Source: Candidatus Doudnabacteria bacterium (lineage in GTDB: Bacteria > Patescibacteriota > Doudnabacteria > UBA920). From it: 64,000 nucleotides of DNA. A program made the position numbers and the translations under genes. Below, one piece after another: positions 1-64,000 of this stretch. The DNA is taken from positions 766,305 to 830,304 of the forward strand of contig CAVYGQ010000001.1 of assembly GCA_963768175.1 (NCBI GenBank). The letters are read 5' to 3'. The notes under the pieces were generated by a model. The model was given only the letters and a program-made list of their open reading frames with translations. It was not told the origin of the DNA and ran no database searches. Position 1 is the stretch's first letter. The number at the start of each line of letters is the position of its first letter.

Positions 1-146
1 CTAATGACGCTTATACTTCCGCCGCAGCCGGGGTATACGTTAACGGAGCTGCAGGCGACGAGCTTTATAAAAAGGTTAGCACGTTCTATAATGCAGCGGA
101 CTTAGCTGAACAACTGCCTAAAACATTAAAACATCTACTTGCTTAA
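1..146 (+). CDS. 3' fragment (48 aa, ends ...AAAGVYVNGAAGDELYKK...LLA*) of an upstream gene; possibly a ribokinase-like/YjeF-C type carbohydrate kinase C-terminus
   Basis: Open frame from position 3 to the TAA at 144-146; the motif resembles the C-terminus of sugar-kinase/NNR-like proteins; weak hairpin at 147-166. Confidence 0.3.
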   Translation, partial: NDAYTSAAAGVYVNGAAGDELYKKVSTFYNAADLAEQLPKTLKHLLA

Positions 147-182
147 ACCGCGGCCACGGTTTTAGCAAGTACCAATAAATTT

Positions 183-2354
183 ATGATAGAATTGGAAAAA
201 GCTTATGACCACAGCAAGGTGGAAGAAAAAATTTATAAACTATGGGAGGCTTCCGGATTTTTTAACCCGGACAGTTTGCCTGACGCGGAAAAGCGTAAGC
301 CTTTTACCATTTCTCTCCCTCCGCCGAATGTAACAGGTGTTTTACATATGGGGCATGCCTTTGAATACGCCATCCAGGACAGCGTCATTCGGTATCAAAG
401 GATGCGGGGCAAAAGAGCGCTGTGGGTTCCGGGCACTGACCATGCGGCCATCGCCACACAGGCCAAATTTGAAAAGGAACATTACAAAAAAGAAAAAAAA
501 TCCCGGCACGATTACAGCCGCGAAGAATTTTTCGACATGATCAATAAATTTGCCTTAGAAAACCAGCAAGGTATACTGTCGCAACTTCACAAGCTGGGAT
601 TATCTTTGGACTGGAGCAGGTTGGCTTTTACTTTAGATAAAGACCGCGAACTCGCGGTCAGGACTGCCTTTAAAAAAATGTACGAGGCTGGACTGATTTA
701 TCGCGGAAACCGCATGGTCAACTGGGACCCCAAAGGCCAAACCACGGTTTCTGATGATGAGATTGACTGGAAAGAAGAAAAAGTGCCTCTTTATTATTTA
801 AAGTACGGCCCATTTACTATTGCTACTGCCAGACCGGAAACCAAATTCGGCGACAAATACGTAGTTGTGCATCCGGATGATAAAAGATATAAGCAATACA
901 AGCAAGGCGATAAATTAAAAGTAGAATGGATTAACGGACCAGTTACCGCAACCATAATAAAAGATCCTATTATTGATATGGAATTCGGCACCGGTGCCAT
1001 GACTATCACCCCCTGGCATGACGCTGTTGATTTTGACCTTGCCCAGCGCCATAACCTCGATAAAGAACAAATCATCGATGAACGCGGAATTTTGCTTCCT
1101 ATTGCCGGGGAGTTTGCAGGTGACCATATTAAAAAAGCCAGGCCGAAAGTCGTAGAGAAACTGCAGTCCAAAAGTTTAATAGAAAAAATTGACGAAAATT
1201 ACATCCACCGCATTGCCACCAATATGCGCGGCGGAGGAATTATTGAACCGCAAATAAAACTGCAATGGTTTATAGACGTAAACAAAAACTTTACTCTTAA
1301 AAATTCCAAAATTCCCGCAATCCCATCGGGCAGCAAAACAACCTTAAAAGATATCATGAGAAAAACCGTAGCAAGCGGGCAAATCAAGATACTGCCCCAG
1401 CGGTTTGAAAAAATTTATTACTATTGGATAGATAACTTGCGCGACTGGTGCATTAGCCGGCAAATTATTTACGGCCACCAAATTCCAGTATGGTATAAAG
1501 GCAAAGAAATTTACTGCGGGCTAAAAGCGCCCAAGGGTGAAGGCTGGACCCAAGATACTGACACGCTGGACACATGGTTTTCTTCCGGCCTGTGGACTTT
1601 TTCCACTTTGGGCTGGCCAAAAGATACGGTTGACCTCAAAACCTATCACCCCACCTCCGTAATGATGCCGGGGTATGAAATTTTGTTTTTCTGGGTGGCG
1701 CGCATGATTTTGATGAGCGGGTTTTTGCTCGGCGATATCCCCTTTTACGAAGTTTATTTGCATGGCATTGTCCGCGACAGCCAAGGCAAAAAGTTCAGCA
1801 AGTCATTAAACAACGGCATTGACCCGCTGGAAATGACCGCCAAATACGGCACGGACGCTTTGCGTATGGCAATGGTCTTTGGCGCCGCACCCGGGAATGA
1901 TGTAATTTTTGACGAACAAAAAGTCAAAGGCATGAAGCATTTTGCCAATAAATTATGGAATATAGCGCGGTATGTTTTGGCAAATCTTGAGAATAATGAG
2001 ACAGGAATTATGAATTATGAATGGAAACCAATCACTCCAGCTGATAAAAAAGTTGTGGATGCTTTAAAGTTTGCCATAGAAGAAGTAACCGAAGGATTAG
2101 AAAATTTTTATTTGCATGCCGCGGCTCAAGAGATCTATCAATTTACATGGCATAGCTTTGCGGATATTTATATAGAAACAAGCAAGCTACAACTCAAAGA
2201 TGAAAAGCTTAAAGTCAATACCCAAGCCATACTTCTTAACTCATTATTCACAATTCTAAAATTACTCCACCCCTTTATGCCCTTTGTCACCGAGGAAATT
2301 TGGTCAAAGCTTAACCAAAAAGAATTATTGATGATAGCCGAGTGGCCAGAATAA
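183..2354 (+). CDS. valS: valine--tRNA ligase (class I aaRS), compact 723-aa form lacking the long C-terminal coiled-coil
   Basis: HIGH region PPPNVTGVLHMGHA; KMSKS variant KFSKSLNN; WCISRQ motif; typical ValRS/IleRS editing and anticodon-binding layout. Confidence 0.85.
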   Translation: MIELEKAYDHSKVEEKIYKLWEASGFFNPDSLPDAEKRKPFTISLPPPNVTGVLHMGHAFEYAIQDSVIRYQRMRGKRALWVPGTDHAAIATQAKFEKEHYKKEKKSRHDYSREEFFDMINKFALENQQGILSQLHKLGLSLDWSRLAFTLDKDRELAVRTAFKKMYEAGLIYRGNRMVNWDPKGQTTVSDDEIDWKEEKVPLYYLKYGPFTIATARPETKFGDKYVVVHPDDKRYKQYKQGDKLKVEWINGPVTATIIKDPIIDMEFGTGAMTITPWHDAVDFDLAQRHNLDKEQIIDERGILLPIAGEFAGDHIKKARPKVVEKLQSKSLIEKIDENYIHRIATNMRGGGIIEPQIKLQWFIDVNKNFTLKNSKIPAIPSGSKTTLKDIMRKTVASGQIKILPQRFEKIYYYWIDNLRDWCISRQIIYGHQIPVWYKGKEIYCGLKAPKGEGWTQDTDTLDTWFSSGLWTFSTLGWPKDTVDLKTYHPTSVMMPGYEILFFWVARMILMSGFLLGDIPFYEVYLHGIVRDSQGKKFSKSLNNGIDPLEMTAKYGTDALRMAMVFGAAPGNDVIFDEQKVKGMKHFANKLWNIARYVLANLENNETGIMNYEWKPITPADKKVVDALKFAIEEVTEGLENFYLHAAAQEIYQFTWHSFADIYIETSKLQLKDEKLKVNTQAILLNSLFTILKLLHPFMPFVTEEIWSKLNQKELLMIAEWPE

Positions 2355-2369
2355 TTAATTTGTATTCTT

Positions 2370-2615
2370 ATGAAAAACAAGTCGCCAGAAATGCCTTTAC
2401 AATCCCGATCAGCCAGCGAAATTTACGACAGTCTGATGGCTAAATATGGGGACAAACCTGTGAAGATAAAAGTTGAGGGAGAACAACTGGAAGACGGTTG
2501 GGAAATTTGTGGGGCCGAGGCAGATACGGTTTATGTAACAAAAAATGTTGTAGGAAAGGGCAGAATAACAAAGAAGTTTCCTCTCAACGAATTTCTGTCT
2601 TGGCAAAAGTTATAA
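2370..2615 (+). CDS. hypothetical small protein (81 aa)
   Basis: ORF immediately after valS, followed by a hairpin terminator; no recognisable motif. Confidence 0.4.
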   Translation: MKNKSPEMPLQSRSASEIYDSLMAKYGDKPVKIKVEGEQLEDGWEICGAEADTVYVTKNVVGKGRITKKFPLNEFLSWQKL

Positions 2616-2620
2616 AAACT

Positions 2621-2652
2621 TAAACCCGCCTCTCTAAAGAAGCGGGGTTTAA
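2621..2652. terminator. bidirectional intrinsic terminator hairpin (aaacccgcc...gcggggttt) between convergent genes
   Basis: GC stem flanked by A/T runs on both strands, between the 2370..2615(+) and 2676..3875(-) stops. Confidence 0.5.
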
Positions 2653-2675
2653 GTCAGCCTAATATAAACTATCGG

Positions 2676-3875
2676 CTAATGCGATTTTAAATACGCCTTC
2701 AAACCTCTTTTTAGTACTTCTATGGCCGCGGTTAATTTTTTGCTGCTTAACACATAGGCAATGCGAATTTCGTTTTTCCCCAAACCCTTAGTGATGTAAA
2801 AATCTTCCATGGGGGTAACCATCACGGTCTGATTTTTGTAAACAAATTTGCCGATTAAAAATTTGACGAAGTTTTCGCCGTCTTTTATCGGCAAACCAAC
2901 CGCCTGGTAAAAAGCTCCTTGGGAGGGCTTAAATACCGCACCGGGAATTTTGCTTAAGCCTCTAGCGACAACTTTTTGCCGTTTTTTATACTCTTTAATT
3001 ACGCTTTTCACATACGACCGGCTGTTGCGCAGTAGCGGCACCAAAGCCAGCTGTTCCAACGTGCCGGTAGATAGCCTGGCTTGGGCAAACTTTAAAATGG
3101 TAAACATAATGTCGTTATTAAAACTGGCAATGCAGCCGATGCGCGCGCCGGGCATGGAAAACCTTTTGCTGGCGCTGTCCACAACAATGACATTTCGGCG
3201 GTAAGCTTTTTTACTAAGCAGGCAGGAAGGTTTGCCGGCAAAACGAATTTCGCGGTAGGTTTCATCGGAAATTAAAAATAGGTTGCGTTGTTTACAAATT
3301 CTCAGCACCATTCCCAGCTCGTTTTCGGTCCAAAGCTTGCCGGTGGGGTTATCCGGATTAACCACCACAATGCCGCGGGTTTTTTCGGTTATCTTTTTTT
3401 CAATTTCCGCGGCCGGCGGCGTGACGAAATTATTTTTTATGGGCAGCAGCACCGGCACGAGTTTGACACCGGTCATAACGGCAAAAGATTTATAGCTAGT
3501 ATACAGCGGCTCAAACACAATCAGCTCGTCGCCCGGATCGCAAACCGCCTGCATGGCCAGCATAATGGCTTCGGCGCAGCCCACTGTGGGAATAATATTG
3601 GTCATAGGCAACTTAACGCCAAACTGCTCGTAATACTTTTGCCAGGCGGCGGTATGGGCGGTAATTCCGGGGCTGGGGGCGTAGCTTAAAGTTTTGCCGT
3701 CATATTTGCGGATAACGTTAAAAAACTCCTTGGGCGGGACCAAGTCGGGATCGCCGACGTTTATCTTATAAACTTTTACGCCTTTTTTCTCAGCTTGGTA
3801 CACGAAAGGCAAAAACTTGCGGATGGGCGAAGCTTTAACCGCATCCCCCCTTTTGGAAACTTTTAACTTTTTCAT
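2676..3875 (-). CDS. class I/II PLP-dependent aminotransferase (aspartate/aromatic aminotransferase-like)
   Basis: PLP-lysine motif SASKRFSMPGARIG; approximately 400-aa fold-type I layout. Confidence 0.8.
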   Translation of the reverse strand: MKKLKVSKRGDAVKASPIRKFLPFVYQAEKKGVKVYKINVGDPDLVPPKEFFNVIRKYDGKTLSYAPSPGITAHTAAWQKYYEQFGVKLPMTNIIPTVGCAEAIMLAMQAVCDPGDELIVFEPLYTSYKSFAVMTGVKLVPVLLPIKNNFVTPPAAEIEKKITEKTRGIVVVNPDNPTGKLWTENELGMVLRICKQRNLFLISDETYREIRFAGKPSCLLSKKAYRRNVIVVDSASKRFSMPGARIGCIASFNNDIMFTILKFAQARLSTGTLEQLALVPLLRNSRSYVKSVIKEYKKRQKVVARGLSKIPGAVFKPSQGAFYQAVGLPIKDGENFVKFLIGKFVYKNQTVMVTPMEDFYITKGLGKNEIRIAYVLSSKKLTAAIEVLKRGLKAYLKSH

Positions 3876-4024
3876 GATTCTAGGTTTAATTTTAAAAAGT
3901 ATGATAGTATCATACTCATCTGCTGTTATTATACCCCCACACTAAATTTTCTGCAATTTTTAGTGTGGGGGTAAATCAAAAACCCCCGCCCTTTACGAGG
4001 GTAAAAGTTATTCACCAACTCCTT

Positions 4025-4051
4025 GAGTGCTTATTCGTGCGAATTAGCACT
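4025..4051. repeat. left arm of a 27-bp perfect inverted repeat bracketing the arsR-like gene; overlaps its stop codon
   Basis: gagtgcttattcgtgcgaattagcact matches the reverse complement of 4315..4341 at 27/27 positions. Confidence 0.8.
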
Positions 4052-4304
4052 GGTCAAGGATTTGTTTTAGAACCAAAGGTTTTGGATTAACTAAACTATA
4101 AAAAACCATTAAGCTCTGCTGATCGGCAAATACCATTTCCGCGGCTCTTAAAACCGCCAAATGTCGCGAGGTAGATTTAAACGAAAGTTTAATTTCTTTG
4201 GCAATGTCGCCAACCGAAGCCTTATTGACCTTGTCCAGATATTTTAAAATCTTAAGCCTTCTTGCGTTTGCCAAAGCTTTTAATTGTTTTTCTAATTCTT
4301 TCAT
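4044..4304 (-). CDS. ArsR/SmtB-family winged-HTH transcriptional regulator (86 aa)
   Basis: LANARRLKILKYL...SVGDIAKEIKLSFKSTSRHLAVL HTH signature; GGAGG Shine-Dalgarno sequence 6 nt upstream of the ATG. Confidence 0.7.
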   Translation of the reverse strand: MKELEKQLKALANARRLKILKYLDKVNKASVGDIAKEIKLSFKSTSRHLAVLRAAEMVFADQQSLMVFYSLVNPKPLVLKQILDQC

Positions 4305-4314
4305 AAATACCTCC

Positions 4315-4341
4315 GAGTGCTAATTCGCACGAATAAGCACT
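4315..4341. repeat. right arm of the 27-bp inverted repeat, lying between the promoter region and the RBS of the arsR-like gene
   Basis: Reverse complement of 4025..4051; contains an internal agtgct/agcact hairpin. Confidence 0.8.
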
Positions 4342-4353
4342 CGTCTCCATTGT

Positions 4354-7317
4354 TTAATAGCTCCACGCTAAATCGCCTTTATTGGTACTAACCTTTAACA
4401 AATCCAAACCGGTAATTGATTTTAAAATTACGCCGGTTTTGTCTATGCCGACAAGAGAAGTCTTTTTACCGTTATAAACCGCTAAAATGACATAGGTTTT
4501 CTTGGCGGCCACGTTCTGGGAAAGGAAGGTTAAATTATTGTTTTTATCATATGCCCAAACAAAAGCCAAAATGTTTTTGCTGATATCCTGTAATATTCCG
4601 CTATAACTTAAAGACTGGATGGTAGACTGCATGCTGATTTTGCGGTTCTTTTCCTTAAGCTTAATCTCCGTGTTATTCCCGGCTTGGTCGGTAAGCAAAA
4701 TGTCATTTACATTATCCAGCACGGTAACTTTGGATGTGGTGGAAATATTATCACTGCCGGTAAACTGGATGTCTTTAAGCGAAGGGTTAAATTGTATAAC
4801 CGCTTCCGGGGCGGTTTTGTCTATGGTAAAGTTGGTGGTTTGTGGCTGTTCGTTATTCCCGGCTTTGTCGGTGGAAAAGAAGCTGATTGTATGCAGGCCT
4901 TCGGAGGTAACGCTAACTGTTCCCATTCCTCCCCCTTCTAGGGGGAGGCTAGGTGGGGGTGTTAAAGTTTGCCAAACTCCTCCGTCTAAACTGTATTGTG
5001 TTTTTAGTATTCCCGATGTGGTGGAGGCATTATTGTCTACTATTGGATCTTGCGCAGCCAAAGCCACGCTAACATTGCTCCTGTAAAACCCCGGCTGTCC
5101 CATAGTACCAATAATAGTTGAAGTGGAAACGGGAGGGGTGAGATCTTGAGATTGGTCTGCGTTGATGGTACTATCAGGGGTTACCACAACAGGAGTACTG
5201 GTAGGCGTGGCCTGTAAAGTTAAAGTAGTCTGCCCATTATCCCCGCCCAAATTTACTTGGCCGGTTAAAGCGGGAGTTACCGGCAAGTTAGAAAAGACCT
5301 GGGTTTGGGTTGTGACATTCCCACTTATACTTTCGTCATCCAGAGTAAAGGTCCCTGCCGCCGTACCAGCTATATTAATATCATAATTTTGATTATTATC
5401 CGTTGGTAAAAACACATATTTTTCATCTCCCCAGACTTCATAATCCGCTCCGGGAATAGAATTCTCTATTGAACCGTCCGGCAGAAGCCCTGAATGATTG
5501 CCATCTTGGTCAACTACGTCAATTGCCAAAGGGCTATGAATTTTTAAACTTTCCCCTTTAATTTCACAAAGGTCTGGCTTATTGGCCACTTCACCTTGAG
5601 TTAATATTTTCCCGCTAGTATCCAAAGCGCCGCCCGTAAGAATGTTTACAATTTCCTGACGGGAACCGTCTGCGCTAAGCAGGTTTCCGTGGTTTATGCC
5701 CGGCGCGAAAAATGTTCTGGTCTCATCTACCGGCAAACTGTCCGCGCTGGCAAAAGGTACAGTCCCGTCTCCCGAAGTGACTTTTGGAAAATTAAATGTC
5801 GGGGCCGAATTTTCATTAATCCATTCTGTAAACTTACCCAACGTCCCTGATTTACAACCAACTATGTTATATAAATCCACACCAGCGTTTCTTAAATCGT
5901 AGTTATCAAAATCCGCGGTATGCAAATCAGTACTACTAGCCACGCCTTGATTGTTAGCATAACTAGCACCCACCAAGTTCTGCATAGTCTCGGTAAAATT
6001 TAAGTCTTTATCTAAAATAGGATTTGTTAGAGGATTATGAAGGTGAAAAAAACTTCCGGCTTGATTATAGTATTCTTGCGTCGGAGCCAAATCATAAATC
6101 ACCGGCATATTTTGGCCTATCTTTTTCATTTCTAAAGGATTAAGCTCAGGGACGCCAAAATCGTCCCCCACTACTAAAGCTTTTAAAGCCTGTGGCGCGC
6201 CCAAGTTTGGCACGCCCACAAGCACCGCTTTACCAATATGGTGGTCGGTCGGATTTTCCCTTACATATTTTTTTACCAAAAGTCCGCCTGTACTATGGGC
6301 AACAACATTAACCACACTACTCCCCGTAGTGCTAGCAATATATGCAATCTCTCCTTTTAATTGGTTAACCGTGTCTTCACTAACCCCAAACCGCCAATCG
6401 TAAGGAAAAGTAAAAAGATCCTTGCCTTCAGTGTAACCGATGTCGGGAGAAGTAAGTTGATTAATTAAGCCATCTGTATAATGAGAAATAAAACCTATCG
6501 CTCCCTTTTGTCTTATAACTGACCCTAAGGTAAGACTAGCATTAAGCGGCGTCAAATTTTGATTAAAGGCTAACGGATCCATAAAGCCATCTGAAATAAA
6601 ACTCATTTTTGGATTTGCCCATAATAAATTAGTTCCTTGATATATATCTGTTCCTAAAACCCCAGGGACAACTAAAATGGGAACTTTTTGATTGTCTGTA
6701 ACATAGTGCATTCTAAACCACATTGCATAATTGGGATAAATAAAACTCAGGTTAAATTGACCGGCGCCAAGCCATGGGACAGTATTACTGTCTGTTCCGG
6801 CGGCTTCCACATTTTTCATTCCTCCGAGAAAAAACAAGATAAATTTTTTCGTTAAGTCACAAACCGGGCCATTATTTGGATCTATATTAAATTGAAACGA
6901 AAACTCTTGAAAACTATCACTCAATTGATCTTGACTAACAGAATTAAGCGAGGTTAAGTTAGCCAAAAAGAAATCTTCGTCTTCGCCATGCTCGTTGCAT
7001 AAAACTGTCATCTGTACAGGAAAGTCTTGGCCACCAGGGAATTTTCGAAGTCTAACATCTATAGAAGATAGTTTGGCCGGTACTTGGGACAAAAGTTCCG
7101 GAGGATATTTATTATAATCAAAACTTAACATTGTTAGCCCATAACCTGGTTCTTGCACTTGGGCAACATTGCCATTATCATTAACAAACATATCTCCTGC
7201 ATAAAAAGCCGGAACAATGGTACCATCTTGCAGGCCCTGAAAATAAAAAACATCCGATGCCGAAACAAACGCCGGTATAAGTAATAATCCCGAAACAAGC
7301 ACAATGCGCTTGAACAT
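4354..7317 (-). CDS. secreted alpha/beta-hydrolase (lipase/esterase, PGAP1/LCAT-like) with C-terminal Ig-like beta-sandwich domains (987 aa)
   Basis: N-terminal signal peptide MFKRIVLVSGLLLIPAFVSA; GxSxG nucleophile elbow VVAHSTGGLL; Thr/Ser-rich C-terminal repeats; carries an in-frame GC-palindromic element (4928..4961). Confidence 0.6.
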   Translation of the reverse strand: MFKRIVLVSGLLLIPAFVSASDVFYFQGLQDGTIVPAFYAGDMFVNDNGNVAQVQEPGYGLTMLSFDYNKYPPELLSQVPAKLSSIDVRLRKFPGGQDFPVQMTVLCNEHGEDEDFFLANLTSLNSVSQDQLSDSFQEFSFQFNIDPNNGPVCDLTKKFILFFLGGMKNVEAAGTDSNTVPWLGAGQFNLSFIYPNYAMWFRMHYVTDNQKVPILVVPGVLGTDIYQGTNLLWANPKMSFISDGFMDPLAFNQNLTPLNASLTLGSVIRQKGAIGFISHYTDGLINQLTSPDIGYTEGKDLFTFPYDWRFGVSEDTVNQLKGEIAYIASTTGSSVVNVVAHSTGGLLVKKYVRENPTDHHIGKAVLVGVPNLGAPQALKALVVGDDFGVPELNPLEMKKIGQNMPVIYDLAPTQEYYNQAGSFFHLHNPLTNPILDKDLNFTETMQNLVGASYANNQGVASSTDLHTADFDNYDLRNAGVDLYNIVGCKSGTLGKFTEWINENSAPTFNFPKVTSGDGTVPFASADSLPVDETRTFFAPGINHGNLLSADGSRQEIVNILTGGALDTSGKILTQGEVANKPDLCEIKGESLKIHSPLAIDVVDQDGNHSGLLPDGSIENSIPGADYEVWGDEKYVFLPTDNNQNYDINIAGTAAGTFTLDDESISGNVTTQTQVFSNLPVTPALTGQVNLGGDNGQTTLTLQATPTSTPVVVTPDSTINADQSQDLTPPVSTSTIIGTMGQPGFYRSNVSVALAAQDPIVDNNASTTSGILKTQYSLDGGVWQTLTPPPSLPLEGGGMGTVSVTSEGLHTISFFSTDKAGNNEQPQTTNFTIDKTAPEAVIQFNPSLKDIQFTGSDNISTTSKVTVLDNVNDILLTDQAGNNTEIKLKEKNRKISMQSTIQSLSYSGILQDISKNILAFVWAYDKNNNLTFLSQNVAAKKTYVILAVYNGKKTSLVGIDKTGVILKSITGLDLLKVSTNKGDLAWSY
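4928..4961. repeat. C/G-rich palindromic element (half copy) inserted in-frame in the hydrolase gene; encodes ...TPPPSLPLEGGGMG...
   Basis: cctcccccttctagggggaggctaggtgggggtg; the tail ctaggtgggggtg is identical to the end of the 23448..23536 copy. Confidence 0.7.
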
Positions 7318-7327
7318 AAAAATAAAA

Positions 7328-7609
7328 TTAGAATGAGGTATTAATAATTATTATGGCGAAGTATAAATAAGCAAGCAGTAAAATCAATAAAATTAAAGAA
7401 AACAAAAACCAAATATGGCTTTTTTCTTTTTTTGAAATTACCGCCAGCCATGCTGTGCCAAGGATTGAAACAATTAAAAATCCCAATTTAAAATAATTTC
7501 GATAGTCCTCCAACCAATTTCCTGCAAATTCAAAAAAGTGGGTATAAAGTTGAATTAAGGCCACAGGGAGGATAACCAAAAAACAAAGCATTAATATCTT
7601 TTTTTTCAT
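7328..7609 (-). CDS. small integral membrane protein (93 aa, 3 predicted TM segments)
   Basis: Hydrophobic segments LMLCFLVILPVALI, LGFLIVSILGTAWLAVI and LFSLILLILLLAYLYFAIIII. Confidence 0.4.
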   Translation of the reverse strand: MKKKILMLCFLVILPVALIQLYTHFFEFAGNWLEDYRNYFKLGFLIVSILGTAWLAVISKKEKSHIWFLFSLILLILLLAYLYFAIIIINTSF

Positions 7610-7655
7610 ATATTTTGTTTCTTAATGATTTTACTATTGGTTAAGCATAACAAAT

Positions 7656-7685
7656 TAAAAATCCTTGTCAATAGCAAGGATTTTT
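7656..7685. terminator. hairpin terminator (aaaaatccttg-tcaatag-caaggattttt), probably ending the minus-strand R-M operon
   Basis: 11-bp perfect stem whose arms carry A/T runs. Confidence 0.45.
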
Positions 7686-7770
7686 AAAAATTTCTTATTT
7701 ATTTGGCTAAAATCCAAATGTAGGTGGATAAAAAAATCCTTATAAATAAGAAGTTTTTCAGAATTATCTT

Positions 7771-7947
7771 TTAATTATACCTGCTTGATTTATCCTTCAG
7801 CGCCTCCGCTTCGGCAAAAACCTTGGTTAAATCTTCCACAGTATTGCCTCTGCCTTGCTTCATCGCCTGGCAAATATGGCAATCGGGAAAATAATTCCAC
7901 GGCCCGCGGGTGGTTGTACGAGGTTTTGCTGATGGCTTTTTGGCCAT
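7771..7947 (-). CDS. hypothetical basic small protein (58 aa, MAKKPSAKPRTTTRGPWNYFPDCHICQAMKQG...) at the 3' end of the R-M operon
   Basis: ATG-initiated ORF not in the supplied track (under 60 aa); position after the PD-(D/E)xK gene; no family assignment. Confidence 0.25.
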   Translation of the reverse strand: MAKKPSAKPRTTTRGPWNYFPDCHICQAMKQGRGNTVEDLTKVFAEAEALKDKSSRYN

Positions 7948-7982
7948 AATTTTATTTTTTAAAATTGGTTTTTAAACTTACA

Positions 7983-8507
7983 TTATTTCGGAACTGGCAG
8001 GCCGATCTTTTTTAGTGGTAAGAACTGAAAATAATATTCACAACCCATTGAGATAACATAGTCTAAAGAGTCCTTATACCTTGGTTGCCGAAACCAATTG
8101 CTTAAAATATAAATATACTGAACTTTTATATTAAGTGGCTCCATAAGTTTTTTATATATTTTCTTTTTAAAATCGCAGGTTTGTAGCTTTTCATCAACTG
8201 AACCGGGAGTTTTTTGAAACTTTATTTCAATAACAAAAAGAGTGTTGTTTATTATAACAAACACCGCTTCGTCAGGGAGCCATTTTTTTGAAACTATTTT
8301 TTTATAATCAACTCCTTGTGATTCTAAATACTTATAAAGTGCATTTTTTCTATAACTCCTCGCAACCTCCTTGCCATTAAAAAGAATCGTGTGATCGTTA
8401 TATACTGTATAGCCTTTAGTTGTAGACAGCAACGTTAAAATATCTACCCGCTTTTCAAATTTTAGGCCTGTTTTTGTATTGGCTCCACCCTTACCTTTTT
8501 CTATCAT
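7983..8507 (-). CDS. putative PD-(D/E)xK-fold nuclease, candidate Type II restriction endonuclease
   Basis: WLPDEAVFVIINNTLFVIEIKFQK gives PD...(E)IK catalytic-motif spacing; lies in an operon with a DNA methyltransferase. Confidence 0.45.
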   Translation of the reverse strand: MIEKGKGGANTKTGLKFEKRVDILTLLSTTKGYTVYNDHTILFNGKEVARSYRKNALYKYLESQGVDYKKIVSKKWLPDEAVFVIINNTLFVIEIKFQKTPGSVDEKLQTCDFKKKIYKKLMEPLNIKVQYIYILSNWFRQPRYKDSLDYVISMGCEYYFQFLPLKKIGLPVPK

Positions 8508-8526
8508 AAATTTTTGCTGGATGTAA

Positions 8527-8961
8527 TTATAAATTATTTATAAGGTTGAGTTCAATTGAATGAGGCTTCCTATTTCGTTTTAAATACTCTCTTCCATTAT
8601 ATGCCAGCAATACAATAGCATCGTACCCGAGTTTTTTTGCTTTTTTATACATCTTAGAATCTAAACTAATTCTGCGGTTATACCAACCATCACCATCTTT
8701 TAAAGCTCCGGCATATAACTTCTTAAATTCTTTTGGAAACAAATGTTTTAAAATCCTAATTTCGGAAGTGCCACAAATTGGATTCAAAATTTTAACCTTT
8801 TCTGGGATGTCATTCGGCCTGCCGTAAAACTCGGCGTGCTTATATGTGGATGCAAGAAACTTGCCTCTCTTGTTATAAGCATTTGGATCAAGAGGGGTTA
8901 CATGCCACCATTTGGATTTATTAACTTTGTCAATAAGAATTTTTTTTAGAGAAGCTCTCAT
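8527..8961 (-). CDS. hypothetical protein (144 aa) within the R-M operon
   Basis: Start overlaps the MTase stop by 4 nt; no recognisable motif. Confidence 0.4.
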   Translation of the reverse strand: MRASLKKILIDKVNKSKWWHVTPLDPNAYNKRGKFLASTYKHAEFYGRPNDIPEKVKILNPICGTSEIRILKHLFPKEFKKLYAGALKDGDGWYNRRISLDSKMYKKAKKLGYDAIVLLAYNGREYLKRNRKPHSIELNLINNL

Positions 8962-9908
8962 AATAGTTGCCGTTGCGCTATTTTTGTAATAGCTGTAAAT
9001 TGAATTTTGGCTTTATTGTCTTTTGTATTTTGAATTCGTTTTATAGGGAGCATTATTTTATCCATTTCTCGTAGTCTTTTTATTGACAAATCCAAATACT
9101 TCTCTTCCATATCAATACCGATAAACTTTCTTTTAAAAGCGCTGGCCGCAATTCCGGTGGTGGAACTTCCGGTAAAAGGATCCAAGATCACATCTCCTTC
9201 TTTAGTACTTGCCAAAACAATTCGCTTAAGCAAATCTATGGGCTTTTGGGTTGGGTGTTTACCGAACTTTTTTTCTGACTTTCTTGGGGTCAGAATAGAC
9301 CAAACAGAGCGCATCTGCAAGCCTTCTTTCTTTAAAAAATCTTCAGGCCATTGGCCGTTCTTCATTAAATCATAATTAAAGGTGTGCTTGGCCTTTTTAT
9401 CTTTTCGCGCCCAAATAATAGTTTCATGGCTAGCGGTAAAAAAACGGCAACTTAAATTTGGTGAGGCATTTGGCTTAAACCAAGAAATATCGTTTAGAAT
9501 GTGATATCCCAAAGCCTGCAATGCATGGCCGCATTGATAAATGGAGTGGTAAGTACCGCTAACCCAAAGGCTGCCTGCCGGTTTTAAAACTCTTTTACAT
9601 GCTTCTAGCCATTTAAAATGAAATTCGTAATCGTCCTTAAAACCTTTACTTTTGTCCCAGTTCCCTTTGTTTACGCTTACCATTCTTCCTGCGTGTACAG
9701 AAAAACCTCCATTAGATAAGTTGTATGGGGGGTCGGCAAAAATCATATCTACACTATTTTCCGGAAGCTGACTTAAAATATCCAGACAGTTTGCATGATA
9801 CAAAACAAAATTATCCTTAATAAAATAAGGTTTTTGGGCGATATTGGATAATATTTTCGCTCCGTTTTCCATTTTTTTTCTTTTGTTGATTTTTCGTCTT
9901 TTTTTCAT
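8958..9908 (-). CDS. beta-class amino DNA methyltransferase (N4-cytosine or N6-adenine), motif IV DPPY preceding motif I; true start probably the internal ATG (MENGAK, about 9872)
   Basis: MIFADPPYNL (DPPY); C-terminal ILDPFTGSSTTGIAA (FxGxG-like AdoMet-binding loop); the -10 box abuts the first ATG. Confidence 0.8.
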   Translation of the reverse strand: MKKRRKINKRKKMENGAKILSNIAQKPYFIKDNFVLYHANCLDILSQLPENSVDMIFADPPYNLSNGGFSVHAGRMVSVNKGNWDKSKGFKDDYEFHFKWLEACKRVLKPAGSLWVSGTYHSIYQCGHALQALGYHILNDISWFKPNASPNLSCRFFTASHETIIWARKDKKAKHTFNYDLMKNGQWPEDFLKKEGLQMRSVWSILTPRKSEKKFGKHPTQKPIDLLKRIVLASTKEGDVILDPFTGSSTTGIAASAFKRKFIGIDMEEKYLDLSIKRLREMDKIMLPIKRIQNTKDNKAKIQFTAITKIAQRQLL

Positions 9909-9948
9909 AGTATACTATCGTTCACCTTATGTCAACCCCATTAAAAAA
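9909..9948 (-). promoter_or_regulatory. sigma70-like promoter module TTGACA-N16-TATACT with conserved spacer ggtgaacgatag; duplicated upstream of the Fic gene (34627..34666)
   Basis: Reverse complement reads ttgacataaggtgaacgatagtatact; the same 38-bp module recurs at 34628..34666. Confidence 0.5.
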
Positions 9949-10114
9949 GCTATAAAACAAGGGGGGTAAAAATATTTATCCACATTTATCTAAATACAAA
10001 AATACTTTCTAACGGGGTAAAGTGGATAACTTTTAGGCCTTTATCTACTATTATTCTAACAAAAATCCCGCGCCGATGGAAATCGGAGCAGGATTTTATA
10101 TGGGGACAAAACAT

Positions 10115-13100
10115 CTACTCTTCCCCTTCTTCCATAGCGCTGGAGGCGGCGGCTTCCAATTGCAAATTTTCTCTGGCAATTTGTTCGGTAAAACCGGTGC
10201 CGGCCGGAATAAGTTTGCCAATAATGACATTCTCTTTCAAACCGCGCAAATAATCGGTCTTGCCGGTAACAGCGGCTTCTATTAACACACGGGTTGTCTC
10301 TTGGAATGAAGCTGCGGCCAAAAAGGAATCGGTATTTAAAGATACCTTGGTAATGCCCATAAGCAGCTGTTCGGACTGAACTGGGCGTTTGCCCGCGGCT
10401 TTAAGCTCGGCGTTAATAAAACCCAGCTTGGCCTTGTCCGCGACTTCGCCTACCGTTAATTCGCTGTCGCCGGAATCGGTTACCCTGACCTTGCTGAACA
10501 TTTGCTTAACAATAATTTCAATGTGTTTGTCGTGAATGTTTTGCCCCTGGGAAACGTAAATATCCTGGACTTCCTTGACAATATATTTTTGCGCCGCTTC
10601 CACGCCGCGCAAATGCATAATTTGTCCGGGATTTAAGTTGCCTTCGGTCAGCTGCTGGCCTTTGGTAACCAAGTCGCCGTCTTTAAGCAGCAGCGACAGC
10701 GAAGCCGGAATGATATATTCTTTAACCTGGTCGCTTTCGTGAAAAATAATAATTTGGTTTTTTTCTCCGCCGGAGGCCGATCCCGCTCTGCGGGACAAAC
10801 GGACCATACCGGCGGTTTTGGCCTTAACGGCTTTGCCGCTTTCGTCTATGTATAATGTTTCCCCGGATTCAACCTTACTGCCGTCTTTAATGGTAGATTG
10901 CGCCCGGCCTAAATCGTAAGTGTCTTTGGTGGCGTCCTCACCCTGAATCCTGATAATATATTCTTTGTTATTGGGTTTGGCAATGTAAACCTGCCCGTCT
11001 ATTTCCGACACATAAGCCTGTCCTTTGGGCTCGCGGGCTTCAAACAACTCTTCCACGCGGGGCAAACCTTGGGTAATATCTTTAACCGAAGCCGAGCCTC
11101 CGGTATGGAAGGTTCTCATGGTCAGCTGGGTGCCCGGCTCGCCAATGGATTGGGCAGCCACAATTCCCACAGCCGCGCCAAGGCGGACCATATCGTTAAA
11201 GCCCAAATCGTAACCATAGCAAAGCCTGCAAACTCCCCTGGAAAGCTTGCATTTCAATACGCTTCTGCATTTTACCTCTTCAATTCCGGCGTCTACAATT
11301 TTTTTGGCCTGCAAATCGTCAATCCCGTGATTTTTTTCCACAATGACATTACCTTTTTTATCCTTTAACTCTTCGGCGGCCACCCGGCCGAATAATCTCC
11401 TGTCAAAAGGCTTGTTCATGCGCTTGCTCTCTTCCTGGGTTATCAGGTCACAGTCTAGAGTGCCGCAGTCCTCGCTGTTAACTACAATGTCCTGGGCCAC
11501 GTCCACCAGGCGGCGGGTTAAGTAGCCGGCATCGGCCGTGCGCATGGCGGTGTCGGACATGCCTTTCCGGCTGCCGTGCGTGGAAATAAAATATTCCAAA
11601 ACGTTTAAACCTTCTTTAAAACTGCCCTTAACCGGAAGCTCAATAACGTCACCAGCCGGATTAACCACCAGTCCCTTCATGCCGGACATTTGGGTAATTT
11701 GGGAAAATGACCCTCTGGCCCCCGAGGACACAAAATAATTGACGCTGCCGTATTCGGCCACGGTGCCGTTAACCGACTTGGCGATTTTTTCCGAAACGTC
11801 AGCCCAAATTTCCACCACGCGGTTATAACGTTCGTCTTCGGTCAGCAAGCCTTCCTGATATTGCTGGTAAGTGCCTTCCACTTCCCCGTCGGCGGTTTTC
11901 AGCGTCTCATATTTGCCGGCCGGAACCAACAGGTCGTCCATGCCCCAGGACAAGCCGGACTTTTTCATATAGTAAAAACCCGTGCGCTTAATTTCATCAA
12001 TCAGCTCCGCGGTCTTTTCGTTGCCGAGCAGGCGGTGCGCTTCGCGCACCAGGCCCTGTAATTTCTTTTTATCAAAATTGTCATTGCGGAAACCCAGCTC
12101 CGGAGGCACAACTTTATTAAAAATCAGCCGGCCCACGGAAGTCTCCACGATTTCGCCGTTTTCTCCGCCAGTGACGGATCCGCCTTCGGCGGACAGCCTA
12201 ACTTTAATTTTGGCCTGGATATGGACGTAGCCGTTATTGTAAGCCAAAATGGCTTCAGCGGGGGAAGAAAATATTTTGCCTTCGCCCTTCTGGCCCAAGC
12301 GAATTCTGGTAATATAATAACAACCCACCACCACGTCTTTGTCCGGAGTCATAACCGGATCTCCCGAAGCGGGCTTAAGCAAATTGTGCGCGGAAACCAT
12401 AATTTCGCGCGCTTCCTTTTGCGCTAATTCCGTCAAAGGCACGTGCACGGCCATTTGGTCGCCGTCAAAATCCGCATTAAACGCGGCGCAGACCATGGGG
12501 TGCAGCTGAATGGCCTTGCCTTCTATTAATACCGGCTGGAAGGCCTGAAAACCCAGGCGGTGCAAAGTCGGAGCGCGGTTTAATAAAACATAGTGGTCTT
12601 TGGTGACTTCTTCCAAAATGTCGTAAACTTCGGTCCTGCCCTGTTCAATCAGGCGGTTGGCGCTGCGAACGTTATGCGCGTACTCGCGGCCGATAAGCTT
12701 GCTGATAACAAAAGGCTTAAACAGCTCCAGTGCCATCATTTTTGGCAGGCCGCATTGATGCAGTTTCAGGTTGGGACCCACCACAATAACGCTGCGGCCG
12801 CTGTAATCCACGCGCTTGCCCAAAAGGTTTTGGCGGAAGCGCCCCTGCTTGCCTTTAAGCATGTCGGCCAAAGAGCGCAGCTTTCTTTTTTGGCCCGTGC
12901 TGGCGGTGACTTCCTTGCCGTGGCGGATGCTGTTGTCAATAAGCGCGTCCACCGCTTCCTGCAGCATGCGCTTTTCATTTCTGGTAATGACTTCCGGCGC
13001 CTTAATTTCCAAAAGTTTTTTTAAACGATTGTTGCGGTTAATGACGCGGCGGTATAAATCGTTTAGGTCCGAGGCCGCAAACCGGCCGCCGTCTAGCTGC

Positions 13101-14071
13101 ACCATGGGGCGCAAATCCGGCGGGATGACCGGCAACATGGAAATAAGCATCCATTCGGGCCGCAGGCCGGAGTTGATTAACGATTTTACCAGCTTCATGC
13201 GTTTTAAAATTTTTCTCTCGGCCTGGCCTTCCAAATTCGGCAAGCTGGTTTGCAAATCCGAAAGCAGCTGCTCCAGGTTGATCTCTTCCAAAAGCCCTTT
13301 TATGCCTTCGGCGCCAATACTGGCCGAAAACACCGGCCCGTATTTTAAAGACAAATCGCGATACTGGAGTTCGCTGATAATTTGCATTTTCTTGATGGAC
13401 TTCAGCTCGGCTCTGGCCTGGTCGCGGATGCTTTCTAGGGCTTGCAGTTCCTTGCTCCAGGCGTCTTTCAGCCGGGTGACTTCCGCGTCAATTTCCGCCT
13501 GAAAGATGTCCGGATCTTTTTGGGAAGATTTTTGCCCGATGCTGGATTTGGATTTGCCGATTAAAGTTTCAAATTTCTCTTCAATGACTTTCTTCTTGGC
13601 TTTAAACTCGTGTTCAATCTGCTCCAAAGTTGACATTCTGGCTTCTTCGTCCACGGAGTTGATAATGTAAGCCGCAAAATAAATAACTTTTTCCAGCTCC
13701 TGTACGCCCAAATCCAAAATCAAACCCAAACGGGAAGGCACGCCGCGCAAAAACCAGATGTGCGCGGTCGGCACGGCCAGTTTAATGTGGCCCATGCGCT
13801 CGCGCCTGACGGAGGATTTGGTGACTTCCACGCCGCACTTGTCGCAGACAATCCCCTTGTAGCGGATTCTTTTGTATTTGCCGCAATAGCACTCCCAGTC
13901 TTTTATGGGGCCGAAAATCTTTTCGTCAAAAAGCCCGTCCTTTTCCGGGCGCTGGGTGCGGTAATTAATGGTTTCCGGCTTGGTAACTTCGCCGTGCGAC
14001 CACTGCATAATGGTCTCCGGGCTGGCGAGCTTCAACCGTACGCCTTTGAAATCTTCTGTCTGTGTGAACAT
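10115..14071 (-). CDS. rpoC: DNA-directed RNA polymerase subunit beta'
   Basis: NADFDGDQMAVHVPL catalytic loop; zinc-binding CYCGKYKRIRYKGIVCDKCGVEV; 1318 aa. Confidence 0.97.
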   Translation of the reverse strand: MFTQTEDFKGVRLKLASPETIMQWSHGEVTKPETINYRTQRPEKDGLFDEKIFGPIKDWECYCGKYKRIRYKGIVCDKCGVEVTKSSVRRERMGHIKLAVPTAHIWFLRGVPSRLGLILDLGVQELEKVIYFAAYIINSVDEEARMSTLEQIEHEFKAKKKVIEEKFETLIGKSKSSIGQKSSQKDPDIFQAEIDAEVTRLKDAWSKELQALESIRDQARAELKSIKKMQIISELQYRDLSLKYGPVFSASIGAEGIKGLLEEINLEQLLSDLQTSLPNLEGQAERKILKRMKLVKSLINSGLRPEWMLISMLPVIPPDLRPMVQLDGGRFAASDLNDLYRRVINRNNRLKKLLEIKAPEVITRNEKRMLQEAVDALIDNSIRHGKEVTASTGQKRKLRSLADMLKGKQGRFRQNLLGKRVDYSGRSVIVVGPNLKLHQCGLPKMMALELFKPFVISKLIGREYAHNVRSANRLIEQGRTEVYDILEEVTKDHYVLLNRAPTLHRLGFQAFQPVLIEGKAIQLHPMVCAAFNADFDGDQMAVHVPLTELAQKEAREIMVSAHNLLKPASGDPVMTPDKDVVVGCYYITRIRLGQKGEGKIFSSPAEAILAYNNGYVHIQAKIKVRLSAEGGSVTGGENGEIVETSVGRLIFNKVVPPELGFRNDNFDKKKLQGLVREAHRLLGNEKTAELIDEIKRTGFYYMKKSGLSWGMDDLLVPAGKYETLKTADGEVEGTYQQYQEGLLTEDERYNRVVEIWADVSEKIAKSVNGTVAEYGSVNYFVSSGARGSFSQITQMSGMKGLVVNPAGDVIELPVKGSFKEGLNVLEYFISTHGSRKGMSDTAMRTADAGYLTRRLVDVAQDIVVNSEDCGTLDCDLITQEESKRMNKPFDRRLFGRVAAEELKDKKGNVIVEKNHGIDDLQAKKIVDAGIEEVKCRSVLKCKLSRGVCRLCYGYDLGFNDMVRLGAAVGIVAAQSIGEPGTQLTMRTFHTGGSASVKDITQGLPRVEELFEAREPKGQAYVSEIDGQVYIAKPNNKEYIIRIQGEDATKDTYDLGRAQSTIKDGSKVESGETLYIDESGKAVKAKTAGMVRLSRRAGSASGGEKNQIIIFHESDQVKEYIIPASLSLLLKDGDLVTKGQQLTEGNLNPGQIMHLRGVEAAQKYIVKEVQDIYVSQGQNIHDKHIEIIVKQMFSKVRVTDSGDSELTVGEVADKAKLGFINAELKAAGKRPVQSEQLLMGITKVSLNTDSFLAAASFQETTRVLIEAAVTGKTDYLRGLKENVIIGKLIPAGTGFTEQIARENLQLEAAASSAMEEGEE

Positions 14072-14078
14072 AGAGGAA

Positions 14079-14116
14079 GTGATTAGTGCTTAGTGGTTAG
14101 TGGTTAGTTTGTAGTG
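14079..14116. repeat. degenerate TAGTG-type tandem repeat immediately upstream of the rpoC start
   Basis: gtgattagtgcttagtggttagtggttagtttgtagtg. Confidence 0.7.
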
Positions 14117-14160
14117 CAGGCCATTGGCCTGCCTTGATGTAAATGAAATATTTTCTCTTC

Positions 14161-14259
14161 GGCGTCATTCTGAGGGAGTGCATCCGACCGAAGAATCTCT
14201 AACCTGCATGAGATCCTTCGCCCGCTTGCTTTTACCGATGACGGGCTCAGGATGACGCC
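14161..14259. mobile_element. MITE-like palindromic element copy 1 (99 bp) with 14-bp terminal inverted repeats GGCGTCATTCTGAG/CTCAGGATGACGCC
   Basis: Terminal inverted repeats plus internal gcatccgaccgaag/atgagatccttcg motifs shared with the copies at 25348, 27879, 29169 and 57073. Confidence 0.75.
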
Positions 14260-14345
14260 ACTAGTAGGTGCCCTTTACAACTCTCTCTCTGTGTGCTATT
14301 TTTAGCTGTCCGATTCTTTTCGGAATGCGAAGGAGGTGAATTACA

Positions 14346-14624
14346 GTGGCTAACGTCCACAGACTGCTTGAAAATGTGGGGAAGGAGCTTCGTGCCTCTC
14401 GGGCAGGAGTAGGCATGTATTACGCTGGAATGGGAGCCAGAGAGCAAGGCCAAGTGGTGGAGAAAAATATGGAAAGGACTGAAATCAGGCTGGCAAGTAT
14501 CGCTCTACGGCTGAAACAAATCCAGTACGCCGCCGACATCGGAGACCTCACCGAAATCAAGCGGCTGCTCGCCGAGGAGATCCCGGTCAATGTTCTGCAA
14601 GCCCCGCAAACCCAGCCTGCCTAA
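14346..14624 (+). CDS. hypothetical 92-aa protein (GTG start, AGGAGG RBS), GC-rich cargo of cassette unit 1
   Basis: aggaggtg RBS 8 nt upstream; higher GC than the flanks; no family match recognised. Confidence 0.35.
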   Translation: MANVHRLLENVGKELRASRAGVGMYYAGMGAREQGQVVEKNMERTEIRLASIALRLKQIQYAADIGDLTEIKRLLAEEIPVNVLQAPQTQPA

Positions 14625-14630
14625 CTCGCG

Positions 14631-14735
14631 CCCGCCGGCGCAGACCTGCTTTGGCATCCGTAGATGCCCAAGTGGCGCCGCGGCAACCCCTTTTTTGACC
14701 GTTCAATCCGGTCAGGAGGGGTAATTTTTTTGCCC
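14631..14735 (+). terminator. conserved structured 3' element (nested hairpins cggcgc...ggcatc-cgta-gatgcc...gcgccg) followed by a CCCC...GGGG hairpin and U-tract
   Basis: The copy at 15128..15232 shows compensatory changes (ggcatc/gatgcc versus gacatc/gatgtc). Confidence 0.45.
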
Positions 14736-14847
14736 ACATTTATTTACATATGTAGAGGGCAGTCCGCCATAGCCTCTTTGTCCGACGAAGCTTTAGCGTA
14801 GTCGGATTTATCGGCTTAATTTTGAAATTTGGTATTGAAAATTGTGT

Positions 14848-14930
14848 AGCCGACCCGAATCTACAAATTGTATCCGAATGTTCCGAATTCGTGTCATTCG
14901 CGTGTAATTCGTATATCCGGATCGGTTATT
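14848..14930 (+). promoter_or_regulatory. CGAAT-rich promoter-associated element containing the core GACCCGAATCTACAAA
   Basis: Core shared with 51953..51968 and 62897..62912 (reverse complement); followed by ccgaat/attcg repeats. Confidence 0.45.
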
Positions 14931-15001
14931 GCTCTTTACAAACCTCTCTCTTATGTGCTATTTTTAGCTGCCCGATTCTTTCGGAAGGTGAAGAGGGTTT
15001 A

Positions 15002-15109
15002 TGAAAAAAAACGATTGGCAAATCTTGATATTGTTGATAGTGGTAGTAATCGCGACAATCGTCACAGTTGGTGGGGTGATCCTGTCAGCCATCGCCGTCC
15101 ATCACTGAT
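15002..15109 (+). CDS. 35-aa hydrophobic (single-TM) peptide MKKNDWQILILLIVVVIATIVTVGGVILSAIAVHH
   Basis: ATG with gaagaggg RBS inside the conserved leader of unit 2; not in the track (under 60 aa). Confidence 0.35.
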
Positions 15110-15127
15110 TCGTCGCCTCCCCGCCAC

Positions 15128-15232
15128 GCCCGCCGGCGCAGACCTGTTTTGACATCCAAAGATGTCAGAGCGGCGCCGCGGCAGCCCCTATCCAGTCGTT
15201 CAAACCGACGGAACCTGGGGCTTTTCTTTTTG
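15128..15232 (+). terminator. second copy of the conserved structured 3' element plus U-tract
   Basis: cgcccgccggcgcagacctgttttgacatccaaagatgtcagagcggcgccgcgg ... ggggcttttcttttt. Confidence 0.45.
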
Positions 15233-15258
15233 TAAATTTTTTAAGGTTCTTTGTCTTA

Positions 15259-15347
15259 TCCCCCTCTTAATATAAGAGGGGGTAGGGGGTGATATTTATC
15301 TTTGCGATAATATCCCCTCCTAGCCTCCCCTTATTCTAAGGGGAGGA
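15259..15347. repeat. C/G-rich palindromic element (two hairpins: ccccctctta-ata-taagaggggg and cctcccc-ttattctaa-ggggagg), intergenic, downstream of rpoB
   Basis: Member of the same poly-C/poly-G palindrome family as 4928, 23448, 35291 and 59194. Confidence 0.65.
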
Positions 15348-15370
15348 ATATTGTACCTATGTCTTCTCCT

Positions 15371-15408
15371 ATTCACTATTCACTATTCACTATTGCCTAT
15401 TCGCTATT
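15371..15408. repeat. heptamer tandem repeat (TATTCAC)n abutting the rpoB stop codon
   Basis: attcactattcactattcactattgcctattcgctatt. Confidence 0.75.
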
Positions 15409-18400
15409 TCTTCTTCTCCTTTTTCGGCTTTTTCTTAACTTCATCATCAAACAAAGAAGTTTCGGCTAAAATCGGCACTACCGGCGGTAAATTAGGCACT
15501 ACGATTTCCGGCTCTTCCGCCGCACTGCTTACCGCACCGTCGCGGCCTAAAAGCTCTACATCCATACACAGCGACTGGAGCTCTTTTACCAATACGCGGA
15601 AAGACTCCGGGATGTTCGGCTTTTTAATAGCTTCCCCTTTTACAATGGCCTCATAAGTTTTTGAACGGCCAACCACATCATCCGATTTTATAGTCAGCAT
15701 TTCCTGCAAAGTGTGCGCCGCGCCATAGCCTTCCAGCGCCCAAACTTCCATTTCCCCAAAACGCTGGCCGCCGAACTGGGCTTTTCCGCCCAAAGGCTGC
15801 TGGGTAATTAGGCTATACGGGCCAGTACTGCGGGCGTGCATCTTGTCGTCAACAAGATGGTGAAGCTTTAAGAAATACATAACTCCCACGGTAACTTTTT
15901 CGTCAAAAGGCTCGCCGGTTTTGCCGTCGTAAAGCGTCACCTTGCCGTCTTGTGGGATGCCGGCCTTTTTAAGCTCTTCTTTAATTTTATGTTCGGGTAC
16001 CCCGTCTAAAACGGGAGTCGCCACTTTATAACCCAGGCGATGGGCGGCCATGCCCATGTGGGTTTCCAAAATTTGACCCAGGTTCATGCGGGACACAACG
16101 CCAAGCGGGTTTAAAATAATATCCACGGGAGTGCCGTCTTCCATAAACGGCAGGTCTTCCACCGGAATAATTTTGGAAATGACGCCTTTGTTGCCGTGGC
16201 GGCCAGCCATTTTGTCGCCGACCTGGACTTTGCGCAAAACCGCGACCGAGACCTGGATGCTGCGAATAACGCCGCTTTGCAGCTTGTCCCCGGCTTCGCG
16301 CGTAAACTGGCGGATGTTAACGACTTTTCCGTATTCGCCGTGCGGCAAGGTAAGGGAAGTATCTTTCACGTCCCGGGACTTTTCGCCGAAAATAACTCTC
16401 AGGAGTTTTTCTTCCGCGGTTAAATCGGTCTCACCTTTGGGCGTGATTTTGCCGACTAAAATATCGCCAGCTTTTATCTGGGCACCAATGCGGATAATGC
16501 CGTTCTCGTCCAAATCCTTTAATTTTTCCTCGCCGACATTGGGAATATCCCGCGTTACCTGCTCCGGCCCGAGTTTGGTATCGCGCACGTCTATTTTAAA
16601 ATCATCAATGTGAATGCTGCTATAACGATCCTGCTGCACCAAGCGTTCGGAAATTAAAACCGCATCTTCGTAGTTGCCTCCCTCCCAAGACATAAAGGCC
16701 ACCAGCACATTTTGGCCCAAAGCCAGCTCGCCGCGATCCGTGGAGGCGCCGTCGGCTAAAATTTCGCCTTTCTTAATAGTCTGTCCCTTATTTACGCGGG
16801 CAATTTGGTTAATAGAGGTAGCGGAATTGGTACGCAAAAATTTCAGCAAAGGGTATTCTTTCTTTTTGCCTTTTTCGCCGACCACAATAATTTTTTCTCC
16901 GGTCACGGAAGTTACGATGCCGTCTTCATCGGCCAAAACCACGGTGCCACTGTCGCGCGCGGCCTTGCCTTCCATGCCCGTGCCGACTATGGGCGCTTCG
17001 GGCTTAATGCAGGACACGGCCTGGCGCTGCATGTTACTGCCCATAAGCGCGCGGTTGGCATCGTCGTGTTCCAAAAACGGAATCAACGAAGTGGTAACGG
17101 AAATAATTTGTTTTGGGGAAACATCCAAATAGTCTATGTCGTCGGTAGAAGCCATGGTCGGCACGGCGCGCACCCGGACGCTGGCTCTTAAATCCGCAAA
17201 GTGCCCGCGGTCATCAAGGTTAATATTGCTTTGGGCGATAATCAGCCGCTCTTCTTCATAAGCGTCCAAATATCTAATTTTATCCGTAACGCGGGGCTTA
17301 ATGCGGATTTCCAAAAGCTGGTGGTTTTTTGCCACTTCTTTGGCTTTGCCTGCGGTAATGGTTTCTCCGGCGGTAACTATTACGTCGCCTTTTTCGTCTT
17401 TAATATCATAAAGGGAAATTTCGTCTGCCAGATCCTTGCCGTCGTTTTTGGCGGATTTTTTTACCACCCGGTAGGGCGTTTCAATAAATCCAAAATTATT
17501 TACCCGCGCGTAAGTGGCCAAGTGGGCTACCAGCCCGATGTTCGGTCCTTCCGGCGTGGTAATCGGGCAAAGCCGCCCGTAGTGGCTGTGGTGCACGTCG
17601 CGGACTTCAAATCCGGCGCGCTCACGGGAAAGCCCTCCCGGCCCCATGGCAGACAGCCTTCTTTTGTGCTCCAGCTCGGCCAAAGGATTAGTCTGATCCA
17701 TAAATTGCGACAGCTGCGAAGAGGAAAAAAATTCCTGCATGGTCGCCACAATCGGCCGGACATGAATAAGCTGGGCCGGAGTCACGGTATCTAAATCCGC
17801 CAAGGACATGCGGTCTTTGGCAATTCTGGCCATGCGGGCAAGGCCTACGCGGAAACGGGCCTGGATAAGTTCGCCTACGGCCCTGACGCGGCGGTTAGCC
17901 AGGTGGTCAATATCATCCGGTGTGCCTTGGGAGTTGTTTAATTTAATTATTTCGCGAACGGCTATGACCAAATCTTCTTTGGTCAAAATCTGCCTATCTC
18001 GCTCTCTTAAAGCCGAGGCGGGGCTTTCGTTACCATCAACGTGCAAACGCTGATTAAACTTATAGCGGCCGACCGCGGAAAGATCATAACGTTCGGTGTT
18101 AAAAAACATTCCGGAAATTAAAGACTTGGCATTGTCTACCGTGGCTAAATCACCGGGTCTGATTCTTTTATAAACTTCCTTATAGCCTTCGTCCGGGTTG
18201 GTAGAGGCGTCCTTTTCCAAAGTGTTTTGGATATATTTGGTGTCCGGGTCGGTATCGACATCGGCAAAAGCGGCTAATATTTCTTCATTGCTGCCTAAGC
18301 CAAAAACTCGCAGTAGCGCGGTTATGGGGATTCTTCTTTTGCGGTCGATTTTAACGCCAATCACGCCGGTGGCGTCGGTATCCAGTTCCAGCCAGGCGCC

Positions 18401-18925
18401 GCGGTTAGGAATAATTTTGGCGCCGTAAAAATTTTTGCCGCGAAAATTTTCGGCGGTAAAAAATACGCCCGGGGATTTAATAAGCTGATTTACCACCACG
18501 CGCTCCACGCCGTTGATAATAAAAGTGCCGCGGGGGGTCATTAACGGGAAATCGCCAAAATAAACGTCCTGGGTCTTTACTTTGCCGGTTTGTTTATTGA
18601 CTAATTTTGCCGAAACATAAAGGGGGGCTTCGTAAGTGGTGTTTCTTTCCCGGGAAGTGAACTCGTCGTACTTGGATTTATCAAAAAAATAATCGCCAAA
18701 AAACATCTCCAGGTTTTTCCCGGTAAAGTCACGGATGGGATTGATTTCTCCCAAAAGTTCCTTAAGACCTTTTTCCACAAACCACTTATAAGATATCAAC
18801 TGCACCTCTATTAAGTTGGGCAGGAGGGCGGTTTCGTGGCTTTGGGTAAAAAACTTGCGGGCAAGAGCCTTAGTTTCGGGGAACTTAACCATGGCGGAGC
18901 TCATGGTCTTAGATTTATTGGCCAT
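15404..18925 (-). CDS. rpoB: DNA-directed RNA polymerase subunit beta
   Basis: 1173 aa; conserved beta-subunit blocks including the Rif-cluster region [38 protein letters not shown]. Confidence 0.97.
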
Positions 18926-19321
18926 TAAACAGCTTATTCCGCCAAAAACGCACTTTTTGGCTTATTTAAAGATAACGTTTAAGCCTAAGGCTATGTTGAA
19001 CCAAGAATATTTTATGCTCTCTATCTCCCCGAAATCATGATTGAGGACGCAAAACATCCCCTTTTTCGCATACGCAAAAAAGGCCGGTCCAGAAGGGCTT
19101 ATAAGCTTATGAAATTGTGCATATTCTGATTTTAGCAGTCAAGCGGAATTTGTCAAGTCCGGCGCCAGCCGGACTTGTTCCCGAGCGAAGCCCTGAAAGG
19201 GCGAAGTCGAGGGATCAAGGCAAAAAAAATTTCATTTGTACCTTTATACTAACAGAAAAAAAGGTTAATTGCCAGCCGTCAATCCACAGGTAAATAAGGC
19301 CACAAAGCTTTAACTTATCAA

Positions 19322-19669
19322 CTATGCCGTACCGCTTTGCTTAATATAATCGCTAATCCGCTGCTGGTCTTCCCTCGCTTGCTCACCTTTAAAATACAGT
19401 TCAATAAAGACTATTTCTTTCTTGTTGGGGTGATAGGCATAAATTATCCTTAGTGTATTTTTCTTCAAAAATCGGCAAAAAAATCGCGCTTTGGCAATTT
19501 TTAACTCGCTGTTTTGGAATAAAACAGCAAAATGCTTGTCAGTTCCAAGCGGCACTTCTTCCAAAACTTTCTTGAACACTTCCAAATCTTCGGGCAGGGA
19601 AAGGTATTTTTTGCCCAGCCGTTTGCAATTTTTGGTAAATTCAGGTAATTCATTAAAGTTCATCGTCAT
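19322..19669 (-). CDS. RelE/ParE-superfamily (HigB-like) toxin; start assumed at the internal ATG (MTMNFNEL), overlapping the upstream antitoxin stop
   Basis: C-terminal RIIYAYHPNKKEIVFIELYFKGE pattern typical of RelE/ParE; 17-nt overlap with the HTH gene. Confidence 0.5.
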   Translation of the reverse strand: MTMNFNELPEFTKNCKRLGKKYLSLPEDLEVFKKVLEEVPLGTDKHFAVLFQNSELKIAKARFFCRFLKKNTLRIIYAYHPNKKEIVFIELYFKGEQAREDQQRISDYIKQSGTA

Positions 19670-20429
19670 AATTGCGGACCGAATGTTCCTGATCACGGTA
19701 AAAAACACTTTCGTAATCTATTGCTTCTCCGGGTTTATGAACCATCCAAGGTATATCTGAATGGGAATATTTGCTTAATTCCGAAGCGGATTTATCGGAA
19801 AGCCGGTTTAACACCTCGTCAATATGTGCCAATTCCCGCGCGGACAATACTGTTAAATCCGCCTCTTCTCTCGGTAAGTATTTTTTTTGCTCATACTGAA
19901 AATAGCTGCTTTTAACTTTTTCCAGTTCATTTTGCGCTTCCATTTCTTTAACCAAACTCGAAAATTCCCTGGGAGTGGGTCCAAAATGATTGCGGATATA
20001 AGTCGCGCCGGTTAATTGTTCCTCAAACTTTTCATAAAAATCAAAATCAACAAAATATAACAACTTATAAAGTGCAGTTTCACCTATGTTGGGTTTGGCG
20101 CCGACTTTCCCCAAAATATATAACAAAACACTTTTAAATTTGTCAACGTTCAACTTGGGGACATTAATTCTAACTTCATTTTCAATTTCCGATTTTTTTG
20201 CCCTATTATCTAATTTTACCTTATGCTCGATAGGCGAAATTTGCGCCAAAAAATCGTCTAAAGGCAAACCAAAAAGCTCCGCGAGTTTTTGAGCTTCAGA
20301 TACTGTTAGCTCCCTTTCCCCTTTTTCTATTTGCATATAAGTGGGGCGAGAGACATTAATTTTTTGGGACACAAAATTCTGGGAAAATTTCGCATTTTCC
20401 CTCAATTTTTTGAGATATAGTCCAGTCAT
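19653..20429 (-). CDS. XRE-family HTH antitoxin-like protein with a C-terminal roughly 170-aa domain (possibly DUF4065/Panacea-type)
   Basis: N-terminal LYLKKLRENAKFSQNFVSQKINVSRPTYMQIEKGERELTVSEAQKLAELFGL HTH_XRE; first gene of a two-gene operon behind a consensus promoter. Confidence 0.6.
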   Translation of the reverse strand: MTGLYLKKLRENAKFSQNFVSQKINVSRPTYMQIEKGERELTVSEAQKLAELFGLPLDDFLAQISPIEHKVKLDNRAKKSEIENEVRINVPKLNVDKFKSVLLYILGKVGAKPNIGETALYKLLYFVDFDFYEKFEEQLTGATYIRNHFGPTPREFSSLVKEMEAQNELEKVKSSYFQYEQKKYLPREEADLTVLSARELAHIDEVLNRLSDKSASELSKYSHSDIPWMVHKPGEAIDYESVFYRDQEHSVRNYDDEL

Positions 20430-20460
20430 AGGGCTTAATCCTTTATTATTACTTTTCTTA

Positions 20461-20488
20461 ATTATATCAAAGTTAAACTATTTGTCAA
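20461..20488 (-). promoter_or_regulatory. consensus sigma70 promoter TTGACA-16-TATAAT for the toxin-antitoxin operon
   Basis: Reverse complement reads ttgacaaatagtttaactttgatataat; about 25 nt upstream of the HTH gene start. Confidence 0.55.
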
Positions 20489-20603
20489 TAGCTATAGTAA
20501 ATAACCTTTACAAATCATCAATTCCCTGCTAAACTATAAGGTAAGGTGGAGGCCAATAACCGAAACCAAAACTAATAATTAACTTGCTATGAAAGGAGCA
20601 AAT

Positions 20604-20765
20604 ATGCCAAAGCAACATCGTCACGTTGTCGATTTTGTGGCCCACAAGAAAGTTAAGGAGCCTGTAGAAGTCACTTTTGTGACCAATAAGGGTAAAGTAG
20701 TGGATTTTCCGGCCCACAAAAAAGTCAAAGAACCTGTGGAAGTCAGGTTCAAGGCCAAAGATTAA
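20604..20765 (+). CDS. 53-aa protein with two tandem 17-aa repeats (VDFVAHKKVKEPVEVTF / VDFPAHKKVKEPVEVRF)
   Basis: aaaggagc RBS 4 nt upstream of the ATG; strong terminator immediately downstream; not in the track (under 60 aa). Confidence 0.4.
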   Translation: MPKQHRHVVDFVAHKKVKEPVEVTFVTNKGKVVDFPAHKKVKEPVEVRFKAKD

Positions 20766-20796
20766 ATTAACTTCAAAAAAATGAAATCAAAATTTT

Positions 20797-20836
20797 AAAA
20801 GGCCGCGGCCAAAATAGTCGCGGCCTTTTATTTTGT
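20797..20836. terminator. intrinsic terminator (11-bp perfect stem aaaaggccgcg/cgcggcctttt); also serves the convergent DUF262-HNH gene
   Basis: Perfect GC-rich stem with a U-tract. Confidence 0.7.
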
Positions 20837-20843
20837 ATATTTT

Positions 20844-21935
20844 TTATTTTCCGGATTTAGTTCTATTATCATCTACGCACAGCATCTGGCAATTTTCCGC
20901 CGTAGTCGCCCCTCCCTTGCTCCACGGTTTGATATGGTCGGCTTCCATTTCGGAAATATCATATTCTTTTTTACAAAACGGGCAAATGCCGTTTTGCCGC
21001 TCATACGCCTCACGCTTCATTTTGTCGGTAAAAGCACGGATTGAAAGGTATTTTTCTTGTCTCGTTAAAATATATGGGTAAATACCGGATTTTTTAGTTA
21101 CATCTTCGTCCTGCATTAACTCTTTAATTTCGGCTTCCAGTTTGCCGACATTCTGTTTCTTGTCTTTAAATTCGTTATACAGTTCGCCCCACTCTACACT
21201 ATTCATTTCCCGGCGATAATTCGTAAAAGTTTTTCGCACCCAATCAATTACTTCTTGAAAATACTCCCATAACTCATCGGCATTTTTATTATGCTGATGC
21301 TTAGCCATGTAATCTTCTATTTTGCCGTTGTTAATCCATGAAAGCGCGGTTTCCAAATATTCCTGCCGAATTGGCGAACCGCTTACCAACTGCCCGCCGT
21401 CGTTGGCCAGCAGATACGCCGCGCAATGCGTTTTGCTGAACTTTAGTTTTGCGTCACTAAGCCACGGCCCTGTGTAAACCGCGTTACGGATTTCCTGGTC
21501 GGTAAGTTTTTCGCCGGCGATGTTAATAATCCTGAACCAATCCAGCCGCTCTTTATCCGTGCCCTCGCAAAAATAAATCATCAGCTCGTAATCCAAAATC
21601 CGGTTTTGTTCTTCGTCGGTTAGATTATGAAAATACATCTCGTTAAGTGAAAAATCACCGGCAACATATTGCCCGATGCTAATGGTGCGCTGTTGGCCGT
21701 CCAAAACTTCAAAATTGCCGGAATCATTTTTCATCCAGTACATTACATTAAGCGGGAAGCCATTTTTGATGGTTTTAATAACGGCATTGCGCTGCTGCTC
21801 CTTATAAACAAACTCCCGCTGATATTTTGGCCGGATATCCAGCTTGCCGCTAAAAGCTACTACGCCCTCCTCGGCGCTGTCTTTATAACCAGCAATTACT
21901 TTTCGTATAGTGATGCGATGTAAATCTATTTTCAT
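20844..21935 (-). CDS. DUF262 (ParB/Srx-like, DGQQR motif) plus C-terminal HNH nuclease; GmrSD-like candidate restriction component
   Basis: LDGQQRTISI motif; HNH signature CPFCKKEY...ADHIKPWSKGG...NCQMLCVDDNRTK. Confidence 0.7.
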   Translation of the reverse strand: MKIDLHRITIRKVIAGYKDSAEEGVVAFSGKLDIRPKYQREFVYKEQQRNAVIKTIKNGFPLNVMYWMKNDSGNFEVLDGQQRTISIGQYVAGDFSLNEMYFHNLTDEEQNRILDYELMIYFCEGTDKERLDWFRIINIAGEKLTDQEIRNAVYTGPWLSDAKLKFSKTHCAAYLLANDGGQLVSGSPIRQEYLETALSWINNGKIEDYMAKHQHNKNADELWEYFQEVIDWVRKTFTNYRREMNSVEWGELYNEFKDKKQNVGKLEAEIKELMQDEDVTKKSGIYPYILTRQEKYLSIRAFTDKMKREAYERQNGICPFCKKEYDISEMEADHIKPWSKGGATTAENCQMLCVDDNRTKSGK

Positions 21936-21936
21936 A

Positions 21937-23004
21937 CTAATTGATTACTTTCTTATTTTTTATGATAACTCGCGCGTAAGGAACGTCAACGGCTCCATTT
22001 GTAATCATGTACAAATCACCATCAACAGCTCCTCTTTTTTGAATTTCTTTCCTGTATTTTTTGTGGTTTTCTTTATAGGGCTTAACCCCAATTTCTATTC
22101 CCGAATTGGATATTCCCAAACCGATAATCTCAAATTGCTCCGGATTATATTTATCAAGAAAGGTAATAGGCACCCCTATAGCACCATTGTAGTCTGCCGG
22201 GATTTCAGAAGTTTTATTAACGTTAATAGCATCAAAATTTTCATACTTGGGATATTCTGTGGGAGTATATTTTTTATAAAGTAAAAAATTTTCATGACGC
22301 TCTTCGTAATCAAGGTTTGTAAACCAACGCACGCCTTTAACGCGAATATACTTGTGCCCATCCGCATCAACACGATAACTTGCCGCGTTCAGAGGATAAT
22401 CATCTGGTACCTGAAATTCACGATCGCCGCTATGGATACTCGCTCCAAGCCACATATTATTTTCTTTTATTAACTTAAAACACTCTTTATAAGTAATTGC
22501 ATTTACATTTCCAATTATCAAAAATTTCTTATTGTACTCCACCAACTGCGCAATATATTCTCTTAACAAAGAAAACGGCGGGTTGGTTACCACGATGTCG
22601 GCTTCTTTCAGCAGTTCAATACACTCCTGGCTTCGGAAGTCACCGGTGCCTATCATTTTGGTCATAAAATCATGCGGGTCGGGAACACGGCTGCCCTTTT
22701 TGCCGCCGGTGTATTCCAGTTTATATGGCGGTTCGTGGGTAAAAAGGTTGGCTTCTTTGTAATGAGTGGCAATGAGTTTCTTAAGTCCCAGTTCCGCAAA
22801 ATTTATGCTAAAATATTTCACAAAATTGCTTTCTTTCGGGTCGTCGCAATTACAAAACACCACTTTACCGCGAAACTGGTCTTTGTAGTGCTTAAGCTCG
22901 TTTTCAATATCGGCAAGCTGGGTATAAAATTCGTCTTTTTTTGCCCTGCTAGCCGTATGTAGATTTTTGTTTAAAAATTTCTTTTCCATGATTATTTTTA
23001 CCAA
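21937..23004 (-). CDS. putative N6-adenine DNA methyltransferase (gamma-like motif order: DEFYTQ motif X, then NPPF motif IV)
   Basis: DIVVTNPPFSLL (NPPF); N-terminal DEFYTQL resembling the (G/D)xFYTP AdoMet-region motif; lies upstream of the DUF262-HNH gene. Confidence 0.6.
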   Translation of the reverse strand: MVKIIMEKKFLNKNLHTASRAKKDEFYTQLADIENELKHYKDQFRGKVVFCNCDDPKESNFVKYFSINFAELGLKKLIATHYKEANLFTHEPPYKLEYTGGKKGSRVPDPHDFMTKMIGTGDFRSQECIELLKEADIVVTNPPFSLLREYIAQLVEYNKKFLIIGNVNAITYKECFKLIKENNMWLGASIHSGDREFQVPDDYPLNAASYRVDADGHKYIRVKGVRWFTNLDYEERHENFLLYKKYTPTEYPKYENFDAINVNKTSEIPADYNGAIGVPITFLDKYNPEQFEIIGLGISNSGIEIGVKPYKENHKKYRKEIQKRGAVDGDLYMITNGAVDVPYARVIIKNKKVIN

Positions 23005-23104
23005 TCCCTGATTATCAACTGCTTGCCTTTGGTAGTGTATATAAAGCCATTATATCACCAACATCAGGCTTATTCAAAGGAGTTAAAAATGCTATAATGT
23101 CCCT

Positions 23105-24136
23105 ATGGACAATGTTATTGAAGTGCAAAACCTAAAAAAAGTCTACCCCTCGCCCAAAGGCAAACAGCCACTGGAAGCTTTAAAGGGTGTGTCTTTTTTT
23201 GTGGAAAAAGGCGAGGTCTTCGGCATTTTGGGACCCAACGGCGCGGGGAAGACCACGACTCTGGAAATTATAGAATGTTTAAAACCGCAGACTTCCGGGG
23301 AAGTTGCGGTTTTGGGGTTTGATAATGTTAAATCTCCCGATGATATAAAAAAACGCATCGGCGTGCAGCTGCAGTCCAGCCAATATTTGCATCATTTATC
23401 TTTAGGGGAACTGCTGGATTTGTTTGCCTCATTTTATGGAAATAAATCACCCCTCCCTAACCCTCCCCCTCCAGGGGAGGGAATAAACACCGCAATAAGT
23501 TCCTCCCCCTTGAGGGGGGAGGCTAGGTGGGGGTGGACAAAGGATGATAAAAAAAACCTATTACAGCTAGTGAGCTTAGAAGACAAAGAACATGCCGAAT
23601 TTGCCAACCTTTCCGGCGGGCAAAAGCAGCGCTTCACCATTGCCACCTCCTTGGTGCATGAGCCACAAATTTTGTTTTTGGACGAACCCACCACCGGGCT
23701 TGACCCGAAAGCGCGGCGCGACATGTGGCAACTGGTTAAGACCATTAATGCCCGCTCAATCACTATTGTCTTAACCACGCACTACATGGAAGAGGCGGAA
23801 TTTTTATGCCACCGCGTGGCCATTATGGACCAGGGGAAAATTTTGGAAATTGACGAGCCAAAAAAATTAATAGACCGCCTGTCGGAAACCACGCAGATTT
23901 CCTTTTTTACGGACAGCCGCCTTGACCAAAACTTTTTCCGCACATTGCCGGAAATAAAAAAAATCCACGCCAGCTATCCCAAAGTCATTTTGGAAATCAC
24001 TTCTTTGGATAAAATTTCCGCGGTGGTAAATTTATTAAAACAGCACAGCATAGTTTTTTATGGATTTACCGTCAAAACCGCCACTTTGGAAGACGTCTAT
24101 TTGAAACTTACGGGAAAGGAGTATGAAGAAGAATAA
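23105..24136 (+). CDS. ABC transporter ATP-binding protein with an in-frame 30-aa insertion encoded by a palindromic element
   Basis: Walker A GPNGAGKTTT; signature LSGGQKQR; Walker B ILFLDEPTTGLD; the insertion NKSPLPNPPPPGEGINTAISSSPLRGEARWGW sits between the Q-loop region and the signature. Confidence 0.9.
   Translation: MDNVIEVQNLKKVYPSPKGKQPLEALKGVSFFVEKGEVFGILGPNGAGKTTTLEIIECLKPQTSGEVAVLGFDNVKSPDDIKKRIGVQLQSSQYLHHLSLGELLDLFASFYGNKSPLPNPPPPGEGINTAISSSPLRGEARWGWTKDDKKNLLQLVSLEDKEHAEFANLSGGQKQRFTIATSLVHEPQILFLDEPTTGLDPKARRDMWQLVKTINARSITIVLTTHYMEEAEFLCHRVAIMDQGKILEIDEPKKLIDRLSETTQISFFTDSRLDQNFFRTLPEIKKIHASYPKVILEITSLDKISAVVNLLKQHSIVFYGFTVKTATLEDVYLKLTGKEYEEE
23448..23536. repeat. full-length C/G-rich palindromic element (89 bp; terminal inverted repeats cacccctccctaa / ctaggtgggggtg; two internal hairpins) inserted in-frame in the ABC ATPase gene
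   Basis: ccctcccc-ctcca-ggggaggg and cctccccc-ttga-gggggagg hairpins; GC composition far above the host gene. Confidence 0.75.
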
Positions 24137-24149
24137 TTAACCGACACCA

Positions 24150-24220
24150 ATACGCAAATTGGACGCGAATGATGCTAATTCGTATCATTAGCGTGACATT
24201 CGTAGATTAGCGTCGCCTAT
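24150..24220 (+). promoter_or_regulatory. conserved roughly 70-bp CGAAT-rich leader ending GTCGCCTATATG (start codon included); paralogous to 54450..54527
   Basis: About 85% identical to the ruvB leader; contains the palindromes acgaattcgt and gctaat-tcgtatc-attagc. Confidence 0.5.
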
Positions 24221-24964
24221 ATGAAATCTTTTATTGAATTATTCAAGGCAAATTTCAAAATGTTCTACCGGGAAAAGGAAGGCTTTTACTGGACGGTGTT
24301 AATGCCAACTTTTATTTACATCGCCCTGTCCATTTTGCCGATTGGCAAAACCATTGGCGTCAATTTAAAATACTCCAGCTACGTGCTCCCGGGCATTATT
24401 GCCATGACTATTATGCAAGGCGGCATTTACAGCCTGGCTTATTGGATGGTGGACTTAAAGTCCCGCGGCATTATTAAGCGCCTGCTGGCCACCCCGCTTA
24501 AGCAGTGGCAACTGGCCTTGAGCCTGGTTGGCGCCAGGCTGGTAGTGGTAATTTTCCAGGTAATTATTCTAACCCTGCTGGGGATTTTAATTTTTCATGC
24601 CAGCTTTGCCGGCAACGTAACATCCACGCTTGTTTTGGTGCTCTTGGGCGGCGCGATTTTTTTGCTCTGCGGCCTGCTCATTTCCACTTTCGCCAAAAGC
24701 TATGACGCCGCCGCGCCGATTACCTCGGCTATTGCCCTGCCGCTGACTTTTTTGGGAAACATTTTTTACCCCATAGAAGCACTGCCTAAGGCCTTGCAAA
24801 TTTTTGCGCGCCTTTTGCCCATTACCTATCTGGCCGACGGCCTGCGCCAGGCATACTTGTATCCGTTTAACTTTGCCGTGATTGGCAAAGATATTTTTAT
24901 TCTTGCTTTGTGGCTGATAGGGATGCTGGTTGTGACCATATCGCTATTTAGATTAAAAGAATAG
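24221..24964 (+). CDS. ABC-2 family transporter permease
   Basis: Six hydrophobic segments; follows the ABC ATPase in the same operon. Confidence 0.75.
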   Translation: MKSFIELFKANFKMFYREKEGFYWTVLMPTFIYIALSILPIGKTIGVNLKYSSYVLPGIIAMTIMQGGIYSLAYWMVDLKSRGIIKRLLATPLKQWQLALSLVGARLVVVIFQVIILTLLGILIFHASFAGNVTSTLVLVLLGGAIFLLCGLLISTFAKSYDAAAPITSAIALPLTFLGNIFYPIEALPKALQIFARLLPITYLADGLRQAYLYPFNFAVIGKDIFILALWLIGMLVVTISLFRLKE

Positions 24965-24984
24965 GCGGCCTTCAACAAGTCAAC

Positions 24985-25029
24985 AAGGGGCATCCTTGCA
25001 CAGTGCAAGGATGCCCCTTGTTTTATTTA
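24985..25029. terminator. intrinsic terminator (17-bp perfect palindrome aaggggcatccttgcac|gtgcaaggatgcccctt plus U-tract)
   Basis: Perfect hairpin followed by ttgttttattt. Confidence 0.75.
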
Positions 25030-25332
25030 CTACCTGATAACAAATTTTTCTTTAGCTACTGCTTTTATCGGCACATTCCAAGTAAAACCCAAAGCCAAAG
25101 CGTGGGTCACCCCCACGCGCACGCCGGTGTAGGAGCCGGGGCCTTTGTTGACCACGATTTTTGATATAAAATTGTGTTTTATTTTATGCGCTTTTAGAAA
25201 TTTATCCAAAAATCCCAACGTTTCATGCGACTTGTATGGATTGATTTTATAAGATCGCTTGATAATTTTCCCGCTATCAGCAACGCCAAACGTAACACTG
25301 CTAAAATCCGTTGTGTCAATGTATAGAATCAT
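25030..25332 (-). CDS. tsaB: TsaB/YeaZ-like N-terminal domain protein (about 100 aa, truncated relative to canonical TsaB); the track ORF extends into the MITE via a GTG start
   Basis: MILYIDTTDFSSVTFGVAD...NKGPGSYTGVRVGVTHA (GPGSFTGxRIG-like motif). Confidence 0.55.
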   Translation of the reverse strand: MILYIDTTDFSSVTFGVADSGKIIKRSYKINPYKSHETLGFLDKFLKAHKIKHNFISKIVVNKGPGSYTGVRVGVTHALALGFTWNVPIKAVAKEKFVIR

Positions 25333-25347
25333 AGCTACCTCTTCCAA

Positions 25348-25433
25348 GGCGTCATTCTGAGCCCGAATGCATCTGAAGGCGAAGAATCTTTTATGAGATC
25401 CTTCGGTCGGATGCACTCCCTCAGGATGACACC
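25348..25433. mobile_element. MITE-like element copy 2 (86 bp)
   Basis: ggcgtcattctgag ... ctcaggatgacacc terminal inverted repeats; internal atgagatccttcggtcggatgcac. Confidence 0.75.
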
Positions 25434-26761
25434 ATTGATGTTAGCTTCCCCAATTCTTCCCGCACCACGCTTACGTCGTCCCAGTCAATTCTCTTATTGC
25501 CCGGCAAAACCAAAAACTGCTCGCTGCCTTTACCGGTAACTAACACCAAATCGTCTTTTCCCGCAATTGATATGGCACGGCTAATAGCTTGCCTGCGATC
25601 CAAAATTGTTTTAACATTTTTCACTTTTAACTTTCCACTTTCAACTTGTCTAATCCCCTGTTCAATGTTGGCCACAATCTCCTGAGGATTGGAGTAGTAG
25701 ACATCATCGTTGGTTACTATTATTTGGTCAGCAAACTTGGCACTAATCTTACCAAACTCAAACCGTTTTGAAGTATCGCGGTGCCCGCCGGTAGACCCGA
25801 ATACGTGAATTAATTTATTATGCGGCATTGCATTAGCCGCTTCCAAAGCGGCTTTAAAACTTGCCGGCTCACAGCCATAATCCACCAAAACGGTGAAACC
25901 CAGACTGTTGGGTACGTCCTCCATTCGGCCGCGCACGCCGCGAAAACTTTTTAAAGCCTCGGCCGACTTTGACAAATCTACACCCAGCATATTGGCACAA
26001 GCAGCCGCCAAAGCAGCATTTTGCGCGTTAAAATTACCCGGCAAATTCAGCACAAAGGGTACGCTATTGACCTGAAATTCAGTCGTAATTCCCTGCTTGG
26101 TCAACAAAGCATAAAAAACTTTTTGCGCGTCTCCTCCTTCAAGACGATTAAAACTTACACCAAACTTTTTGTCGGCCGGAGAGCTTAAAAAATAGTCCGC
26201 TTCTTTATCGTCCAAATTCACGCCCACCATTTTTTGCGGAAAAAATTTCTTTTTTTGGCTTTTACCGATGCCGACGAACAGCTTGCGCTTGGCCTGCCGG
26301 TAATTCACCAAACCTCCGTGCGCTTCCAAATGCGCGCTTGAGAAATTGGTGAACACGGCCATATCAAAATTTATCCCCCAATGCCGGTTTTGGGCCAGTC
26401 CTTCCGAAGTACACTCTATAATTGCCACCTTGCATTTATTTACGGCCATGGCATGCAGCTGCCTTTGTAATTTAATTTCATTGGGCATACTAAGGCCGTG
26501 CTTGTTAACGTAATCCTCTTCACCGTCAAAAAAATTCACGGTGGTAATGTACCCGGTCTTAAACCCGGCAAAGTTTAAAATATGCGCCAGCATGGCGGTG
26601 GTGGTAGATTTCCCGGTAGTGCCCGTTATACCCACAATAATCAACCGCTCGCTGGGACGGTCAAAATAAATATTGGCGTCCCAAGCCAAAAGGCCGTGAT
26701 ACCAAGGCCGAATTGCCTTAAGCAAGCTTTCAGGAATCAACGATTTAAGAAGTTTCTTCAT
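25421..26761 (-). CDS. Mur ligase family protein (MurE/MurF-like core with a very short N-terminal domain)
   Basis: P-loop GITGTTGKSTT; MurE/F-type motif GNFNAQNAALAAACANMLGV; C-terminal GKGSEQFLVL (Mur ligase C domain). Confidence 0.7.
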   Translation of the reverse strand: MKKLLKSLIPESLLKAIRPWYHGLLAWDANIYFDRPSERLIIVGITGTTGKSTTTAMLAHILNFAGFKTGYITTVNFFDGEEDYVNKHGLSMPNEIKLQRQLHAMAVNKCKVAIIECTSEGLAQNRHWGINFDMAVFTNFSSAHLEAHGGLVNYRQAKRKLFVGIGKSQKKKFFPQKMVGVNLDDKEADYFLSSPADKKFGVSFNRLEGGDAQKVFYALLTKQGITTEFQVNSVPFVLNLPGNFNAQNAALAAACANMLGVDLSKSAEALKSFRGVRGRMEDVPNSLGFTVLVDYGCEPASFKAALEAANAMPHNKLIHVFGSTGGHRDTSKRFEFGKISAKFADQIIVTNDDVYYSNPQEIVANIEQGIRQVESGKLKVKNVKTILDRRQAISRAISIAGKDDLVLVTGKGSEQFLVLPGNKRIDWDDVSVVREELGKLTSMVSS

Positions 26762-26957
26762 GACTAACCTATTATAGCTTAAATAGCCAAAAAGCTAAAA
26801 GTGTCTTATAATAAATCCAGCACTTTCCAGCATACACTAAAATTAAACCCTAAAAATAAATGGTTTCAAAATTACTTCCTATAGGCTGAAAGCTCTATGG
26901 GAAAGTGCTGGATAAAGCAAAGGTTCCCTTTTTGATACAAAATTTCTGTTAGGGCGT

Positions 26958-27873
26958 ATGGCCGCTAAAATCAACAACAACTATTCAACCAAACCGTCGC
27001 CAACTGTCATTGGGCCATCTTTAGTTTACCAGTCCGGGAGTTCTCCCTGGGGACTGGAGGCTTTTTATGAAGGCTACCGATTGGTGTTTTCGGCAGACTT
27101 TGGCCGAGTTCGGAAGACAGCAAAAAAATGGAAAAAATTTTTTAGGTCTTTTGTAACCGCGCCGAATAAAAACCCCGGCAGCATTATTCACAACGTTGAT
27201 TTATATCACCTGTTCAGCAAGAGCGCCGAGCATGCCTGGGACAACTCATATATTTTGGCGCAAAAACGCAAAAGCCGGCTTGGAGTGGAAGATATTTTTT
27301 TGGCCCTGCTGGAGAGAGCCCTCGGTAAAAAACCTCCTGTCCCGCATTAAGGTAGACAGCCTGCAGGCCAAAAGATTTATAAATAATTATTTAAAACTTA
27401 CCCTGTCGCTAAACGATGACACGGTAAAAAAAATTCCTTTTGAGGCGTTCGCTCTGGCGGCAAAACTTCATAACCATAAAGTCGGCAGCCTAATGCTGTT
27501 GGGTGGGCTGCTTAAAGCCACTCCTCATGACAATATTTTGCAGGCGGTTTTTACCAACATCGGCCTAACCGCCGCCAAACTTGAGTTGTTTGCCGTCTGG
27601 CATTTGGACTTAGATTACGAATTTCCGCCCAACTCCACCAGCGGCAAACTGCTGTTTTGCCTAAGACAAGCCACGGGCTTGGAAGAACATTTTGGCTATT
27701 TTTTTGAACTGCCGGCTATTGAGGCCGCGGTGGATTTAAGCCAAGGGCAAACCCTAAAAGATCTACAGCATTTAAAAGCCTTGCAGCTATTGGTAAAGGC
27801 CGGCCTTTTAGCCCAGAACAAAAAGACAAAAATAATTTCTGAAAATTTGGTCAAACAGGCGGCACGAAAATAA
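26958..27873 (+). pseudogene. Clp N-terminal (Clp_N) repeat-domain protein split over two frames by a 1-nt shift in an A6 run (27327-27332). This may be a frameshifted gene, a sequencing error or programmed frameshifting
   Basis: ORF 26958..27350 ends ...GVEDIFLALLERALGKK and ORF 27196..27873 continues NLLSRIKVDSLQAKRF... (Clp_N repeats); deleting one A restores a single frame. Confidence 0.45.
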
Positions 27874-27878
27874 AAAAT

Positions 27879-27974
27879 GACGTCATCCCTTCACTTCGTT
27901 CAGGGCAGGCTCTAAGGAGCGCAGCGACGAAGGATCCCATAAAAAGATTCTTCAGATGCATTCAGAATGACGCC
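27879..27974. mobile_element. MITE-like element copy 3 (96 bp, diverged left terminal inverted repeat)
   Basis: gacgtcatccct ... ttcagaatgacgcc. Confidence 0.65.
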
Positions 27975-27982
27975 AATATAAA

Positions 27983-28016
27983 ATCTCTCTTGGGTTAGCC
28001 AAGAGAGATTTTTTTT
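27983..28016. terminator. bidirectional intrinsic terminator (atctctcttgg-gttag-ccaagagagat plus T8); the FemAB stop codon lies in its loop
   Basis: 11-bp stem plus tttttttt. Confidence 0.65.
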
Positions 28017-29152
28017 GCCATTTTATTTACTGCCCTTAAAAAACGGTAAACCCGGTAACGGGGCTTGTTGATAACAAAATCATAAGCCCCCGCATATTGG
28101 CGCTCCTTTCCACCAAACCCCAATTTAAACCGGACAAAGCCAGGAACTTCTCCCGAAGAAGTTTCTGTTCCCCAAAAATCGTAAGCTTCAAACCCCTGCG
28201 CCTGGGCATCTTTTATTGCTTGCCAGTGCAACAAATATGGTGCCATGACATTTTTGTTATTTTCGGAGGAGCCGCCAAATAAAAACGTCCTTGTTTTGCC
28301 AAAATCCATCATGATGGCTGCCGCTAAAAGTTGATTGCTTAAAATAGCCTTATAAATATGCAATTTCACTTCGCCGGAGTTTCCGATGCCATCCGCCTTC
28401 GCTAAAGCTTCCCCCTCCGCCGAGACTACGGCGGACAAGTCGGCGGATTGCCCGCTATAGTTTTCTTCAGCTAAGGCTGAAGATTTATGATTGAGGGCAA
28501 AAAAATCAACCATTTTTTTATAATAACCAACGGGAAACGTCATAAACTTTTGGCGTCTTGATGTCCCGATTATCAGCTTCAAGGTTTCTTCAAAAAACAG
28601 CCCGTGTCCGACACTAATATCAAATTCGTCTTTAATCACCACCCCGTGCTTTTGTGCCACTTTAATATTGTAGCGGGTTTTAGAGTGCATTTCGGCCAAA
28701 AGCTGCTCTTCTGGTTTTGTAAGGTCAACAAGTAATGTTTTACCGGGCTGGATGTTGTGTGACTTAGTGAGTAGTGGGTAGTGAGTAGTGAGTAATTCTG
28801 CATCTTTTGGTTCAAGACGTATAAATACCGCATCCGGAAACTTCCTTTGCAACTCCTGCAGAAATAATTGAAAATTGAAAATTGAAAATTGAAAATTCTC
28901 GCCTCCGACGAATACCGGCCCATACGGCGCATACAAATAGTAACTGCCAAGAGGCAAAAGCATTTTTATCAGCTGAATTGAAGCCGCCGGTTTCCCATTA
29001 TCATCTAAAATCTGGAGTCTGCAGACTGTTCGCCCTAAATGAATCTGCCACTCTCCCCACCCCCAGCTTTGCAAAAAACTGCCGCTTGCGCACTGGGCAA
29101 CAAAGCGGTTATAGGATTCTTTATCGGCTGATGTCAGTTCAATAAGGCTCAT
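27995..29152 (-). CDS. FemAB-family peptidoglycan interpeptide-bridge aminoacyltransferase; start set at MSLIEL (the track ORF reads through the MITE)
   Basis: FemAB (GNAT-like) fold signatures ...QSWGWGEWQ...YLYAPYGPV...; contains two in-frame tandem-repeat tracts. Confidence 0.65.
   Translation of the reverse strand: MSLIELTSADKESYNRFVAQCASGSFLQSWGWGEWQIHLGRTVCRLQILDDNGKPAASIQLIKMLLPLGSYYLYAPYGPVFVGGENFQFSIFNFQLFLQELQRKFPDAVFIRLEPKDAELLTTHYPLLTKSHNIQPGKTLLVDLTKPEEQLLAEMHSKTRYNIKVAQKHGVVIKDEFDISVGHGLFFEETLKLIIGTSRRQKFMTFPVGYYKKMVDFFALNHKSSALAEENYSGQSADLSAVVSAEGEALAKADGIGNSGEVKLHIYKAILSNQLLAAAIMMDFGKTRTFLFGGSSENNKNVMAPYLLHWQAIKDAQAQGFEAYDFWGTETSSGEVPGFVRFKLGFGGKERQYAGAYDFVINKPRYRVYRFLRAVNKMAKKISLG
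28766..28796. repeat. degenerate TAGTGAG tandem repeat inside the FemAB coding sequence
   Basis: agtgagtagtgggtagtgagtagtgagta. Confidence 0.7.
28865..28896. repeat. ATTGAAA x4.5 tandem repeat inside the FemAB coding sequence (encodes NFQFSIFNFQ)
   Basis: ataattgaaaattgaaaattgaaaattgaaaa. Confidence 0.8.
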
Positions 29153-29168
29153 AAAAATACTGCCATTT

Positions 29169-29254
29169 GGCGTCATCCTGAACGCAGTGAAGGATCTCAA
29201 TCTTATCTTAGATGAGATTCTTCGCCTCGGATGCACTCGGCTCAGAATGACGCC
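29169..29254. mobile_element. MITE-like element copy 4 (86 bp)
   Basis: ggcgtcatcctgaa ... ctcagaatgacgcc. Confidence 0.75.
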
Positions 29255-29272
29255 GGACACACTAGCTCTAAT

Positions 29273-29863
29273 TTATTTCTTCCCGAGAAGTTGCAATGCC
29301 TGCTTTAACTGTTCCCCTTGCGGTTTTGCGCTATCTATTTTATTTACCACTTCCCTGACTTCACGCTGATTATATCCAAGGGCCAGCAGCGCGTCAAAAA
29401 CTTCACTTCCCGCTCCGGCCGTTCCGCCGCCAGGCCCGACCTTGGCTTTTAACTCCACGATAATTTTTTCCGCGGTTTTAAGGCCCACGCCGGAAATTCT
29501 GGTAAACACCCCCGCGTCCTGGTTGGCTATGGCCTGCCTGACCGCCTCAACTTTGGCGGCCGACAGTATTGCCAAGGCCACTTTCGGCCCCACGCCGGAA
29601 ACGGTAATAAGCAGTTCAAAAAACTGCAGGGTAGCAAAATCCGGCAAACCGAACAGGCTCTGCCCGTCATCACTGACTTTATGATAAGTAAACAAGGCCA
29701 CGGTATCGCCAATCTTGCCTTCAAGAGTCTCGGGCGTCACAAAAACCTTATACCCTACGCCGTTATTTTCTCCGCCAGAGGCGGATGCACCTCCGGTGTA
29801 CAAAATAATATAAGTCAGCCCTTTTTCTAAAATTGTGCCTTTTAAATAAGATATCATACCCAT
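29273..29863 (-). CDS. ruvA: Holliday junction branch-migration complex subunit RuvA
   Basis: N-terminal MISYLKGTILEK...; HhH motifs (GVGPKVALAIL / ISGVGLKTAEKI); 196 aa. Confidence 0.85.
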   Translation of the reverse strand: MGMISYLKGTILEKGLTYIILYTGGASASGGENNGVGYKVFVTPETLEGKIGDTVALFTYHKVSDDGQSLFGLPDFATLQFFELLITVSGVGPKVALAILSAAKVEAVRQAIANQDAGVFTRISGVGLKTAEKIIVELKAKVGPGGGTAGAGSEVFDALLALGYNQREVREVVNKIDSAKPQGEQLKQALQLLGKK

Positions 29864-29914
29864 ATTTTATCACATTTTTGACATTTTTGGATAAAAGAAT
29901 TAAATTTAATAAAC

Positions 29915-30441
29915 TCAGGCGGCGCCTGGTGGAAAAACCCAGCCCAGGCGCTTAGCCCACCCCCTCAAACGTGAGCGAGGGGCCAATAAGGGGGGCCCAG
30001 GCCCCCCAATTGGAAAGCAAATTTGCAAAGGAACCCGGCGGCCAAGCGGCGGTTGCCCGCGGGGCACCCGCATCACAATCGGAGCAGGCCCTTGTGGTCA
30101 CGCTTCAATGGATTGCGGTAATACCTACCGCTACCGCCGGGGACAAATTTAAAGAGGAATTGGGCACACAGCCTCGCGCAGAGGTTTTGCGCCCTTGAGA
30201 CACGCCGAATACCTATCAGACCCAGCTGGTATGCAGACGACGCGCCTCCCCAAGAGGGTCACAGCACAACTACTTTTTTTCTGCATTACCGTGGCAAATG
30301 CTCCAGCGACAGAAAGCAGAGATAAGTACTTATGCCGGGAAGAGACTTTTCCCATGACCCCCAGGATATATTTTAGGCCTATTATTGGCCGCCGGATGCT
30401 ACCCCCTCCTTACCCTACCCCAGCATCCGGTTCTTTTTTTT
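29915..30441 (+). ncRNA. candidate structured ncRNA of about 500 nt, about 60% GC against a roughly 43% background, with multiple stable hairpins and an intrinsic terminator; class unresolved (rnpB, ffs and ssrA to be tested)
   Basis: GC-rich hairpins (ccccctcaaacgtgagcgagggg, gggggcccaggcccccc, ggcgcctgg...ccaggcgc); GGAAAG/AGGAACCCGG and GCGGUAA motifs; terminal ccggatgct-loop-agcatccgg plus T8; the track ORFs here are spurious. Confidence 0.35.
30392..30441 (+). terminator. intrinsic terminator closing the GC-rich RNA region
   Basis: 9-bp stem ccggatgct/agcatccgg followed by ttctttttttt. Confidence 0.6.
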
Positions 30442-30566
30442 GTTCGCGTACGGTGTTATGATATAAGTCTGAACAAGCAATAGTGTTCGAGCTTGTCGAG
30501 AACCTATTATTTGTACTAAACTAAAAAATATCTTCTCCACGGGGGTCGAAGAATATTTTTTATTAT

Positions 30567-32660
30567 ATGAACAGATTTGTCTTAAAATCCAAGTTTCGGC
30601 CTGCCGGCGACCAGCCAAAAGCCATAGAAGGCCTGCTTAAATCGCTTAAAGCCAAACGCCGCTACCAAACACTTTTAGGCGTTACCGGGAGCGGCAAGAC
30701 TTTTACCATGGCCAATATTATAGAGAAGATCCAGAAACCCACCTTAATTATTAGCCACAATAAAACTTTGGCCGCCCAACTTGCCGCGGAATTTGAGGAA
30801 TTTTTCCCCGAAAATGCCGTACACTATTTTGTTTCCTATTATGACTACTACCAGCCCGAAGCCTATATCCCCCGCTCCGACACTTACATAGAAAAAGACA
30901 CCCAAATAAACGAAGAAATAGACCGCCTTAGGAATGCGGCCACGCAGTCGCTGCTGTCGCGCAAAGACGTCTTAATTGTGGCCAGTGTCTCCTGCATTTA
31001 CGGCCTGGGCAACCCGGCCAACTATTTGGAGCTGTCCTTAAACGTCAAAAAGGGCCAAAGCTTAAAGCGCGACAAGTTGCTAAGGCGGCTAACGGATTTG
31101 CAATATCACAGAAATGATATTGATTTACAAAGAGCCACGTACCGCGTGCAGGGCGACGTGGTGGAAATTATTTTGTCTTCCGAAGACACGGTTATCCGCA
31201 TGGATTTCTTTGGCGATGTTTTGGAAAACATTGAACGGCGGGATGTGGTCACCGGCCACAAAATTGAAAATCTTGATGAATTTACCATTTTCCCGGCCAA
31301 GCATTTTGTCACGCCGGAAGAAAAGCTAAAAGAAGCCGCGGAAAATATCCGCCTGGAGCTTACCGGCAGGGTAGCGGAGCTTAAAGCCCAGGGAAAAATT
31401 TTGGAAGCCGCCAGGCTGGAGCAAAGGACAAATTTTGATTTGGAAATGCTGACCAACACGGGCTTCGTGGCCGGCATAGAAAATTATTCCCGAGTGCTGG
31501 AAGGCCGCGAGCCGGGCAGCCCGCCATCCACTCTGATTGATTATTTTCCCGACGATTTTTTGCTGTTTTTGGACGAATCGCACCAAAGTGTGCCGCAAAT
31601 CGGCGCTATGTATGAAGGCGACAAATCCCGCAAAACCACTTTGGTAGACTACGGCTTCCGCCTGCCCAGCGCCTTGGACAACCGCCCGCTGAAATTTGAC
31701 GAATTTGAAAAAAAAATCAATCAGGTAATTTTTGTGTCCGCCACGCCGGCGGAGTTTGAAATTGAAAGAAGCCTAACGCAAAAAGACACGAAATTTATAA
31801 CTAAGTCCAGACGCACCGAAACCGAGCAAAGCATAATAGACGCCAGGCCGAAATTAAAACAAATGGACCCGCCGTCCATTGTGGAGCAAATTATCCGCCC
31901 CACCGGGCTGATTGATCCCACCATTGAAATCAAGCCCATAAAAAACCAAGTGGATGACTTAATAGAGCGCATAAAACAGCGCGCTAACAAGCACCACCGT
32001 GTGTTGGTAGCCACGCTGACTAAGCGCATGGCCGAAGAGTTGGCCGAATATTTAAAAGAAGAAGGCATAAAAGTGCAGTATCTGCACTCGGACGTGGATA
32101 CTTTTGAACGTTTGGAAATTTTGCGCGATTTGCGTTTGGGGGTTTACGATGTTTTGGTAGGCATCAACCTTTTGCGCGAAGGCCTGGACTTGCCCGAAGT
32201 CAGCCTGGTGGCAATACTGGATGCCGACAAAGAAGGCTTTTTGCGCAGTGAGACATTTTTTATGCAAATGATGGGCCGGGCCGCCCGCCACATGGAAGGA
32301 CACGTGGTAATGTATGCCGACAGGATTACAGGCAGCATGAAACGGGCCATAGACGAAACCACCCGCCGTCGCGCCCTGCAGGAATCCTATAACAAAAAAC
32401 ACGGGATTACGCCCAAGTCCATCCAAAAAGCCATTGCCGATACCCGTTTGGCCGGCAGTAAGAAAGAAATTGAAGACGAAGAGGAACGCAAAATTGACCC
32501 CGCCAAAATGACTAGAGAAGAAATTAAGTTTTACGTTTCCGAACTGCAGGAACAAATGAACCTCGCCGCCCAGAACTTGGAATTCGAGTTGGCCGCCCGC
32601 CTCCGCGACCGCATTGCTGAAATAAAAAAGCTGAGCAAATTGAGAGGCAAAAAAATATAG
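30567..32660 (+). CDS. uvrB: excinuclease ABC subunit B
   Basis: Walker [16 protein letters not shown]; [10 protein letters not shown] beta-hairpin region; helicase motifs; C-terminal UVR domain. Confidence 0.95.
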
Positions 32661-32836
32661 TTACCCTCTTGCTTTTTTTGACCGTTTTTGCTAAACTCTA
32701 TCTAATGTCGCAGTATAGCAGTTTAATAATTTAGCTCCGAGGCCGTGTAATTCACTTACCGGCCGAGGAATCTATAAAGGGAAAGGATAAGCCTTGAAAA
32801 GGAAAACCGTCAAGGTTGTCCTTTTCAAAATATTTT

Positions 32837-33100
32837 ATGCCCAACACTAAATCGGCCGCCAAGGCCATGAGACAGGCCATTGTGCGCAGAGCCAGAAATA
32901 TAAAAGCCAAGGACAAATTCAAGGACGCGGTCAAGGAAGTCAGAAAACTGATTGCCGCCGGAAAAAAGTCCGATGCCGTAAAAGCCATGCAAGCCGCCTT
33001 TGCCGCTCTGGACAAAGCCGCCAAAACGCACGTCATCCACAAAAACACGGCTTCCCGCAAAAAATCCCGTTTGGCCAAAGCCATCGCAAAGATAAAATAA
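32837..33100 (+). CDS. rpsT: 30S ribosomal protein S20
   Basis: MPNTKSAAKAMRQAIVRRARN... aligns with the S20 N-terminus; 87 aa, Lys/Ala-rich. Confidence 0.85.
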   Translation: MPNTKSAAKAMRQAIVRRARNIKAKDKFKDAVKEVRKLIAAGKKSDAVKAMQAAFAALDKAAKTHVIHKNTASRKKSRLAKAIAKIK

Positions 33101-33104
33101 TACC

Positions 33105-33143
33105 AAAAATCCGCCATCAGAAAGGTGGCGGATTTTTACTTTG
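33105..33143. terminator. bidirectional intrinsic terminator (aaaaatccgcca/tggcggattttt)
   Basis: 12-bp stem plus U-tract after rpsT. Confidence 0.7.
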
Positions 33144-33161
33144 GCAGCTCGCAAACTTTTA

Positions 33162-33389
33162 CTATATTTTTTCCTTAATCACTTCCATCGCCTGGCAAAA
33201 CTCCGTTAAATGATCGGGAAAAACCGTAATGTGGTTTCTCACCGGGATTCCTTTGTCTAAACGTGTTTCCGAAACTAGCAAATACTTTCCGCCCTTTTCC
33301 CCCCTTGCCTGCTTCACATCAAAGAAGTAAGTCTTACCGCCAGCTTTCATGCTTTGAGTATATATAGGTTTTTGAAATTCTTCTGACAT
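33162..33389 (-). CDS. PUR-alpha-like ssDNA/RNA-binding protein (DUF3276 family)
   Basis: GGKTYFFDVKQARGEKGGKYLLVSETR matches the DUF3276 YFFDVK...YL.I.E core. Confidence 0.55.
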   Translation of the reverse strand: MSEEFQKPIYTQSMKAGGKTYFFDVKQARGEKGGKYLLVSETRLDKGIPVRNHITVFPDHLTEFCQAMEVIKEKI

Positions 33390-33462
33390 ATTTTTTATTT
33401 CTAACTTAATTGTGCGACCTTTGATTAATAACTCCCGCAGCTGTTCGGGAATGATTAGAAAA

Positions 33463-34518
33463 TTATTTCCTATTGATCAAGTTTACTATTAGCTTTACCA
33501 TGACATTTTTCTGTACCGATTTGCTTTCGGCTATCAATAAAGCCAGGGCTACTAAAGCGGTATCGTTGACTTTGCGTTCGCCCTTTTTGTTGTTGAGACA
33601 ATTATTTTCTATCAAGAACAGCAAAAACAGCAAACAGCCAATGCGCTTGTTGCCGTCCACAAACGGATGGTCCTTAATGGCAAAATATAAAAGGTGCGCA
33701 GCCTTTTCTTCCAAGCTCTGATACAACTCTTTGCCGGCGTAAGTTTGGTAAATGCTCCCCAAAACGGCTTCCAGCTTGCCCCCTACTTCCTGGCCGAACA
33801 GGGAGCTGACTTCTTTTTTGACGGCAAGGCGCTGTTTGAACCGCGCGATGGTTTTTTGGATTTCCCCGTGGTCCAGCGGCCGCGCGGTTTTTTTGCTGAC
33901 ATCGGTTATCCCTAATTTACCTTCGTCGTATTCATGAAGCACCGTCCACGTGTTGGCGTAGTCTACAATAATGTTCAAAAATTCCTTTTCATACCCTTCC
34001 GCGCGCCGCGCTTCTATCACGTTTTGGAACAACTTTACCGTCTGCTGGAGTTCCTTAAGCTGGCTGTTATGTTCCTGCTTTAACTGGTCCAGCCGGTTTT
34101 TATTGACCGCGTAACCCTGGAGCAAATAATCGCGCAACCTTTGCGTTGCCCAAATGCGGAATTGCGTGCCGCGTTTGGAATTAACCCGATATCCAACCGA
34201 AATAATCATATCTAAATTATAATAAGTTGTTGGCTTATCTAAGCCAATTCCAGTAAAACTGGAATTGGCTTGTTTAAGAGAAGTTTCGGCCTGATTAAGT
34301 TCATTTTCTCTATAAATATTATTGATGTGCAAAGAAATAGTTCTGAAGTCTTTCTTAAACAATTCTGACATTTGAGCTTGTGTAAGCCAAACAGTTTGTC
34401 CTTCCATTCTTACCCTTAATTCCGGCCCTTCCGGGGCTTTATAAATAATAATTTCACCTTTTCTTGTTTCTTCTGACATAAAACTCCTTTTGTTCAAGCC
34501 AATATGTACTTTCTGCAT
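33463..34518 (-). CDS. Fic/Doc-family protein (RhuM-like N-terminal domain plus Fic domain) with the variant motif HPFVDGNKRIG
   Basis: Fic motif HPFx(D/E)GN(G/K)R at DHPFVDGNKRIGCLL. Confidence 0.7.
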   Translation of the reverse strand: MQKVHIGLNKRSFMSEETRKGEIIIYKAPEGPELRVRMEGQTVWLTQAQMSELFKKDFRTISLHINNIYRENELNQAETSLKQANSSFTGIGLDKPTTYYNLDMIISVGYRVNSKRGTQFRIWATQRLRDYLLQGYAVNKNRLDQLKQEHNSQLKELQQTVKLFQNVIEARRAEGYEKEFLNIIVDYANTWTVLHEYDEGKLGITDVSKKTARPLDHGEIQKTIARFKQRLAVKKEVSSLFGQEVGGKLEAVLGSIYQTYAGKELYQSLEEKAAHLLYFAIKDHPFVDGNKRIGCLLFLLFLIENNCLNNKKGERKVNDTALVALALLIAESKSVQKNVMVKLIVNLINRK

Positions 34519-34626
34519 ATTGGCTTATTTATAAGTATTTTCAGTTATCCGGAAATTCCGGATAGTTCAACTGTTGCATTTTTTGCAACAATTTAAATCT
34601 TTAATCCTAAATCTGGTATCTATTAT

Positions 34627-34666
34627 GGTATACTATCGTTCACCCCACGTCAACACCTTTAAAAAT
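34627..34666 (-). promoter_or_regulatory. second copy of the TTGAC(G)-ggtgaacgatag-TATAC(C) promoter module, about 110 nt upstream of the Fic gene
   Basis: Reverse complement reads ttgacgtggggtgaacgatagtatacc. Confidence 0.45.
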
Positions 34667-34738
34667 AAGGTTAAGATAAAATTTTACCATAGTTATCCAC
34701 ACTGCTTCGCCAAGGCTACGCAGTGCAAGCACGCACAG

Positions 34739-35473
34739 TTAAATATCAAAATTTTTAAGCTTTTCTTTCCGCTCCACAACTTCCGCTTCCGTAATATCAC
34801 TCGACTTAATTTTGCAATGTTCAAAAATTTGCCGTTCTATTTGCCGCAATGAGTTTTCAAAATTATCACGCTCTTGAGTATCATTTTTATGATGCTCATA
34901 CCTCTTCCTTAAATCCGCAAATCTTTCTTCCAAACTTATTATCCCCTTGGGACCCACGCGATCATCCGCGTACTGGCAAATTTTTTTGCCAAAATCCGGG
35001 CTTTGTGCATTATCCGGCCCTTGATCAAAGCCCACGCAATCCACTAATTCTCTAATCCTCTGATTTACTCCCAGTTCTGCCACTATTTTTACCGTCGCGT
35101 TATGGCTGCCCGTGCCGTATTTTTTGATAAACTCCTGCTTTACATTTTCCCAAAAAATTTGATCTTCTGGTGGCTTTGCAAAAACTGCCGGATACAACTC
35201 TGCGGTTTGGTTTAAATCAAACTTAACAATATTTCCCATGTCATGCAGCAGGCAAGCGGCCACGATATCATCACGGTTAATCCGTATTATTCCCTCCCCC
35301 TTGCGGGGAGGGTTAGGGAGGGGGGTAAAATGCTCACAAATCATCTCCGCCACCGCCGCCACAGTCAGCTGGTGCTCCATTAGCTGCGGCATAATTTGGT
35401 ATTTTTTGTAGATTTCTAAAATGTTCACCCTGTTAGAAATTAATGTTAAATTTAATGCGATTCGCAAATTCAA
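34739..35473 (-). CDS. HD-domain phosphohydrolase with an in-frame palindromic-element insertion (NPPRKGEGIIRI)
   Basis: H...LLHDMGN metal-binding motif; element at 35291..35326. Confidence 0.6.
   Translation of the reverse strand: MNLRIALNLTLISNRVNILEIYKKYQIMPQLMEHQLTVAAVAEMICEHFTPLPNPPRKGEGIIRINRDDIVAACLLHDMGNIVKFDLNQTAELYPAVFAKPPEDQIFWENVKQEFIKKYGTGSHNATVKIVAELGVNQRIRELVDCVGFDQGPDNAQSPDFGKKICQYADDRVGPKGIISLEERFADLRKRYEHHKNDTQERDNFENSLRQIERQIFEHCKIKSSDITEAEVVERKEKLKNFDI
35291..35326. repeat. C/G-rich palindromic element (hairpin ccctcccc-cttgc-ggggaggg plus a terminal-inverted-repeat-like ttagggagggggg) in-frame in the HD gene
   Basis: Same family as 23448..23536. Confidence 0.7.
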
Positions 35474-35521
35474 ACACCTTTAATATTTATGCCCAAAAAA
35501 ATTTTCCATTCCTAACGGGAT

Positions 35522-36400
35522 TTATATCAATTTTATTCCCGCATAAACTATCAAGGCGGCGCCTAGAAACCTTACCACGTAAACTTTAACAGGATGATGT
35601 TCCAAAAGTTTGGGGGCAAACACGGAAAACACCAAAGCAATAACGCTGGAAATGGGGATGGAAATTATTGCCGCGGTAATGCTGACATTATAAGTATAGG
35701 CTTTGTTTGCCGCCAAGGTGGCGATTAAATCCAAAACCGCTATTAACAATAAAAGCGCCCAATCCCTGGCCAACAGATTTTTTATCTCCTTGAAAAAAAG
35801 AGGCAGGGTCAGGCAAAAAAGCAACTGGCCGATTATAAACATCCACAAGGTCGCAGGCCAAAAACCGATTTCCACGATGGACTTTTTTATAAAAACCGCC
35901 ATCAGCGCCAGCGCCAGCATATCCAGCATGGCAAAAAACCCGCCCCAGGTAAAAATGGAGCGCCACGACATTCTTTCATCCAGCGTTACCAAAATCCCTC
36001 CAAAAAACATAAAAGCTATCAATATAAATTGCAAAACGCTCAACCGTTCCGCTAAAAACAAAGCCGCCAAAATTATGGCAAACGCGGTCCGGATATTGTA
36101 TAAAGGCGAGAGTGATGAAACATCCATCCTATAAAGGGCCAAAACATATAAAATGCTGGCCAAACCCCAGAAAATTCCTGCCCAGAATACGTTTAAAAAA
36201 TGTGCGGGCAGTCCGGCTGCGTGGTAATAAATGCCAAAGGGGATAGTTAACAGCAAAGTAAAACCCATCAGGAAAAAATTTAAAAGCCAGGGGTTTTTTA
36301 TCCCATGCTTGCTCATAAATTTCGTGGTTACCACCTCCAGCGCGTAAACAATGGAGGCAAACCAAGCAAAAGTCTGAAAATTTATATGGCTGAATAACAT
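35522..36400 (-). CDS. polytopic membrane protein, EamA/DMT-type transporter-like (10 TM)
   Basis: About 10 hydrophobic helices in two 5-TM halves. Confidence 0.45.
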   Translation of the reverse strand: MLFSHINFQTFAWFASIVYALEVVTTKFMSKHGIKNPWLLNFFLMGFTLLLTIPFGIYYHAAGLPAHFLNVFWAGIFWGLASILYVLALYRMDVSSLSPLYNIRTAFAIILAALFLAERLSVLQFILIAFMFFGGILVTLDERMSWRSIFTWGGFFAMLDMLALALMAVFIKKSIVEIGFWPATLWMFIIGQLLFCLTLPLFFKEIKNLLARDWALLLLIAVLDLIATLAANKAYTYNVSITAAIISIPISSVIALVFSVFAPKLLEHHPVKVYVVRFLGAALIVYAGIKLI

Positions 36401-36430
36401 AACCTAATCATACCAAAAAACCAGCTCCAA

Positions 36431-36859
36431 CTAATAACGAATCAATATGGCGGCAACCAGTATGCCTATAACTAAACCGGCAATAACATCTGCCAATTTA
36501 TGCCCGCTAAAATCCATCAAAATTCCTTCCTTGCTTATTCTAGCCAATGCCTCATCTTTGCTGGACAAAAAATATTGCTCATATAAAACCTGGCGTTTTT
36601 TGTCTTCCAGCAAGCCGTAAATAATTATTATTGAAACAATAACGGCAAAAGCAAACAGCGGGCCAAAACCCTGAAACCAGCCGATTAAATAAACAATAGA
36701 GGCCAAAAGGGCGCTATGCACGCTTGGAAAACTTCCCAGCCAAAAAAAAGACCAAGCCAGGCCGTTGCCCACAAAATTTCTTCTTCGCCACACAAAAACC
36801 AAAAATTTAACCAAATGGGCAACTATAAGCGCTGCTAAAGGGATAAAAAGATATTGCAT
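36431..36859 (-). CDS. divergent PAP2 (DUF212/YuiD-like) membrane protein
   Basis: GSFPSVHSALLASIVY resembles the (M/F)PSSHSA motif of the divergent PAP2 family; start set at MQYLF to avoid overlapping the polA stop. Confidence 0.5.
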   Translation of the reverse strand: MQYLFIPLAALIVAHLVKFLVFVWRRRNFVGNGLAWSFFWLGSFPSVHSALLASIVYLIGWFQGFGPLFAFAVIVSIIIIYGLLEDKKRQVLYEQYFLSSKDEALARISKEGILMDFSGHKLADVIAGLVIGILVAAILIRY

Positions 36860-36864
36860 AAATC

Positions 36865-39651
36865 CTAAATCTCTAATTTTTTCATCTCTCCCCAATTATC
36901 CCCGACTTTGGCTTCCACCTGTACGGGAACGGAAAGTTGAATAGCGCTTTCCATTAAGGGAACAAGCTTTTTTGCCCAATATTCCACTTTGCCTTCGGCC
37001 ACTTCAAACACTAGTTCATCGTGCACCTGCAAGAGCATTCGACAATCGGTTGTATGTTGTAAGTTGTATGTTGTAAGTTCTTTGTGGATATTAACCATGG
37101 CGACTTTGATTACATCGGCGGCCAGGGACTGTATGGGAAAATTCACGGCCGCGCGCTCGGCTGCGGCGCGGACAAAAAATTGGGACGACTTTATTTCCGG
37201 GAACTTGCGGATGCGCCCAAGCTCATTACGCACAAAGCCTTCTTCATTAACCTGCAATTTTATCTGCTCTATATATTCTTCCACTTTCGGGTAAGCCGCA
37301 AAATATTTGGCGATAAACTCCTTGGCCTCGGCGCGGCTAACCTGCCCAATGCGCGATGAAAGCCCAAAACTGGACAGCCCGTATAAAATCCCAAAGTTAA
37401 TAGTCTTGGCATCTCGCCGCATATCGGGAGTGACTTCGCCGGCCTTCACGCCGAAAATGCTCACGGCGGTATTGGTATGGATATCTTCCCCGTTCTTGAA
37501 TACGCGGAGCATATTTTGGTCTTTGGCCAAATGCGCCACAATGCGCAGTTCAATTTGGCTGTAATCTATGGATAACAGCTTAAAGCCTTTTTCGGCCACA
37601 AAGGCCTGGCGGATTCTGCTTCCCAACCCCTGCCCGCGAATTGGAATGTTCTGTAAATTCGGATCCGTGGAGGACAGTCTTCCTGTAGCCGCAATGGTCT
37701 GGTTATAGCTGGTATGAATCCTCCCTGTTTTTTTATTGACCAATTCCGGCAACGCCAACAAATAAGTTGACTGCAGTTTGGCCAATTCGCGGTATTCCAT
37801 TATTTTAGCTATAACCGGATGCTGGCCAAGCATTTTTTCCAGCTCCCCGGCCGCGGTGGAAAGGCCGGTCTTGGTCTTGCGGTTGTTTATGGCTTCCAGC
37901 TTTAACTTATCAAACAATACCTCCTTCATCTGCTTGGGGGAATTGAGGTTAAACTCCCGACCGGCTAATTTGTAAATTTTGCTTTCCAAATCTTTAATGT
38001 CTATTTCCGCTTCCGCAGAAAGCCGATTTAAAAATTTGGCGTCCAGCTTAATGCCGTTTAGCTCCATATTGGCCAAAACTTCCACCAGCGGCATTTCAAT
38101 ATCGTAAAAAACTTTTTCCAAACCCTCTTGTTTTATTTGCGGCTCAAATAATTGCTTAAGCCGCAGCGTCATATCCACGTCTTCACAACAATACCAAGAA
38201 ACTTTTTCCGCCGGCACCCGGTCCATGGTAATCTGGGTTTTCCCTTTGCCAATTAAATCCTCAATCGGCTGCGTCTGGTAGCCCAGCTCATTAAATGCCA
38301 GCGCCTCCAAATTATGCTGGCGCGTGCCAGCGTTGAGCAAATACGAGGCAATCATGGTATCAAAATAAATAGGGTTAAGAGCTAAGTTATTTGTGCTAAG
38401 TATCTGTAAATCATACTTAATATTGTGGCCGATTTTTTTGATGTGTTGATTTTCAAAAACCTTTTTTAATTCACCCGATGCCAAAACCAAATCCGCCGTG
38501 ACATAATAAGCCTGCCCCGGTTTTACACAAAAGCCAACGCCCACCAATTTGGCATCAGTGGGGTTTAAGCTGGTGGTTTCTGTGTCTATAACAAGTTCTT
38601 TGGCGGATGATAAAATTTTTATAACTTTGTCCAGCTTATCTTGCGTGTCAATTAAATTATATTCCTGCTTAAATTTAGCTTCTACCTTAGCCGGCAGAGG
38701 TATCCCCTCTGTAGCAGAGGGGACACCTCTGCCTTCCACGCCCGCTAACTGCCCACCTTTTGGCAATTTATTAATAAGCGACCGAAACTCCAATTCCTGG
38801 AACAGCCTAACTGTACTTTGTAAATGCGCCGCGTCCAAATCATACTTAAGAATATTAATGTCCAGCGGCACGTTGCGGTCAATTACCGACAATTGGTAAG
38901 ACATGCGCGCTTGGTCTTCCTGTGCTTTGAGCAGTCCCAAAATCCGCGGTTTAATTTTATTGCCGGTTTTTTCTTTCTTTATGGCCTCGTATAATCCGTT
39001 CAGCGATTTAAATTTCTTAACCAGCTCTTCCGCGGTCTTTTCGCCAATGCCTTTGACTCCAGGAATGTTGTCGCTGGGGTCGCCGCGCAGGGCTTTATAG
39101 TCTACCATTTGGTCGGGGTTCAGCCCATAACGCGCGCGTACGGCTTTCTGGTCGTAAACCACCACGTCGGTAATGCCTTTGCGCATAGTGTAAACTTTTA
39201 TTACCTGGTTCACCAGCTGCAAAGTGTCCAAATCGCCAGTGACAATTATGACTTCGGCTTCCGGATTTTTTTTATGCAAGCTCAAGGCCAAAGTCCCCAG
39301 ACAATCGTCCGCCTCAAACCCCTGTTTTTCAAAAATCGGGATATTTAGCGCGCCTACGACTTGTTTGACGCGAGGGATTTGGTCATAAAGTTCCTGGTCG
39401 GCCTTAACCCGTGTTGCTTTGTATTCCTTATACTGCTCATGCCTAAAGGTGGGTCCGGCTAAATCAAACGTGCAGGCAATGTGCGTGGGTTTAATGTCGG
39501 CAATAGCCTTTAACAATATCAAAGTAAACCCGTAAACGGCGTTGGTCTGCTCGCCGCTTTTGGTGTTTAAAACCGGGATGGCGTGGTAGCCGCGGTGGAT
39601 TAGCGCATTACCGTCTATTAGCATGTAGCGTTCGGTTTTGGGGAAAGTCAT
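36865..39651 (-). CDS. polA: DNA polymerase I (5'-3' exonuclease, 3'-5' exonuclease-like and polymerase domains); start set at MTFPKTERYMLIDGN
   Basis: Pol A motifs ...RRDAKTINFGILYG... and QVHDELVFEV; carries in-frame repeat insertions at 37031 and 38704. Confidence 0.95.
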   Translation of the reverse strand: MTFPKTERYMLIDGNALIHRGYHAIPVLNTKSGEQTNAVYGFTLILLKAIADIKPTHIACTFDLAGPTFRHEQYKEYKATRVKADQELYDQIPRVKQVVGALNIPIFEKQGFEADDCLGTLALSLHKKNPEAEVIIVTGDLDTLQLVNQVIKVYTMRKGITDVVVYDQKAVRARYGLNPDQMVDYKALRGDPSDNIPGVKGIGEKTAEELVKKFKSLNGLYEAIKKEKTGNKIKPRILGLLKAQEDQARMSYQLSVIDRNVPLDINILKYDLDAAHLQSTVRLFQELEFRSLINKLPKGGQLAGVEGRGVPSATEGIPLPAKVEAKFKQEYNLIDTQDKLDKVIKILSSAKELVIDTETTSLNPTDAKLVGVGFCVKPGQAYYVTADLVLASGELKKVFENQHIKKIGHNIKYDLQILSTNNLALNPIYFDTMIASYLLNAGTRQHNLEALAFNELGYQTQPIEDLIGKGKTQITMDRVPAEKVSWYCCEDVDMTLRLKQLFEPQIKQEGLEKVFYDIEMPLVEVLANMELNGIKLDAKFLNRLSAEAEIDIKDLESKIYKLAGREFNLNSPKQMKEVLFDKLKLEAINNRKTKTGLSTAAGELEKMLGQHPVIAKIMEYRELAKLQSTYLLALPELVNKKTGRIHTSYNQTIAATGRLSSTDPNLQNIPIRGQGLGSRIRQAFVAEKGFKLLSIDYSQIELRIVAHLAKDQNMLRVFKNGEDIHTNTAVSIFGVKAGEVTPDMRRDAKTINFGILYGLSSFGLSSRIGQVSRAEAKEFIAKYFAAYPKVEEYIEQIKLQVNEEGFVRNELGRIRKFPEIKSSQFFVRAAAERAAVNFPIQSLAADVIKVAMVNIHKELTTYNLQHTTDCRMLLQVHDELVFEVAEGKVEYWAKKLVPLMESAIQLSVPVQVEAKVGDNWGEMKKLEI
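37031..37060. repeat. heptamer tandem repeat (TTGTATG/TTGTAAG) x4 inside the polA coding sequence (encodes LTTYNLQHTT)
   Basis: ttgtatgttgtaagttgtatgttgtaagtt. Confidence 0.75.
38704..38733. repeat. C/G palindromic element (cccctctg-tagc-agagggg) in-frame in polA (encodes GVEGRGVPSATEGIPLP)
   Basis: 7-bp perfect hairpin, GC-rich relative to polA. Confidence 0.55.
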
Positions 39652-39700
39652 ATATACATTATAGATGATATTACCCGCCGGACAAAACATCCGCCATAGC

Positions 39701-39732
39701 AAAACCCCGCCCTTTGCGAAGGGCGGGGTTGC
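39701..39732 (-). terminator. intrinsic terminator after paralog A (aaccccgccc-tttgcgaa-gggcggggtt plus U-tract on the minus strand)
   Basis: 10-bp GC stem; tttt follows on the transcribed strand. Confidence 0.65.
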
Positions 39733-39756
39733 TTAATATTAAGCTCTTTACACCTT

Positions 39757-42700
39757 TTATTTAGCCGATGAAAGCGATAAAACCGGGAACTGATAATTAA
39801 AAACTTCATCCGGATTTATCCAATAAAAATCTATATCATTAAATACCAGATTGCCGTAAGAACCGACAGGGTTGGCCTTTAACAAAGCTATATTAGCCGG
39901 ATCCCCGGTATTGTATTCCGTACCGTTAAATACATTTTGCTTAAGCCAATTATATTTTTGCTGCAAATACTGGTTGCCGGTTGCCAGTTGGCGAAAAACT
40001 TTGCCCTGCAAAACATACAAGGAAAAAGATTCGGCGAAGTCTTCATAGGGGGTATAATGGCTGGCATCCAGTTTATCTGATGTCCAACCGGTACCGTAAC
40101 TACTCACAAACTCGCTGGCCTTGGCCGAGTCTCCGCGCAACAAGGGATAGAAAGTCCAGCCGGAAGCGGTTAAAGGTTTGGTGGTGTCAAAACTAATGGA
40201 ATAAAAACCCATGGTATCAATTACCCCCCTGGATCCATAAGCAGAATCCGGCGGATAAAGGTTCTTGTCAAGGTAGTGTGCATACTCATGCATTACTGTA
40301 TTCAAAGCGTAGAAGTCGTCATGAATATCCGCGGTGTGGTTCATGGGGACGCAGCTGTCGCCCATTTCCGGATAATACACTTCCAAACATAATTTATAGT
40401 TTCCGTTTGTAATATCAAAGCCAGAAGGACCGACCTGCCCTGTTAACTGATAATAAGCATACCATTTAAAATTAGCTTCATTCCAAGTAGCCAATTTTGA
40501 GGGCAAGGCGCGGAAAGCTTTATCCAACAAGGCGGCCACGTGTTCCTTAGAAGGCGCATTTTGCGGGGCGTCGCCCATATGGGCTGGATACAAAGGAAAG
40601 TCAGCGGCAGCAATCGTATCTGCCTGCTCCACAGGAGCCAATTGGCTGTCAACTTTTAATAGTACGTCTTTAGAAATAATATCCGAGGTTGGGAAACTAT
40701 TTAACTTTTCATATTTATTCAAAAGAAAGTGCGCAACGCCGTTGGCGTTGTCAGTGGAACGGCTTGGCCCGTAACCGAGTTGCCGTATGGCCATCAAAAA
40801 ACGGTAAGCAAAAGGGCTTGTGCTGGCCGACGGAGCCCCTGCGGCCATCCCAAACGAAGTAACATCATAATTAGCCAGCGTCCCCGCCGCAATCGCCTGC
40901 GCCGTTGTATCGTCTTTCAAAAATTTACTTTTTAAGATAGAAGTATTTGAACCTCCGGTTACCGTAACCGTAAAACTCTGTGTTGCCGTGTTCCCTGAAC
41001 TGTCGCTGGCGGTAATGCTAATAGGATAGGTTCCGGCCGTAGTTGGGGTGCCGTATAGGAATATTTCATTTAACACAATAACCATCGGACAGGCTGTTTT
41101 CAAATCCTGGTTATTACAAGGAGCATAGCCAAAGTTCATACCCGGTACGCTGCCGGTTTCGGTAAAAGTATACCGGCCCATTAAGTCACCGGATGTGGGA
41201 GCGCCAGGGCCAGCATAAAAACCGATTTTTCCATAAGTGCCTTGGGTAAAATTTAACGAACCGCTAGAGGTGATGGTGATGACAGGCGAAGAGCCGGAAT
41301 TAACTATATTTATAGTCTGTCCGGCAATCGGAACCATTGGTCCAATAACTGCGCCATTTGTAGCCCAAGTACCGGTTACAGTATTTAAGATAACCAAATT
41401 TTGGTTACTTACACCTGAATTACTGTTAGTTACCCCCGACGCAACATCCGCATAAACATCAAGAATAGCCAAACTCCCAGCGGGAATAGCCATAGATCCA
41501 GTAAAAGTATAGAGGCCATTGCTTGCCACTACTGGTTGGGTAGTACCGAATTGTATATAACTTACTATATCATAATTAACGGTCTGTACTTTCATCAGGA
41601 GATTCCGGAAATTATTACTTATGGTATTTCGTGTTGCCGTCAGGGTTATGGAATTAATATTTGCGGTGCCGGCAGTATTGTTTTTAAGCTGAAAAGAAGC
41701 GATCCTTTGGTTTACTCCTCCCGAGGAAACAGAAATTGGCGAAACCACTACACTGTTTAAGCTTACCGACAAAGCTGCATTGCTTGACTGATTTACCACT
41801 ATAACTGTGAAATTCTGCGTTGCCGTATTGCCTAATTGATCCTTTACGGTAATGCTTATTGGATAAGTCCCGGCCACGGTGGGTGTGCCGTCCAAAAATA
41901 CATAATTAGGAAAAGCCGGTGGGTCCACACAGATGGTTAAACCAGGATGGTTGCAAGGACTGGCCTCAAAAACCATCCCCGGCACGTTGCCGGTTTCCGT
42001 AAAGCTATACATAGAATACACCCCGTTTGAAGACAACGGCTGGGCAACAAAATCGATTTTCCCATAGGTGCCTTGGATAAGATTTAGCGAATCGGTAGTG
42101 GTAATAGTTATGGAAGGCGGACTGCTACTTCCGGGAACGCTCGATAAATCCGCCAGGCAAGCGCTTTGTGAACTAAAAGTCTTTAAGCCTTGATACATAT
42201 AAGCGCCGCAGAACTGCTTTTGGGAAGAACAGGTAGTGTTGGTGGAGTCGTGCCACCACAAGGTATTGCAGATGGTGCCGCTACCGGAAGATGTAGAAGG
42301 CACGGCTATAGTAGTAAAGAACTTCCTTAGCAGCAGGGTGCCGGCTTTGGCGGGTTGGGTGTAGAACTCCACGCGGTAGGCGGTAGCGGGGGCTAAAGTG
42401 GCGGTCTGGGTGCCGGTTTGGCTGGCCGGGTCAACGGCCAAAAGGACTTTGGCTTTATTGGCTTTTAAGGTCACATACAAGGAACCTTGGGCATTGCGGG
42501 TTCTGCTCCAATTAAACTGGTAAGTCCACTGGTTGGCGGTGCTGTCGTAGGACAGCGGGGTAGCGGTAACCTTTAAAGAAGTGTTGGTGGCAGAGGTAAT
42601 GTAAATGGTAGGATAAGTGGCAACCCCTAAGATCTGGGGGGAAGAGGCGGTTTGGAGCTCCTGCATAGTTAAGGCTCTAGCCTTTAAGATAGGGCTAAAG

Positions 42701-42879
42701 GAGTAATTATCCGGGCTCCCGGCTACGCAGACCACGGCCGCAGCCACGGACACGGCCGCAAACAGCACAAAGGTCAAGGCAATAGCCGAGCTTACGTTGG
42801 CATGAAGCACGCACGACAAAAACGAGGGCTTTGTGGTGGCCACTTTGGCCGGAGCAACACACTTGGTATCCTTATGCAT
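39757..42879 (-). CDS. paralog A: secreted modular protein with a signal anchor, a conserved roughly 135-aa N-module, two He_PIG-like Ig domains and a C-terminal HEXXH zinc-metalloprotease domain
   Basis: N-terminal IALTFVLFAAVSVAAAVV; shared module PDNYSFSPILKARALTMQELQ...LLRKFFTT; Ig-like YGTPTTAGTYPISITASDSSGNTATQSFTVTV; NTVMHEYAHYL (HEXXH); the track start 42906 is a TTG, the first ATG is MHKDTKC. Confidence 0.7.
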   Translation of the reverse strand: MHKDTKCVAPAKVATTKPSFLSCVLHANVSSAIALTFVLFAAVSVAAAVVCVAGSPDNYSFSPILKARALTMQELQTASSPQILGVATYPTIYITSATNTSLKVTATPLSYDSTANQWTYQFNWSRTRNAQGSLYVTLKANKAKVLLAVDPASQTGTQTATLAPATAYRVEFYTQPAKAGTLLLRKFFTTIAVPSTSSGSGTICNTLWWHDSTNTTCSSQKQFCGAYMYQGLKTFSSQSACLADLSSVPGSSSPPSITITTTDSLNLIQGTYGKIDFVAQPLSSNGVYSMYSFTETGNVPGMVFEASPCNHPGLTICVDPPAFPNYVFLDGTPTVAGTYPISITVKDQLGNTATQNFTVIVVNQSSNAALSVSLNSVVVSPISVSSGGVNQRIASFQLKNNTAGTANINSITLTATRNTISNNFRNLLMKVQTVNYDIVSYIQFGTTQPVVASNGLYTFTGSMAIPAGSLAILDVYADVASGVTNSNSGVSNQNLVILNTVTGTWATNGAVIGPMVPIAGQTINIVNSGSSPVITITSSGSLNFTQGTYGKIGFYAGPGAPTSGDLMGRYTFTETGSVPGMNFGYAPCNNQDLKTACPMVIVLNEIFLYGTPTTAGTYPISITASDSSGNTATQSFTVTVTGGSNTSILKSKFLKDDTTAQAIAAGTLANYDVTSFGMAAGAPSASTSPFAYRFLMAIRQLGYGPSRSTDNANGVAHFLLNKYEKLNSFPTSDIISKDVLLKVDSQLAPVEQADTIAAADFPLYPAHMGDAPQNAPSKEHVAALLDKAFRALPSKLATWNEANFKWYAYYQLTGQVGPSGFDITNGNYKLCLEVYYPEMGDSCVPMNHTADIHDDFYALNTVMHEYAHYLDKNLYPPDSAYGSRGVIDTMGFYSISFDTTKPLTASGWTFYPLLRGDSAKASEFVSSYGTGWTSDKLDASHYTPYEDFAESFSLYVLQGKVFRQLATGNQYLQQKYNWLKQNVFNGTEYNTGDPANIALLKANPVGSYGNLVFNDIDFYWINPDEVFNYQFPVLSLSSAK

Positions 42880-42949
42880 ATATGTTAGTTCTTGCCCCCA
42901 CACCAAAACGCATTATTAAGCGTTCTAATTTAAAGGCAGTTATTTAATT
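42316..42949. repeat. 634-bp segment (5' leader plus signal peptide plus N-module of paralog A) nearly identical to 44343..44976 of paralog B
   Basis: Direct comparison finds only a few SNPs clustered in the signal-peptide codons plus one 1-nt indel. Confidence 0.85.
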
Positions 42950-43005
42950 GTTTTTACTTAATGCTAATTTTTTGCTTTTGTGGTTGCCCACTAAGAATTT
43001 AAAGG

Positions 43006-44906
43006 CTATTGCAGAGGATTATTTGCACAGTTTGCCCAAGTGCTATTTAATCGGTTAATTACATAGTTATAATTTTGCTGGTTAGCTCCGCTTGCCATGG
43101 TAAATTTATCGGCTGTTAAATTTGCCGTGCCTCCCTGCGTAACGGTGAAATCGGCGTAGGCGATATCTTGGCCGGTGTTATTATCGTGGTACGTAATCCT
43201 GTAACCCCCGAGAGGCAGATTAAATGTTTCTAGATGACGATACGCGCTAACCAAATTAACAGCAACATTACTCTCTCCATTGTTAGAAACCTGAAGAAAC
43301 CTCATTTGGGGCAAAATCGTAACATAATTGAATTTAGTGTAACTTGCAGCTAGCCCGGCGCTTACGGGAATAGAAGGAGGCTGGGACGAGCTGATAACAT
43401 AATTTATTTGATTGTTAACAACCACATAATACAGATCTTTGCCATCGGTTCTGGTTATATTAAACATTAAAGGGTCGCCGGCAAGCGAATCGCTGGCATA
43501 TAGATTGCCGTTGGTCGGGACATTGGCAATCGTTACGGTTCCGAATACCGAAGAAGCATTCGCAGTGTCAAATCCCTTATAAAGTTCTGTCCCAAAATAA
43601 TCCCCAGGCTGTAATGAAACAGCTGAATACGCGCTTTGGTTATCCAATTGCCTGAAATATGAATATACCATAGGGGGGAAATCCACGGTAACCCCAACGG
43701 GCTTGCCTTGGGCGGCGCCGAACGTGCTATTAAATACAAGCCATTGGCCGTTAATATAAGCTTGGGTGTTTGCGTGTGCTGCGCCCTGAACAGGCATGGC
43801 TATTCTTGCGGGGATGCCTGCCAGCCTGAACATGGCCGTGGTTATTACTGCGGCATCAAGGCATATCCCTGTTTTTTCGTTATAAATGTCAATTACGCTT
43901 TGCAGGTTATTCGCTGGAGTTAAGCCCGCAGGGCTACTAGAGCTAGTATCGAGTGCAAAATCGTAAGGCCTGGATTGCTCCACCCAACTGGCAATGGCAA
44001 CCGCTTTGCTCATATCGTCATTTTTTCCGGCAATTAATGTATCTACCTGATTTATTATGCCTGAATCATGCATCCAGTCGCTGTCTATTAATGGATAAAT
44101 GTTCGGCCCGAGATATTCCGCATTGTGCGGGTCATCAGTATCAGTAAAGTTGATATTGCAACTTACCAAGGAGTTTAAAGGTGGGTTGACAGTAATCGGA
44201 GGCGGGCTGCCGCTACCCGGACACGGGAGAAGCTGGCAGTTCGGGCCGGTATAGCCCACGGTGGTTTTGCCGTCCGGACACAGGACGGTAATATTAGGAC
44301 ACATTGTAATGAGGGATGGTTTAGCAGAAGAACTAAGGGTGGTAAAGAACTTCCTTAGCAGCAGGGTGCCGGCTGTGGCGGGTTGGGTGTAGAACTCCAC
44401 GCGGTAGGCGGTAGCGGGGGCTAAAGTGGCGGTCTGGGTGCCGGTTTGGCTGGCCGGGTCAACGGCCAAAAGGACTTTGGCTTTATTGGCTTTTAAGGTC
44501 ACATACAAGGAACCTTGGGCATTGCGGGTTCTGCTCCAATTAAACTGGTAAGTCCACTGGTTGGCGGTGCTGTCGTAGGACAGCGGGGTAGCGGTAACCT
44601 TTAAAGAAGTGTTGGTGGCAGAGGTAACGTAAATGGTAGGATAAGTGGCAACCCCTAAGATCTGGGGGGAAGAGGCGGTTTGGAGCTCCTGCATAGTTAA
44701 GGCTCTAGCCTTTAAGATAGGGCTAAAGGAGTAATTATCCGGCTCCCGGCTACGCAGACCACGGCCGCAGCCACGGACACGGCCGCAAACAGCACAAAGG
44801 TCAAGGCAATAACGGAGCTTATGTTGGCATGAAGGACCGACGACAAAAGCGAGGGCTTTGCGGTGGCCTCTTTTGCCGGAGCAATACACTTGGTATCCTT
44901 ATGCAT
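43006..44906 (-). CDS. paralog B: the same N-module fused to a transglutaminase-like cysteine-protease domain. In this sequence the gene is disrupted by a 1-nt deletion (GGG to GG near 44736) that separates the signal peptide (frame of ORF 44712..44933) from the body (ORF 43006..44889)
   Basis: Transglutaminase-core-like KTGICLDAAVITTAMFRLAGIPARIA ... GAAHANTQAYINGQWLVF; A reads ttatccgggctcccggc where B reads ttatccggctcccggc. Confidence 0.6.
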
Positions 44907-44976
44907 ATATGTTAGTTCTTGCCCCCACACCAAAACGCATTATTAAGCGTTCTAATTTAAAGGCAGTTATTTAATT
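44343..44976. repeat. second copy of the 634-bp near-identical segment (paralog B)
   Basis: See 42316..42949. Confidence 0.85.
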
Positions 44977-45082
44977 TTATTTTGGTTTCTCTCACCCCCC
45001 ATACTTAATTTTGGTGTGGGGGTGAATTTCAAAGGTTTCGCACTAATTTTGGCGCGAACCTAAATTTAAAACTTGTGACTAT

Positions 45083-45111
45083 ATTATAGCATAAATCAAT
45101 ACTTTCCGCAA
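45083..45111 (-). promoter_or_regulatory. promoter TTGCGG-17-TATAAT driving paralogs B and A; identical core upstream of paralog C
   Basis: Reverse complement reads ttgcggaaagtattgatttatgctataat. Confidence 0.55.
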
Positions 45112-45161
45112 GAATAAAAAATTAAATCCGCGTCGGCACTTTTGACTATTAGCCTTAGCCT

Positions 45162-45202
45162 GCAAAACGAAACCCCGCCCTGTCTAATGACGGAGCGGGG
45201 TT
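45162..45202 (-). terminator. intrinsic terminator after paralog C
   Basis: aaccccgc...gcggggtt stem; tcgttttgc on the minus strand. Confidence 0.6.
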
Positions 45203-45215
45203 AAATTTTGAAGCA

Positions 45216-48200
45216 CTAATGGCTTGCAACCCCGATGACTAAATCACTTTGGCCGGAACCATATTTATTGGTTGCGGCGTAGTTTAAACGATAGGTATAC
45301 CCGGCCTGGCAAGGCTGGATTGCAAACGGACCGCTCACTCCGTTGCTTGAATTCCCTCCCGAAGGAACAGGGCTCCAGTTGTTTTGATTCAAAGAAGGAG
45401 AGTAAAGTGTACCCATTTCAAACGGAAGCATAGCAATCACAGAAGGATCGGTTATATCCAATCCATACTTAACCGCCGGAAGATTACATCCGTCCTGAAA
45501 AACAGGGAGGCCTTTGGAATTAAGGAAGCCGTCGTAATCAAAGTAGTAAGAGGTACCTCCGGTGGAAGTCCACTTGTACCAGATATTGGTCCCGGGTGAA
45601 ACCGCAAGCGTGGAATACCACGGACCGTTTGCCCCGGCAGTGGAAGCCTGCAAGCTCGCTATAGGCGTTGCTTGCGAGGCGGGAACCACTGTCCCCGCGG
45701 GAGCGGCGTAAGCGTCAAAACTCTGCTGAGCCACCACCTGGCCTGAATATGTAAGTCCGCTGTTGGCTACAGATATCATACAATTAGGGACCTTTATCTT
45801 CATTATCATGCCCACGTACTGGTCGGAATAACACGTTTGTATGCCGCTACCTTTATTATAATAATTGTCCAAAATTATACCTGCAGGGAAGAGGACTCCG
45901 TCGCTGCGGCGGATAAAAGCTGTCGCGTCCTGACCCGCAGCTTCGCCAACAAAGTGGTCCAGTTCTAAGGTCGCTGGCGCGCTGCCTGCCTGTGTGGCCA
46001 TGAAATTAACTATTCGCAATGCTTCGTTTCCGCCTTCTTGTGTAGCTGCATACGGATATTGTCCCTGCCAGCCATTAGTCGTTTGGACAACATGGAACCA
46101 GTTCATAAATCCTGATACCGTGCCCGGTCCATATGTGCATTTATTCAGGCTGGGATTTGAGGCTTGGCTTAAGGAACCAATGAAACCGGAATAATAAGGA
46201 TTGAAGGATTCATAAAGATCTTTAGTCGTACCAGCGTAATTGTTAGTTTGAAGCACAATATTAGGCGCGCCGCTTGAGGTGGTCTGCCCACCGCCATTGC
46301 CTTCACAATGACCGGTAGGGTTAGCCGAAGAAGGACTATTCCCGCCGTAAACCGCAAGTTTTAGAGTAACGGTCGTGCCGCCTGTGGTATAGGTTAAGGC
46401 GTAAATATACCCTCCTTGGCAAGCAAGAATCGGGTAAGGCCCAGCATAACCGCTTGCGCCTGAATAGGTAAAGGGCTGTCCGCCAACCGTATAACCGGTA
46501 GTGTTACCGTTCCACGGGGTCCAGGTATTATTCGGTGTATTGCCGCAACCGTCTTTAGTAACGGTCTTACCGTTAATGTCGGTTATTGACGCGAGAGCAA
46601 AGCTGTAGTCAGAATCAGCACCGCCGCTCCAGCTATAAGTTATTTGATCGCCTCCCTTGCCAGTGGCATCACCTGCCTGGACGGAAAGGTTATCACTGTA
46701 GCTGTAGCCATTGGTTGTTTTTGCCGCAAAAGTAACTGTCGGTGTCGGATTAACTGCCGGATTAGTAGCAAGGGAAAAATTGCACGAACTAATATTTGCA
46801 TTGGGGTTAGTGCCTATGTCTGGGGAAGGGGCAGCCGAGGTGCTGGGAACCGTGCAGATAATGGTGTCGTCTACAGGCTTGCCAACAGGGTTTGCGGCAA
46901 GAAAGGTGGAAAGCGGGGCTTGGGTAAGGTCTACTGCTACCGGGGCATTAAGGTTGCCACCTTCGGACTGGTAAAGCGCTGCTCCTGCCGCATTTAAAGC
47001 CAGAGGGTAAGAGGCGTTTCCACTATTTATGCAAAGGCCTGCGTATTTACCCGTGCCAATAACCCAACTTACCTCTGTATTCTTAAGAAGAGGGCTAAAA
47101 GCTTGACTGACCACAGTAGACGCAGATACCGGAGCAAAATAATCATAGTTGGGTGCATCAATAGTACCGGTGGAATTGGGACATACTACAGTACCAGGAT
47201 TTTTATGCGCTGAAAGCGGCGGGCCATAAAAGAAAGTGTATTCGTTGTAGGTCACTTCTGGAATAAAATAAACACCCACATTAGCATTATAATCAGCAGG
47301 AGACTGGGATGTATACAAAGCAAGACTTCCCATGCTTACGGTTCCGTTGGGCCGCATATCATAGCCTTGCCTGCCGCTGAAATTCACTAACATTTGGCTG
47401 GGAACTAAGGTCAAATTAGCCGGTAGCTGGACTCCGGCGGGAATCAGGCTTTGGTAAGAAACCTTACTTACCTTTTGCTGGATAGCGTTCAAAAACGCCA
47501 GCTCATCTTGAGTCATATTAACAGCTCCGCTCGGTGTTAACGGTCTAATGTCTTCATACTCATATGTACTAGGGTTGTATGACTTTAAACTAACAGGAGT
47601 CGGGGTCGCTTGGGCAAGATCCCACCTGGATGACGCCCATTCTCCCGGAATAGGCATAGTCATGGCATCAGTACGATTCAAAGGCAGGCCGTCAAAAAAC
47701 CACGATAAGTAACCGCCGCTGCTATTAAAGTAATATTTCCCATCAGTTCCCTTATAATACAAATAACCATAATGTTCGCATGGTAAATTAGTCTGGGCTT
47801 CAAGCTTTTTTTCATCCGCAGGAAGAGTCCATCCATGGCCTGCGGTGGTATAAGTTGGCGACTGCCTGCTAAAGTACCAGTTTGTGCCGGCAATCTGGAC
47901 TATATCTGTGTCCGAAACATTCGCCAGCGGATCGTTGGTGCAGGTATAAGTTGAAGGAGGGATGGAAGGCGAACCGCCGCTGCCGGAAACAGCAGAAGAA
48001 CTTAGGGTGGTAAAGAACTTTCTTAGCAGTAAGTTACCGCCTTGGGCAGGCTGGGTGTAGAACTCTACGCGGTAGGCGGTAGAGGGAGCCAAGGTAACAA
48101 TCTGGGTACCGGTCTGGCTGGCTGGGTCAACGGTTAGTAAGACCTGGGTCTTGTCGGATTTTAGGGTGACATACAAAGAGCCTTGGGCATTGCGGGTTCT

Positions 48201-48527
48201 CTTCCAGTATATCTGGTAAGTCCACTGGTTGGCGGTGCTGTCGTAGGACAGCGGGGTAACAGTAACCAGTAAGGAAAGGTTGGTGGCAGAGGTAATGGTA
48301 ACGGTGGGGTAAGTAGTAATTCCCAAGACTTGGGGAGAAGAAGCGGCCTGGAGTTCGTCCATGGTTAAGGCTTTGGCCTTTAGGGCGGAGCCGGAAAAAC
48401 CGCTGCCGGAGGCGGTTGCAAATAAAACAAAAGCCAGCGCAATAGCTGAGCTTATTTTGGCATTGAACACCGACGACAAAAACGAAGGCCGTTTCGCCGC
48501 AGAAACACACCTAGTATTCTGATTCAT
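45216..48527 (-). CDS. paralog C: diverged copy of the N-module (about 60% identity) fused to a roughly 950-aa Gly/Thr/Ser-rich beta-repeat (adhesin-like) region
   Basis: ALKAKALTMDELQAASSPQVLG...LLRKFFTTLSSSA; repeated CQ.GY.Y.L.Y beta-strand motifs; hydrophobic N-terminal segment. Confidence 0.65.
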   Translation of the reverse strand: MNQNTRCVSAAKRPSFLSSVFNAKISSAIALAFVLFATASGSGFSGSALKAKALTMDELQAASSPQVLGITTYPTVTITSATNLSLLVTVTPLSYDSTANQWTYQIYWKRTRNAQGSLYVTLKSDKTQVLLTVDPASQTGTQIVTLAPSTAYRVEFYTQPAQGGNLLLRKFFTTLSSSAVSGSGGSPSIPPSTYTCTNDPLANVSDTDIVQIAGTNWYFSRQSPTYTTAGHGWTLPADEKKLEAQTNLPCEHYGYLYYKGTDGKYYFNSSGGYLSWFFDGLPLNRTDAMTMPIPGEWASSRWDLAQATPTPVSLKSYNPSTYEYEDIRPLTPSGAVNMTQDELAFLNAIQQKVSKVSYQSLIPAGVQLPANLTLVPSQMLVNFSGRQGYDMRPNGTVSMGSLALYTSQSPADYNANVGVYFIPEVTYNEYTFFYGPPLSAHKNPGTVVCPNSTGTIDAPNYDYFAPVSASTVVSQAFSPLLKNTEVSWVIGTGKYAGLCINSGNASYPLALNAAGAALYQSEGGNLNAPVAVDLTQAPLSTFLAANPVGKPVDDTIICTVPSTSAAPSPDIGTNPNANISSCNFSLATNPAVNPTPTVTFAAKTTNGYSYSDNLSVQAGDATGKGGDQITYSWSGGADSDYSFALASITDINGKTVTKDGCGNTPNNTWTPWNGNTTGYTVGGQPFTYSGASGYAGPYPILACQGGYIYALTYTTGGTTVTLKLAVYGGNSPSSANPTGHCEGNGGGQTTSSGAPNIVLQTNNYAGTTKDLYESFNPYYSGFIGSLSQASNPSLNKCTYGPGTVSGFMNWFHVVQTTNGWQGQYPYAATQEGGNEALRIVNFMATQAGSAPATLELDHFVGEAAGQDATAFIRRSDGVLFPAGIILDNYYNKGSGIQTCYSDQYVGMIMKIKVPNCMISVANSGLTYSGQVVAQQSFDAYAAPAGTVVPASQATPIASLQASTAGANGPWYSTLAVSPGTNIWYKWTSTGGTSYYFDYDGFLNSKGLPVFQDGCNLPAVKYGLDITDPSVIAMLPFEMGTLYSPSLNQNNWSPVPSGGNSSNGVSGPFAIQPCQAGYTYRLNYAATNKYGSGQSDLVIGVASH

Positions 48528-48766
48528 ATGTGTTATTTCTTAATGGTAATCCCTTCCCTCCTATTATATATTAAAGAAGAAAAGATGACCATTATTTAAT
48601 TGTTTTTCTTGCCCCGTTAGAAACCTCACAATTATTTTGGAAGTGGTTTCTAAAGAAGTAAGTTTGTCGTTTTTATTTCTTTTATTCACCCTAATTCCTA
48701 ACGGGGTGAGTTTCAAGGAGTCCGCACTAATTTTGATGCAAACTTAAGTTTAAAATTTGTGTAAAT

Positions 48767-48795
48767 ATTATAGCATAAAATAAGATTTTCCGCAA
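48767..48795 (-). promoter_or_regulatory. promoter TTGCGG-17-TATAAT for paralog C, followed by a roughly 235-nt leader sharing a conserved 70-nt 5' block with the paralog B leader
   Basis: Reverse complement reads ttgcggaaaatcttattttatgctataat; conserved cgcactaattttg block and a covarying hairpin. Confidence 0.55.
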
Positions 48796-48798
48796 GGA

Positions 48799-48838
48799 CG
48801 CAAAAAAATCCGGAGCCTATCCGGATTTTATTTTTTAC
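48799..48838 (-). terminator. intrinsic terminator after pilB (aaaatccgg-agcctat-ccggatttt plus U7)
   Basis: 9-bp stem with a T-run on the minus strand. Confidence 0.65.
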
Positions 48839-48854
48839 ATCAATCCATTATTCC

Positions 48855-50510
48855 TTACCCCTCCCCGGCCACGCGGAACACCTCTTCAACATCCGTCATT
48901 CCCTGCAAAGCTTTAAGCAGGCCGTCCTGAACCATGGTTATCATACCCTGGCCTACGGCCACTTTTTTAAACTCGGCCATAGAAGAATTTTCTTTTAATA
49001 TTAACGCCTGAATAGCTTCGGTGTTTTCCAAAACTTCATAAATGCCGACGCGGCCGTTGTAGCCTAAAGTGTGGCACTGGGGGCAGCCAGTAGAATGATA
49101 AAAAATCAGCTCCTTAGTCAGTTCCACTTTGGCAACTTTCGGGATTTGTTTTAAAATGTATTGGATTTTCTCCAAAACCGTGGGAGAAAGCTTGGCCGGC
49201 TTTTTACAATTTTGGCACAACCGGCGAACCAGGCGTTGGGCTAATACGACCGAAAGCGCCGGCGCCGCCACAAAAGGTTTTATGCCCATGTTCAGCAAGC
49301 GCGGAATGGCGCCGGCGGCATCATTGGTATGCAGCGTGGAAAAAACCAAGTGGCCCGTTAGCGCCGCCTGCAGCGCCGTCTCTGCGGTTTCCTGGTCGCG
49401 GATTTCGCCGACCATAACAATATCCGGATCCTGCCGTAGAATGGCGCGCAGACCTTTGGCAAAATCAAAATCGTGATTATGGTCAATCGGGGTTTGTACT
49501 ATGCCCTCCAGCTTGTATTCCACGGGGTCTTCCAAAGTAATTATTTTTACCCCAGGCTTATTCAATTCGTTTAAAAACGCATAAAGCGAGGTGGTTTTGC
49601 CGCTGCCAGTAGGGCCGGTGGTTATAACCATGCCATTGGGTTTTTGCAGCTGCCTTTCCACCACTTCCAAAGCTTGGGCGGAAAAACCCAAATCTTTTAA
49701 CTTTAACGTGCTGGCTCCCGTGCCCAAAAGGCGCATAACAATTTCCTCACCGTAGGCGGAAGGCAATACCGACACGCGCACGTCTATGGGTTTTTGCAAA
49801 TAATAAAAAGTAATACGCCCGTCCTGCGGCAGGTCTTCCACGTTGAGTTTCAGTTTGGATAAAATTTTTATTCTGGTAGTAATGGAGCGCTGGAGGTCTT
49901 TGCTTAAATGCAGCATGTCCTGCAGCACACCGTCTACGCGGAACCGCAACTTAAAAAAATGCTCCTCCGGCTCCAAATGGATGTCCGAAGATTTATAAAA
50001 CATGCCGGCGCCAAAAATAATTTCCAAAAGCTGGCTGGCATTTTTTTTCTTTTGCTCTGGCTCCTGTTGCATCAGCTTAAGCATCTCACCATAGTCTTCC
50101 TCCTTTTCCACGCGCAAAACTTCCTCGGTAACCGCTTTAGGGCGCAAAACTTTGCTGTAAAATTTCAGCGTCTGCTCCAGTCCCTTTTTGGAAATAAAAT
50201 ATAACGTGACTTTATTTTTTGCGGACAACTCCTTTATTTTTTCCAAAAGCAGCGGATGTTTGGGCTGTGTGGTACCAATGCGCAAATCGGTTAAATCCTT
50301 ATAAAACGGAACCGCGCACATTTCCCGGGCTTCGGCTTCCGTAAACATGCCCAAAACGCTTAAATCCACGGGAAAATTGTGCAAATCTATGTACGGCAAC
50401 CCTAAAGAACCGGCCTGGGCCTGGGCTTCTTCTTCCTGCATTTTACGGTTTAGCTCATCCAGGCTCCCCTGCAATTCCTGTGGAGTGCTGGATAAAAATT
50501 TATTGGCCAT
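48855..50510 (-). CDS. pilB: type IV pilus / type II secretion assembly ATPase (PilB/GspE family); start set at MANKFL (the track start is a TTG)
   Basis: Walker A TGPTGSGKTTSLYA; Asp box; His box; C-terminal tetracysteine CPQCHTLGYNGR. Confidence 0.9.
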   Translation of the reverse strand: MANKFLSSTPQELQGSLDELNRKMQEEEAQAQAGSLGLPYIDLHNFPVDLSVLGMFTEAEAREMCAVPFYKDLTDLRIGTTQPKHPLLLEKIKELSAKNKVTLYFISKKGLEQTLKFYSKVLRPKAVTEEVLRVEKEEDYGEMLKLMQQEPEQKKKNASQLLEIIFGAGMFYKSSDIHLEPEEHFFKLRFRVDGVLQDMLHLSKDLQRSITTRIKILSKLKLNVEDLPQDGRITFYYLQKPIDVRVSVLPSAYGEEIVMRLLGTGASTLKLKDLGFSAQALEVVERQLQKPNGMVITTGPTGSGKTTSLYAFLNELNKPGVKIITLEDPVEYKLEGIVQTPIDHNHDFDFAKGLRAILRQDPDIVMVGEIRDQETAETALQAALTGHLVFSTLHTNDAAGAIPRLLNMGIKPFVAAPALSVVLAQRLVRRLCQNCKKPAKLSPTVLEKIQYILKQIPKVAKVELTKELIFYHSTGCPQCHTLGYNGRVGIYEVLENTEAIQALILKENSSMAEFKKVAVGQGMITMVQDGLLKALQGMTDVEEVFRVAGEG

Positions 50511-50535
50511 TGTTGGATTGAACAAGAATTAAAAG

Positions 50536-50566
50536 ATTGACACGATTGACACGATTGACACGATTA
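50536..50566. repeat. 3.4 x 9-bp direct repeat GATTGACAC between a TATAAT element and the pilB start codon
   Basis: gattgacacgattgacacgattgacacgatt; each unit contains TTGACA. Confidence 0.8.
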
Positions 50567-50670
50567 TACTGCGGTTAATTTTTGTCATTCTTGTCAATAA
50601 TATTATAACATCTGTGCCGGAATAATAAAACTCCCTTTTTTCGGGAGTTTGATAGTAGCTCTAGCGAAAG

Positions 50671-51813
50671 TTATTTTAAAACTTCCAAGAGCCGTGCTTC
50701 CAAACTTTCCAAACTTTCATTTTCAAAATGCTGCTGGATAATTTTATAGTTGCCCAGGTCCTGATCTAAAATTTTTGCCCCCTGGCCTAAGTTTGACACC
50801 AATTTTTCCGCCGGGACTTGTTCATGTACCGCAACTAGCAGGCGGGGCGAATTTCTTGTGGGCTCGGCCAACAAGGCAATAATTTTATAACCGCTAATGT
50901 TGTCCGTAAATTCCGCCAAAACCGGCAAAATCTCGCCCTCTCCGGCCCCGGCTTTTTCAAAGTCCCCGGAATTCAAAACCGAATAAATTATTTTTTCATC
51001 TTCCAAAATTTTCATCCTAGCCAGCGCCCGGCCCCAAAGCTTAAGCAGCGGTAAAGATTTGGTTTTGTAAATATTCTTGATAATTTCCTGCTGGCGGGCG
51101 CCCAAAGCCACCAGTTCACTGGCTTTCAAAAAAGCCCTGGGCGTGGTTTGTACGTGCTGGAAACTGCGAGTGGAAAAAATTATCCCGAGCAACAAACAGG
51201 TAGCAATATCTTGGTCTATTAATTGCTCCTCGTATTTTTGTAAGACCTCCGCCAATATTTCGGCTACCGAACTTACGGTGATATCAACCAAATTTAGCTG
51301 GCCAAAATATTCATTATCCGGGTGGTTATCTATGTTAATTTTCGGCGTTTCAAAAAATAAATCGGTATTGTCCTCATAAAGCTTGCCCAAATCTTCCAGT
51401 GACGCGCTGCCCAAAACAAAAATTAAATCAACCGGGAATCTTTCGGTAGAAAAGCTTAACTCTTGGGGCGTAAACTCTTCACCTTTGGCTTTTAAATAAA
51501 TTTGCGCTTTGACCTCCGTAGTCTGATAACTAATTTCTTCCAATTTTTTTACCGTCGTGTCAACCGTGACCACCAGGCTTTTGCCGGCGCTTACCTGGTT
51601 TTTAAGCTCGTTAGCTCCGGGCAAAAATTTTAAACTTTCCGGCACCTGACCCGAGCTGGCCACCAAAGTGTCCTTTTGCAGCTTATTTAAAAACAGACGC
51701 AGACCCAACGCGCTGGACAAGCTATCCGCCAAAGCGTTTTGGGGCAAGAAAATCAGAATCTTATTGCTTTTCCTGATTTGTTCAAAAATTTGTTGTTCAA
51801 TCGGAAGATCCAT
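50671..51813 (-). CDS. DHH/DHHA1-family (NrnA-like) protein whose catalytic DHH motifs appear degenerate (HxNPDGDAxGS becomes LPQNALADSLSS)
   Basis: Overall NrnA-like layout of 380 aa; C-terminal DHHA1-like region; no His/Asp at the canonical motif positions. Confidence 0.4.
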   Translation of the reverse strand: MDLPIEQQIFEQIRKSNKILIFLPQNALADSLSSALGLRLFLNKLQKDTLVASSGQVPESLKFLPGANELKNQVSAGKSLVVTVDTTVKKLEEISYQTTEVKAQIYLKAKGEEFTPQELSFSTERFPVDLIFVLGSASLEDLGKLYEDNTDLFFETPKINIDNHPDNEYFGQLNLVDITVSSVAEILAEVLQKYEEQLIDQDIATCLLLGIIFSTRSFQHVQTTPRAFLKASELVALGARQQEIIKNIYKTKSLPLLKLWGRALARMKILEDEKIIYSVLNSGDFEKAGAGEGEILPVLAEFTDNISGYKIIALLAEPTRNSPRLLVAVHEQVPAEKLVSNLGQGAKILDQDLGNYKIIQQHFENESLESLEARLLEVLK

Positions 51814-51949
51814 GGGAATTAACTAATAACTAATAATTGATAACCCATAACCCTACAAGTCAGGTTATAAATTATTAATTATCTATTATTTGTTGATTTT
51901 TTAGTATATTCTTTTTTGCCGAAGACGTCAATGCAGTGTAAAATAAGAT

Positions 51950-52044
51950 AGCGACCCGAATCTACGAATGCCATCCGAATTATCCGAATGGGTCTAATTA
52001 GGATTATTCGGGTATAATTCGTCAAATTCGGGTCGGCCAACCAG
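51950..52044 (+). promoter_or_regulatory. CGAAT-rich promoter-associated element with core GACCCGAATCTACGAA immediately upstream of tsaE
   Basis: gcgacccgaatctacgaatgccatccgaattatccgaatggg... Confidence 0.5.
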
Positions 52045-52045
52045 T

Positions 52046-52513
52046 ATGGGAAAAAATGTCAAAATTACCCTAAGCCAAATACCGCAAAAAGCCAAAGAAA
52101 TCGCCCAAAAACTAAAAAGCGGGGAAATTTTTGCCCTGGTCGGCCCTTTGGGCAGCGGCAAAACCACTTTTGTCCAAGCTTTGGGTAAGGAGTTAAAAAT
52201 TAAGCAAAAAATTACCAGTCCAACATTCATTCTGCTGCAGGCTTTTCCGTTTAAACTTAACCCCGCTAAAAATCGAACGGCTAAAGGCGCCCGCTGGCGC
52301 GATGCGCGCCTGACTTCTAACGGAATAAAGAACAAAAAAGAAATTTGGCTTTATCACTTGGACTTATACCGCACTAAAAACTTTAACGAAATCAAGGCCT
52401 TGGGGCTTTTGGAAGTCTGGGGCAGGCCGGATACCGTAACGCTAATTGAATGGGCCGACAAAATTAAAAAATATCTGCCGAAAAAAAGTAAAATTATCAG
52501 ATTCAAAAATTAA
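52046..52513 (+). CDS. tsaE: tRNA threonylcarbamoyladenosine biosynthesis ATPase TsaE (YjeE) with a GC-rich in-frame insertion of about 25 aa
   Basis: P-loop GPLGSGKTTF; SPTFIL; YHLDLYR; IEW; insertion LNPAKNRTAKGARWRDARLTSNGIK encoded by the palindrome ggcgcccgctggcgcgatgcgcgcc. Confidence 0.75.
   Translation: MGKNVKITLSQIPQKAKEIAQKLKSGEIFALVGPLGSGKTTFVQALGKELKIKQKITSPTFILLQAFPFKLNPAKNRTAKGARWRDARLTSNGIKNKKEIWLYHLDLYRTKNFNEIKALGLLEVWGRPDTVTLIEWADKIKKYLPKKSKIIRFKN
52286..52310. repeat. GC-rich palindromic insertion core within tsaE
   Basis: ggcgcccgctggcgcgatgcgcgcc (about 80% GC) inside an AT-rich gene, at a loop position relative to TsaE homologs. Confidence 0.55.
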
Positions 52514-53721
52514 TGAAAAAGGTTTGTTTAACAATTTTTTTACTGCTCACTTTCGCCCCGGCTAAGAACGCTTTTGCCGATGCCTTGAACAACGGTTTTA
52601 CTTTTACTTTTGGCCAGCAGACATTCGCTGTCCCAGCAGAGACCGTTGCTTCCTGGGAAGGCCAACAAATCGTAACACCAAATCCGGCTTTAAACCCGCC
52701 AGCGACTAATTTCCAAAGTTACCTGCTTAATTTTTTGGGCCAACTAGCGCCTGCACAAAATTCCACACTTACCTATAACTACGATTTGGGCGCAATCTAT
52801 AATTACATCCAAACTTTATCAATCCAGATTAATATAAAATCGCAGGAACCGGAACTGGTTATACAAAACAACCGCGCCACCAGTTTTACCCCGCCGCAAA
52901 CCGGCATGGAAGTGGATATTTACCAAAGCTCGCTTAACGCCTCGGCGGCGCTGGCAACGGGAAAAAATTCCAGCGAACTCACGGTATACCAAACCCCGCC
53001 AGAAACTTCTCTGACCCAAACCAATAATCTAGGAATCAACCAGCTTATTGGCGAAGGCGTTTCCAGTTTTGCCGGCAGCCCAAATAACCGCCGCCACAAC
53101 ATTGCCGCGGGCATTGAAAAATTCAAAGGCCTCCTAATTGTTCCTGGCGCGACTTTTAGTTTTGACGACAACTTGGGGGCGGTTACGGCGGAGGCCGGAT
53201 TTTTGCCGGAACTGGTAATTAAAGGCAGTGAAGGCACGATTCCCGAATTAGGCGGCGGACTATGCCAGGTGTCCACTACTACTTTCCGCGCCGCGATGCA
53301 CACCGGCCTGCCGATTACCGAACGCCGCAACCACGCCTACGCCGTGCAGTATTACTCGCCGCAGGGCACGGACGCGACCATCTACCCGGGCTCCGCGGAT
53401 TTAAGATTCATTAACGACACCCCGGGCACTATTTTAATTTGGCCTTACGAAAAAGACAAAAACACTTTGGTATTTGACTTTTACGGGACAGATGATGGCC
53501 GGCAGGTTACTTTAGAAAGGCCCGTGGTCTACGACCGCCAGAGCGACGGCAGTATGAAGGCTACTTGGACCAGGATAGTGGTAAAAGACGGCGAAACCTC
53601 CACCAGTACTTTTAAATCCATTTACCTATCTCCCGCACTATTCCACAAAACCGAAAGCTTTATTTCCGCCACCGGCACACCGATTAGCGGCCTAAAAATG
53701 CCAACCGCAAAAACTCAATAA
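52513..53721 (+). CDS. secreted VanW-family protein
   Basis: Signal peptide MKKVCLTIFLLLTFAPAKNAFA; VanW core GGGLCQVSTTTFRAAMHTGLPITERRNHAY...GTDATIYPGSADLRFIND; the start overlaps the tsaE stop (TAATG). Confidence 0.75.
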   Translation: MKKVCLTIFLLLTFAPAKNAFADALNNGFTFTFGQQTFAVPAETVASWEGQQIVTPNPALNPPATNFQSYLLNFLGQLAPAQNSTLTYNYDLGAIYNYIQTLSIQINIKSQEPELVIQNNRATSFTPPQTGMEVDIYQSSLNASAALATGKNSSELTVYQTPPETSLTQTNNLGINQLIGEGVSSFAGSPNNRRHNIAAGIEKFKGLLIVPGATFSFDDNLGAVTAEAGFLPELVIKGSEGTIPELGGGLCQVSTTTFRAAMHTGLPITERRNHAYAVQYYSPQGTDATIYPGSADLRFINDTPGTILIWPYEKDKNTLVFDFYGTDDGRQVTLERPVVYDRQSDGSMKATWTRIVVKDGETSTSTFKSIYLSPALFHKTESFISATGTPISGLKMPTAKTQ

Positions 53722-53725
53722 CCCT

Positions 53726-53760
53726 AATGTCAAAGGTCTCCTTTGACATTCCTTTACTAT
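53726..53760 (+). terminator. hairpin terminator after the VanW gene (aatgtcaaagg-tctc-ctttgacatt)
   Basis: 10-bp stem and a T-rich tail. Confidence 0.45.
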
Positions 53761-53812
53761 TGACATTGTAATACAATATGTTACAATTAAGTATATTATT
53801 AAACTTTAATTT

Positions 53813-54028
53813 ATGCGAGCCATTATAAACATTTCCGTGCCCCAAGAAGTCAAAAAAGAAATGGAAACCGCGGTCAAACAGGGCGGTTTTGCCACCAAAA
53901 GTGAATTTGTGAGGGACTTGATGCGGCTATGGAAACAAGAACAAATACTCAAAGAGTTACGACAGAGCCAACAGGAATTCGCCAGGGGAAAAGGCAAGCT
54001 TTTAAAATCTTTAAAGGACTTAAGATAG
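53813..54028 (+). CDS. ribbon-helix-helix antitoxin, ParD/CopG family
   Basis: INISVPQEVKKEMETAVKQGGFATKSEFVRDLMRLWKQEQ matches the ParD RHH pattern (...SEvvReaLRlle...). Confidence 0.7.
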   Translation: MRAIINISVPQEVKKEMETAVKQGGFATKSEFVRDLMRLWKQEQILKELRQSQQEFARGKGKLLKSLKDLR

Positions 54029-54033
54029 CCTTA

Positions 54034-54291
54034 ATGAAGATATTTTACTCGCCAAAATTCAGGCGCCAATACAAAAAACTGCCCCGCGAAATTCAAACAC
54101 TTGCGGAAAAAAGAGAACAAATATTCCGTAAAAACCCTTTCCACCCAACCTTAAAAACCCACAAGCTCCAAGGCAATCTGGAAAAATTTTGGGCGTTTTC
54201 CATAGACTACAAATACCGGATTATCTTTGAATTCATGCCCGACAAAACCGTCCACTTCCATTCCGTCGGCGACCATGATATTTACGATTAA
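54034..54291 (+). CDS. RelE/ParE-family toxin (85 aa) partnered with the upstream RHH antitoxin
   Basis: MKIFYSPKFRRQYKKLP...KYRIIFEFMPDKTVHFHSVGDHDIYD; start 6 nt after the antitoxin stop; the track ORF 53929..54291 is an upstream read-through extension. Confidence 0.7.
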   Translation: MKIFYSPKFRRQYKKLPREIQTLAEKREQIFRKNPFHPTLKTHKLQGNLEKFWAFSIDYKYRIIFEFMPDKTVHFHSVGDHDIYD

Positions 54292-54449
54292 AAGACATCT
54301 CTTACAAGGGCTGTCTTTTTTAAAAAACCGAAAGCTTTATCAGCGCTACCGGCACCCCGATTAGCGGGCTAAAAATGCCGTCCGTTAAAACCCAATAAAT
54401 TAAGATGCAATTAGCTAAGCGGCTGCCAATATAGTAAAATAACAATACC

Positions 54450-54527
54450 GATACAAATATACGAATTGGACGCGAATAATACGAATTCGTATCATTAGTG
54501 TGGCATTCGTGTATTAGTGTCGCCAAT
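54450..54527 (+). promoter_or_regulatory. conserved leader ending GTCGCCAATATG, paralogous to 24150..24220, directly upstream of ruvB
   Basis: See 24150..24220; the track ORF start 54498 is upstream read-through. Confidence 0.5.
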
Positions 54528-55568
54528 ATGATCACATCTAACCAACAACAAACTGCCCCCCTCTCCGCCCAGCCGGAGGATCGGGAAGAAATAATTATAG
54601 AGCAGACTTTGCGGCCGCAAAGCCTACTTGAGTATGTGGGGCAAACGGGGATAAAAAATAACCTGAAAATTATAATGCAGGCCGCCAAGCAGCGCGGCGA
54701 GGTTTTGGAACATCTTTTATTTTACGGCCCGCCGGGCTTGGGCAAAACCACGCTGGCCTTTATTGTCGCGCGTGAAATGGGCGGCAACATTAAAGTCACT
54801 TCCGGCCCGGCCATCGAACGCGCCGGCGATTTAGCCAGCCTGCTTACCAATTTAAGCGAGGGCGACGTGTTGTTTATAGATGAAATCCACCGCCTGAACA
54901 AAGCCGTGGAAGAAGTCTTGTATCCTGTCATGGAAGACTATGTTTTGGATATAGTTTTAGGCAAAGGCCCGGGCGCGCGCAGCATAAGAATGGATTTGCC
55001 AAAATTTACGCTCATTGGCGCCACCACCAGAATCGGCCTTTTATCTAGCCCCCTGCGCGACCGCTTTGGCGCCACCTACCGTTTGGAGTATTACCCGGAA
55101 GAAGATTTGCAAACCATCATTAGCCGCAACAGCAAAATATTGCAGGCAAAAATTGCCGATGACGCGGCAAAGGAACTTTCCCGGCGCTCGCGCTTTACCC
55201 CGCGCATTGCCAACCGCCTGCTCAAGCGGGTAAGGGATTTTGCCCAAGTCCGCGGCCATGATACAATTAATTTACAAACGGCGAAAGCTGCCTTAGAACT
55301 ATTGGAAATAGACAGCCAAGGGCTGGACAAGAACGACCGCCGGATTTTGGAAACTTTAATCCATAAGTTCTCCGGCAAGCCCGTGGGCCTAAATACCCTG
55401 GCGGCGGCCACGGGCGAAGAAGAAGACACCATAACCGACGTCTATGAACCTTTCTTAATCCGCATGGGAATGATTGCCAAAACTCCAAAGGGCCGCCAAG
55501 CCACGGAAGCGGCATACAGGCATTTGGGGGTAACACCTCCAACTCAAGGGCAACAAACCATCCTTTAA
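54528..55568 (+). CDS. ruvB: Holliday junction branch-migration ATPase RuvB
   Basis: Walker [15 protein letters not shown]; DEIHRL; sensor and arginine-finger motifs; start ATG inside the conserved leader. Confidence 0.92.
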
Positions 55569-55569
55569 C

Positions 55570-55710
55570 AAATCCGAAACACGAAATACGAAATTCGAAA
55601 CAAATCCGAATTTCTAAATTCAAATGTTTTAAGCCCAGGTTTTGAATCTCTGATTTATAATTTAGATATTGTTTCGGATTTCGATATTTGGATTTCGGAT
55701 TTAAATCTAT
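55570..55710. repeat. nested imperfect palindrome (about 45-bp arms of AAATCCGAA/TTCGGATTT-type repeats around an inner ttcaaa...tttgaa palindrome)
   Basis: aaatccgaaacacgaaatacgaaattcgaaacaaatccgaattt ... tgtttcggatttcgatatttggatttcggattt. Confidence 0.6.
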
Positions 55711-55918
55711 GAACTCCACCCCAGCCAATTTACTCATCTCTGGCATCTACTACGTAGTTGTCGGTTTAATAAGCTTTCTGTCTTTGTTCGGCGTCTATAT
55801 TTTACTCCGCTACGGGAAATCCGTAATTTTTTCTTTGGCTTTGGCAATTTTATACGCGATATTTTTTTTGCAAATTTTAGCCGAAACCTACACAACCCTC
55901 CATACATTAATAAGCTGA
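55709..55918 (+). CDS. small membrane protein (69 aa, 2 TM)
   Basis: MNSTPANLLISGIYYVVVGLISFLSLFGVYILL...; two hydrophobic helices. Confidence 0.3.
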   Translation: MNSTPANLLISGIYYVVVGLISFLSLFGVYILLRYGKSVIFSLALAILYAIFFLQILAETYTTLHTLIS

Positions 55919-55920
55919 TA

Positions 55921-56030
55921 CCGATATACCAATTCATACGGATGAGACTGATAATACGGATTACTGGCACCAAAGTGTATCAGTATTATCCGTATCGTCA
56001 GTATTACAATCCGTATATCAGTATCATAAA
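55921..56030. repeat. CCGTAT/ATACGG and CAGTAT short-motif repeat region with inverted copies
   Basis: catacggatgagactgataatacggattactg ... cagtattatccgtatcgtcagtattacaatccgtatatcagtatcat. Confidence 0.55.
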
Positions 56031-56033
56031 ACA

Positions 56034-56588
56034 ATGCCACACAAACTTTTTCCCAGCCAGCAAAGCGACGAAACAATCTATTTGGTGGTGCGCGAGCACT
56101 GGGTGCACTTACTATTAAAAGTTTTGGTCTGGGTTTTTTTCGCCGCGATTTTAGTGGTATTTAACCACTTCTCCCAATCTACCTTTCCCGCCTTAACCCA
56201 AGGGGTAATAGGCCAGGGAGTTTTACTGATTACCCAAATTTACACCATGCTTTTGGTTTTGAGCCTGTTTTTAATTTTTGTTTTTTGGTACCTGAATATC
56301 CAAATAATAACTAGCATCCGCGTGGTAGATGTAAGCCAGGAGGGGCTGTTTGACCACGTTGTTTCCGAACTGCATATAGATAAAATTGAGGATGCCACCA
56401 GCCAGACCGCCGGCATTTTGGGCACAATTTTTAACTACGGAAATGTTTTTGTCCAAACGGCGGGCACGGTGGAGCGTTTTGAATTCCACCACGTGCCGGA
56501 CCCGGCGGCCATAGAAAAAATGGTTCTGGACCTCTACGAAAAAAATTCCAATCTTGCCAAATCAGCGGCGGCGGGGGCGCAAAGTTAG
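56034..56588 (+). CDS. membrane-anchored bacterial PH-domain protein (bPH_2 / YdbS-like)
   Basis: ETIYLVVREHWVHLL motif followed by two TM helices and a PH-like domain. Confidence 0.45.
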   Translation: MPHKLFPSQQSDETIYLVVREHWVHLLLKVLVWVFFAAILVVFNHFSQSTFPALTQGVIGQGVLLITQIYTMLLVLSLFLIFVFWYLNIQIITSIRVVDVSQEGLFDHVVSELHIDKIEDATSQTAGILGTIFNYGNVFVQTAGTVERFEFHHVPDPAAIEKMVLDLYEKNSNLAKSAAAGAQS

Positions 56589-56611
56589 TTATCAATTAAC
56601 AATTATCAATT

Positions 56612-57064
56612 ATGACGACCGTAGCAATTTCCGGCGGGTTTGACCCCATCCACGTCGGCCATATTGAATTGATGCAGGAAGCCAAGGCCCTTGGCGACCG
56701 CTTGGTTGTGATTTTAAACAACAATAACTGGCTGATGAAAAAAAAGGGCTTTGTGTTTATGGACGAAAAAGAGCGGGCGGCTATTATAAAAGCCGTAAAG
56801 TATGTTGATGATGTGTTAATTACCAGTCATCCGGAAAATCCCGATGATATGTCGGTTAGCAGCGAGTTAGAGAAACTCAAACCCGATATTTTTGCCAATG
56901 GTGGCGATAGAAACGAAGCAGACGCGGCAAACCCACAATCATCGCTCTATAAAGATATTAAAACTTGCGAACGCATAGGAATTAAGATAGTCTACAATGT
57001 CGGCAAAAGCGGCAAAATCCAAAGCTCCAGCGATTTGGTAAAACGGGTAAGAGAAAACAAATAA
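56612..57064 (+). CDS. cytidylyltransferase-like nucleotidyltransferase (TagD / RfaE domain II type, HxGH motif)
   Basis: ISGGFDPIHVGHIELM (HxGH); 150 aa. Confidence 0.7.
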   Translation: MTTVAISGGFDPIHVGHIELMQEAKALGDRLVVILNNNNWLMKKKGFVFMDEKERAAIIKAVKYVDDVLITSHPENPDDMSVSSELEKLKPDIFANGGDRNEADAANPQSSLYKDIKTCERIGIKIVYNVGKSGKIQSSSDLVKRVRENK

Positions 57065-57072
57065 TCCTGTTG

Positions 57073-57110
57073 GCGTCATTCTGATCCGCCGGAGGCGGAG
57101 AAGAATCTCA
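57073..57110. mobile_element. truncated MITE-like copy (left terminal inverted repeat plus gaagaatctc)
   Basis: ggcgtcattctga...gaagaatctc. Confidence 0.55.
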
Positions 57111-57120
57111 AAAAAATCAA

Positions 57121-57153
57121 GGCCGGGAAGCGCGCAAGCGCCCCGGCCTTTTG
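57121..57153. terminator. bidirectional intrinsic terminator (ggccggg-aagcgcgcaagcg-ccccggcc plus U-tract)
   Basis: GC stem with T-runs on both sides. Confidence 0.6.
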
Positions 57154-57179
57154 CTACTTTTGTCATGGCATCCTCCTTT

Positions 57180-58298
57180 TTACCACGGCAGATGGAATTG
57201 CGGTTTGAACCCCAAACCCTCCAGCCATGGCACGCCTTCTTTAAAAGAGAGTGTGTAGACAGGAAATTGGGGTTGTCCGCCGATTGATGTATACCCGCCG
57301 ACCGCTGTGGAACAATCAAGGGTAAACAGACAGCCGCCGCCGCGCGCGCAGTGGGCGGAACGGTCAAAGTGTTCGCGCGTGGAAAACCAAACCAACGAAC
57401 CTGGTAGTGCCAAGAAATACAAAGCACCAACAAGTTCGTACTCGTCATCCACATAAGGAACAGCATTGATCTGAGTGTTCGGCCCCGGCTTCCATCGAGG
57501 CATCCCGAATATCACATTTGCGCCATACTCATTGGAGAGATACTGCGCGTGCTCAATGGTTGCCAGTGCTTCAAACCGCCAGTCCGCTAATCCTCCTAAA
57601 AAAGCGAGACCGACAGTCTTGATACCGCCCTGAAGTGCTCTGTCATGAGCGTCGAGACGATATTCAAAGTTGGATTTGGGTCCGCAGGGATGTTTTTCGC
57701 GATAAACTTCTGGCAGGTAAGTTTCTTGCCAAACAATCGCAAAGGTACAACCTGCGGCTTCAAGTTGGCGGTAGTCTTTCGCCTCCTGAAGCGGGAAGAA
57801 ATTGATGCCGACATTTTTCGTCCCAGCATCATTTACCGCCTGCACGAACTGGGCGGCCCTTTCCGCCTTCAGTAGTTCCGAGTCAGTTGCAGCAACTAAC
57901 TCAATATCACCGTAACCGAGACTAAGAAGGTGTTGGGCTTCGGCCCTGGTTTCTTCAACCGTTAGCCGCCGAACCTGCTCTGTTGGAACATTCCTGTTCC
58001 GCCAAGGACAGTAGACACAATGGTCAAGGCAGCCACCGCGCTTGGGGTCGCCGCCGCTGATGTAAAGTGGCGGCATCAAAAATAACCTACCGCCCCACTT
58101 TTTGGTTCGCCGGGCTACTGCCTCCTCAATAATCCGATACCGAAGCATAGGATTTGAAAAAGCCGCAACCAGTGCCGCAACCTGTCGCAATAACAGGTCG
58201 GGTTCACCAAGAATCTCTTCTACCTCCATCGAGTTGGGTACAGACCGATGCAGAAGAGAAAAGATTGAACCCGGATCAAAAACCTTGCTAAACATCAT
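57180..58298 (-). CDS. radical SAM protein (CxxxCxYC motif, BioB/ThiH-like) in a GC-rich island
   Basis: GGCLDHCVYCPW; about 55% GC against a roughly 43% background. Confidence 0.65.
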   Translation of the reverse strand: MMFSKVFDPGSIFSLLHRSVPNSMEVEEILGEPDLLLRQVAALVAAFSNPMLRYRIIEEAVARRTKKWGGRLFLMPPLYISGGDPKRGGCLDHCVYCPWRNRNVPTEQVRRLTVEETRAEAQHLLSLGYGDIELVAATDSELLKAERAAQFVQAVNDAGTKNVGINFFPLQEAKDYRQLEAAGCTFAIVWQETYLPEVYREKHPCGPKSNFEYRLDAHDRALQGGIKTVGLAFLGGLADWRFEALATIEHAQYLSNEYGANVIFGMPRWKPGPNTQINAVPYVDDEYELVGALYFLALPGSLVWFSTREHFDRSAHCARGGGCLFTLDCSTAVGGYTSIGGQPQFPVYTLSFKEGVPWLEGLGFKPQFHLPW

Positions 58299-59050
58299 CC
58301 TCTCCTGTAAAGCCCTGCGAGCATGCGAAGGTCGTCGTAGTTAGCGGTTACCACCTCTTCAAACCATGCATGCGTCATACGCCTATGAAGCTGGTCTGGA
58401 GTTGGTTTGTAAGAGACGAGGAGATCCTCGCCTTCACAGGCTATGTGCATCGTGGCAGTCTGATCATCATACCAGACACAGATGTTGCCGGCGTCCACCT
58501 TATGCCCGCTTTGCGAAAGCAATTCAAACACTGGCGGGATAAGATAAGAATCAAACATTCGGTCGTGTGGCTGTTCAACGGTTAGGAGAAACAAGTCTTC
58601 TTTTTCCATCACCTGATAAGTGTTCTCATCCATCTGATGATTAGAAAAAATAACGCCGTTTGCCACGAGAATAATCAGCACCGGCCCGCCAGCTTCCATC
58701 GCTAATCTGATGAGACCACAAGGAATCTCAACATCTTTTGCGATGGCCAAAAAATCTACATTCGGGTATTGAACTTGCAGATTCTGACGCGACCGTTCAA
58801 CGACCCCTGGAACGATATCATTGAGTACATATTCCTGAATTCCGGGTATGGCGTTCACGATGGCGGGCACTTCCCGCCCCGTGGAGCTGGCCAGATGCAG
58901 CACGCTCAGTATTCTGGGAACATAGGCGGCTACGGCTGGCAGAAAGCGTATTAAGGCAGCGAGTTCGCGCTGCCCCAAATCATACTTAGGGTGGCCGGCA
59001 ATCGCCTGCCAAAGACCATCTTTATACAACAATTTTGTCTGCATTGTCAC
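58295..59050 (-). CDS. hypothetical protein, possibly EgtD-like (Methyltransf_33) SAM-dependent methyltransferase; 4-nt overlap with the radical SAM gene
   Basis: Weak resemblance (RELAALIRF...LSVLHLASSTGREV against the EgtD ...ELGSGSS... block); GC-rich like its neighbour. Confidence 0.3.
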   Translation of the reverse strand: MTMQTKLLYKDGLWQAIAGHPKYDLGQRELAALIRFLPAVAAYVPRILSVLHLASSTGREVPAIVNAIPGIQEYVLNDIVPGVVERSRQNLQVQYPNVDFLAIAKDVEIPCGLIRLAMEAGGPVLIILVANGVIFSNHQMDENTYQVMEKEDLFLLTVEQPHDRMFDSYLIPPVFELLSQSGHKVDAGNICVWYDDQTATMHIACEGEDLLVSYKPTPDQLHRRMTHAWFEEVVTANYDDLRMLAGLYRRG

Positions 59051-59193
59051 TCCTTTAAATTGACCAATAAATATACTTCATTTGTCAATAATTATCTTAT
59101 GATTGGGTTAAAAATTGACTTTTTGCCAAATTTAAGCTATAATATAACCATAAATCATCATAATTTTTTGACGATAATAGACAATTCATTATT

Positions 59194-59240
59194 TCTCTCC
59201 TCCTTTGGGGGAGATGCCCCGCCAAAGGCGGGGCAGAGAG
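59194..59240. repeat. C/G palindromic element (gccccgcc-aaag-gcggggc hairpin) immediately upstream of the TrmB-like gene start
   Basis: tctcctcctttgggggagatgccccgccaaaggcggggcagagaggg. Confidence 0.55.
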
Positions 59241-59246
59241 GGTTTT

Positions 59247-60017
59247 ATGGTTAACGATAATCAAATCCAGCCCATTTTAGCCGGCCTTGGGCTGGATCAG
59301 CTGGAAATTAACTGCTATCTAGGCCTGCTTAAAAAAAGCCCGCAACGGGCTTCGGAGCTAGCCAAAAAATTTGAGGCCCCGAAGGCTACGGTTTTGGTGG
59401 CGCTTTACCGACTTAGCGATCGCTTTGGCATTATCAGGCGCACCAAACAAAAAAACAGCTTCCTGTTTTGGGTGGAAGATGTAAACGACTTATTGAATTA
59501 TGCCAGCAGGCAGGAGCAAAAATTATCAGAAAATAAAAAAACCATTGGGCGGCTATTGCCGGAGCTGCGCGCGATGATGAATTTGGACGCGGTCAAACCG
59601 CAAATTTCCTATTATGAAGGCAAGGAAGGATTAAAAAAAGCTTTTGAGTCGGTTTTGGAAGAAGCTGATGAAATTATTGGCTATGGCAGTAACGAGGACG
59701 ACATAAAATATCTGCCCGATCTTTACCCAAACTATTACGAACGAAGGGTCAAAAGGAAAATTCCAGTTAAGGCGATTATTCCCGCCACGGATTTTAATGT
59801 TAAAATTTTTTCCAATAACATTAAAGAATTAAGAAACGCGCATCTGATACCAAAGGAGTTTAATTACCCAATCCAAGTCAACATTTACAAACACACCGCC
59901 GTATTTTATTCCTTTGAAGAAAGTTTCGCGCTCATAATAAAAAGCCGGCCCATTGCCGACTGCCTGAAAAAAATATTTGAATTGGCTTTTGACAAAGCCG
60001 GGGAAACAAAAAATTAA
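59247..60017 (+). CDS. TrmB-family transcriptional regulator (N-terminal wHTH plus C-terminal effector domain); start at MVNDNQ
   Basis: LGLDQLEINCYLGLLKKSPQRASELAKKFEAPKATVLVALYRL resembles the TrmB HTH. Confidence 0.5.
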   Translation: MVNDNQIQPILAGLGLDQLEINCYLGLLKKSPQRASELAKKFEAPKATVLVALYRLSDRFGIIRRTKQKNSFLFWVEDVNDLLNYASRQEQKLSENKKTIGRLLPELRAMMNLDAVKPQISYYEGKEGLKKAFESVLEEADEIIGYGSNEDDIKYLPDLYPNYYERRVKRKIPVKAIIPATDFNVKIFSNNIKELRNAHLIPKEFNYPIQVNIYKHTAVFYSFEESFALIIKSRPIADCLKKIFELAFDKAGETKN

Positions 60018-60021
60018 AACC

Positions 60022-60747
60022 TTAACGGATAACTTTCCACTCTTCGTCCGCGGAGCGGTTTAGAAAAACCAGCGAGAGCCAGTTGGCGGTCCATTGCCAC
60101 AAAAGTTTTGGCCAGCCTATGGCATGAGGCCTCCGACCAGTATGATAAAGAAGAAGTTTGGGGTCGGTCTTGGTGCGGCCGACTTTGGCCAGGCGGCGTG
60201 GCAAATCCTGGTCTTCATCCACAGCAAGATCTTCGCGATAGCCGCCGACTTTGTTAAAATCCGCCCTGCGCATCATCGCAAACTCGCCACAGCCGGCGCC
60301 GGTCTTTAAAATATTATTGTATAACACCAATGACCAGTTGGTTAAAATGCCGTAACCGATTTTATCACCCAGCGTTTCCATTCCCTTAAACACCTTTAGC
60401 CAACCACTTAAGGCCGCAAGTTTTTGATCGGCTTCAAAGTGCTTAACGGCTCGGGTAAAAAATCTGTCCGGCTCCGGTACATAAATATCGGCGTCCAAAA
60501 ATACCAAAAATTCCCCTAAGGCTTGCCTTGCCCCTAAATTTTTGGCCTGTCCGATGGTCTGCCGCTTTTGACCATCATAAATCACTATTTTGTCCGTATA
60601 GCGCTGCGCTATTTGCGCGGTTTGGTCTTTGCTTCCGCCATCGGAAACTATAATTTCATAATCAAAAGCGATTATGGTTTTTAAATTTTTCAGCAACTTT
60701 TCTATAACTTTTTCTTCCTGCAATGTCGGAATAACAAAAGATATCAT
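60022..60747 (-). CDS. family 2 glycosyltransferase (polyprenyl-phosphate sugar transferase-like)
   Basis: FVIPTLQEE...YEIIVSDGGSKD...FLDADIY (GT-A DxD). Confidence 0.75.
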   Translation of the reverse strand: MISFVIPTLQEEKVIEKLLKNLKTIIAFDYEIIVSDGGSKDQTAQIAQRYTDKIVIYDGQKRQTIGQAKNLGARQALGEFLVFLDADIYVPEPDRFFTRAVKHFEADQKLAALSGWLKVFKGMETLGDKIGYGILTNWSLVLYNNILKTGAGCGEFAMMRRADFNKVGGYREDLAVDEDQDLPRRLAKVGRTKTDPKLLLYHTGRRPHAIGWPKLLWQWTANWLSLVFLNRSADEEWKVIR

Positions 60748-61352
60748 ATTTTGCTTTTTAGTAATAATGTCTTAAAGTACCGCCCGCCGCCGTAAATCAA
60801 CCCCATCATCAAAACCACCAAGCCGACGATAAACACAACCTTAAAGCCTTTATTTAACACCGCATAGAGATTGCCGAAAAAATATCCCAAAGACAGCAAA
60901 ATACCGGTCCAAATAAACCCGCCCAAAAGATTAAACAGCGCGTACCGCCTAAACGGTATGCGGACAATCCCCGCGGTAAGCAGGGTAGCTACGGCAAAGC
61001 CAAGCCCCATAGTAATTTTGGAAATAAACAAAATTTTATCCTGGTGCTTATGAAAAAAAATTTCCAGCTTTTCCAACACTTCCGGCGTCAGACTAAAATA
61101 TCTTCCAAAGCGGTCCACAAAGCGCCGCCCGCCGTAAAAGCCGACCCAATACCAAACCAAGTCCGCGACAAAATCCCCGAACATTAAAGACAAATATATC
61201 GGCCAAAAATAAAAAAAGTTCAGCCGCAATAAAATGCCGCTGGCCACCATAACCATGGGTCCCTCAACAATGGCTAATACAAAAGTCAGCAAGTAGCGGT
61301 AATACGCCAGGCCGGCGAGAAAATTTTGAAAAGCCCCAAATACAAAATTCAT
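60744..61352 (-). CDS. DedA/SNARE-associated family membrane protein
   Basis: VWYWVGFYGGRRFV...; 4-5 TM segments. Confidence 0.65.
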   Translation of the reverse strand: MNFVFGAFQNFLAGLAYYRYLLTFVLAIVEGPMVMVASGILLRLNFFYFWPIYLSLMFGDFVADLVWYWVGFYGGRRFVDRFGRYFSLTPEVLEKLEIFFHKHQDKILFISKITMGLGFAVATLLTAGIVRIPFRRYALFNLLGGFIWTGILLSLGYFFGNLYAVLNKGFKVVFIVGLVVLMMGLIYGGGRYFKTLLLKSKI

Positions 61353-61362
61353 AATTTAAAAA

Positions 61363-61710
61363 CTACATTTCCACGTAAATCGCGTAGACCGCCCGCTGGC
61401 CCAAAACCTCGTTTAGCGCCGTAATTATCCGTTCTGCCATTAGCTTTATTTTATAAGCTGTCTCGCGCGACAGACAGGCAACAGTTAAAACACCTCTATT
61501 AAAATCCACCGCTTGGGTTTGACTTTGGGCTTCTTCTACGAAACCGGAAATAACTTTCTGCCAACATTGCAACACTTTATGGCGATAAAAGGCATTTTCT
61601 AAATGATACTCCCTGGCGGTATTTTTTAAAAGCCTGCCTATTGGTATAAACCCGCCTTGCCTGATGGCAGTCGAGGCGGGGCCTTTGTGGAAATTTTGTT
61701 TCGTAACCAT
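61363..61710 (-). CDS. DUF721 (DciA-like) protein, typical recF neighbour
   Basis: ...QCWQKVISGFVE...GVLTVACLSRETAYKIKLMAERIITALNEVLG... Confidence 0.6.
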   Translation of the reverse strand: MVTKQNFHKGPASTAIRQGGFIPIGRLLKNTAREYHLENAFYRHKVLQCWQKVISGFVEEAQSQTQAVDFNRGVLTVACLSRETAYKIKLMAERIITALNEVLGQRAVYAIYVEM

Positions 61711-61730
61711 TTTAATATTGGCCAGGTTTT

Positions 61731-62825
61731 TTAATTTGTTTCCACTTCCTCTTCTTCCAGCGCAGGAGTTAAGGTTATATGCTGGGCAGGCATTTCCAAG
61801 GGATAAGTGGTAGTAATAAACGTCTGAAATTTGCCTTGCAAATATTTAAGCAAAAATGTGCGCCGGGTTTCGTCCAGTTCGGAAAGCACGTCGTCTAAAA
61901 GTAAAACCGGCTTTTCTTCCCCACGGCTTAAAAATTCCAACTCCAAAATTTTTAAAGCCAGCACTTGGCTGCGCAATTCGCCCCGGGAAGAAAATGGGGA
62001 CAAAAACAGGCCGTCGCTTTTTAAGGAAAAATCGTCGCGGTGGGGGCCAACCAGGCAAGTAGCCAAAAACGCCTCTTTTTTGGCGAAAGTTGCCAGCTTC
62101 TCTCTGAAACTTTGGGTTATTTCTTCCGAAGTGTCCCCTGATAGGGTATCATAAGCCACTTCCACGGGCCGATGGAAACCAGAAATGGTAGTGTAAATTT
62201 CCGCCATACTGGTATTTAAAAAGCTAATAAGCTTTTTTCGCTCCAAAATTATGCCGCTGCCAAGAGCAATTAGCTGTTCGTTCCATTCCGCCAAATCTTC
62301 CCCTTGGCTCCTCCCAGCTTTTATATCCTGCAAAAGGCGGGTTTTTTGGAATAAGGCTTTTTTATATTTTCCCAGCGCGTCCAAGTATTCCAAATTCTTT
62401 TGAGCTAACACCATATTTAAATACTTGCGGCGCGATTCTGGCGGTTTGTTAAACATGTCCACGTCCGTAGGGTCAAATATTACCACGCTTAAAAAGCCCT
62501 GGGCATCACGGCGTTTCTTTTTTATTCCGTCAATTAAAAAATTGGCGTAAATTTTGTCCCGCCTTTCCAAATAAATGGCCAAAGAGTGAGTTTGACCTTC
62601 CTTTTCCAAAACCAATTTCAGTTCAAGGCTGGCCGCATCCTTTAAAAAAATAAATTCCGTGTCGTCGCGAAAAGACTTAAACAAGGAGGCAAAATATACT
62701 GACTCTAGCAAATTGGTTTTCCCTACTGCGTTTGGACCTGTTAGTACTACAATGTCGCTCTTTATTTCTATGTTTAATTCTGGATAATTACGGAAGTTCT
62801 TTATCTCAATATTTTTTATTCTCAT
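61731..62825 (-). CDS. recF: DNA replication and repair protein RecF
   Basis: Walker A VLTGPNAVGKTNLLES; SMC-like signature; Walker B LLLDDVLSELD. Confidence 0.92.
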   Translation of the reverse strand: MRIKNIEIKNFRNYPELNIEIKSDIVVLTGPNAVGKTNLLESVYFASLFKSFRDDTEFIFLKDAASLELKLVLEKEGQTHSLAIYLERRDKIYANFLIDGIKKKRRDAQGFLSVVIFDPTDVDMFNKPPESRRKYLNMVLAQKNLEYLDALGKYKKALFQKTRLLQDIKAGRSQGEDLAEWNEQLIALGSGIILERKKLISFLNTSMAEIYTTISGFHRPVEVAYDTLSGDTSEEITQSFREKLATFAKKEAFLATCLVGPHRDDFSLKSDGLFLSPFSSRGELRSQVLALKILELEFLSRGEEKPVLLLDDVLSELDETRRTFLLKYLQGKFQTFITTTYPLEMPAQHITLTPALEEEEVETN

Positions 62826-62912
62826 ATAGCGGCCCTAATAACCGAATACATCCGAATGCCCCGACTTGGGCCCATTTCGGGTCGTTCGGGCACCGTTCGT
62901 AGATTCGGGTCA
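62826..62912 (-). promoter_or_regulatory. CGAAT-rich promoter-associated element with core GACCCGAATCTACGAA (minus-strand sense) upstream of recF
   Basis: Reverse complement of caccgttcgtagattcgggtcag; ends ...ccgctatATG. Confidence 0.5.
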
Positions 62913-62914
62913 GT

Positions 62915-64000
62915 TTAACTTTTTATTGGCATTACTAAATAAATATAATCTTTCTTGCCCTCGGGCACAACCAGGCTTGGAGAATTATCGTCAGTCATTT
63001 TTATAATCACGCCTTTTGAGTCAATACTGCTCAAACAATCCAATAAATAATGATAATTTAGCACCAAAGAACCCCCTTTACCCTCAATCTTTGCCGGGAG
63101 CTCGACCGAGCTCTTCCCCAAATCCGGCGACTCAGCTGTTAAAACCATCTGCTGTTTTTCTTCGGAAAAACCCACATTAACACTATTACTGTTTTGCCCA
63201 AACACGGCGGCTGCCCGGAGGGCATTAACAAGCGGGGTCTTTTCGGTGACCGATGTAGTAATAAAGCTTGTGGGAATAATTTGCTGGTAATCTGGATACT
63301 GCCCGTCCACCAAACGGCTTATAATCTGGGTTTCGTTAAAATTAATGGCGGCTTGTGTCCCCGAAAATCGCATTTCCACCTCCCCTTTCTGGTTTCCGAT
63401 TATCCGGGAAAGTTCCACACAAGTTTTTTGGGGGATTATGGCTTCGATAATGCGCCCTAGGTTTTTAGACACCAAAATCCTTTTTTCTGCCAAGCGGTAG
63501 CGGTCAGTAGCCGCGATCCTTAAACCGTTTTCTTCGCACACAAAAAGTATTCCGGAAATTTCCGGCTGTGTTTGGTTGGTTGCTGCTGCAAACACCACTT
63601 GGTCTAAAGCGGTCTTTAGTTCTTGAGAGTTTATATTTAGTGTGTTCAGCCCCTCGACCTCGGGGATTAGCGGAAATTCGTCCGCTGGTAGGGTTTTTAT
63701 GTTTGTGTGGTAATTTTCCACCTCAACAAACAAGGTGTTTTCTTTTGTTTGAATGTTTATGTTTTTGTTTGGTAGATTATTAACCAACTCAACTAGTGTT
63801 TTGCTGGAAACGGTAACTGCGCCTTCTTCCTCAACCTTGCACCTAATATTATTAGTAATGGCAATTTCTAAGTTTGTCGCAGAAACTTTTAGCAACCCCC
63901 CCTCGTTTTTTAAAAGGAGGTTATTTAATATTGGGAGGGTGTTGGAGTTGGATATTATTCTCCCCACAACAGCGAGGCCGTTTTTTAGGTTTTCTTGTGT
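62915..64000 (-). CDS. dnaN: DNA polymerase III beta sliding clamp, 5'-truncated by the window edge
   Basis: ...TLPILNNLLLKNEGGLLKVSATNLEIAI... aligns to DnaN residues of about 20 onward; the frame stays open to position 64000. Confidence 0.9.
   Translation of the reverse strand, partial: TQENLKNGLAVVGRIISNSNTLPILNNLLLKNEGGLLKVSATNLEIAITNNIRCKVEEEGAVTVSSKTLVELVNNLPNKNINIQTKENTLFVEVENYHTNIKTLPADEFPLIPEVEGLNTLNINSQELKTALDQVVFAAATNQTQPEISGILFVCEENGLRIAATDRYRLAEKRILVSKNLGRIIEAIIPQKTCVELSRIIGNQKGEVEMRFSGTQAAINFNETQIISRLVDGQYPDYQQIIPTSFITTSVTEKTPLVNALRAAAVFGQNSNSVNVGFSEEKQQMVLTAESPDLGKSSVELPAKIEGKGGSLVLNYHYLLDCLSSIDSKGVIIKMTDDNSPSLVVPEGKKDYIYLVMPIKS

Follow-up and report, generated by a model that had tools for sequence, protein, structure and literature searches.

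In-frame copies of a G/C-rich repeat, probably of the intrastrand-triplex-motif class, in genes of a candidate-phyla-radiation bacterium

Introduction

Short C- and G-rich hairpin elements lie inside several reading frames of a 64-kb stretch of bacterial DNA (hereafter the window), which raises the question of what kind of repeat can sit within protein-coding genes without breaking them. All counts given for the window refer to these 64 kb of a ~949-kb contig. The host is a small, gene-dense candidate-phyla-radiation bacterium (Patescibacteria, near Ca. Doudnabacteria). An earlier note on this DNA described the elements as hairpins with terminal inverted repeats that behave like Rickettsia palindromic elements (RPEs), and the sequences that it claimed are present where it placed them.

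The window elements are probably copies of a G/C-rich intrastrand-triplex-motif repeat (BoxC / PIT elements / TM / TM_ECO class) that landed inside genes. Repeats of this kind were reportedly described in E. coli, other Proteobacteria and Cyanobacteria by Hoyne and Maher in 2000 and 2002. They are widespread and enigmatic and were previously thought to be intergenic. Finding them in frame would bring together two so far separate bodies of literature, one on BoxC/PIT/triplex-motif repeats and the other on Rickettsia-type in-frame palindromic insertions. A search of the literature for in-frame repeats in candidate-phyla-radiation bacteria found nothing specific, and a search by the literal repeat sequence returned unrelated human primers only.

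Architecture of the repeat unit

The repeat unit is ~32-36 nt long and is built of three segments. Pyrimidines make up the first arm (CCCTCCCC or CCTCCCCC), which is followed by a loop of 4-9 nt and by the complementary purine arm; a second loop of 2-3 nt (TTA, CTA or TA) then leads to the G-rich third segment. TTC precedes the stem on its 5' side, and TTA or CTA with the G-rich segment follows on its 3' side; units are found either single or as inverted pairs. The third segment repeats the purine arm in mirror order and has T or A where the arm has A. G opposite G and T or A opposite A are the triplets permitted in a purine-motif (reverse-Hoogsteen) triple helix.

This anatomy does not agree with the hairpin and terminal inverted repeats proposed earlier. 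The supposed terminal segment is also carried by the partnerless single units described below in the LCAT and HD genes, and it is the mirror of the adjacent G-arm, with which it co-varies, and not its complement. In all six window units the Watson-Crick arms are perfect over 8 nt and the third segment mirrors without a single mismatch. The same rule was observed in 128 copies from other phyla: the inner G-run is equal in the purine arm and the third segment in 124 of them and the outer G-runs are equal in 101, while the base facing A, a position left free in the search pattern that collected these copies, is most often T (96 copies), less often A (31) and once C. At least six distinct stem sequences follow this common mirror rule.

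The exact TM_ECO consensus, CCCTCNCCC-N3-6-GGGNGAGGG-N3-GGGNGAGGG, is not matched by the window units, which have single-A 8-nt stems. By their sequence, the window copies thus belong to the triplex-motif class but fall outside its TM_ECO subfamily. A triple helix is predicted for the window stem; experiments have been published on the E. coli sequence, for which the in vivo evidence is itself weak.

Detection in the window

Six units were found at four loci of the window, where none is expected by chance. The pattern CCTCCCC-N3-9-GGGGAGG alone occurs 5 times, compared with 0 in 100 shuffles. An HMM was trained only on 129 copies from other phyla with a loop-gapped alignment (a MAFFT alignment of the 129 units was ragged at the 5' side), and it matched five full units in the window, at 23446-23485 (-) (E=5e-11), 35287-35326 (+) (E=1e-10), 23496-23538 (+) (E=2e-9), 4925-4964 (+) (E=3e-9) and 15314-15348 (-) (E=8e-6). 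The second detector, a sequence-agnostic finder of three-segment triplex motifs with three 8-nt segments, returned exactly six units without mismatches, at 4928-4959 (+), 15260-15292 (+), 15312-15345 (-), 23450-23481 (-), 23502-23533 (+) and 35292-35323 (+), and none in 20 Markov-1 simulated windows.

Four of the six units are genic and are spread over three genes. All four lie inside intact ORFs and use stop-free frames, and the unit DNA is read in differing frames and strands from gene to gene. The HMM, the triplex finder and the intact ORFs together bear out the claim of a real repeat family that is in frame in several unrelated genes.

Insertions in three host genes

The first host gene (23105..24136, (+)) is an ORF with a PF00005 match that encodes an ABC-2-type transporter ATPase of 343 aa, in which an inverted pair of units follows the Q-loop region and precedes the signature motif. 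This composite insert (23446..23541, unstranded, its ends uncertain by a few bases) is ~96 nt long and adds 32 codons, SPLPNPPPPGEGINTAISSSPLRGEARWGWTKD. Its two units have their third strands outward. Measured from the outer end of one C-arm to that of the other, the spacer is ~20 nt long; it shrinks to 13 nt if each unit is taken to include its conserved TTC-side flank. The left unit, CCCTCCCC-TGGAG-GGGGAGGG-TTA-GGGAGGGG, lies at 23450..23481 (-) and is read antisense as PLPNPPPPGEGI, and the right unit, CCTCCCCC-TTGAG-GGGGGAGG-CTA-GGTGGGGG, lies at 23502..23533 (+) and is read in sense as SSPLRGEARWG; both were detected by the HMM and by the triplex finder.

The loop segment that holds this pair counts 40 aa in the window versus at most 10 aa in 65 of 119 orthologues, and a DNA alignment identified L001 as an empty site. 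PDB homologues of the ATPase align at residues 5-112 and from 146 onward and skip residues 113-145, and the ABC_tran score rises from 94.6 to 96.7 bits when the insert is left out. In the AlphaFold model, pLDDT falls below 50 at residues 115-143 alone, between two helices, in agreement with the earlier proposal that the Pro/Gly-rich peptides occupy loop positions. At the nucleic acid level, the insert is predicted to be able to form one long hairpin as RNA (-56.7 kcal/mol, z=-3.8) and, as DNA, an outer stem that encloses two local hairpins.

The second host gene (4354..7317, (-)) encodes a secreted LCAT-domain protein of 987 aa (PF02450 and NF047446 matches) that has an orthologue in the sister genome L122. 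The insert is held by the C-terminal OmpL47-type barrel domain and consists of a single 36-nt unit, CCTCCCCC-TTCTA-GGGGGAGG-CTA-GGTGGGGG, at 4926..4961 (core 4928-4959, (+), antisense to the gene), two of whose six frames are open. It contributes 12 codons, TPPPSLPLEGGG, and the L122 orthologue shows a gap of exactly these 12 aa. Removal of the 12 residues raises the score of the OmpL47-barrel model from 54.8 to 61.6 bits, a gain of ~7 bits, and makes the model collinear with the protein (55 residues on 55 positions).

The third host gene (34739..35473, (-)) encodes an HD-domain hydrolase (database protein P0121, 242 aa; PF01966 match). Here too the insert is a single unit of 36 nt and 12 codons, PLPNPPRKGEGI, with the sequence CCCTCCCC-CTTGC-GGGGAGGG-TTA-GGGAGGGG at 35290..35325 (core 35292-35323, (+), antisense to the gene). 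It separates the first His helix from the HD motif. Among the 120 orthologues compared, the modal protein is without the 12 codons; the site is empty in L129 and filled in L122 and in L125-L128.

As judged from orthologue alignments, domain models and the sister genome, all three genic loci are insertions, and the alignment of the host proteins with their orthologues upholds the insertion status that had been supposed for them.

The remaining locus is intergenic. A pair of units was found by the triplex finder between rpoB and rpoC (15260..15345, unstranded), with the third strands inward. The first unit, CCCCCTCT-TAATATA-AGAGGGGG-TA-GGGGGTGA, lies at 15260-15292 (+) and the second, CTCCCCTT-AGAAT-AAGGGGAG-GCTAG-GAGGGGAT, at 15312-15345 (-); the HMM picks up the second only. 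The predicted fold of the pair has an energy of -27.5 kcal/mol and z=-6.6.

Distribution in related genomes and other phyla

Alignments of closely related genomes show gain and loss of units. The LCAT unit is absent in L122 and, in parallel, the L122 polA (85% aa identity to that of the window) has three extra in-frame inserts that the window polA lacks, one of them a triplex-motif dimer, another a single unit and the third a longer piece of linker. Across related loci, 8 of 11 units were found inside long ORFs. Moreover, the ABC ATPase loop and the HD loop are each occupied by several repeat variants and families among orthologues.

At the HD site, the unit is identical to its L122 counterpart at 39 of 39 nt, in genes that are only 67% identical. 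Synonymous codons are identical at 12 of 12 positions in the unit compared with 73 of 124 same-residue codons elsewhere in the gene (P ~0.002, from one genome pair). The HD unit is shared by independent assemblies from JGI and ENA samples (L122, L123). In L125 the same site carries an exact fit to the TM_ECO pattern, and in L126 a TM_ECO version with a 10-nt stem. The stems differ between genomes at this orthologous site and the three segments stay matched; in the L127 copy the third segment is decaying.

Outside of this lineage, a near-invariant 33-nt sequence is present across many phyla, from Patescibacteria to E. coli and Nostoc. The L125 HD-site unit is 97% identical over 35 nt to unannotated E. 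coli repeats that were found in 4540 of 5426 genomes at a median of 7 places per genome, and the window unit aligns to E. coli repeats at ~82%, at a median of 2 places per genome. In-frame triplex-motif dimers also occur in Rhodocyclales PepN and in an AMP-binding enzyme. Among ~130 sampled copies from other phyla, 2 were confirmed within domains and a third in an interdomain region, their genic status being based on Pfam checks of the three best cases, as open-frame coverage is uninformative in high-GC genomes. The repeat is almost absent from phage records.

Relation to known repeats

BoxC/PIT/TM repeats consist of a C-rich arm, a 3-6-nt loop, a G-rich arm, a 3-nt loop and a mirror G-rich third strand (Holder et al. 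2015, PMC4666352). The window elements share with them the three segments with A or T facing A, units of ~31-37 nt that are single or in palindromic pairs, and, as far as the 35 scanned window ORFs show, the lack of an associated transposase, and the L125 variant at the HD site ties the two through its TM_ECO pattern and its 97% identity to E. coli copies. They differ from TM_ECO by the single-A 8-nt stem (CCCTCCCC or CCTCCCCC versus CCCTCNCCC). Unlike the triplex-motif repeats of E. coli, described as 'always intergenic' (Holder et al. 2015, PMC4666352), they reside in a Patescibacteria host and 4 of 6 window copies are in frame within genes.

The RPE-like behaviour proposed in the earlier note is supported with regard to in-frame insertion, loop peptides and patchy presence. 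As with RPEs, short structured repeats stand in frame in unrelated, often essential genes and are absent from orthologues, and the likeness extends to the surface positions of the added peptides, the variation between related genomes and the reduced genome. Nevertheless, RPE-1 to RPE-10 (Ogata et al. 2000, 2002) are palindromes of ~100-150 bp that occur only in Rickettsia and its relatives and encode peptides conserved within each family, whereas the window units are of 32-36 nt (~96 nt for the pair), G/C-rich, endowed with triplex symmetry and shared across many phyla. Such insertion is reported outside Rickettsia more often than the earlier note implied: intragenic REPs that encode 20-30 extra residues are found in several species, DNA polymerase I included (Di Nocera et al. 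2013, PMC3733652), to which the in-frame dimers in Rhodocyclales PepN and in the AMP-binding enzyme can be added. RU-1, RU-2, RU-3 and ERIC (Delihas 2007, 2011; PMC2759123, PMC3184786) are likewise small non-autonomous repeats with open frames and occasional in-frame fusion, but they are of the terminal-inverted-repeat type, measure 100-170 bp, have no triplex symmetry and are intragenic only exceptionally.

Alternative explanations

One alternative holds that selection, or some targeted process, keeps the units because they act at the DNA level, for instance as programmed pause sites of replication or transcription, recombination or variation hot spots, or homing sites that draw in further units. 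It would be in keeping with the identity of the HD unit between the window and L122, in nucleotides as well as in synonymous codons, within a far more divergent gene, with the different stems that keep their three segments matched at that site, with the reuse of the ABC ATPase and HD loops by several variants and families, and with a sequence that is near-invariant across phyla. We nonetheless consider it unlikely. The insert-free state is normal in most orthologues, the host genes are unrelated to each other, the L127 copy is losing its third segment, the scarcity of permissive loops can account for hot-spot reuse, and the conservation statistic comes from one genome pair. Furthermore, no promoter, terminator or regulatory role was observed in E. 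coli in Maher's and Holder's experiments (PMC4666352).

That the units form a true palindromic selfish element of the MITE/RPE/REPIN kind, with terminal inverted repeats, served in trans by a transposase (RAYT/IS200-type tyrosine) and in frame by chance, is improbable. Like the units described here, REPs and REPINs are 20-40-nt stem-loops whose inverted doublets fold into larger hairpins (PMC3733652, PMC3116915). The ABC copy, an inverted doublet with a short spacer and a long-hairpin fold, is REPIN-like in this respect; further inverted pairs exist at 15260-15345, in L122 polA and in Rhodocyclales PepN, and the in-frame habit and patchy distribution recall both RPEs and intragenic REPs. However, two of the four window loci are single units, the segment taken for a terminal inverted repeat is not one, as described above, and no GTAG or CGTC tag accompanies the hairpin, which carries an extra mirror segment instead. 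REPs are lineage-specific and co-evolve with RAYT (Bertels and Rainey 2011, PMC3116915), whereas a single 33-nt sequence is found near-identical across many phyla in the present case. Nothing points to transposase-driven 'selfish' mobility either: a scan of 35 window ORFs (64 of ~949 kb) found no transposase domain, Y1_Tnp included, and no RAYT. In E. coli, no transposase or integrase lies near the copies (Holder et al., PMC4666352).

A hairpin/G-quadruplex switch in place of the triplex is very improbable and ranks below the triplex reading. The GGGGAGGG-TTA-GGGTGGGG subfamily is a canonical G-quadruplex motif too; it has four G-tracts, and the hairpin's 3' arm shares bases with the first and second of them. 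The commonest subfamily matches G3+N1-7 repeated four times. Potential quadruplex sequences next to a complementary C-tract are a similar arrangement; they have been described for archaea, and E. coli and Deinococcus are mentioned as further cases (PMC8044849). On the contrary, neither the window subfamily GGGGGAGG-CTA-GGTGGGGG (4928, 23502) nor stems such as AGAGGGGG/GGGGGTGA have four G3 tracts, and the mirror position (124/128) and the A/T base (127/128) are kept although a quadruplex requires neither. NMR and CD of the E. coli unit pointed to a triplex (Holder et al., PMC4666352).

Finally, it is scarcely credible that the segments are low-complexity linkers of ancestral origin, or that faulty metagenome assembly or gene calling produced them, even though the window apparently comes from a metagenome-assembled genome and Pro/Gly-rich linkers are common, given that the HD unit recurs in the independent JGI and ENA assemblies, that most orthologues have no insert and the domain models score higher without the segments, that the DNA repeat is also intergenic and present in other phyla, and that intact, conserved ORF sequence stands on either side of every insert.

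Spread and maintenance of the units

With the triplex-motif repeat as the preferred reading, the presence and absence of units between genomes suggests that they are mobile. Copies may spread at the DNA level without any enzyme of their own, and the favoured route would be that a replication-blocking non-B structure provokes recombination, gene conversion or repair. This route is consistent with the genomic instability reported around the triplex-motif copies of E. coli, whose loci are variable (Holder et al. 2015, PMC4666352). Target-site duplications could not be defined at the ABC and LCAT sites, where the flanks of the empty sites are diverged or A-rich, and the same applies to the exact boundaries.

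Within genes, a copy would persist only if its length is a multiple of three (36 nt for a single unit, ~96 nt for the pair), if it is read in one of the 2-4 stop-free frames of each unit, and if it falls in a permissive loop, so that the surviving copies would be translated as Pro/Gly-rich disordered loops. The inserts are presumably translated and roughly neutral at the protein level.

Three points are less expected, namely that the copies are mostly intragenic, that protein loops are reused by several variants or families, and that the conservation of one unit exceeds what coding would require. The identity of the HD unit over 39 nt and the matched segments of the HD-site variants are easier to reconcile with selection or targeted conversion than with neutral junk. 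A rather doubtful proposal is that a structure-recognising process, either homing or gene conversion guided by the three-segment fold or selection for pausing or recombination, installs and maintains units at specific loops of essential genes. Such a process would explain why the HD unit is conserved beyond coding constraint, how stems are swapped at one codon position with all segments matched, and how a near-identical 33-nt sequence extends from Patescibacteria to E. coli and Nostoc with no known mobilising enzyme.

If the pattern holds genome-wide, candidate-phyla-radiation bacteria would provide natural experiments with many dated gains, losses and replacements at defined codon positions, and thereby a route to inferring how the repeat spreads and is selected. 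It would also allow measuring the contribution of repeats to protein length variation and to the extra loops of proteins in these bacteria. For annotation and structure prediction, Pro/Gly-rich segments like PLPNPPxxGEG in otherwise conserved proteins are to be regarded as repeat-derived inserts and not as domain features.

Other structured segments of the window

Rfam and tRNA scans of the window gave no matches, and a possible insert in TsaE (~52250-52340) was dropped as it has no significant structure. Of three further copies that had been called related, the one at 15259-15347 corresponds to the rpoB-rpoC pair, and those at 59194-59240 and 30401-30421 are matched by neither the HMM nor the triplex finder. 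Similarly, four genic copies had been claimed, of which the ABC ATPase, LCAT-like and HD hydrolase copies belong to the family; the fourth, in polA (38704-38733), is matched by neither detector and is part of an unrelated palindrome. This single-copy, near-perfect palindrome of 41 nt (38693..38733, (-)) has 19-nt arms with 1 mismatch and a 3-nt loop (z=-6.5). It is in frame and lies in a hypervariable linker between the 5'-nuclease and 3'-5' exonuclease domains, and this linker is completely different in L122 and L126.

Architecture and class of the repeat unit

The element at 23448-23536 reads CACCCCTCCCTAA-CCCTCCCCCTCCAGGGGAGGG-AATAAACACCGCAATAAGTT-CCTCCCCCTTGAGGGGGGAGG-CTAGGTGGGGGTG, and related sequence was found at 4926-4961, 35290-35325 and 15259-15350. 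Each unit is built of three segments. A C-rich arm, for example CCCTCCCC, is followed by a loop, by the complementary G-rich arm GGGGAGGG and, after TTA, by a third segment GGG(T/A)GGGG, which is the second segment reversed with T or A replacing its A. Another subfamily carries GGGGGAGG and then CTA-GG(T/A)GGGGG. The earlier note had read this third segment as a terminal inverted repeat, a description that had to be given up as the same segment is found on single units without partner, a puzzle that the three-segment reading resolves. Judged from sequence, the architecture is that of a purine-motif intrastrand triplex repeat.

This class of elements is already known and widespread. BoxC of E. 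coli came first, followed by the PIT elements of Maher's group and by the "TM" survey of Holder et al. 2015 (PMC4666352), who gave the E. coli consensus as CCCTCNCCC-N3-6-GGGNGAGGG-N3-GGGNGAGGG, demonstrated triplex formation in vitro and noted palindromic pairs. According to the same survey, the E. coli repeats are always intergenic, are not associated with any transposase and occur at loci prone to instability (PMC4666352). The link to this class rests on sequence matches as well as on literature. In a related Patescibacteria contig (L125), the unit occupying the HD hydrolase insertion site is an exact fit to the E. coli consensus; unannotated repeats matching it with 97% identity over 35 nt were found in 4540 of 5426 complete E. 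coli genomes. For the window's own unit, alignments to E. coli repeats reach about 82%, with a median of 2 such places in each genome; large replicons of Rhizobium, Azospirillum and Deinococcus carry it as well, and it was nearly absent from phages.

Copies from other phyla were sampled from GTDB, one genome per species, with a hairpin-plus-tail pattern that recovered at least 120 loci in Cyanobacteria, Chloroflexota, Planctomycetota, all Proteobacteria classes, Nitrospirae, Bacteroidota, Saccharibacteria and others. Among the matches listed, a 5' TTC and a 3' G/A-T-G/A were conserved beyond the pattern. The symmetry was also retained: the mirror position was kept in 124 of 128 foreign copies, the mirrored base was T in 96, A in 31 and C in 1, and the outer G-runs were equal in 101 of the 128, all three features being unconstrained in the search pattern.

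Copies in the window

The motif CCTCCCC-N3-9-GGGGAGG matched five times in the window against none in 100 shuffles. An HMM trained solely on 129 foreign copies (among the GTDB matches listed) detected five full units, with E-values from 5e-11 to 8e-6, namely both halves of the ABC ATPase element, the LCAT-like and HD copies and a unit at 15314-15348. Three of the four in-frame copies claimed in the earlier note are members. The fourth, in polA, and the proposed relatives at 59194 and 30401 gave no match with this HMM, while the intergenic relative at 15259-15347 was borne out by the 15314-15348 unit. A generic triplex finder, based on the three-segment rule only (8-nt segments, at most one mismatch), returned exactly six units, every one perfect, and none in 20 simulated windows. 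It also picked up 15260-15292 despite a quite different stem (CCCCCTCT/AGAGGGGG/GGGGGTGA). Four of these six units sit within long ORFs.

The rejected candidates have structures of their own. A nested double hairpin (z=-5.1) occupies 59194-59240, where it either immediately precedes a TrmB-like regulator gene or overlaps its start. The structure at 30385-30440 resembles a terminator, with a 9-bp stem, a C-rich loop of 21 nt and a T-run after the stem. The polA candidate is a separate, single-copy, near-perfect palindrome of 41 nt (38693-38733; 19-nt arms, one mismatch, fold z=-6.5) that lies in frame.

In-frame insertion into host genes

The 23448-23536 pair lies inside an intact 343-codon ORF (23105-24136, + strand) encoding an ABC-2-type transporter ATPase (PF00005), with the permease gene following it and top protein matches in Candidatus Doudnabacteria and "Patescibacteria group". 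Solved homologues cover residues 5-112 and 146 onward, skipping 113-145. The stretch from LDLFASFY to LLQLV counts 40 residues in the window, at most 10 in 65 of 119 orthologues and 8 in the closest ones, which are 89% identical outside the insert. Compared with the empty site of a related locus (L001), the window gene is longer by a net 96 nt, and the Pfam score rises slightly once the insert is deleted. In an AlphaFold model, confidence is low at residues 115-143 only, which form the loop connecting helices 100-110 and 146-155. Both the insertion and its loop position, as proposed earlier, are upheld.

The two single-unit copies are likewise insertions. The orthologue of the LCAT-like secreted protein in the sister genome L122, whose polA is 85% identical, lacks exactly TPPPSLPLEGGG. 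With the insert, the OmpL47-barrel model placed 67 residues on 55 positions (54.8 bits); without it, 55 on 55 (61.6 bits). The HD hydrolase has 19 residues against 7 in the modal orthologue, the empty site of L129 (a related locus) reveals a clean gain of 12 codons after ENFK, and the HD Pfam match scores higher when the insert is deleted. Single units are open in only two to four of the six frames and the pair in two of six; the host genes use open frames.

Outside this phylum, in-frame copies are present but rare in the sample (among the matches listed). Dimers were found inside the Ig-like domain of PepN (aminopeptidase N) in a Rhodocyclales MAG (L053, about 1391-1422) and inside an AMP-binding enzyme (L115, about 7038-7068), both in intact ORFs with domain matches flanking the dimer on both sides. 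In Nostoc, repeat-derived peptides are clustered on the N-terminal side of an RluA-type pseudouridine synthase domain (L090, about 3249-3281). In a Gastranaerophilales contig (L047), two inverted units, 246-276(+) and 4679-4709(-), lie 4.4 kb apart; their flanks are near-identical on either side for 45 nt or more, an arrangement reminiscent of long terminal inverted repeats surrounding four ORFs.

Turnover and reuse of sites

Eight of 11 units in the related loci compared lie within long ORFs. The polA gene of L122 has three in-frame inserts that are missing from the window polA: a triplex-motif dimer with its third strands outward, as in the ABC element, a single unit and a longer linker segment. 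In related Patescibacteria, in-frame polA units (L122 5470-5551 and 7845-7878; L126 1584-1615) occupy three positions, in the 5'-nuclease domain, the linker and the polymerase domain, all without units in the window polA. The 38693-38733 palindrome itself sits in the hypervariable linker between nuclease and exonuclease domains. Two related genomes have an entirely different linker, and both carry other repeat units in it.

The HD site was compared at the DNA level in seven genomes. Three carry a CCCTCCCC-type unit, two an E. coli-type unit (CCCTCTCCC) at the same position and in the same frame, one an E. coli-type unit whose frame and junction both differ, and one is empty. Further HD orthologues have peptides from at least two additional repeat families at this site. 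At the ABC site as well, other orthologues contain quite different inserts from other repeats.

Origin and maintenance of the insertions

The copies are best read as non-autonomous structured repeats that belong to the triplex-motif class. Their gain and loss would depend on a DNA process of the host, most plausibly recombination or repair where a fold blocks replication. Purifying selection would spare copies that keep the frame, are free of stops and lie in permissive loops, and these would be translated as disordered, presumably neutral, Pro/Gly-rich segments. With almost no intergenic space in the genome, most landing sites would be genes, and the hot spots would stem from the small number of permissive loops and perhaps also from attraction of new units to old ones.

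The strongest rival is a selected DNA function. The HD unit (35290-35325) shares 39 consecutive identical bases with L122 10102-10143 in genes that are 67% identical in nucleotides, and 12 of 12 synonymous codons are the same in the unit, compared with 73 of 124 in the rest of the gene (P ~0.002). This identity and the matched three-segment variants at one site are, on few comparisons, a hint that the DNA itself is under constraint or conversion; DNA constraint, gene conversion and recent re-insertion are the candidates for the identity. A transposase-driven element of REPIN or RPE type is a second rival. Small structured repeats inserted in frame have been described in Rickettsia and, as REPs, in several species (PMC3733652, PMC10969869). 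No transposase domain was found in the 35 window ORFs scanned. No target-site duplication was definable at the insertion sites. A G-quadruplex switch and an artefact are two further, less probable rivals. For the triplex-motif repeats, no report of copies inside genes, or of such insertions in Patescibacteria, was found in the literature searched. Hot-spot replacement and excess conservation are most worth pursuing.

Other repeats and genomic neighbourhood

A second family of about 85 nt (14847-14933, 24138-24224, 51951-52022, 54447-54531, 62876-62924) consists of AT-richer palindromes on CGAATTCG-like cores and is intergenic throughout the window. Its 24138-24224 copy parts the ABC ATPase from the permease, genes that overlap in L001 and L124 (related loci), and in other genomes the HD hot spot contains RGMTRNLTRNDAE-like peptides that look translated from this family. 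A 39-nt element, GGCGTCATTCTGAGGGAGTGCATCCGACCGAAGAATCTC, has two copies (14161-14199 and 25395-25433; 92% complementary), the latter forming the final four codons and stop of a Mur-ligase gene (…MVSS*) and running into the start of the ORF that follows, which encodes a TsaD-like fragment.

The rpoB-rpoC spacer (14072-15403) is repeat-packed and measures about 1.3 kb against about 216 nt in L124; it contains direct repeats (14629-14691 / 15127-15189), a copy of the 85-nt palindrome and the triplex-motif pair, and tandem CTATTCA heptamers (~15370-15410) reach into the rpoB 3' end. Three large paralogous minus-strand ORFs (39757-42906, 43006-44889, 45216-48527) have blocks of 240-300 nt in common at 82-99% identity (e.g. 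42311-42610 / 44339-44638), and the GC skew switches sign across 39757-48527. Around the ABC operon, defence-type genes encode an N6/N4 DNA methylase (8958-9908), an HTH plus SocA/Panacea antitoxin-like protein (19653-20429), a GmrSD/HNH endonuclease (20844-21935) and an EcoRI-type adenine methyltransferase (21937-23004). At the right end, a DciA-family gene (61363-61710), recF (61731-62825) and dnaN (62915-63967) are present, and the replication origin is therefore probably close.

Follow-up and report, generated by a model that had tools for sequence, protein, structure and literature searches.

Large RNAs with complex folds are, to our knowledge, rare in bacteria, and those that are understood (RNase P RNA, tmRNA, group I and group II introns, and OLE) carry out sophisticated biochemistry. 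CPR bacteria, as far as we know, combine tiny genomes with very few known RNAs. For ROOL and GOLLD, a linkage to tRNA genes has been described. In RNase P RNA, helix P4 is formed by CR-I (GGAAAGUCC..) and CR-V (ACAGAA..CGGCUUA), which are separated by most of the molecule. Searches of GC-rich intergenic regions (GC-IGRs) by the Breaker laboratory have yielded orphan large structured ncRNAs such as the >350-nt smtA 'Soda Lake' RNA (PMC11109978, PMC8632094). With respect to CPR bacteria, Lui et al. (2021) reported that 10 of 35 circular genomes carried an RNase P RNA that scored below the Rfam thresholds and had missing or extended helices (PMC8172020). Our search of the literature yielded no paper on Doudnabacteria ncRNAs or on large ncRNAs in CPR bacteria.

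In this study we analyzed the spacer between ruvA and uvrB in a 64-kb stretch of DNA from Candidatus Doudnabacteria, which is called the window in the following. By its RuvA and UvrB sequences, too, the window belongs to Candidatus Doudnabacteria (Patescibacteria), and an identical UvrB is encoded on a 949-kb contig. The reading that we favor, with a probability of roughly 60%, is that positions 29913 to 30441 of the plus strand are a stand-alone gene for a large (~530 nt) structured ncRNA, that the RNA belongs to a narrow and new family in the sense that no described RNA family matches it, and that, within the reach of the present data, its members occur only in a subgroup of Candidatus Doudnabacteria. 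A stand-alone functional ncRNA is the best-supported reading, and the rival explanations, which are discussed below together with the evidence bearing on them, are weaker.

Composition, folding and transcription signals of the ruvA-uvrB spacer

The gap between ruvA (29273 to 29863, minus strand) and uvrB (30567 to 32660, plus strand) is filled by a GC-rich segment. The GC content of positions 29915 to 30441 is 56.7%, compared to 44.9% for the 64-kb window. The initial annotation had given a value of about 60%, which holds for the 5′ half (61.5% for 29915 to 30200) and is slightly too high for the segment as a whole. Only 0.03% of all 527-nt windows in the 64 kb reach the GC content of the segment, and with windows of this size the GC peak of the entire 64 kb lies at position 29910. 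The description of the segment as packed with stable hairpins was borne out by folding: the MFE of the plus strand was −207.5 kcal/mol, compared to −176.8 ± 7.5 kcal/mol for dinucleotide shuffles (z = −4.1), and none of the 100 shuffles folded as well. For the minus strand of the segment, a z value of −3.8 was obtained.

A predicted near-consensus, sigma-70-like promoter, which was absent from the initial annotation, is directed into the element (Table 1), and from its position the RNA is predicted to start near 29913. The clean intrinsic terminator that had been noticed on the plus strand was also found by us, with a 10-bp stem in which GCCGGAUGCU (30391 to 30400) pairs with AGCAUCCGGU (30422 to 30431) and which is followed by UC and then U8. 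Our terminator scan overlooked it due to a loop limit of 8 nt. The RNA was assigned to the plus strand because both promoter and terminator point that way and because the covarying helices described below contain G-U pairs, which fit the plus strand and would be A-C mismatches on the opposite strand.

These signals are not peculiar to the window. Of 26 ruvA-uvrB spacers from Doudnabacteria, 24 have a promoter of the form TTGACA-N16-18-TAnnnT that agrees with it in position and orientation, and the frame composed of a same-strand promoter on the ruvA side and a T-run on the uvrB side was likewise found in 24 of the 26, indicating that the transcription unit is old. In nearly all related loci, the spacer end next to uvrB has a hairpin followed by T6 to T8. 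In the window, the distance from the end of the terminator to the start codon of uvrB is 126 nt, and the U-tract adjoins an extended −10-like sequence. Similar sequences are conserved in L001, L009, L081, L084, and L092, and L086 has a looser version (L numbers designate loci of relatives). As this sequence is conserved after the terminator, uvrB probably has its own promoter 3′ of the RNA terminator.

Table 1. Features of the predicted RNA gene and of the adjoining uvrB leader, in window coordinates
Feature	Position	Strand	Description
Promoter of the RNA gene, sigma-70-like	29878-29906	+	−35 TTGACA 29878-29883, 17-nt spacer, −10 TAAATT 29901-29906; 10/12 consensus matches
Predicted RNA	29913-30441	+	~529 nt, 56.7% GC; ends placed according to promoter and terminator
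Variable 5′ domain	29913-30145	+	MFE fold; four hairpins and a four-way junction
Hairpin H1	29918-29957	+	MFE fold
Hairpin H2	29960-29982	+	MFE fold
Hairpin H3	29990-30007	+	MFE fold
Hairpin H4	30017-30026	+	MFE fold
Four-way junction in 5′ domain	30034-30141	+	Closed by CCCGGCGG/CCGCCGGG
Purine-rich Shine-Dalgarno-like motif	30151-30161	+	AAAGAGGAAUU; unpaired in model structure
Core junction 1	30162-30194	+	Covariance-model alignments; Pa encloses one hairpin
Helix Pa	30162-30165 with 30191-30194	+	GGGC with GCCC; 100% paired
Single hairpin of junction 1	30172-30175 with 30181-30184	+	CCUC with GAGG
Core domain 2	30197-30248	+	Helix Pd GAG..CGC with GCG..CUC; encloses hairpin Pe (~30209-30232)
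Conserved linker (motif D)	30248-30255	+	CCCCAAGA
Three-way junction 2	30256-30360	+	Closing helix Pf, GGGUCA 30256-30261 with UGACCC 30355-30360
Long hairpin Pg	~30264-30335	+	Inside Pf
Short hairpin Ph	30337-30353	+	GGGAAGA/UUUUCCC; inside Pf
Motif E	30360-30370	+	CCCAGGAUAUA; conserved GGA
Hairpin 3′ of motif E	30376-30390	+	GGCC-UAUUAUU-GGCC
Intrinsic terminator	30391-30441	+	10-bp stem, 21-nt G-free loop, U8 at 30434-30441; ΔG −15.7 kcal/mol
Putative uvrB promoter, extended −10-like	30452-30468	+	GGTGTTATGATATAAGT; outside RNA; conserved in relatives
Palindrome in uvrB leader	30471-30488	+	GAAC-N10-GTTC; outside RNA
Palindrome in uvrB leader	30485-30503	+	GTTCGAGCTTGTCGAGAAC; outside RNA

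Homologues and the covarying core

BLASTN and nhmmer searches with the element against 80 RuvA-anchored loci revealed no similarity. The homology is patchy; it was seen only by reading L001, which has the short motifs GAGGAATTGGGCA, TTTTGCGCCC, and CCCCAA.. in common with the window, and then by covariance models. Contigs encoding closer RuvA and UvrB proteins led to L085, L081, L084, L090, and L092. No sequence was gained from L088 and L094, which have too little upstream DNA, or from L091, which has 230 nt upstream of uvrB. Altogether, seven other Candidatus Doudnabacteria genomes were found to carry a homologue in the ruvA-uvrB spacer, oriented as in the window, namely L085, L001 (= L087), L081 (= L082 and L083), L084, L090, L004, and L092, and linkage to uvrB holds for all eight members. 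The closest homologue, L085, shows 63% identity over 570 nt and many indels at a RuvA identity of 88%, which reflects a fast turnover of the RNA.

A first covariance model, built from the core of L085 alone with a hand-derived structure, found L001, L081, L084, the window, L090, and L004 with E values of about 1e-5 to 1e-13, the window scoring 30.8 bits (E = 3.7e-6). With a model built from the family, in which the window itself is included, its score was 62.2 bits (E = 1.5e-16). In the second round, L085, L001, L081, L084, L090, and L004 were found at E values of 1.6e-22 or lower, and L092 was added with E values of about 3e-9 to 7e-10. A search of 94 loci and of the rest of the window gave no further covariance-model match; a second copy of the RNA in the window was thus not found. 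A search of ten more spacers with filters off gave nothing convincing, with weak matches anchored on motif A in L005 and L008 only. A metagenome scan with the pattern of terminator and uvrB promoter yielded one contig, which was identical to L001. A match of the core pattern on a viral contig (L095) lies inside an ORF for a phage replication protein, was not recognized by the covariance model, and was rejected as a chance match. In phage and plasmid collections no similar sequence was found.

Covariation was analyzed in a 150-nt core of eight distinct sequences, all from one lineage. In this core 92.2% of the paired cells were filled by a base pair, compared to 73.9% in shuffles, and both sides had changed in 23 of 34 pairs, compared to 12.0 in shuffles; the alignment used for these counts was fitted to the model structure, which inflates pairing. 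None of 500 shuffles reached the observed value on any measure, and when the partners were slid by 1 to 3 columns, only 30 to 43% were paired. Changes on both sides affected five of seven pairs in Pb, four of seven in Pc, five of seven in Pd, and all eight pairs in Pe. Helix Pd, for example, is GGGGC/GCCCC in L081 and L084, GGGAU/AUCCC in L001, and GAGG/CCUC in L085. Despite the fitted alignment, such a range of pair types appears hard to explain other than by conserved pairing. The architecture of junction 2, in which Pf encloses Pg and Ph, was the same in the MFE folds of six members folded separately, and Pf of L001 (UGGCC/GGCCA, compared to GGGUC/GACCC elsewhere) contains two compensated pairs.

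The RNA has a modular build, consisting of a variable 5′ domain, an exposed purine segment, two covarying junction domains, a 3′ hairpin, and the terminator. Among the family features, the window contains the purine motif, the Pd/Pe domain, the CCCAA linker, junction 2, and the terminator, whereas its junction 1 is one hairpin short. In relatives this junction is formed by two hairpins (Pb and Pc) and in the window by one; a deletion in the window therefore fused Pb and Pc. Positions 30263 to 30284 (AGCACAACUACUUUUUUUCUGC) are the same in L085 without any difference, and CA(A)GGA(C/U) of motif E is kept in the window, L085, L081, L084, L001, and L004. The CCCAA of the linker is complementary to UUGGG at 30160 to 30164. 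As the two segments are conserved as complementary sequences without covarying, their pairing, in an alternative structure or a pseudoknot, is only a possibility.

Outside the core, the 5′ domain is exchangeable. The type present in the window is common only to the window and L085 among the eight homologues, and its hairpins H3 and H4 show changes on both sides relative to L085 (pairwise alignment and RNAalifold). In L001, L081, and L084 this domain is replaced by another four-way junction, and the 5′ sequences of L090, L004, and L092 are different again. The purine motif that follows is kept in seven of the eight family members, reads AGGAGGA in L001, L081, L084, and L004, and has related counterparts in more distant spacers (L005, L027, L008, and the 3′ part of L092). 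When the sequences were read by eye, no consistent complementary stretch was seen that could serve as its intramolecular partner.

Known RNA classes and coding potential

The initial annotation had pointed out motifs reminiscent of RNase P RNA and of SRP RNA domain IV and had proposed an Rfam check for these RNAs, tmRNA, and 6S RNA. The strings themselves are all present: GGAAAG at 30012 to 30017, AGGAACCCGG at 30029 to 30038, GCGGTAA at 30115 to 30121, and CAGGCC at both 29998 to 30003 and 30085 to 30090. The identities suggested by them were not upheld. Rfam 15 at gathering score gave no match in the whole 64-kb window. The initial annotation had named the lack of an Rfam match, combined with a lack of transcription, as a refutation, and the first half of this pair was thereby observed. 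The RNase P, SRP, tmRNA, and 6S models gave no match at E ≤ 10 in positions 29700 to 30700 of the window or in ~1-kb stretches of L092 and L004, and none at E ≤ 1 in the whole of L081, L084, L085, and L086. For OLE, ROOL, GOLLD, HEARO, raiA, and the other Rfam 15 families, there was no model match in the window or in the homologues searched. Matches at low thresholds were at chance level (11.5 to 25 bits) and belonged to unrelated eukaryotic and bacterial families; those in the window were to eukaryotic families and to one unrelated sRNA. Genuine tRNAs were matched by Rfam in L086 and L018. ARAGORN predicted no tRNA or tmRNA gene in the window and no tmRNA in 36 related loci.

As RNase P RNAs of CPR bacteria can escape Rfam (PMC8172020), RNase P anatomy was also checked directly. 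A diverged housekeeping RNA missed by Rfam, RNase P RNA in the first place and otherwise tmRNA, SRP RNA, or 6S RNA, would agree with that report, with the size of 0.4 to 0.65 kb, the strong promoter, and the tRNA neighbors in relatives, and GAGGAA..GGGC and ACAGGAACCUGGC in L085 recall CR-I and CR-V of RNase P. Yet all RNase P-like and SRP-like motifs sit inside the variable 5′ domain (29913 to 30145), and the RNase P-like ones occur there only in the window and L085. The L085 versions read AGAAAG, AGGAACCTGG, and GCGGTAA, and its H3 lacks CAGGCC. Neither L001 nor L004 contains the exact strings, and in L001, L081, L084, L090, L004, and L092 the 5′ domain has a different sequence in which reading revealed no evident counterpart of the motifs. 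GGAAAG and AGGAACCCGG, tried as the two strands of P4, show no complementarity and are separated by only 12 nt, with a 10-nt hairpin between them; they were rejected as too close to be distant halves. A distant P4 was not found, and neither was a P1-type pairing of the RNA ends, the 3′ terminator hairpin having no 5′ partner. The universality of RNase P RNA is not seen at this locus either, as the RNA is lacking in L002, L089, L016, and L013 and is absent or replaced in close relatives, and its rate of sequence evolution is far above that of housekeeping RNAs. The assignment to SRP domain IV, a hairpin with a GNAR loop and conserved internal loops, was rejected because one CAGGCC forms the loop of H3, GGAAAGCA lies in another hairpin, and the H3 counterpart of L085 (GGGGGAGGAUAACCUCCCCC) is without the motif. 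For tmRNA, a split tRNA-like domain, a CCA end, and a tag reading frame were all missing. Taking model searches, ARAGORN, and anatomy together, we consider a missed housekeeping RNA very unlikely.

Automatic annotation fills the region with spurious ORFs, and the initial annotation had already called them artefacts. Those at 29971 to 30198 and 30195 to 30461 do exist and behave as noncoding sequence. Substitutions relative to L085 were distributed over the three codon positions without bias (30/24/33 and 30/31/27), 9 of the 12 indels were not multiples of three, and five ORFs in the element gave no Pfam match. A six-frame comparison of the spacers of relatives revealed no conserved peptide. 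An mRNA or dual-function RNA from which one or more small proteins are translated, starting from the Shine-Dalgarno-like motif at 30151 to 30161, is highly improbable given these data. The motif is a perfect AGGAGGA in four members and is preceded by A/U-rich sequence; UUG GGC follows it in most members, and in L002 and L089 the same position acts as the ribosome-binding site for a genuine HTH ORF. The UUG, however, is located just 0 to 2 nt past the motif, L081 lacks it, the short frames after the motif vary in sequence and length (12, 22, 9, 26, and 11 codons), the larger ORFs lack codon-position bias and Pfam matches and are broken by frame-disrupting indels, and what follows the motif is a covarying junction. 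The proposal in the initial annotation of an unannotated structured plus-strand ncRNA with its own terminator thus agrees with what we found: promoter and terminator are kept in eight genomes, the core covaries, and no coding signal was detected.

The locus in other Doudnabacteria and the proposed role of the RNA

The divergent arrangement of ruvA and uvrB is conserved, and most relatives have a spacer of 500 to 1000 nt with a GC content equal to or above the mean of the locus. Its content differs. An IS630-like HTH ORF replaces the RNA in L002 and L089, and L016 has an ATP-grasp ORF and no RNA. The spacers of L013, L003, L007, and L017 measure 14 to 260 nt and are without the RNA, and in some relatives only 4 to 14 nt separate ruvA and uvrB. 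Since the RNA is missing at the locus in close relatives, it must be dispensable or replaceable. In L086, L022, L005, L027, and L018, tRNA or tRNA-like genes are followed by other structured sequence; the one in L005 has an Ala-type acceptor stem (G3-U70, A73, and CCA) and a stunted 4-nt anticodon loop. Two further ideas arising from the neighborhood were rejected: the window element is not a degraded HTH gene of the L002/L089 type, to which it showed no tblastn similarity, and a PurA-like protein as partner does not co-occur with the RNA, as its gene also adjoins uvrB in L013, which lacks the RNA.

The variety of contents raises the question of whether the window RNA is a functionless transcribed relic, that is, a decayed tRNA operon or mobile DNA between a promoter and a terminator that are still active. 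Such an origin would be in line with the tRNAs, odd tRNAs, and the Ala-like tRNA with its 4-nt anticodon loop in the unit of relatives, with the very fast turnover (63% identity and many indels at 88% RuvA identity), with the replacement by the IS630-like ORF, and with the hairpin deleted in the window copy. Neutral decay, on the other hand, would not keep helices, and 23 of 34 core pairs are compensated, 92% of the cells are paired, and junction 2 is kept in six genomes. Moreover, the element exceeds the genome mean in GC content by a wide margin although other spacers of this lineage are AT-rich, the window element carries no tRNA signal, and it lacks similarity to the HTH ORF, phages, or plasmids. 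We therefore regard a relic as quite unlikely.

The second explanation to be considered here is a cis-acting uvrB leader that starts at 29913, senses a signal, and uses the terminator as a conditional attenuator or as a promoter-occlusion shield. The element is co-oriented with uvrB and linked to it in all eight members, the terminator ends at the short distance from the start codon given above with its U-tract next to the putative uvrB promoter, and UUGGG could pair alternatively with GCCC of Pa or with CCCAA of motif D. These points are outweighed by several others, and we rate a leader as unlikely. The putative extended −10-like promoter is conserved between terminator and uvrB, the relatives with spacers of 4 to 14 nt have no leader, and the family size of 0.4 to 0.65 kb is well beyond that of known riboswitches and attenuators. 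An antiterminator pairing that competes with the 10-bp terminator stem was not seen. In addition, relatives have ORFs or tRNAs in the unit instead, with no accompanying change to uvrB.

Returning to the stand-alone ncRNA, the fact that uvrB appears to have its own promoter suggests that the RNA is made as a separate, probably abundant transcript acting in trans. Its folded scaffold would most likely present the conserved single-stranded segments AAAGAGGAAUU, CCCCAAGA, and CAGGA to a partner, which might be a protein or else 16S rRNA, contacted at its anti-Shine-Dalgarno end. Binding of a partner in trans is suggested by the presence of a few invariant single-stranded segments on a conserved scaffold, and the molecule would then serve to bind or sequester the partner and would be neither a cis regulator nor a message. 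Shine-Dalgarno use is scarce among the genes of the window, which makes a ribosome-docking role of the purine motif speculative. The promoter-to-terminator unit is probably ancestral to the group, with a transcribed content that evolves very fast and that in some relatives includes tRNA or tRNA-like genes or has given way to an ORF. A more far-reaching proposal has a low probability in our view: the unit would represent a new class of large RNA ancestral to Doudnabacteria, which stems from a tRNA or tRNA-like module or still cooperates with one and docks to the anti-Shine-Dalgarno end of 16S rRNA via its Shine-Dalgarno-like element. It would then be a ribosome-associated RNA, for example for translation control or rescue, or a new RNP or ribozyme peculiar to these reduced genomes, the other spacer RNAs, different beyond recognition, being fast-evolving orthologues.

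That a ~0.5-kb gene with a strong promoter is retained at a single locus by several species suggests a function that repays its cost, given the tiny genomes and the few known RNAs of CPR bacteria. The locus also bears on the birth and death of RNAs, as a frame of promoter, terminator, and junction core is kept while the periphery or the whole content is exchanged. In practical terms, the family provides a covariance-model seed for searches of CPR genomes.

Among known systems, the orphan RNAs from GC-IGRs, and also OLE, ROOL, GOLLD, and raiA, share with the Doudnabacteria RNA a long intergenic region with a GC content markedly above that of the genome. The GC-IGR orphan RNAs further resemble it in a multi-junction fold backed by covariation, a narrow taxonomic range, and the lack of a known function. 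The Doudnabacteria RNA differs from all of these in that it matches none of their covariance models, its host is a CPR bacterium, its position between ruvA and uvrB is fixed, and its 5′ domain is exchangeable. The tRNA genes linked to the locus in Doudnabacteria relatives are reminiscent of ROOL and GOLLD. With CsrB/RsmZ-type RNAs and 6S RNA, the RNA has in common that it is stand-alone, probably abundant, and equipped with conserved, exposed GGA purine motifs; unlike in CsrB/RsmZ, GGA is not repeated in many hairpin loops, and unlike 6S RNA it does not form a rod. A CsrB-like sponge was rejected on a hand count of about 10 GGA triplets in 529 nt, which by our estimate is roughly the number expected by chance. 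The RNA differs from SRP RNA (RF00169 and RF01854) by the lack of a model match and by the location of the motifs in separate hairpins.

With tmRNA and tRNA-like RNAs there are two points of similarity: in relatives, tRNA or tRNA-like genes are located at the start of the unit or within it, and both types of 5′ domain, that of the window and that of L001, L081, and L084, are four-way junctions. In contrast to tmRNA, the window element was negative with ARAGORN and with the tRNA and tmRNA models of Rfam. RNase P RNA (RF00010 and RF00011; CPR forms in PMC8172020) is similar in size, high GC content, strong promoter, and short motifs like CR-I and CR-V. It is set apart by the missing model match, by the missing P1 and long-range P4, by the fact that the look-alike motifs of the Doudnabacteria RNA are adjacent and lie in a domain lacking in six of the eight homologues, and by its universality, as the Doudnabacteria RNA is not universal even among close relatives.

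Gene starts and neighboring genes in the window

The regions upstream of most genes in the window are A/U-rich and show no obvious Shine-Dalgarno sequence. The ruvA gene seems to have no leader, or almost none: the -10-like sequence GATAAAAT is located a few bases upstream of its start codon. Immediately 3′ of the terminator of the RNA between ruvA and uvrB, the conserved sequence GGTGTTATGATATAAGT represents a putative uvrB promoter of the extended -10 type. The uvrB leader contains two overlapping palindromes, GAAC-N10-GTTC and GTTCGAGCTTGTCGAGAAC, and a similar palindrome is present in the related locus L027. The leader palindromes may represent a LexA-type operator.

Close to the housekeeping cluster, genes at 19653-23004 and 33162-34518 code for proteins of the defense or toxin type: an antitoxin-like protein (HTH plus SocA/Panacea), a nuclease of the GmrSD-HNH type, an adenine methylase resembling EcoRI methylase, and a RhuM/Fic protein. 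A PurA-like (DUF3276) protein of 75 amino acids, whose family binds single-stranded nucleic acid, is also encoded there; the PurA-like gene occurs near uvrB in relatives without the RNA, too.

Features in the window and in related ruvA-uvrB loci (coordinates within each locus)
Feature	Locus	Position	Remark
Defense-/toxin-type genes	Window	19653-23004; 33162-34518	
uvrB promoter-like element, leader palindromes	Window	30452-30503	Promoter: extended -10-like, conserved
Truncated extra uvrB 5′ copy, insert	L003, L012, L019, L021, L031		
Truncated extra uvrB 5′ copy, insert	L004	~4170-4330	
Truncated extra uvrB 5′ copy, insert	L081	~690-960	
tRNA/tRNA-like gene	L005	4770-4839	Strand of the RNA
tRNA/tRNA-like gene(s)	L018	4786-4929	Strand of the RNA
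tRNA/tRNA-like gene(s)	L022	4365-4606	Strand of the RNA
tRNA/tRNA-like genes	L027	4851-4930; ~4740-4870	Strand of the RNA
tRNA/tRNA-like gene	L086	1250-1324	Strand of the RNA
ORF (116-128 aa), HTH_28/29/32	L002	~4435-4820	
ORF (116-128 aa), HTH_28/29/32	L089	2435-2785	
GC-rich, ORF-free spacer RNA	L009	4242-4842	
GC-rich, ORF-free spacer RNA	L086	1330-1780	
GC-rich, ORF-free spacer RNA	L092	1760-2100	

Rearrangements at the uvrB 5′ end in relatives

In seven related loci, a truncated second copy of the ~15 first uvrB codons lies 5′ of the real uvrB start and is followed by a GC-rich palindromic insert. L081 additionally carries a MITE-like element with the terminal repeats TAGGACTTACGCAC. The truncated copies, the inserts, and this element suggest that the uvrB 5′ end is a site of repeated insertion or recombination.

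Occupants of the ruvA-uvrB spacer

In some relatives, the unit between the promoter on the ruvA side and the terminator on the uvrB side houses tRNA genes and odd tRNA-like genes. The tRNA in L005 is of the Ala type (G3-U70, A73, CCA) and has an anticodon loop of only 4 nt; in L027, one tRNA shows an enlarged anticodon loop and another a D-loop insertion. No tRNA gene and no Rfam match at gathering score were found in the 64-kb window (1-64000).

In L002 and L089, the place of the RNA body is taken by an ORF with IS630-like HTH domains, preceded by the same promoter and followed by a terminator. Its ribosome-binding site, AGGAGGAA, matches in position the Shine-Dalgarno-like purine motif of the RNA family. 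In L092, the core of the family is joined to unrelated flanking domains. Predicted GC-rich RNAs of 450 to 650 nt, without ORFs and different from the RNA of the window, fill the same frame in other Doudnabacteria. These RNAs, which the covariance model of the ~150-nt core did not recognize (L009 and L086 are examples), could be orthologues that diverged fast, or else replacements that arose independently.

What the first reader, a model, noticed from the sequence alone, without database searches (positions are those of the whole stretch)
39757..50525. pilB-linked array of three paralogous secreted proteins with a shared N-terminal module and swapped C-terminal enzymatic domains
Four consecutive minus-strand genes are pilB and then three large proteins. 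Each begins with a hydrophobic signal/anchor and a conserved N-terminal module of about 135 aa (PDNYSFSPILKARALTMQELQ...YRVEFYTQPA...LLRKFFTT). The module ends in a Ser/Gly linker. After the linker the three proteins diverge completely. A carries two He_PIG-like Ig domains and an HEXXH zincin domain (VMHEYAHYL). B carries a transglutaminase-like Cys-protease core (GICLDA...GIPARI). C carries about 950 aa of Gly/Thr-rich beta repeats. The N-module is 100% identical between A and B and about 60% identical in C. B and C share the same TTGCGG-17-TATAAT promoter and a long conserved 5' leader. This looks like a polymorphic or effector-type surface-protein system in which one carrier or targeting module is fused to different hydrolytic heads. 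Such a system is plausibly tied to the adjacent type IV pilus ATPase or to host and surface interaction. I do not recognise the N-module as a described domain.
Basis: partly seen in the sequence, partly recalled or inferred. Interest (0 to 1): 0.85.

Follow-up and report, generated by a model that had tools for sequence, protein, structure and literature searches.

The report
Surface proteins sharing one swapped-head module
Three neighbouring genes of an ultrasmall (Patescibacteria) bacterium encode exported proteins that share an undescribed FN3-like N-terminal domain and carry unrelated heads; they lie in a strain-variable island next to pilB and do not appear to be part of a pilus system.

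Summary
The core observation holds. pilB is followed by three genes (C, B, A) that share a signal/anchor and a module of about 125 aa, and then carry unrelated C-terminal parts. Several details are wrong. Module identity is 97% (A/B) and about 80% (A/C). B is frameshifted between its signal and the module. C has no detectable repeats. A's "zincin" rests only on an HEXXH motif.

The module defines a real, unannotated family with 85 cluster representatives. It almost always sits right after a signal peptide. No Pfam, NCBIfam or PDB sequence match was found. The AlphaFold model (pLDDT 90.8) is a 7-strand FN3/Ig-like sandwich. Family heads are very diverse: peptidases, glycosidases, lectins and Ig domains. 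Every member with known taxonomy is from Patescibacteria or Saccharibacteria.

A second genome has a tandem array with modules 87-96% identical and heads 24-33% identical, so module homogenisation with head swapping is a family trait.

The pilB link is weak. pilB stands alone among housekeeping genes, and a terminator plus a separate promoter divide it from C. In relatives the pilB-polA gap holds nothing, other secreted proteins or defence genes.

A covarying 5' leader hairpin shared by these genes is a side finding.

Verdict: a new domain family within a familiar architecture. Interest is moderate.

The parts
48855..50525 (-). pilB/gspE-family ATPase. It is a neighbour of the array, not shown to be part of it.
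   Evidence: Pfam T2SSE E=2.3e-120. TIGR02538 scores 489 bits, below the equivalog cutoff of 675.
48805..48829 (.). Terminator-like hairpin between pilB and gene C.
   Evidence: 10-pair stem followed by a T run.
48767..48795 (-). Promoter of C: TTGCGG, 17 nt spacer, TATAAT with TGC immediately upstream of the -10.
   Evidence: 2 matches in the window, 0 expected. Sequence.
48694..48766 (-). Conserved 5' leader hairpin element of C (loop CAAAAUUA).
   Evidence: Covariance model R1 hit at 60 bits. Covariation. The whole leader 48528-48766 folds with z=-4.35.
45216..48527 (-). Gene C, 1103 aa: long-n signal/anchor, module, Ser/Gly linker, then a ~900-aa head with no recognised domain.
48006..48380 (-). 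N-module of C (residues 50-174).
45173..45200 (-). Terminator-like hairpin plus T run after C.
   Evidence: Sequence read directly (CCCCGC...GGGCGGGG TTTCGTTTTG).
45083..45111 (-). Promoter of B, same format as C's.
45016..45082 (-). Conserved 5' leader hairpin element of B.
   Evidence: R1 hit at 68.6 bits. Leader fold z=-4.64.
44712..44906 (-). B, upstream reading frame: signal/anchor nearly identical to A's, ending in a premature stop.
44741..44742 (-). 1-nt deletion in B (CC instead of the CCC seen in A) that separates the signal from the module.
   Evidence: alignment, columns 530-545. The repeat offset changes from 2028 to 2027.
43006..44889 (-). B, main reading frame (627-aa ORF): module (44338-44712), Cys-rich mini-domain, and transglutaminase-like core (43729-44043).
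39757..42879 (-). Gene A, 1040 aa: signal/anchor, module (42310-42684), Cys-rich mini-domain, two He_PIG-like Ig domains (41770-42129 and 40933-41298), and a C-terminal region with HEYAH (40276-40290).
42880..42975 (-). Proximal leader shared by A and B (AATTAAATAACTG, a hairpin, then GGGGGCAAGAAC). A has no promoter of the B/C type.
   Evidence: (D2).
39703..39730 (.). Strong hairpin between A and polA, terminator-like on both strands.

Best explanation
A, B and C belong to an undescribed family of exported cell-surface proteins of Patescibacteria.

Proposed architecture and mechanism:
- Each protein is made with an N-terminal Sec-type signal or signal-anchor.
- Directly after it comes a conserved ~125-aa FN3/Ig-like beta-sandwich (the module), then a Ser/Gly/Pro linker and often a small Cys-rich knot.
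- After that comes a lineage-specific head: Ig adhesin-like domains with a possible metallopeptidase in A, a transglutaminase-like cysteine-protease core in B, and an unknown 900-aa region in C.
- I infer that the module is the common membrane- or wall-proximal part. It would hold or space different binding and hydrolytic heads on the cell surface, where they act on the surroundings or on the host bacterium.

How the genes diversify:
- The conserved 5' block (leader, signal and module) is kept homogeneous within a genome by gene conversion.
- That block serves as the recombination handle by which heads are exchanged.

Where the array sits:
- It lies in a strain-variable insertion hot spot between pilB and polA.
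- It has its own promoter and structured leader.
- It is not a pilus operon.

Shown: the family, its position after a signal, the fold, purifying selection, head diversity, the pattern of homogenised modules with swapped heads in two genomes, the variable island, and the separate transcription signals.

Inferred: export, surface retention by the module, and the action of the heads.
For: FAMILY
- An exhaustive HMMER search with the module found 85 representatives at 50% identity, 60 of them at E<=1e-10.
- The module starts within about 20-100 residues of the N-terminus in nearly all.
- It is preceded by a hydrophobic segment in 75 of 85. The other 10 are mostly truncated ORFs or ORFs with a wrongly called start.

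UNDESCRIBED
- No Pfam family covers it in any of the 85 members.
- There is no NCBIfam hit and no PDB profile hit.

FOLD
- AlphaFold2 with a 57-sequence family alignment gave pLDDT 90.8 and seven strands.
- One relative has a sub-threshold Pfam fn3 hit on the module.

SELECTION
- A vs C module: dS 0.70, dN 0.12, omega 0.17.

HEADS
- Heads in the family include TIG, F5/8-C, PKD, He_PIG, Peptidase_M10, Reprolysin_4, Transglut_core, GH43, GH130, Laminin_G_3, Malectin, PA14, beta-helix and Dockerin.

SECOND ARRAY
- GCA_964532425.1 has five tandem family genes, each with its own terminator and promoter.
- Modules of four adjacent genes are 87-96% identical, while their heads are 24-33% identical.
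- In the window, A/B dS is 0.02. B is a mosaic: its distal leader and linker resemble C, and its proximal leader, signal and module resemble A.

TAXONOMY
- RpoB's nearest named relative is a Patescibacteria MAG.
- P0003 is from a Patescibacteria MAG.
- All 7 confirmed genome hits are Saccharibacteria MAGs.

ISLAND
- The backbone vanW-tsaE-DHH-pilB-[variable]-polA is conserved.
- The gap ranges from 62 nt to 9.15 kb with differing content.

CONTEXT FROM THE LITERATURE
- In cultured Saccharibacteria, large extracellular proteins with glycan-binding or glycan-degrading domains are essential for epibiotic growth (PMC10633639).
Against: - No experiment or predictor of export was available. Signal peptides were judged by hydrophobicity and by eye only.
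- The role of the module as anchor or stalk is inferred from position and conservation alone. No binding partner is indicated, and the fold is generic: Foldseek found no hit at E<=1e-3.
- B is broken in the assembly.
- The catalytic competence of the heads is untested. A's peptidase is motif-only. In B the third triad position looks like Asn rather than Asp by eye.
- Taxonomy is known for only a minority of family members.
- The word-indexed protein search and the first genome and metagenome scans missed the family entirely. Its true size and distribution are therefore uncertain.
Confidence: 0.6

Rival explanations
1. Pilus-linked system. The module docks the heads onto type IV pili, or the proteins are exported or assembled with the help of the adjacent PilB ATPase.
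For: - pilB is adjacent in the window.
- In four relatives the first gene after pilB is a small anchored protein with a diverged module and the same promoter and leader.
- Two other family loci have pilin genes about 5 kb away (L029; L031).
- Type IV pili are central to host attachment in Saccharibacteria (abstracts of PMC9894109 and PMC11623550).
Against: - A terminator and a separate promoter lie between pilB and C.
- There are no other pil genes or prepilin motifs in the 64 kb window.
- The proteins have Sec-type N-termini, not class III (G|FTLIE) signals.
- Three relatives have pilB directly followed by polA, and others carry unrelated cargo there.
- Seven Saccharibacteria loci and L027, L032 and L033 have no pil gene nearby.
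Confidence: 0.1
2. The module is a recognition tag for export, sorting or folding that is read by a dedicated envelope machine. It would be analogous to the T9SS C-terminal domain, and would not be a surface anchor or stalk.
For: - Its position is strictly N-terminal, next to the signal, across very different cargo.
- A conserved extended signal-anchor type (MNPYxY...ISSAIALAFVLFAA) accompanies many members.
Against: - No conserved partner gene is seen next to family members.
- Short 'headless' module proteins exist, which fits a structural role better than a tag.
Confidence: 0.2
3. Polymorphic toxin or effector cassettes: a trafficking domain joined to interchangeable toxin heads, each with a cognate immunity gene.
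For: - The N-terminal part is shared and the C-terminal parts are unrelated.
- Protease-like heads are present.
- The location is a variable island that carries defence genes in relatives.
Against: - The spaces between the genes are occupied by terminators, promoters and leaders. No small ORFs of immunity type lie between them.
- The heads are 430-900 aa and multi-domain, with Ig, lectin and glycosidase content.
- No known toxin or secretion-marker domains such as RHS, LXG, PT-TG or MAFB were hit.
Confidence: 0.05
4. Decaying or mis-assembled repeats: the array is a product of collapsed or chimeric assembly, or consists of pseudogenes without function.
For: - B is frameshifted at a CC/CCC run.
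- A related genome's homologue, P0004, also ends in a frameshifted module and has an odd domain order.
- A and B share 300 nt at 99% identity, which could confuse short-read assembly.
Against: - A and C are long intact ORFs.
- The three copies differ and have unique flanks.
- The module is under purifying selection, omega 0.17.
- The same architecture recurs in independent assemblies.
- The contig is 949 kb long.
Confidence: 0.07

Closest known systems
Gram-positive cell-wall protein families built on a shared anchoring module (SLH-domain proteins; Clostridioides difficile CWB2 'Cwp' family). From my own knowledge.
   Same: - A signal peptide, then a conserved module common to many paralogues, then variable enzymatic or adhesive domains that include proteases.
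- Paralogues are clustered in the genome.
- The proteins are displayed on the surface.
   Different: - The module here is a single FN3-like sandwich with no sequence relation to SLH or CWB2, and neither was hit in Pfam.
- Its ligand is unknown.
- Some members keep a membrane anchor.
- Modules are homogenised within arrays.
Fibronectin type III / Ig-like beta-sandwich domains (Pfam fn3; DUF3244, PDB 3d33)
   Same: - An 'L-x-P-x-T-x-Y' F-strand motif aligns with tenascin and fibronectin FN3.
   Different: - There is no significant sequence or profile match. hhalign probability is 12% or less, and Pfam fn3 appears only below threshold in one relative.
- It has a fixed position right after the signal, and distinctive conserved W-x-Y...W-x-R and LLLRKFFTT motifs.
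Essential extracellular adhesins and glycan-binding proteins of Saccharibacteria (Southlakia epibionticum Tn-seq, PMC10633639)
   Same: Large exported proteins of Patescibacteria with FN3, dockerin or lectin-type domains, thought to bind or degrade host surface glycans.
   Different: I could not test whether those proteins carry this module. That paper does not describe the module or head swapping.
Flexible genomic islands encoding cell-surface proteins (e.g. the Haloquadratum walsbyi cell-wall island, PMC4535781; the hypervariable Ig-protein module in Thermococcales, PMC8416519)
   Same: A fixed chromosomal site between conserved genes whose content differs between close relatives. The content is surface proteins and sometimes defence genes.
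   Different: The organisms and protein families are different. Here a shared 5' module, promoter and leader accompany the variable genes.
Polymorphic toxin systems and modular type IV pilins (PMC8179133)
   Same: A conserved N-terminal part joined to interchangeable C-terminal functional modules.
   Different: There are no immunity genes, no toxin marker domains and no prepilin signal.
Long structured 5' untranslated leaders of S-layer and surface-protein mRNAs that stabilise the transcript. From my own knowledge.
   Same: A strong promoter followed by a promoter-proximal stem-loop and a 180-240 nt structured leader ahead of surface-protein genes.
   Different: No function has been tested. 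The loop sequence CAAAAU(U)A is conserved, which suggests a specific binding partner rather than stability alone.

Membership tests
Pfam fn3 (PF00041) / FN3 superfamily | Significant match to the family profile | tested here: not met
   A, B and C have no fn3 hit. One Saccharibacteria relative has 22.9 bits on the module against a cutoff of 25. hhalign against two FN3 sequences gave 12% and 2% probability.
Pfam fn3 (PF00041) / FN3 superfamily | Seven-strand Ig-like beta-sandwich fold | tested here: met
   [not shown]
Type IV pilus gene cluster / pilus-associated proteins | Co-transcription or conserved clustering with pilus assembly genes | tested here: not met
   A terminator and a separate promoter lie between pilB and C. 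pilB is solitary. The pilB-polA gap is variable or empty in relatives. Pilins are nearby in only 2 other loci.
Type IV pilins / modular pilins | Class III signal peptide (G|F-T-L-I-E followed by a hydrophobic helix) | tested here: not met
   A regex scan of the window found none. The same scan found the genuine pilins in L029 and L031. The N-termini of A and C were read.
Polymorphic toxin systems | C-terminal toxin domain with an adjacent small immunity gene, plus secretion-system marker domains | tested here: not met
   There are no small ORFs between the genes; the intergenic DNA holds terminators, promoters and leaders. No toxin or marker domains were hit.
SLH / CWB2 cell-wall-anchored protein families | Presence of SLH or CWB2 repeats | tested here: not met
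   No such Pfam hits in A, B, C or the 85 relatives. The resemblance is architectural only.
Transglutaminase-like superfamily (head of B) | Match to Transglut_core above the gathering score | tested here: met
   47.4 bits against a cutoff of 23, E=2.6e-12. The Cys (GICLDA) and His are present. The third position looks like Asn by eye. Activity was not tested.
He_PIG Ig-like domain (A) | Match above the gathering score | tested here: met
   29.5 bits against a cutoff of 24. Two stretches were matched and the internal duplication was confirmed.
Zincin metallopeptidases (C-terminal part of A) | HEXXH plus a third zinc ligand within a recognisable peptidase fold or family | tested here: inconclusive
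   HEYAH is at residue 864 and EDFAESF lies 82 residues later. There is no Pfam hit at E<=5, no NCBIfam hit and no PDB hit.
PilB/GspE ATPases (neighbouring gene) | T2SSE domain and PilB equivalog score | tested here: met
   T2SSE scores 402 bits. TIGR02538 scores 489 bits, below its equivalog cutoff of 675, so membership holds at family level only.
Rfam RNA families (shared leader) | Match to any curated covariance model | tested here: not met
   0 hits at gathering score in the window. 0 hits at E<=1 in 42800-48900.

The most novel reading that the evidence does not exclude
The module could be a docking domain that loads a changing repertoire of hydrolases and adhesins onto one common surface structure of these epibiotic bacteria, such as the pilus fibre, an S-layer or a wall polymer. 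The result would be a 'cellulosome-like' attack and attachment apparatus. Its parts would be exchanged between strains by recombination at the conserved 5' block. They would be co-regulated through a new cis-acting leader RNA, the CAAAAU(U)A-loop hairpin.
Probability: 0.12. Interest if true: 0.8.

Novelty: new variant of a known kind. Interest (0 to 1): 0.5.

Why it matters
Patescibacteria live attached to other microbes, and their surface proteins are thought to determine host range, yet most of these proteins are unannotated.

This finding gives a handle on one recurring building plan. It consists of an undescribed FN3-like domain directly after the signal peptide, carried by dozens of otherwise unrelated exported proteins. 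The domain is kept nearly identical within a genome while the functional heads are exchanged, and here it sits in a strain-variable island.

A profile of the module could be used to list candidate host-interaction proteins in these genomes. The shared promoter and leader hairpin points to a possible common regulator.

The finding does not change any general principle. Conserved anchoring modules with variable heads, and flexible islands of surface genes, are both well known.

Tried and rejected
- The word-indexed protein search found nothing, either with A residues 1-201 or with the 57-sequence family alignment. The exhaustive HMMER search was what revealed the family.
- The first genome and metagenome scans with the three-sequence module alignment confirmed nothing.
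- A hand-made degenerate DNA pattern for G-x-LLLRK[FY]F[TN]T gave 26 loci. Seven were real and all seven were Saccharibacteria.
- Exact look-ups of C, DHH, A and P0004 found no contig.
- The afdb50 fold library was unavailable.

STRUCTURE AND FOLD
- AF2 on three sequences was poor, pLDDT 49.7. It was replaced by the family alignment.
- Fold searches gave only generic beta-sandwich matches.

HEADS
- The C-terminal region of A and the head of C had no Pfam match even at a lenient E-value limit (up to 5), and no NCBIfam or PDB match.

ORIGIN
- A phage origin was considered, because a shared N-terminal anchor with swapped tips is the plan of phage tail fibres. I rejected it. There was no tblastn hit in 50,697 phage records, no pattern match in viral contigs, and signal peptides are present.

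LEADER RNA
- There is no Rfam family for the leaders.
- RNAalifold on the MAFFT alignment recovered only 4 pairs. I therefore supplied the structure by hand and checked it by covariation counting.
- The covariance model found no instances beyond the 9 already seen in 872 kb.


Full report
WHAT IS IN THE SEQUENCE

Region 39757-50525 holds four minus-strand genes:
- pilB, 48855-50525. It has a T2SSE domain (E=2.3e-120). It reaches PilB/GspE family level only, because TIGR02538 scores 489 bits against an equivalog cutoff of 675.
- C, 45216-48527, 1103 aa.
- B, listed as the ORF 43006-44889.
- A, 39757-42879 from its ATG, 1040 aa.

The repeat search shows a shared 5' block. A and B match at 99% over 300 nt and 95% over a further 242 nt. 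C matches at 82%. tblastn finds the module nowhere else in the window. After the motif LLRKFFTT the three proteins have no detectable similarity.

B IS BROKEN AS ASSEMBLED

The offset between the A and B repeats changes from 2028 to 2027. The alignment shows GGGAGCCCGG in A and GGGAGCCGG in B. The ATG at 44906 encodes a signal/anchor almost identical to A's. That frame runs into a stop after 64 codons. The module and head are in another frame.

The public protein library holds the same truncated ORF (P0001), so the deletion is in the deposited assembly. I cannot tell whether it is a sequencing error at a short C run or a real pseudogene.

B is also a mosaic:
- Its promoter, distal leader and post-module linker (TTLSSSA) resemble C.
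- Its proximal leader, signal and module resemble A.
- A/B dS is 0.02 against 0.64-0.70 to C.

This pattern points to a recent conversion tract of about 640 nt.

THE HEADS

- A has He_PIG above threshold and a clear internal duplication, residues ~251-370 vs ~528-649.
- A's proposed zincin domain is only HEYAH plus EDFAESF 82 residues later. No profile or PDB sequence supports it.
- B has a transglutaminase-like core.
- C's 900-aa head matches nothing and has no convincing internal repeats. Its composition is like A's head.
- Directly after the module, A and B each carry a short Cys-rich segment. Similar segments recur at 48-70% identity in other family members.

THE MODULE IS A REAL, UNDESCRIBED FAMILY

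The word-indexed protein search and the first collection scans found nothing. The exhaustive HMMER search found 85 representatives, 60 of them at E<=1e-10.

- In nearly all, the module begins 10-100 residues from the N-terminus.
- 75 of 85 have a hydrophobic segment before it. Of these, 50 have a short classical n-region and 25 have a long one. The other 10 are mostly truncated ORFs or ORFs with a wrongly called start.
- Many show a typical A-x-A site followed by ALT(M)xEL.
- Pfam scans of all 85 found no family covering the module.
- The C-terminal domains are very wide-ranging: TIG, F5/8-C, PKD, He_PIG, fn3, Kre9_KNH, Peptidase_M10, Reprolysin_4, Transglut_core, GH43, GH130, Laminin_G_3, Malectin, PA14, beta-helix, DUF922 and Dockerin.
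- NCBIfam and a PDB profile search gave nothing.

With three sequences AlphaFold gave pLDDT 49.7. With a 57-sequence family alignment it gave 90.8 and a seven-strand sandwich.

- Foldseek has no hit at E<=1e-3.
- hhalign against two classical FN3 sequences aligns only the L-x-P-x-T-x-Y F-strand motif, at low probability.

The fold is therefore FN3/Ig-like, but the family is not a recognisable member of Pfam fn3. Between A and C the module has omega 0.17, so it is conserved by selection and not only by recent copying.

WHO HAS IT

- The window's RpoB is 85% identical to that of a 'Patescibacteria group bacterium' MAG.
- A and B lie on a 949-kb contig.
- P0003 is from a Patescibacteria MAG.
- A degenerate DNA pattern for the end of the module gave 26 loci in the species-representative genomes. 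The family profile confirmed seven of them, all uncultured Saccharibacteria.
- No phage or viral-contig match exists.

THE SAME PATTERN IN A SECOND GENOME

GCA_964532425.1 carries at least eight family genes.

- Five are in tandem (564, 914, 831, 831 and 906 aa). Each has its own terminator, an extended -10 promoter and a leader of about 130-190 nt.
- In four adjacent genes the modules are 87-96% identical, while the heads are 24-33% identical, which is background level.

'Homogenised module, unrelated heads, tandem array' is thus a property of the family and not an oddity or artefact of this window.

IS IT TIED TO PILB?

Evidence against:
- The window is housekeeping DNA near the origin: leuS-like, rpoB, rpoC, murE-like, femAB, uvrB, polA, DHH, tsaE, vanW, ruvB, recF and dnaN. 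There is no other pilus gene and no prepilin motif.
- A terminator-like hairpin (48805-48829) and C's own promoter separate pilB from C.
- A metagenome scan with PilB gave 60 loci. In relatives with 78-92% identical PilB the backbone vanW-tsaE-DHH-pilB-[gap]-polA is conserved.
- The gap is 62-96 nt in three relatives, and 1.4-7.2 kb in others. Its content differs each time: small anchored proteins with a diverged module; unrelated secreted proteins; a 1227-aa anchored He_PIG protein; a RadC-like gene with a restriction-modification system; or Abi-like genes.
- The site is therefore a strain-variable insertion hot spot.
- The seven Saccharibacteria loci and L027, L032 and L033 have no pil genes nearby.

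Evidence for some link:
- Four relatives have a module-like gene as the first gene after pilB.
- Two unrelated family loci have pilin genes about 5 kb away.

With so few and non-independent loci, I treat this as suggestive at most.

SHARED PROMOTER AND LEADER

B and C share CTTGCGGAAA-N-TGCTATAATAT, that is TTGCGG, 17 nt, then TATAAT with TGC immediately upstream of the -10 (2 matches, 0 expected).

- Both leaders fold much better than shuffles, with z of -4.6 and -4.35.
- The same promoter and a promoter-proximal hairpin precede the variable genes after pilB in five relatives. The hairpin has the loop CAAAAU(U)A and is followed by UUUGAAAC and an A-rich tract.
- The same element precedes a 2604-aa surface protein in another Patescibacteria MAG.
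- A covariance model found 9 instances in 872 kb, two of them in the window.
- On their alignment 77% of cells pair, against 61% in shuffles (0 of 500 shuffles reach it). Seven of 10 pairs show compensatory changes, and slid controls give 24-51%.
- The caveats are the small sample and an alignment fitted to the model.
- Rfam has no match.
- A lacks this promoter and may be co-transcribed with B.

INTERPRETATION

The best-supported reading is a family of Sec-exported surface proteins. A conserved FN3-like domain next to the signal is the common base, and the distal parts are interchangeable binding or hydrolytic heads. Within a genome the 5' block is homogenised and provides the homology for exchanging heads.

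That the module retains or spaces the heads at the envelope is my inference. It rests on the module's position, its purifying selection and the existence of short 'headless' versions.

The closest analogy in architecture is the SLH or CWB2 type of wall-anchored protein family (from my own knowledge). The closest biological context is the set of large extracellular glycan-binding proteins found essential for epibiotic growth of a cultured Saccharibacterium (PMC10633639). I could not test whether those proteins carry this module.

The polymorphic-toxin reading fails on missing immunity genes and toxin markers. The pilus reading fails on transcription signals and variable synteny. An assembly artefact is unlikely given the intact ORFs of A and C, the sequence differences between copies and the recurrence elsewhere. 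B may still be a pseudogene.

VERDICT

The pilB link and the zincin and repeat calls are not supported.

This is a new domain family and a new variant of a familiar surface-protein architecture. It sits in a flexible island and comes with a possibly new leader RNA motif. Interest is moderate, about 0.5.

Noticed in passing
window 45016-45082 and 48694-48766 (minus strand); also L034 9737-9809, L045 2413-2485, L075 2086-2158, L088 1185-1257, L090 353-428, L039 11771-11844, L031 16455-16528: A conserved promoter (TTGC[AG][AG], 17-18 nt, TGCTATAAT) is followed by a 5' leader hairpin with an invariant loop CAAAAU(U)A and covarying stems, then UUUGAAAC and an A-rich tract. It sits ahead of different surface-protein genes. 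There is no Rfam match. Seven of 10 pairs show compensatory changes.
   Followed up: yes
window 42880-42975, 44907-45000, 48528-48620; L027 ~5130-5187: A second, start-proximal leader motif is shared across genomes: CAATTAAATA, then a GC-rich hairpin, then GGGGCAAG[AG]A 13-20 nt before the ATG (much further upstream, ~85 nt, in C). In B and C a 12-14 nt long-range helix (CCCCCACACCAAAA/UUUUGGUGUGGGGG in B; CCCCGUUAGGAA/UUUCUAACGGGG in C) competes with a local hairpin. This could act as a switch.
   Followed up: partly
window N-termini of A (42879-42715) and C (48527-48400); relatives L034, L039, L045, L075, L090; P0041, P0049, P0053, P0071, P0075, P0077: An extended N-terminal signal-anchor type carries a conserved cytoplasmic tail (often MNPYxY...) and the hydrophobic core ISSAIALAFVLFAA. 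Proteins both with and without the module share it, so it is a separable unit.
   Followed up: partly
P0004 (a related genome, 192.7-kb contig): This homologue has C's signal and ALTMDELQ..VLG segment, then about 480 aa of other sequence. The beta-sandwich part comes at the C-terminus and ends in a frameshifted tail. It is either a domain rearrangement or another broken copy.
   Followed up: no
window 14849-14933, 24140-24224, 51952-51999, 54447-54531: Four copies of a palindromic intergenic repeat of about 75-85 nt, 68-84% identical, that folds into a long imperfect hairpin (z down to -4.1). It is REP- or MITE-like.
   Followed up: partly
window 14072-15403: The spacer between rpoB and rpoC is unusually long at 1.3 kb. 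It contains two copies of a 63-nt GC-rich repeat (14629-14691 and 15127-15189, 86% identical) and one palindromic repeat. No convincing ORF is present.
   Followed up: partly
window 53638-53721 and 54315-54398: The last 84 nt of the vanW-like gene, including its stop codon, are repeated at 82% identity 677 nt downstream, just before ruvB. This is probably a remnant of a second copy.
   Followed up: no
window 9907-9947 and 34625-34665: A 41-nt repeat (85% identical) lies immediately upstream of one minus-strand gene (start 9908) and ~105 nt upstream of another (start 34518). On the coding strand it reads as TTGACA/TTGACG, 17 nt, then TATACT, so it looks like a shared promoter.
   Followed up: no
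L087 2107-7496; L036 4701-6210: In close relatives the same pilB-polA gap carries a RadC-like gene, a type III-like restriction-modification pair, or AbiEi/AbiEii-like genes. The site also accepts defence genes (function assigned by eye from the sequences).
   Followed up: no
L029 1-9732 and 17171-20335 (GCA_964532425.1 contig 1): Two family genes sit between a giant 8734-aa protein and a cluster of five type IV pilin genes (GFTLIELLVVISIIGLL).
   Followed up: partly
window 33463-34518: A RhuM/Fic-domain gene lies among housekeeping genes.
   Followed up: no
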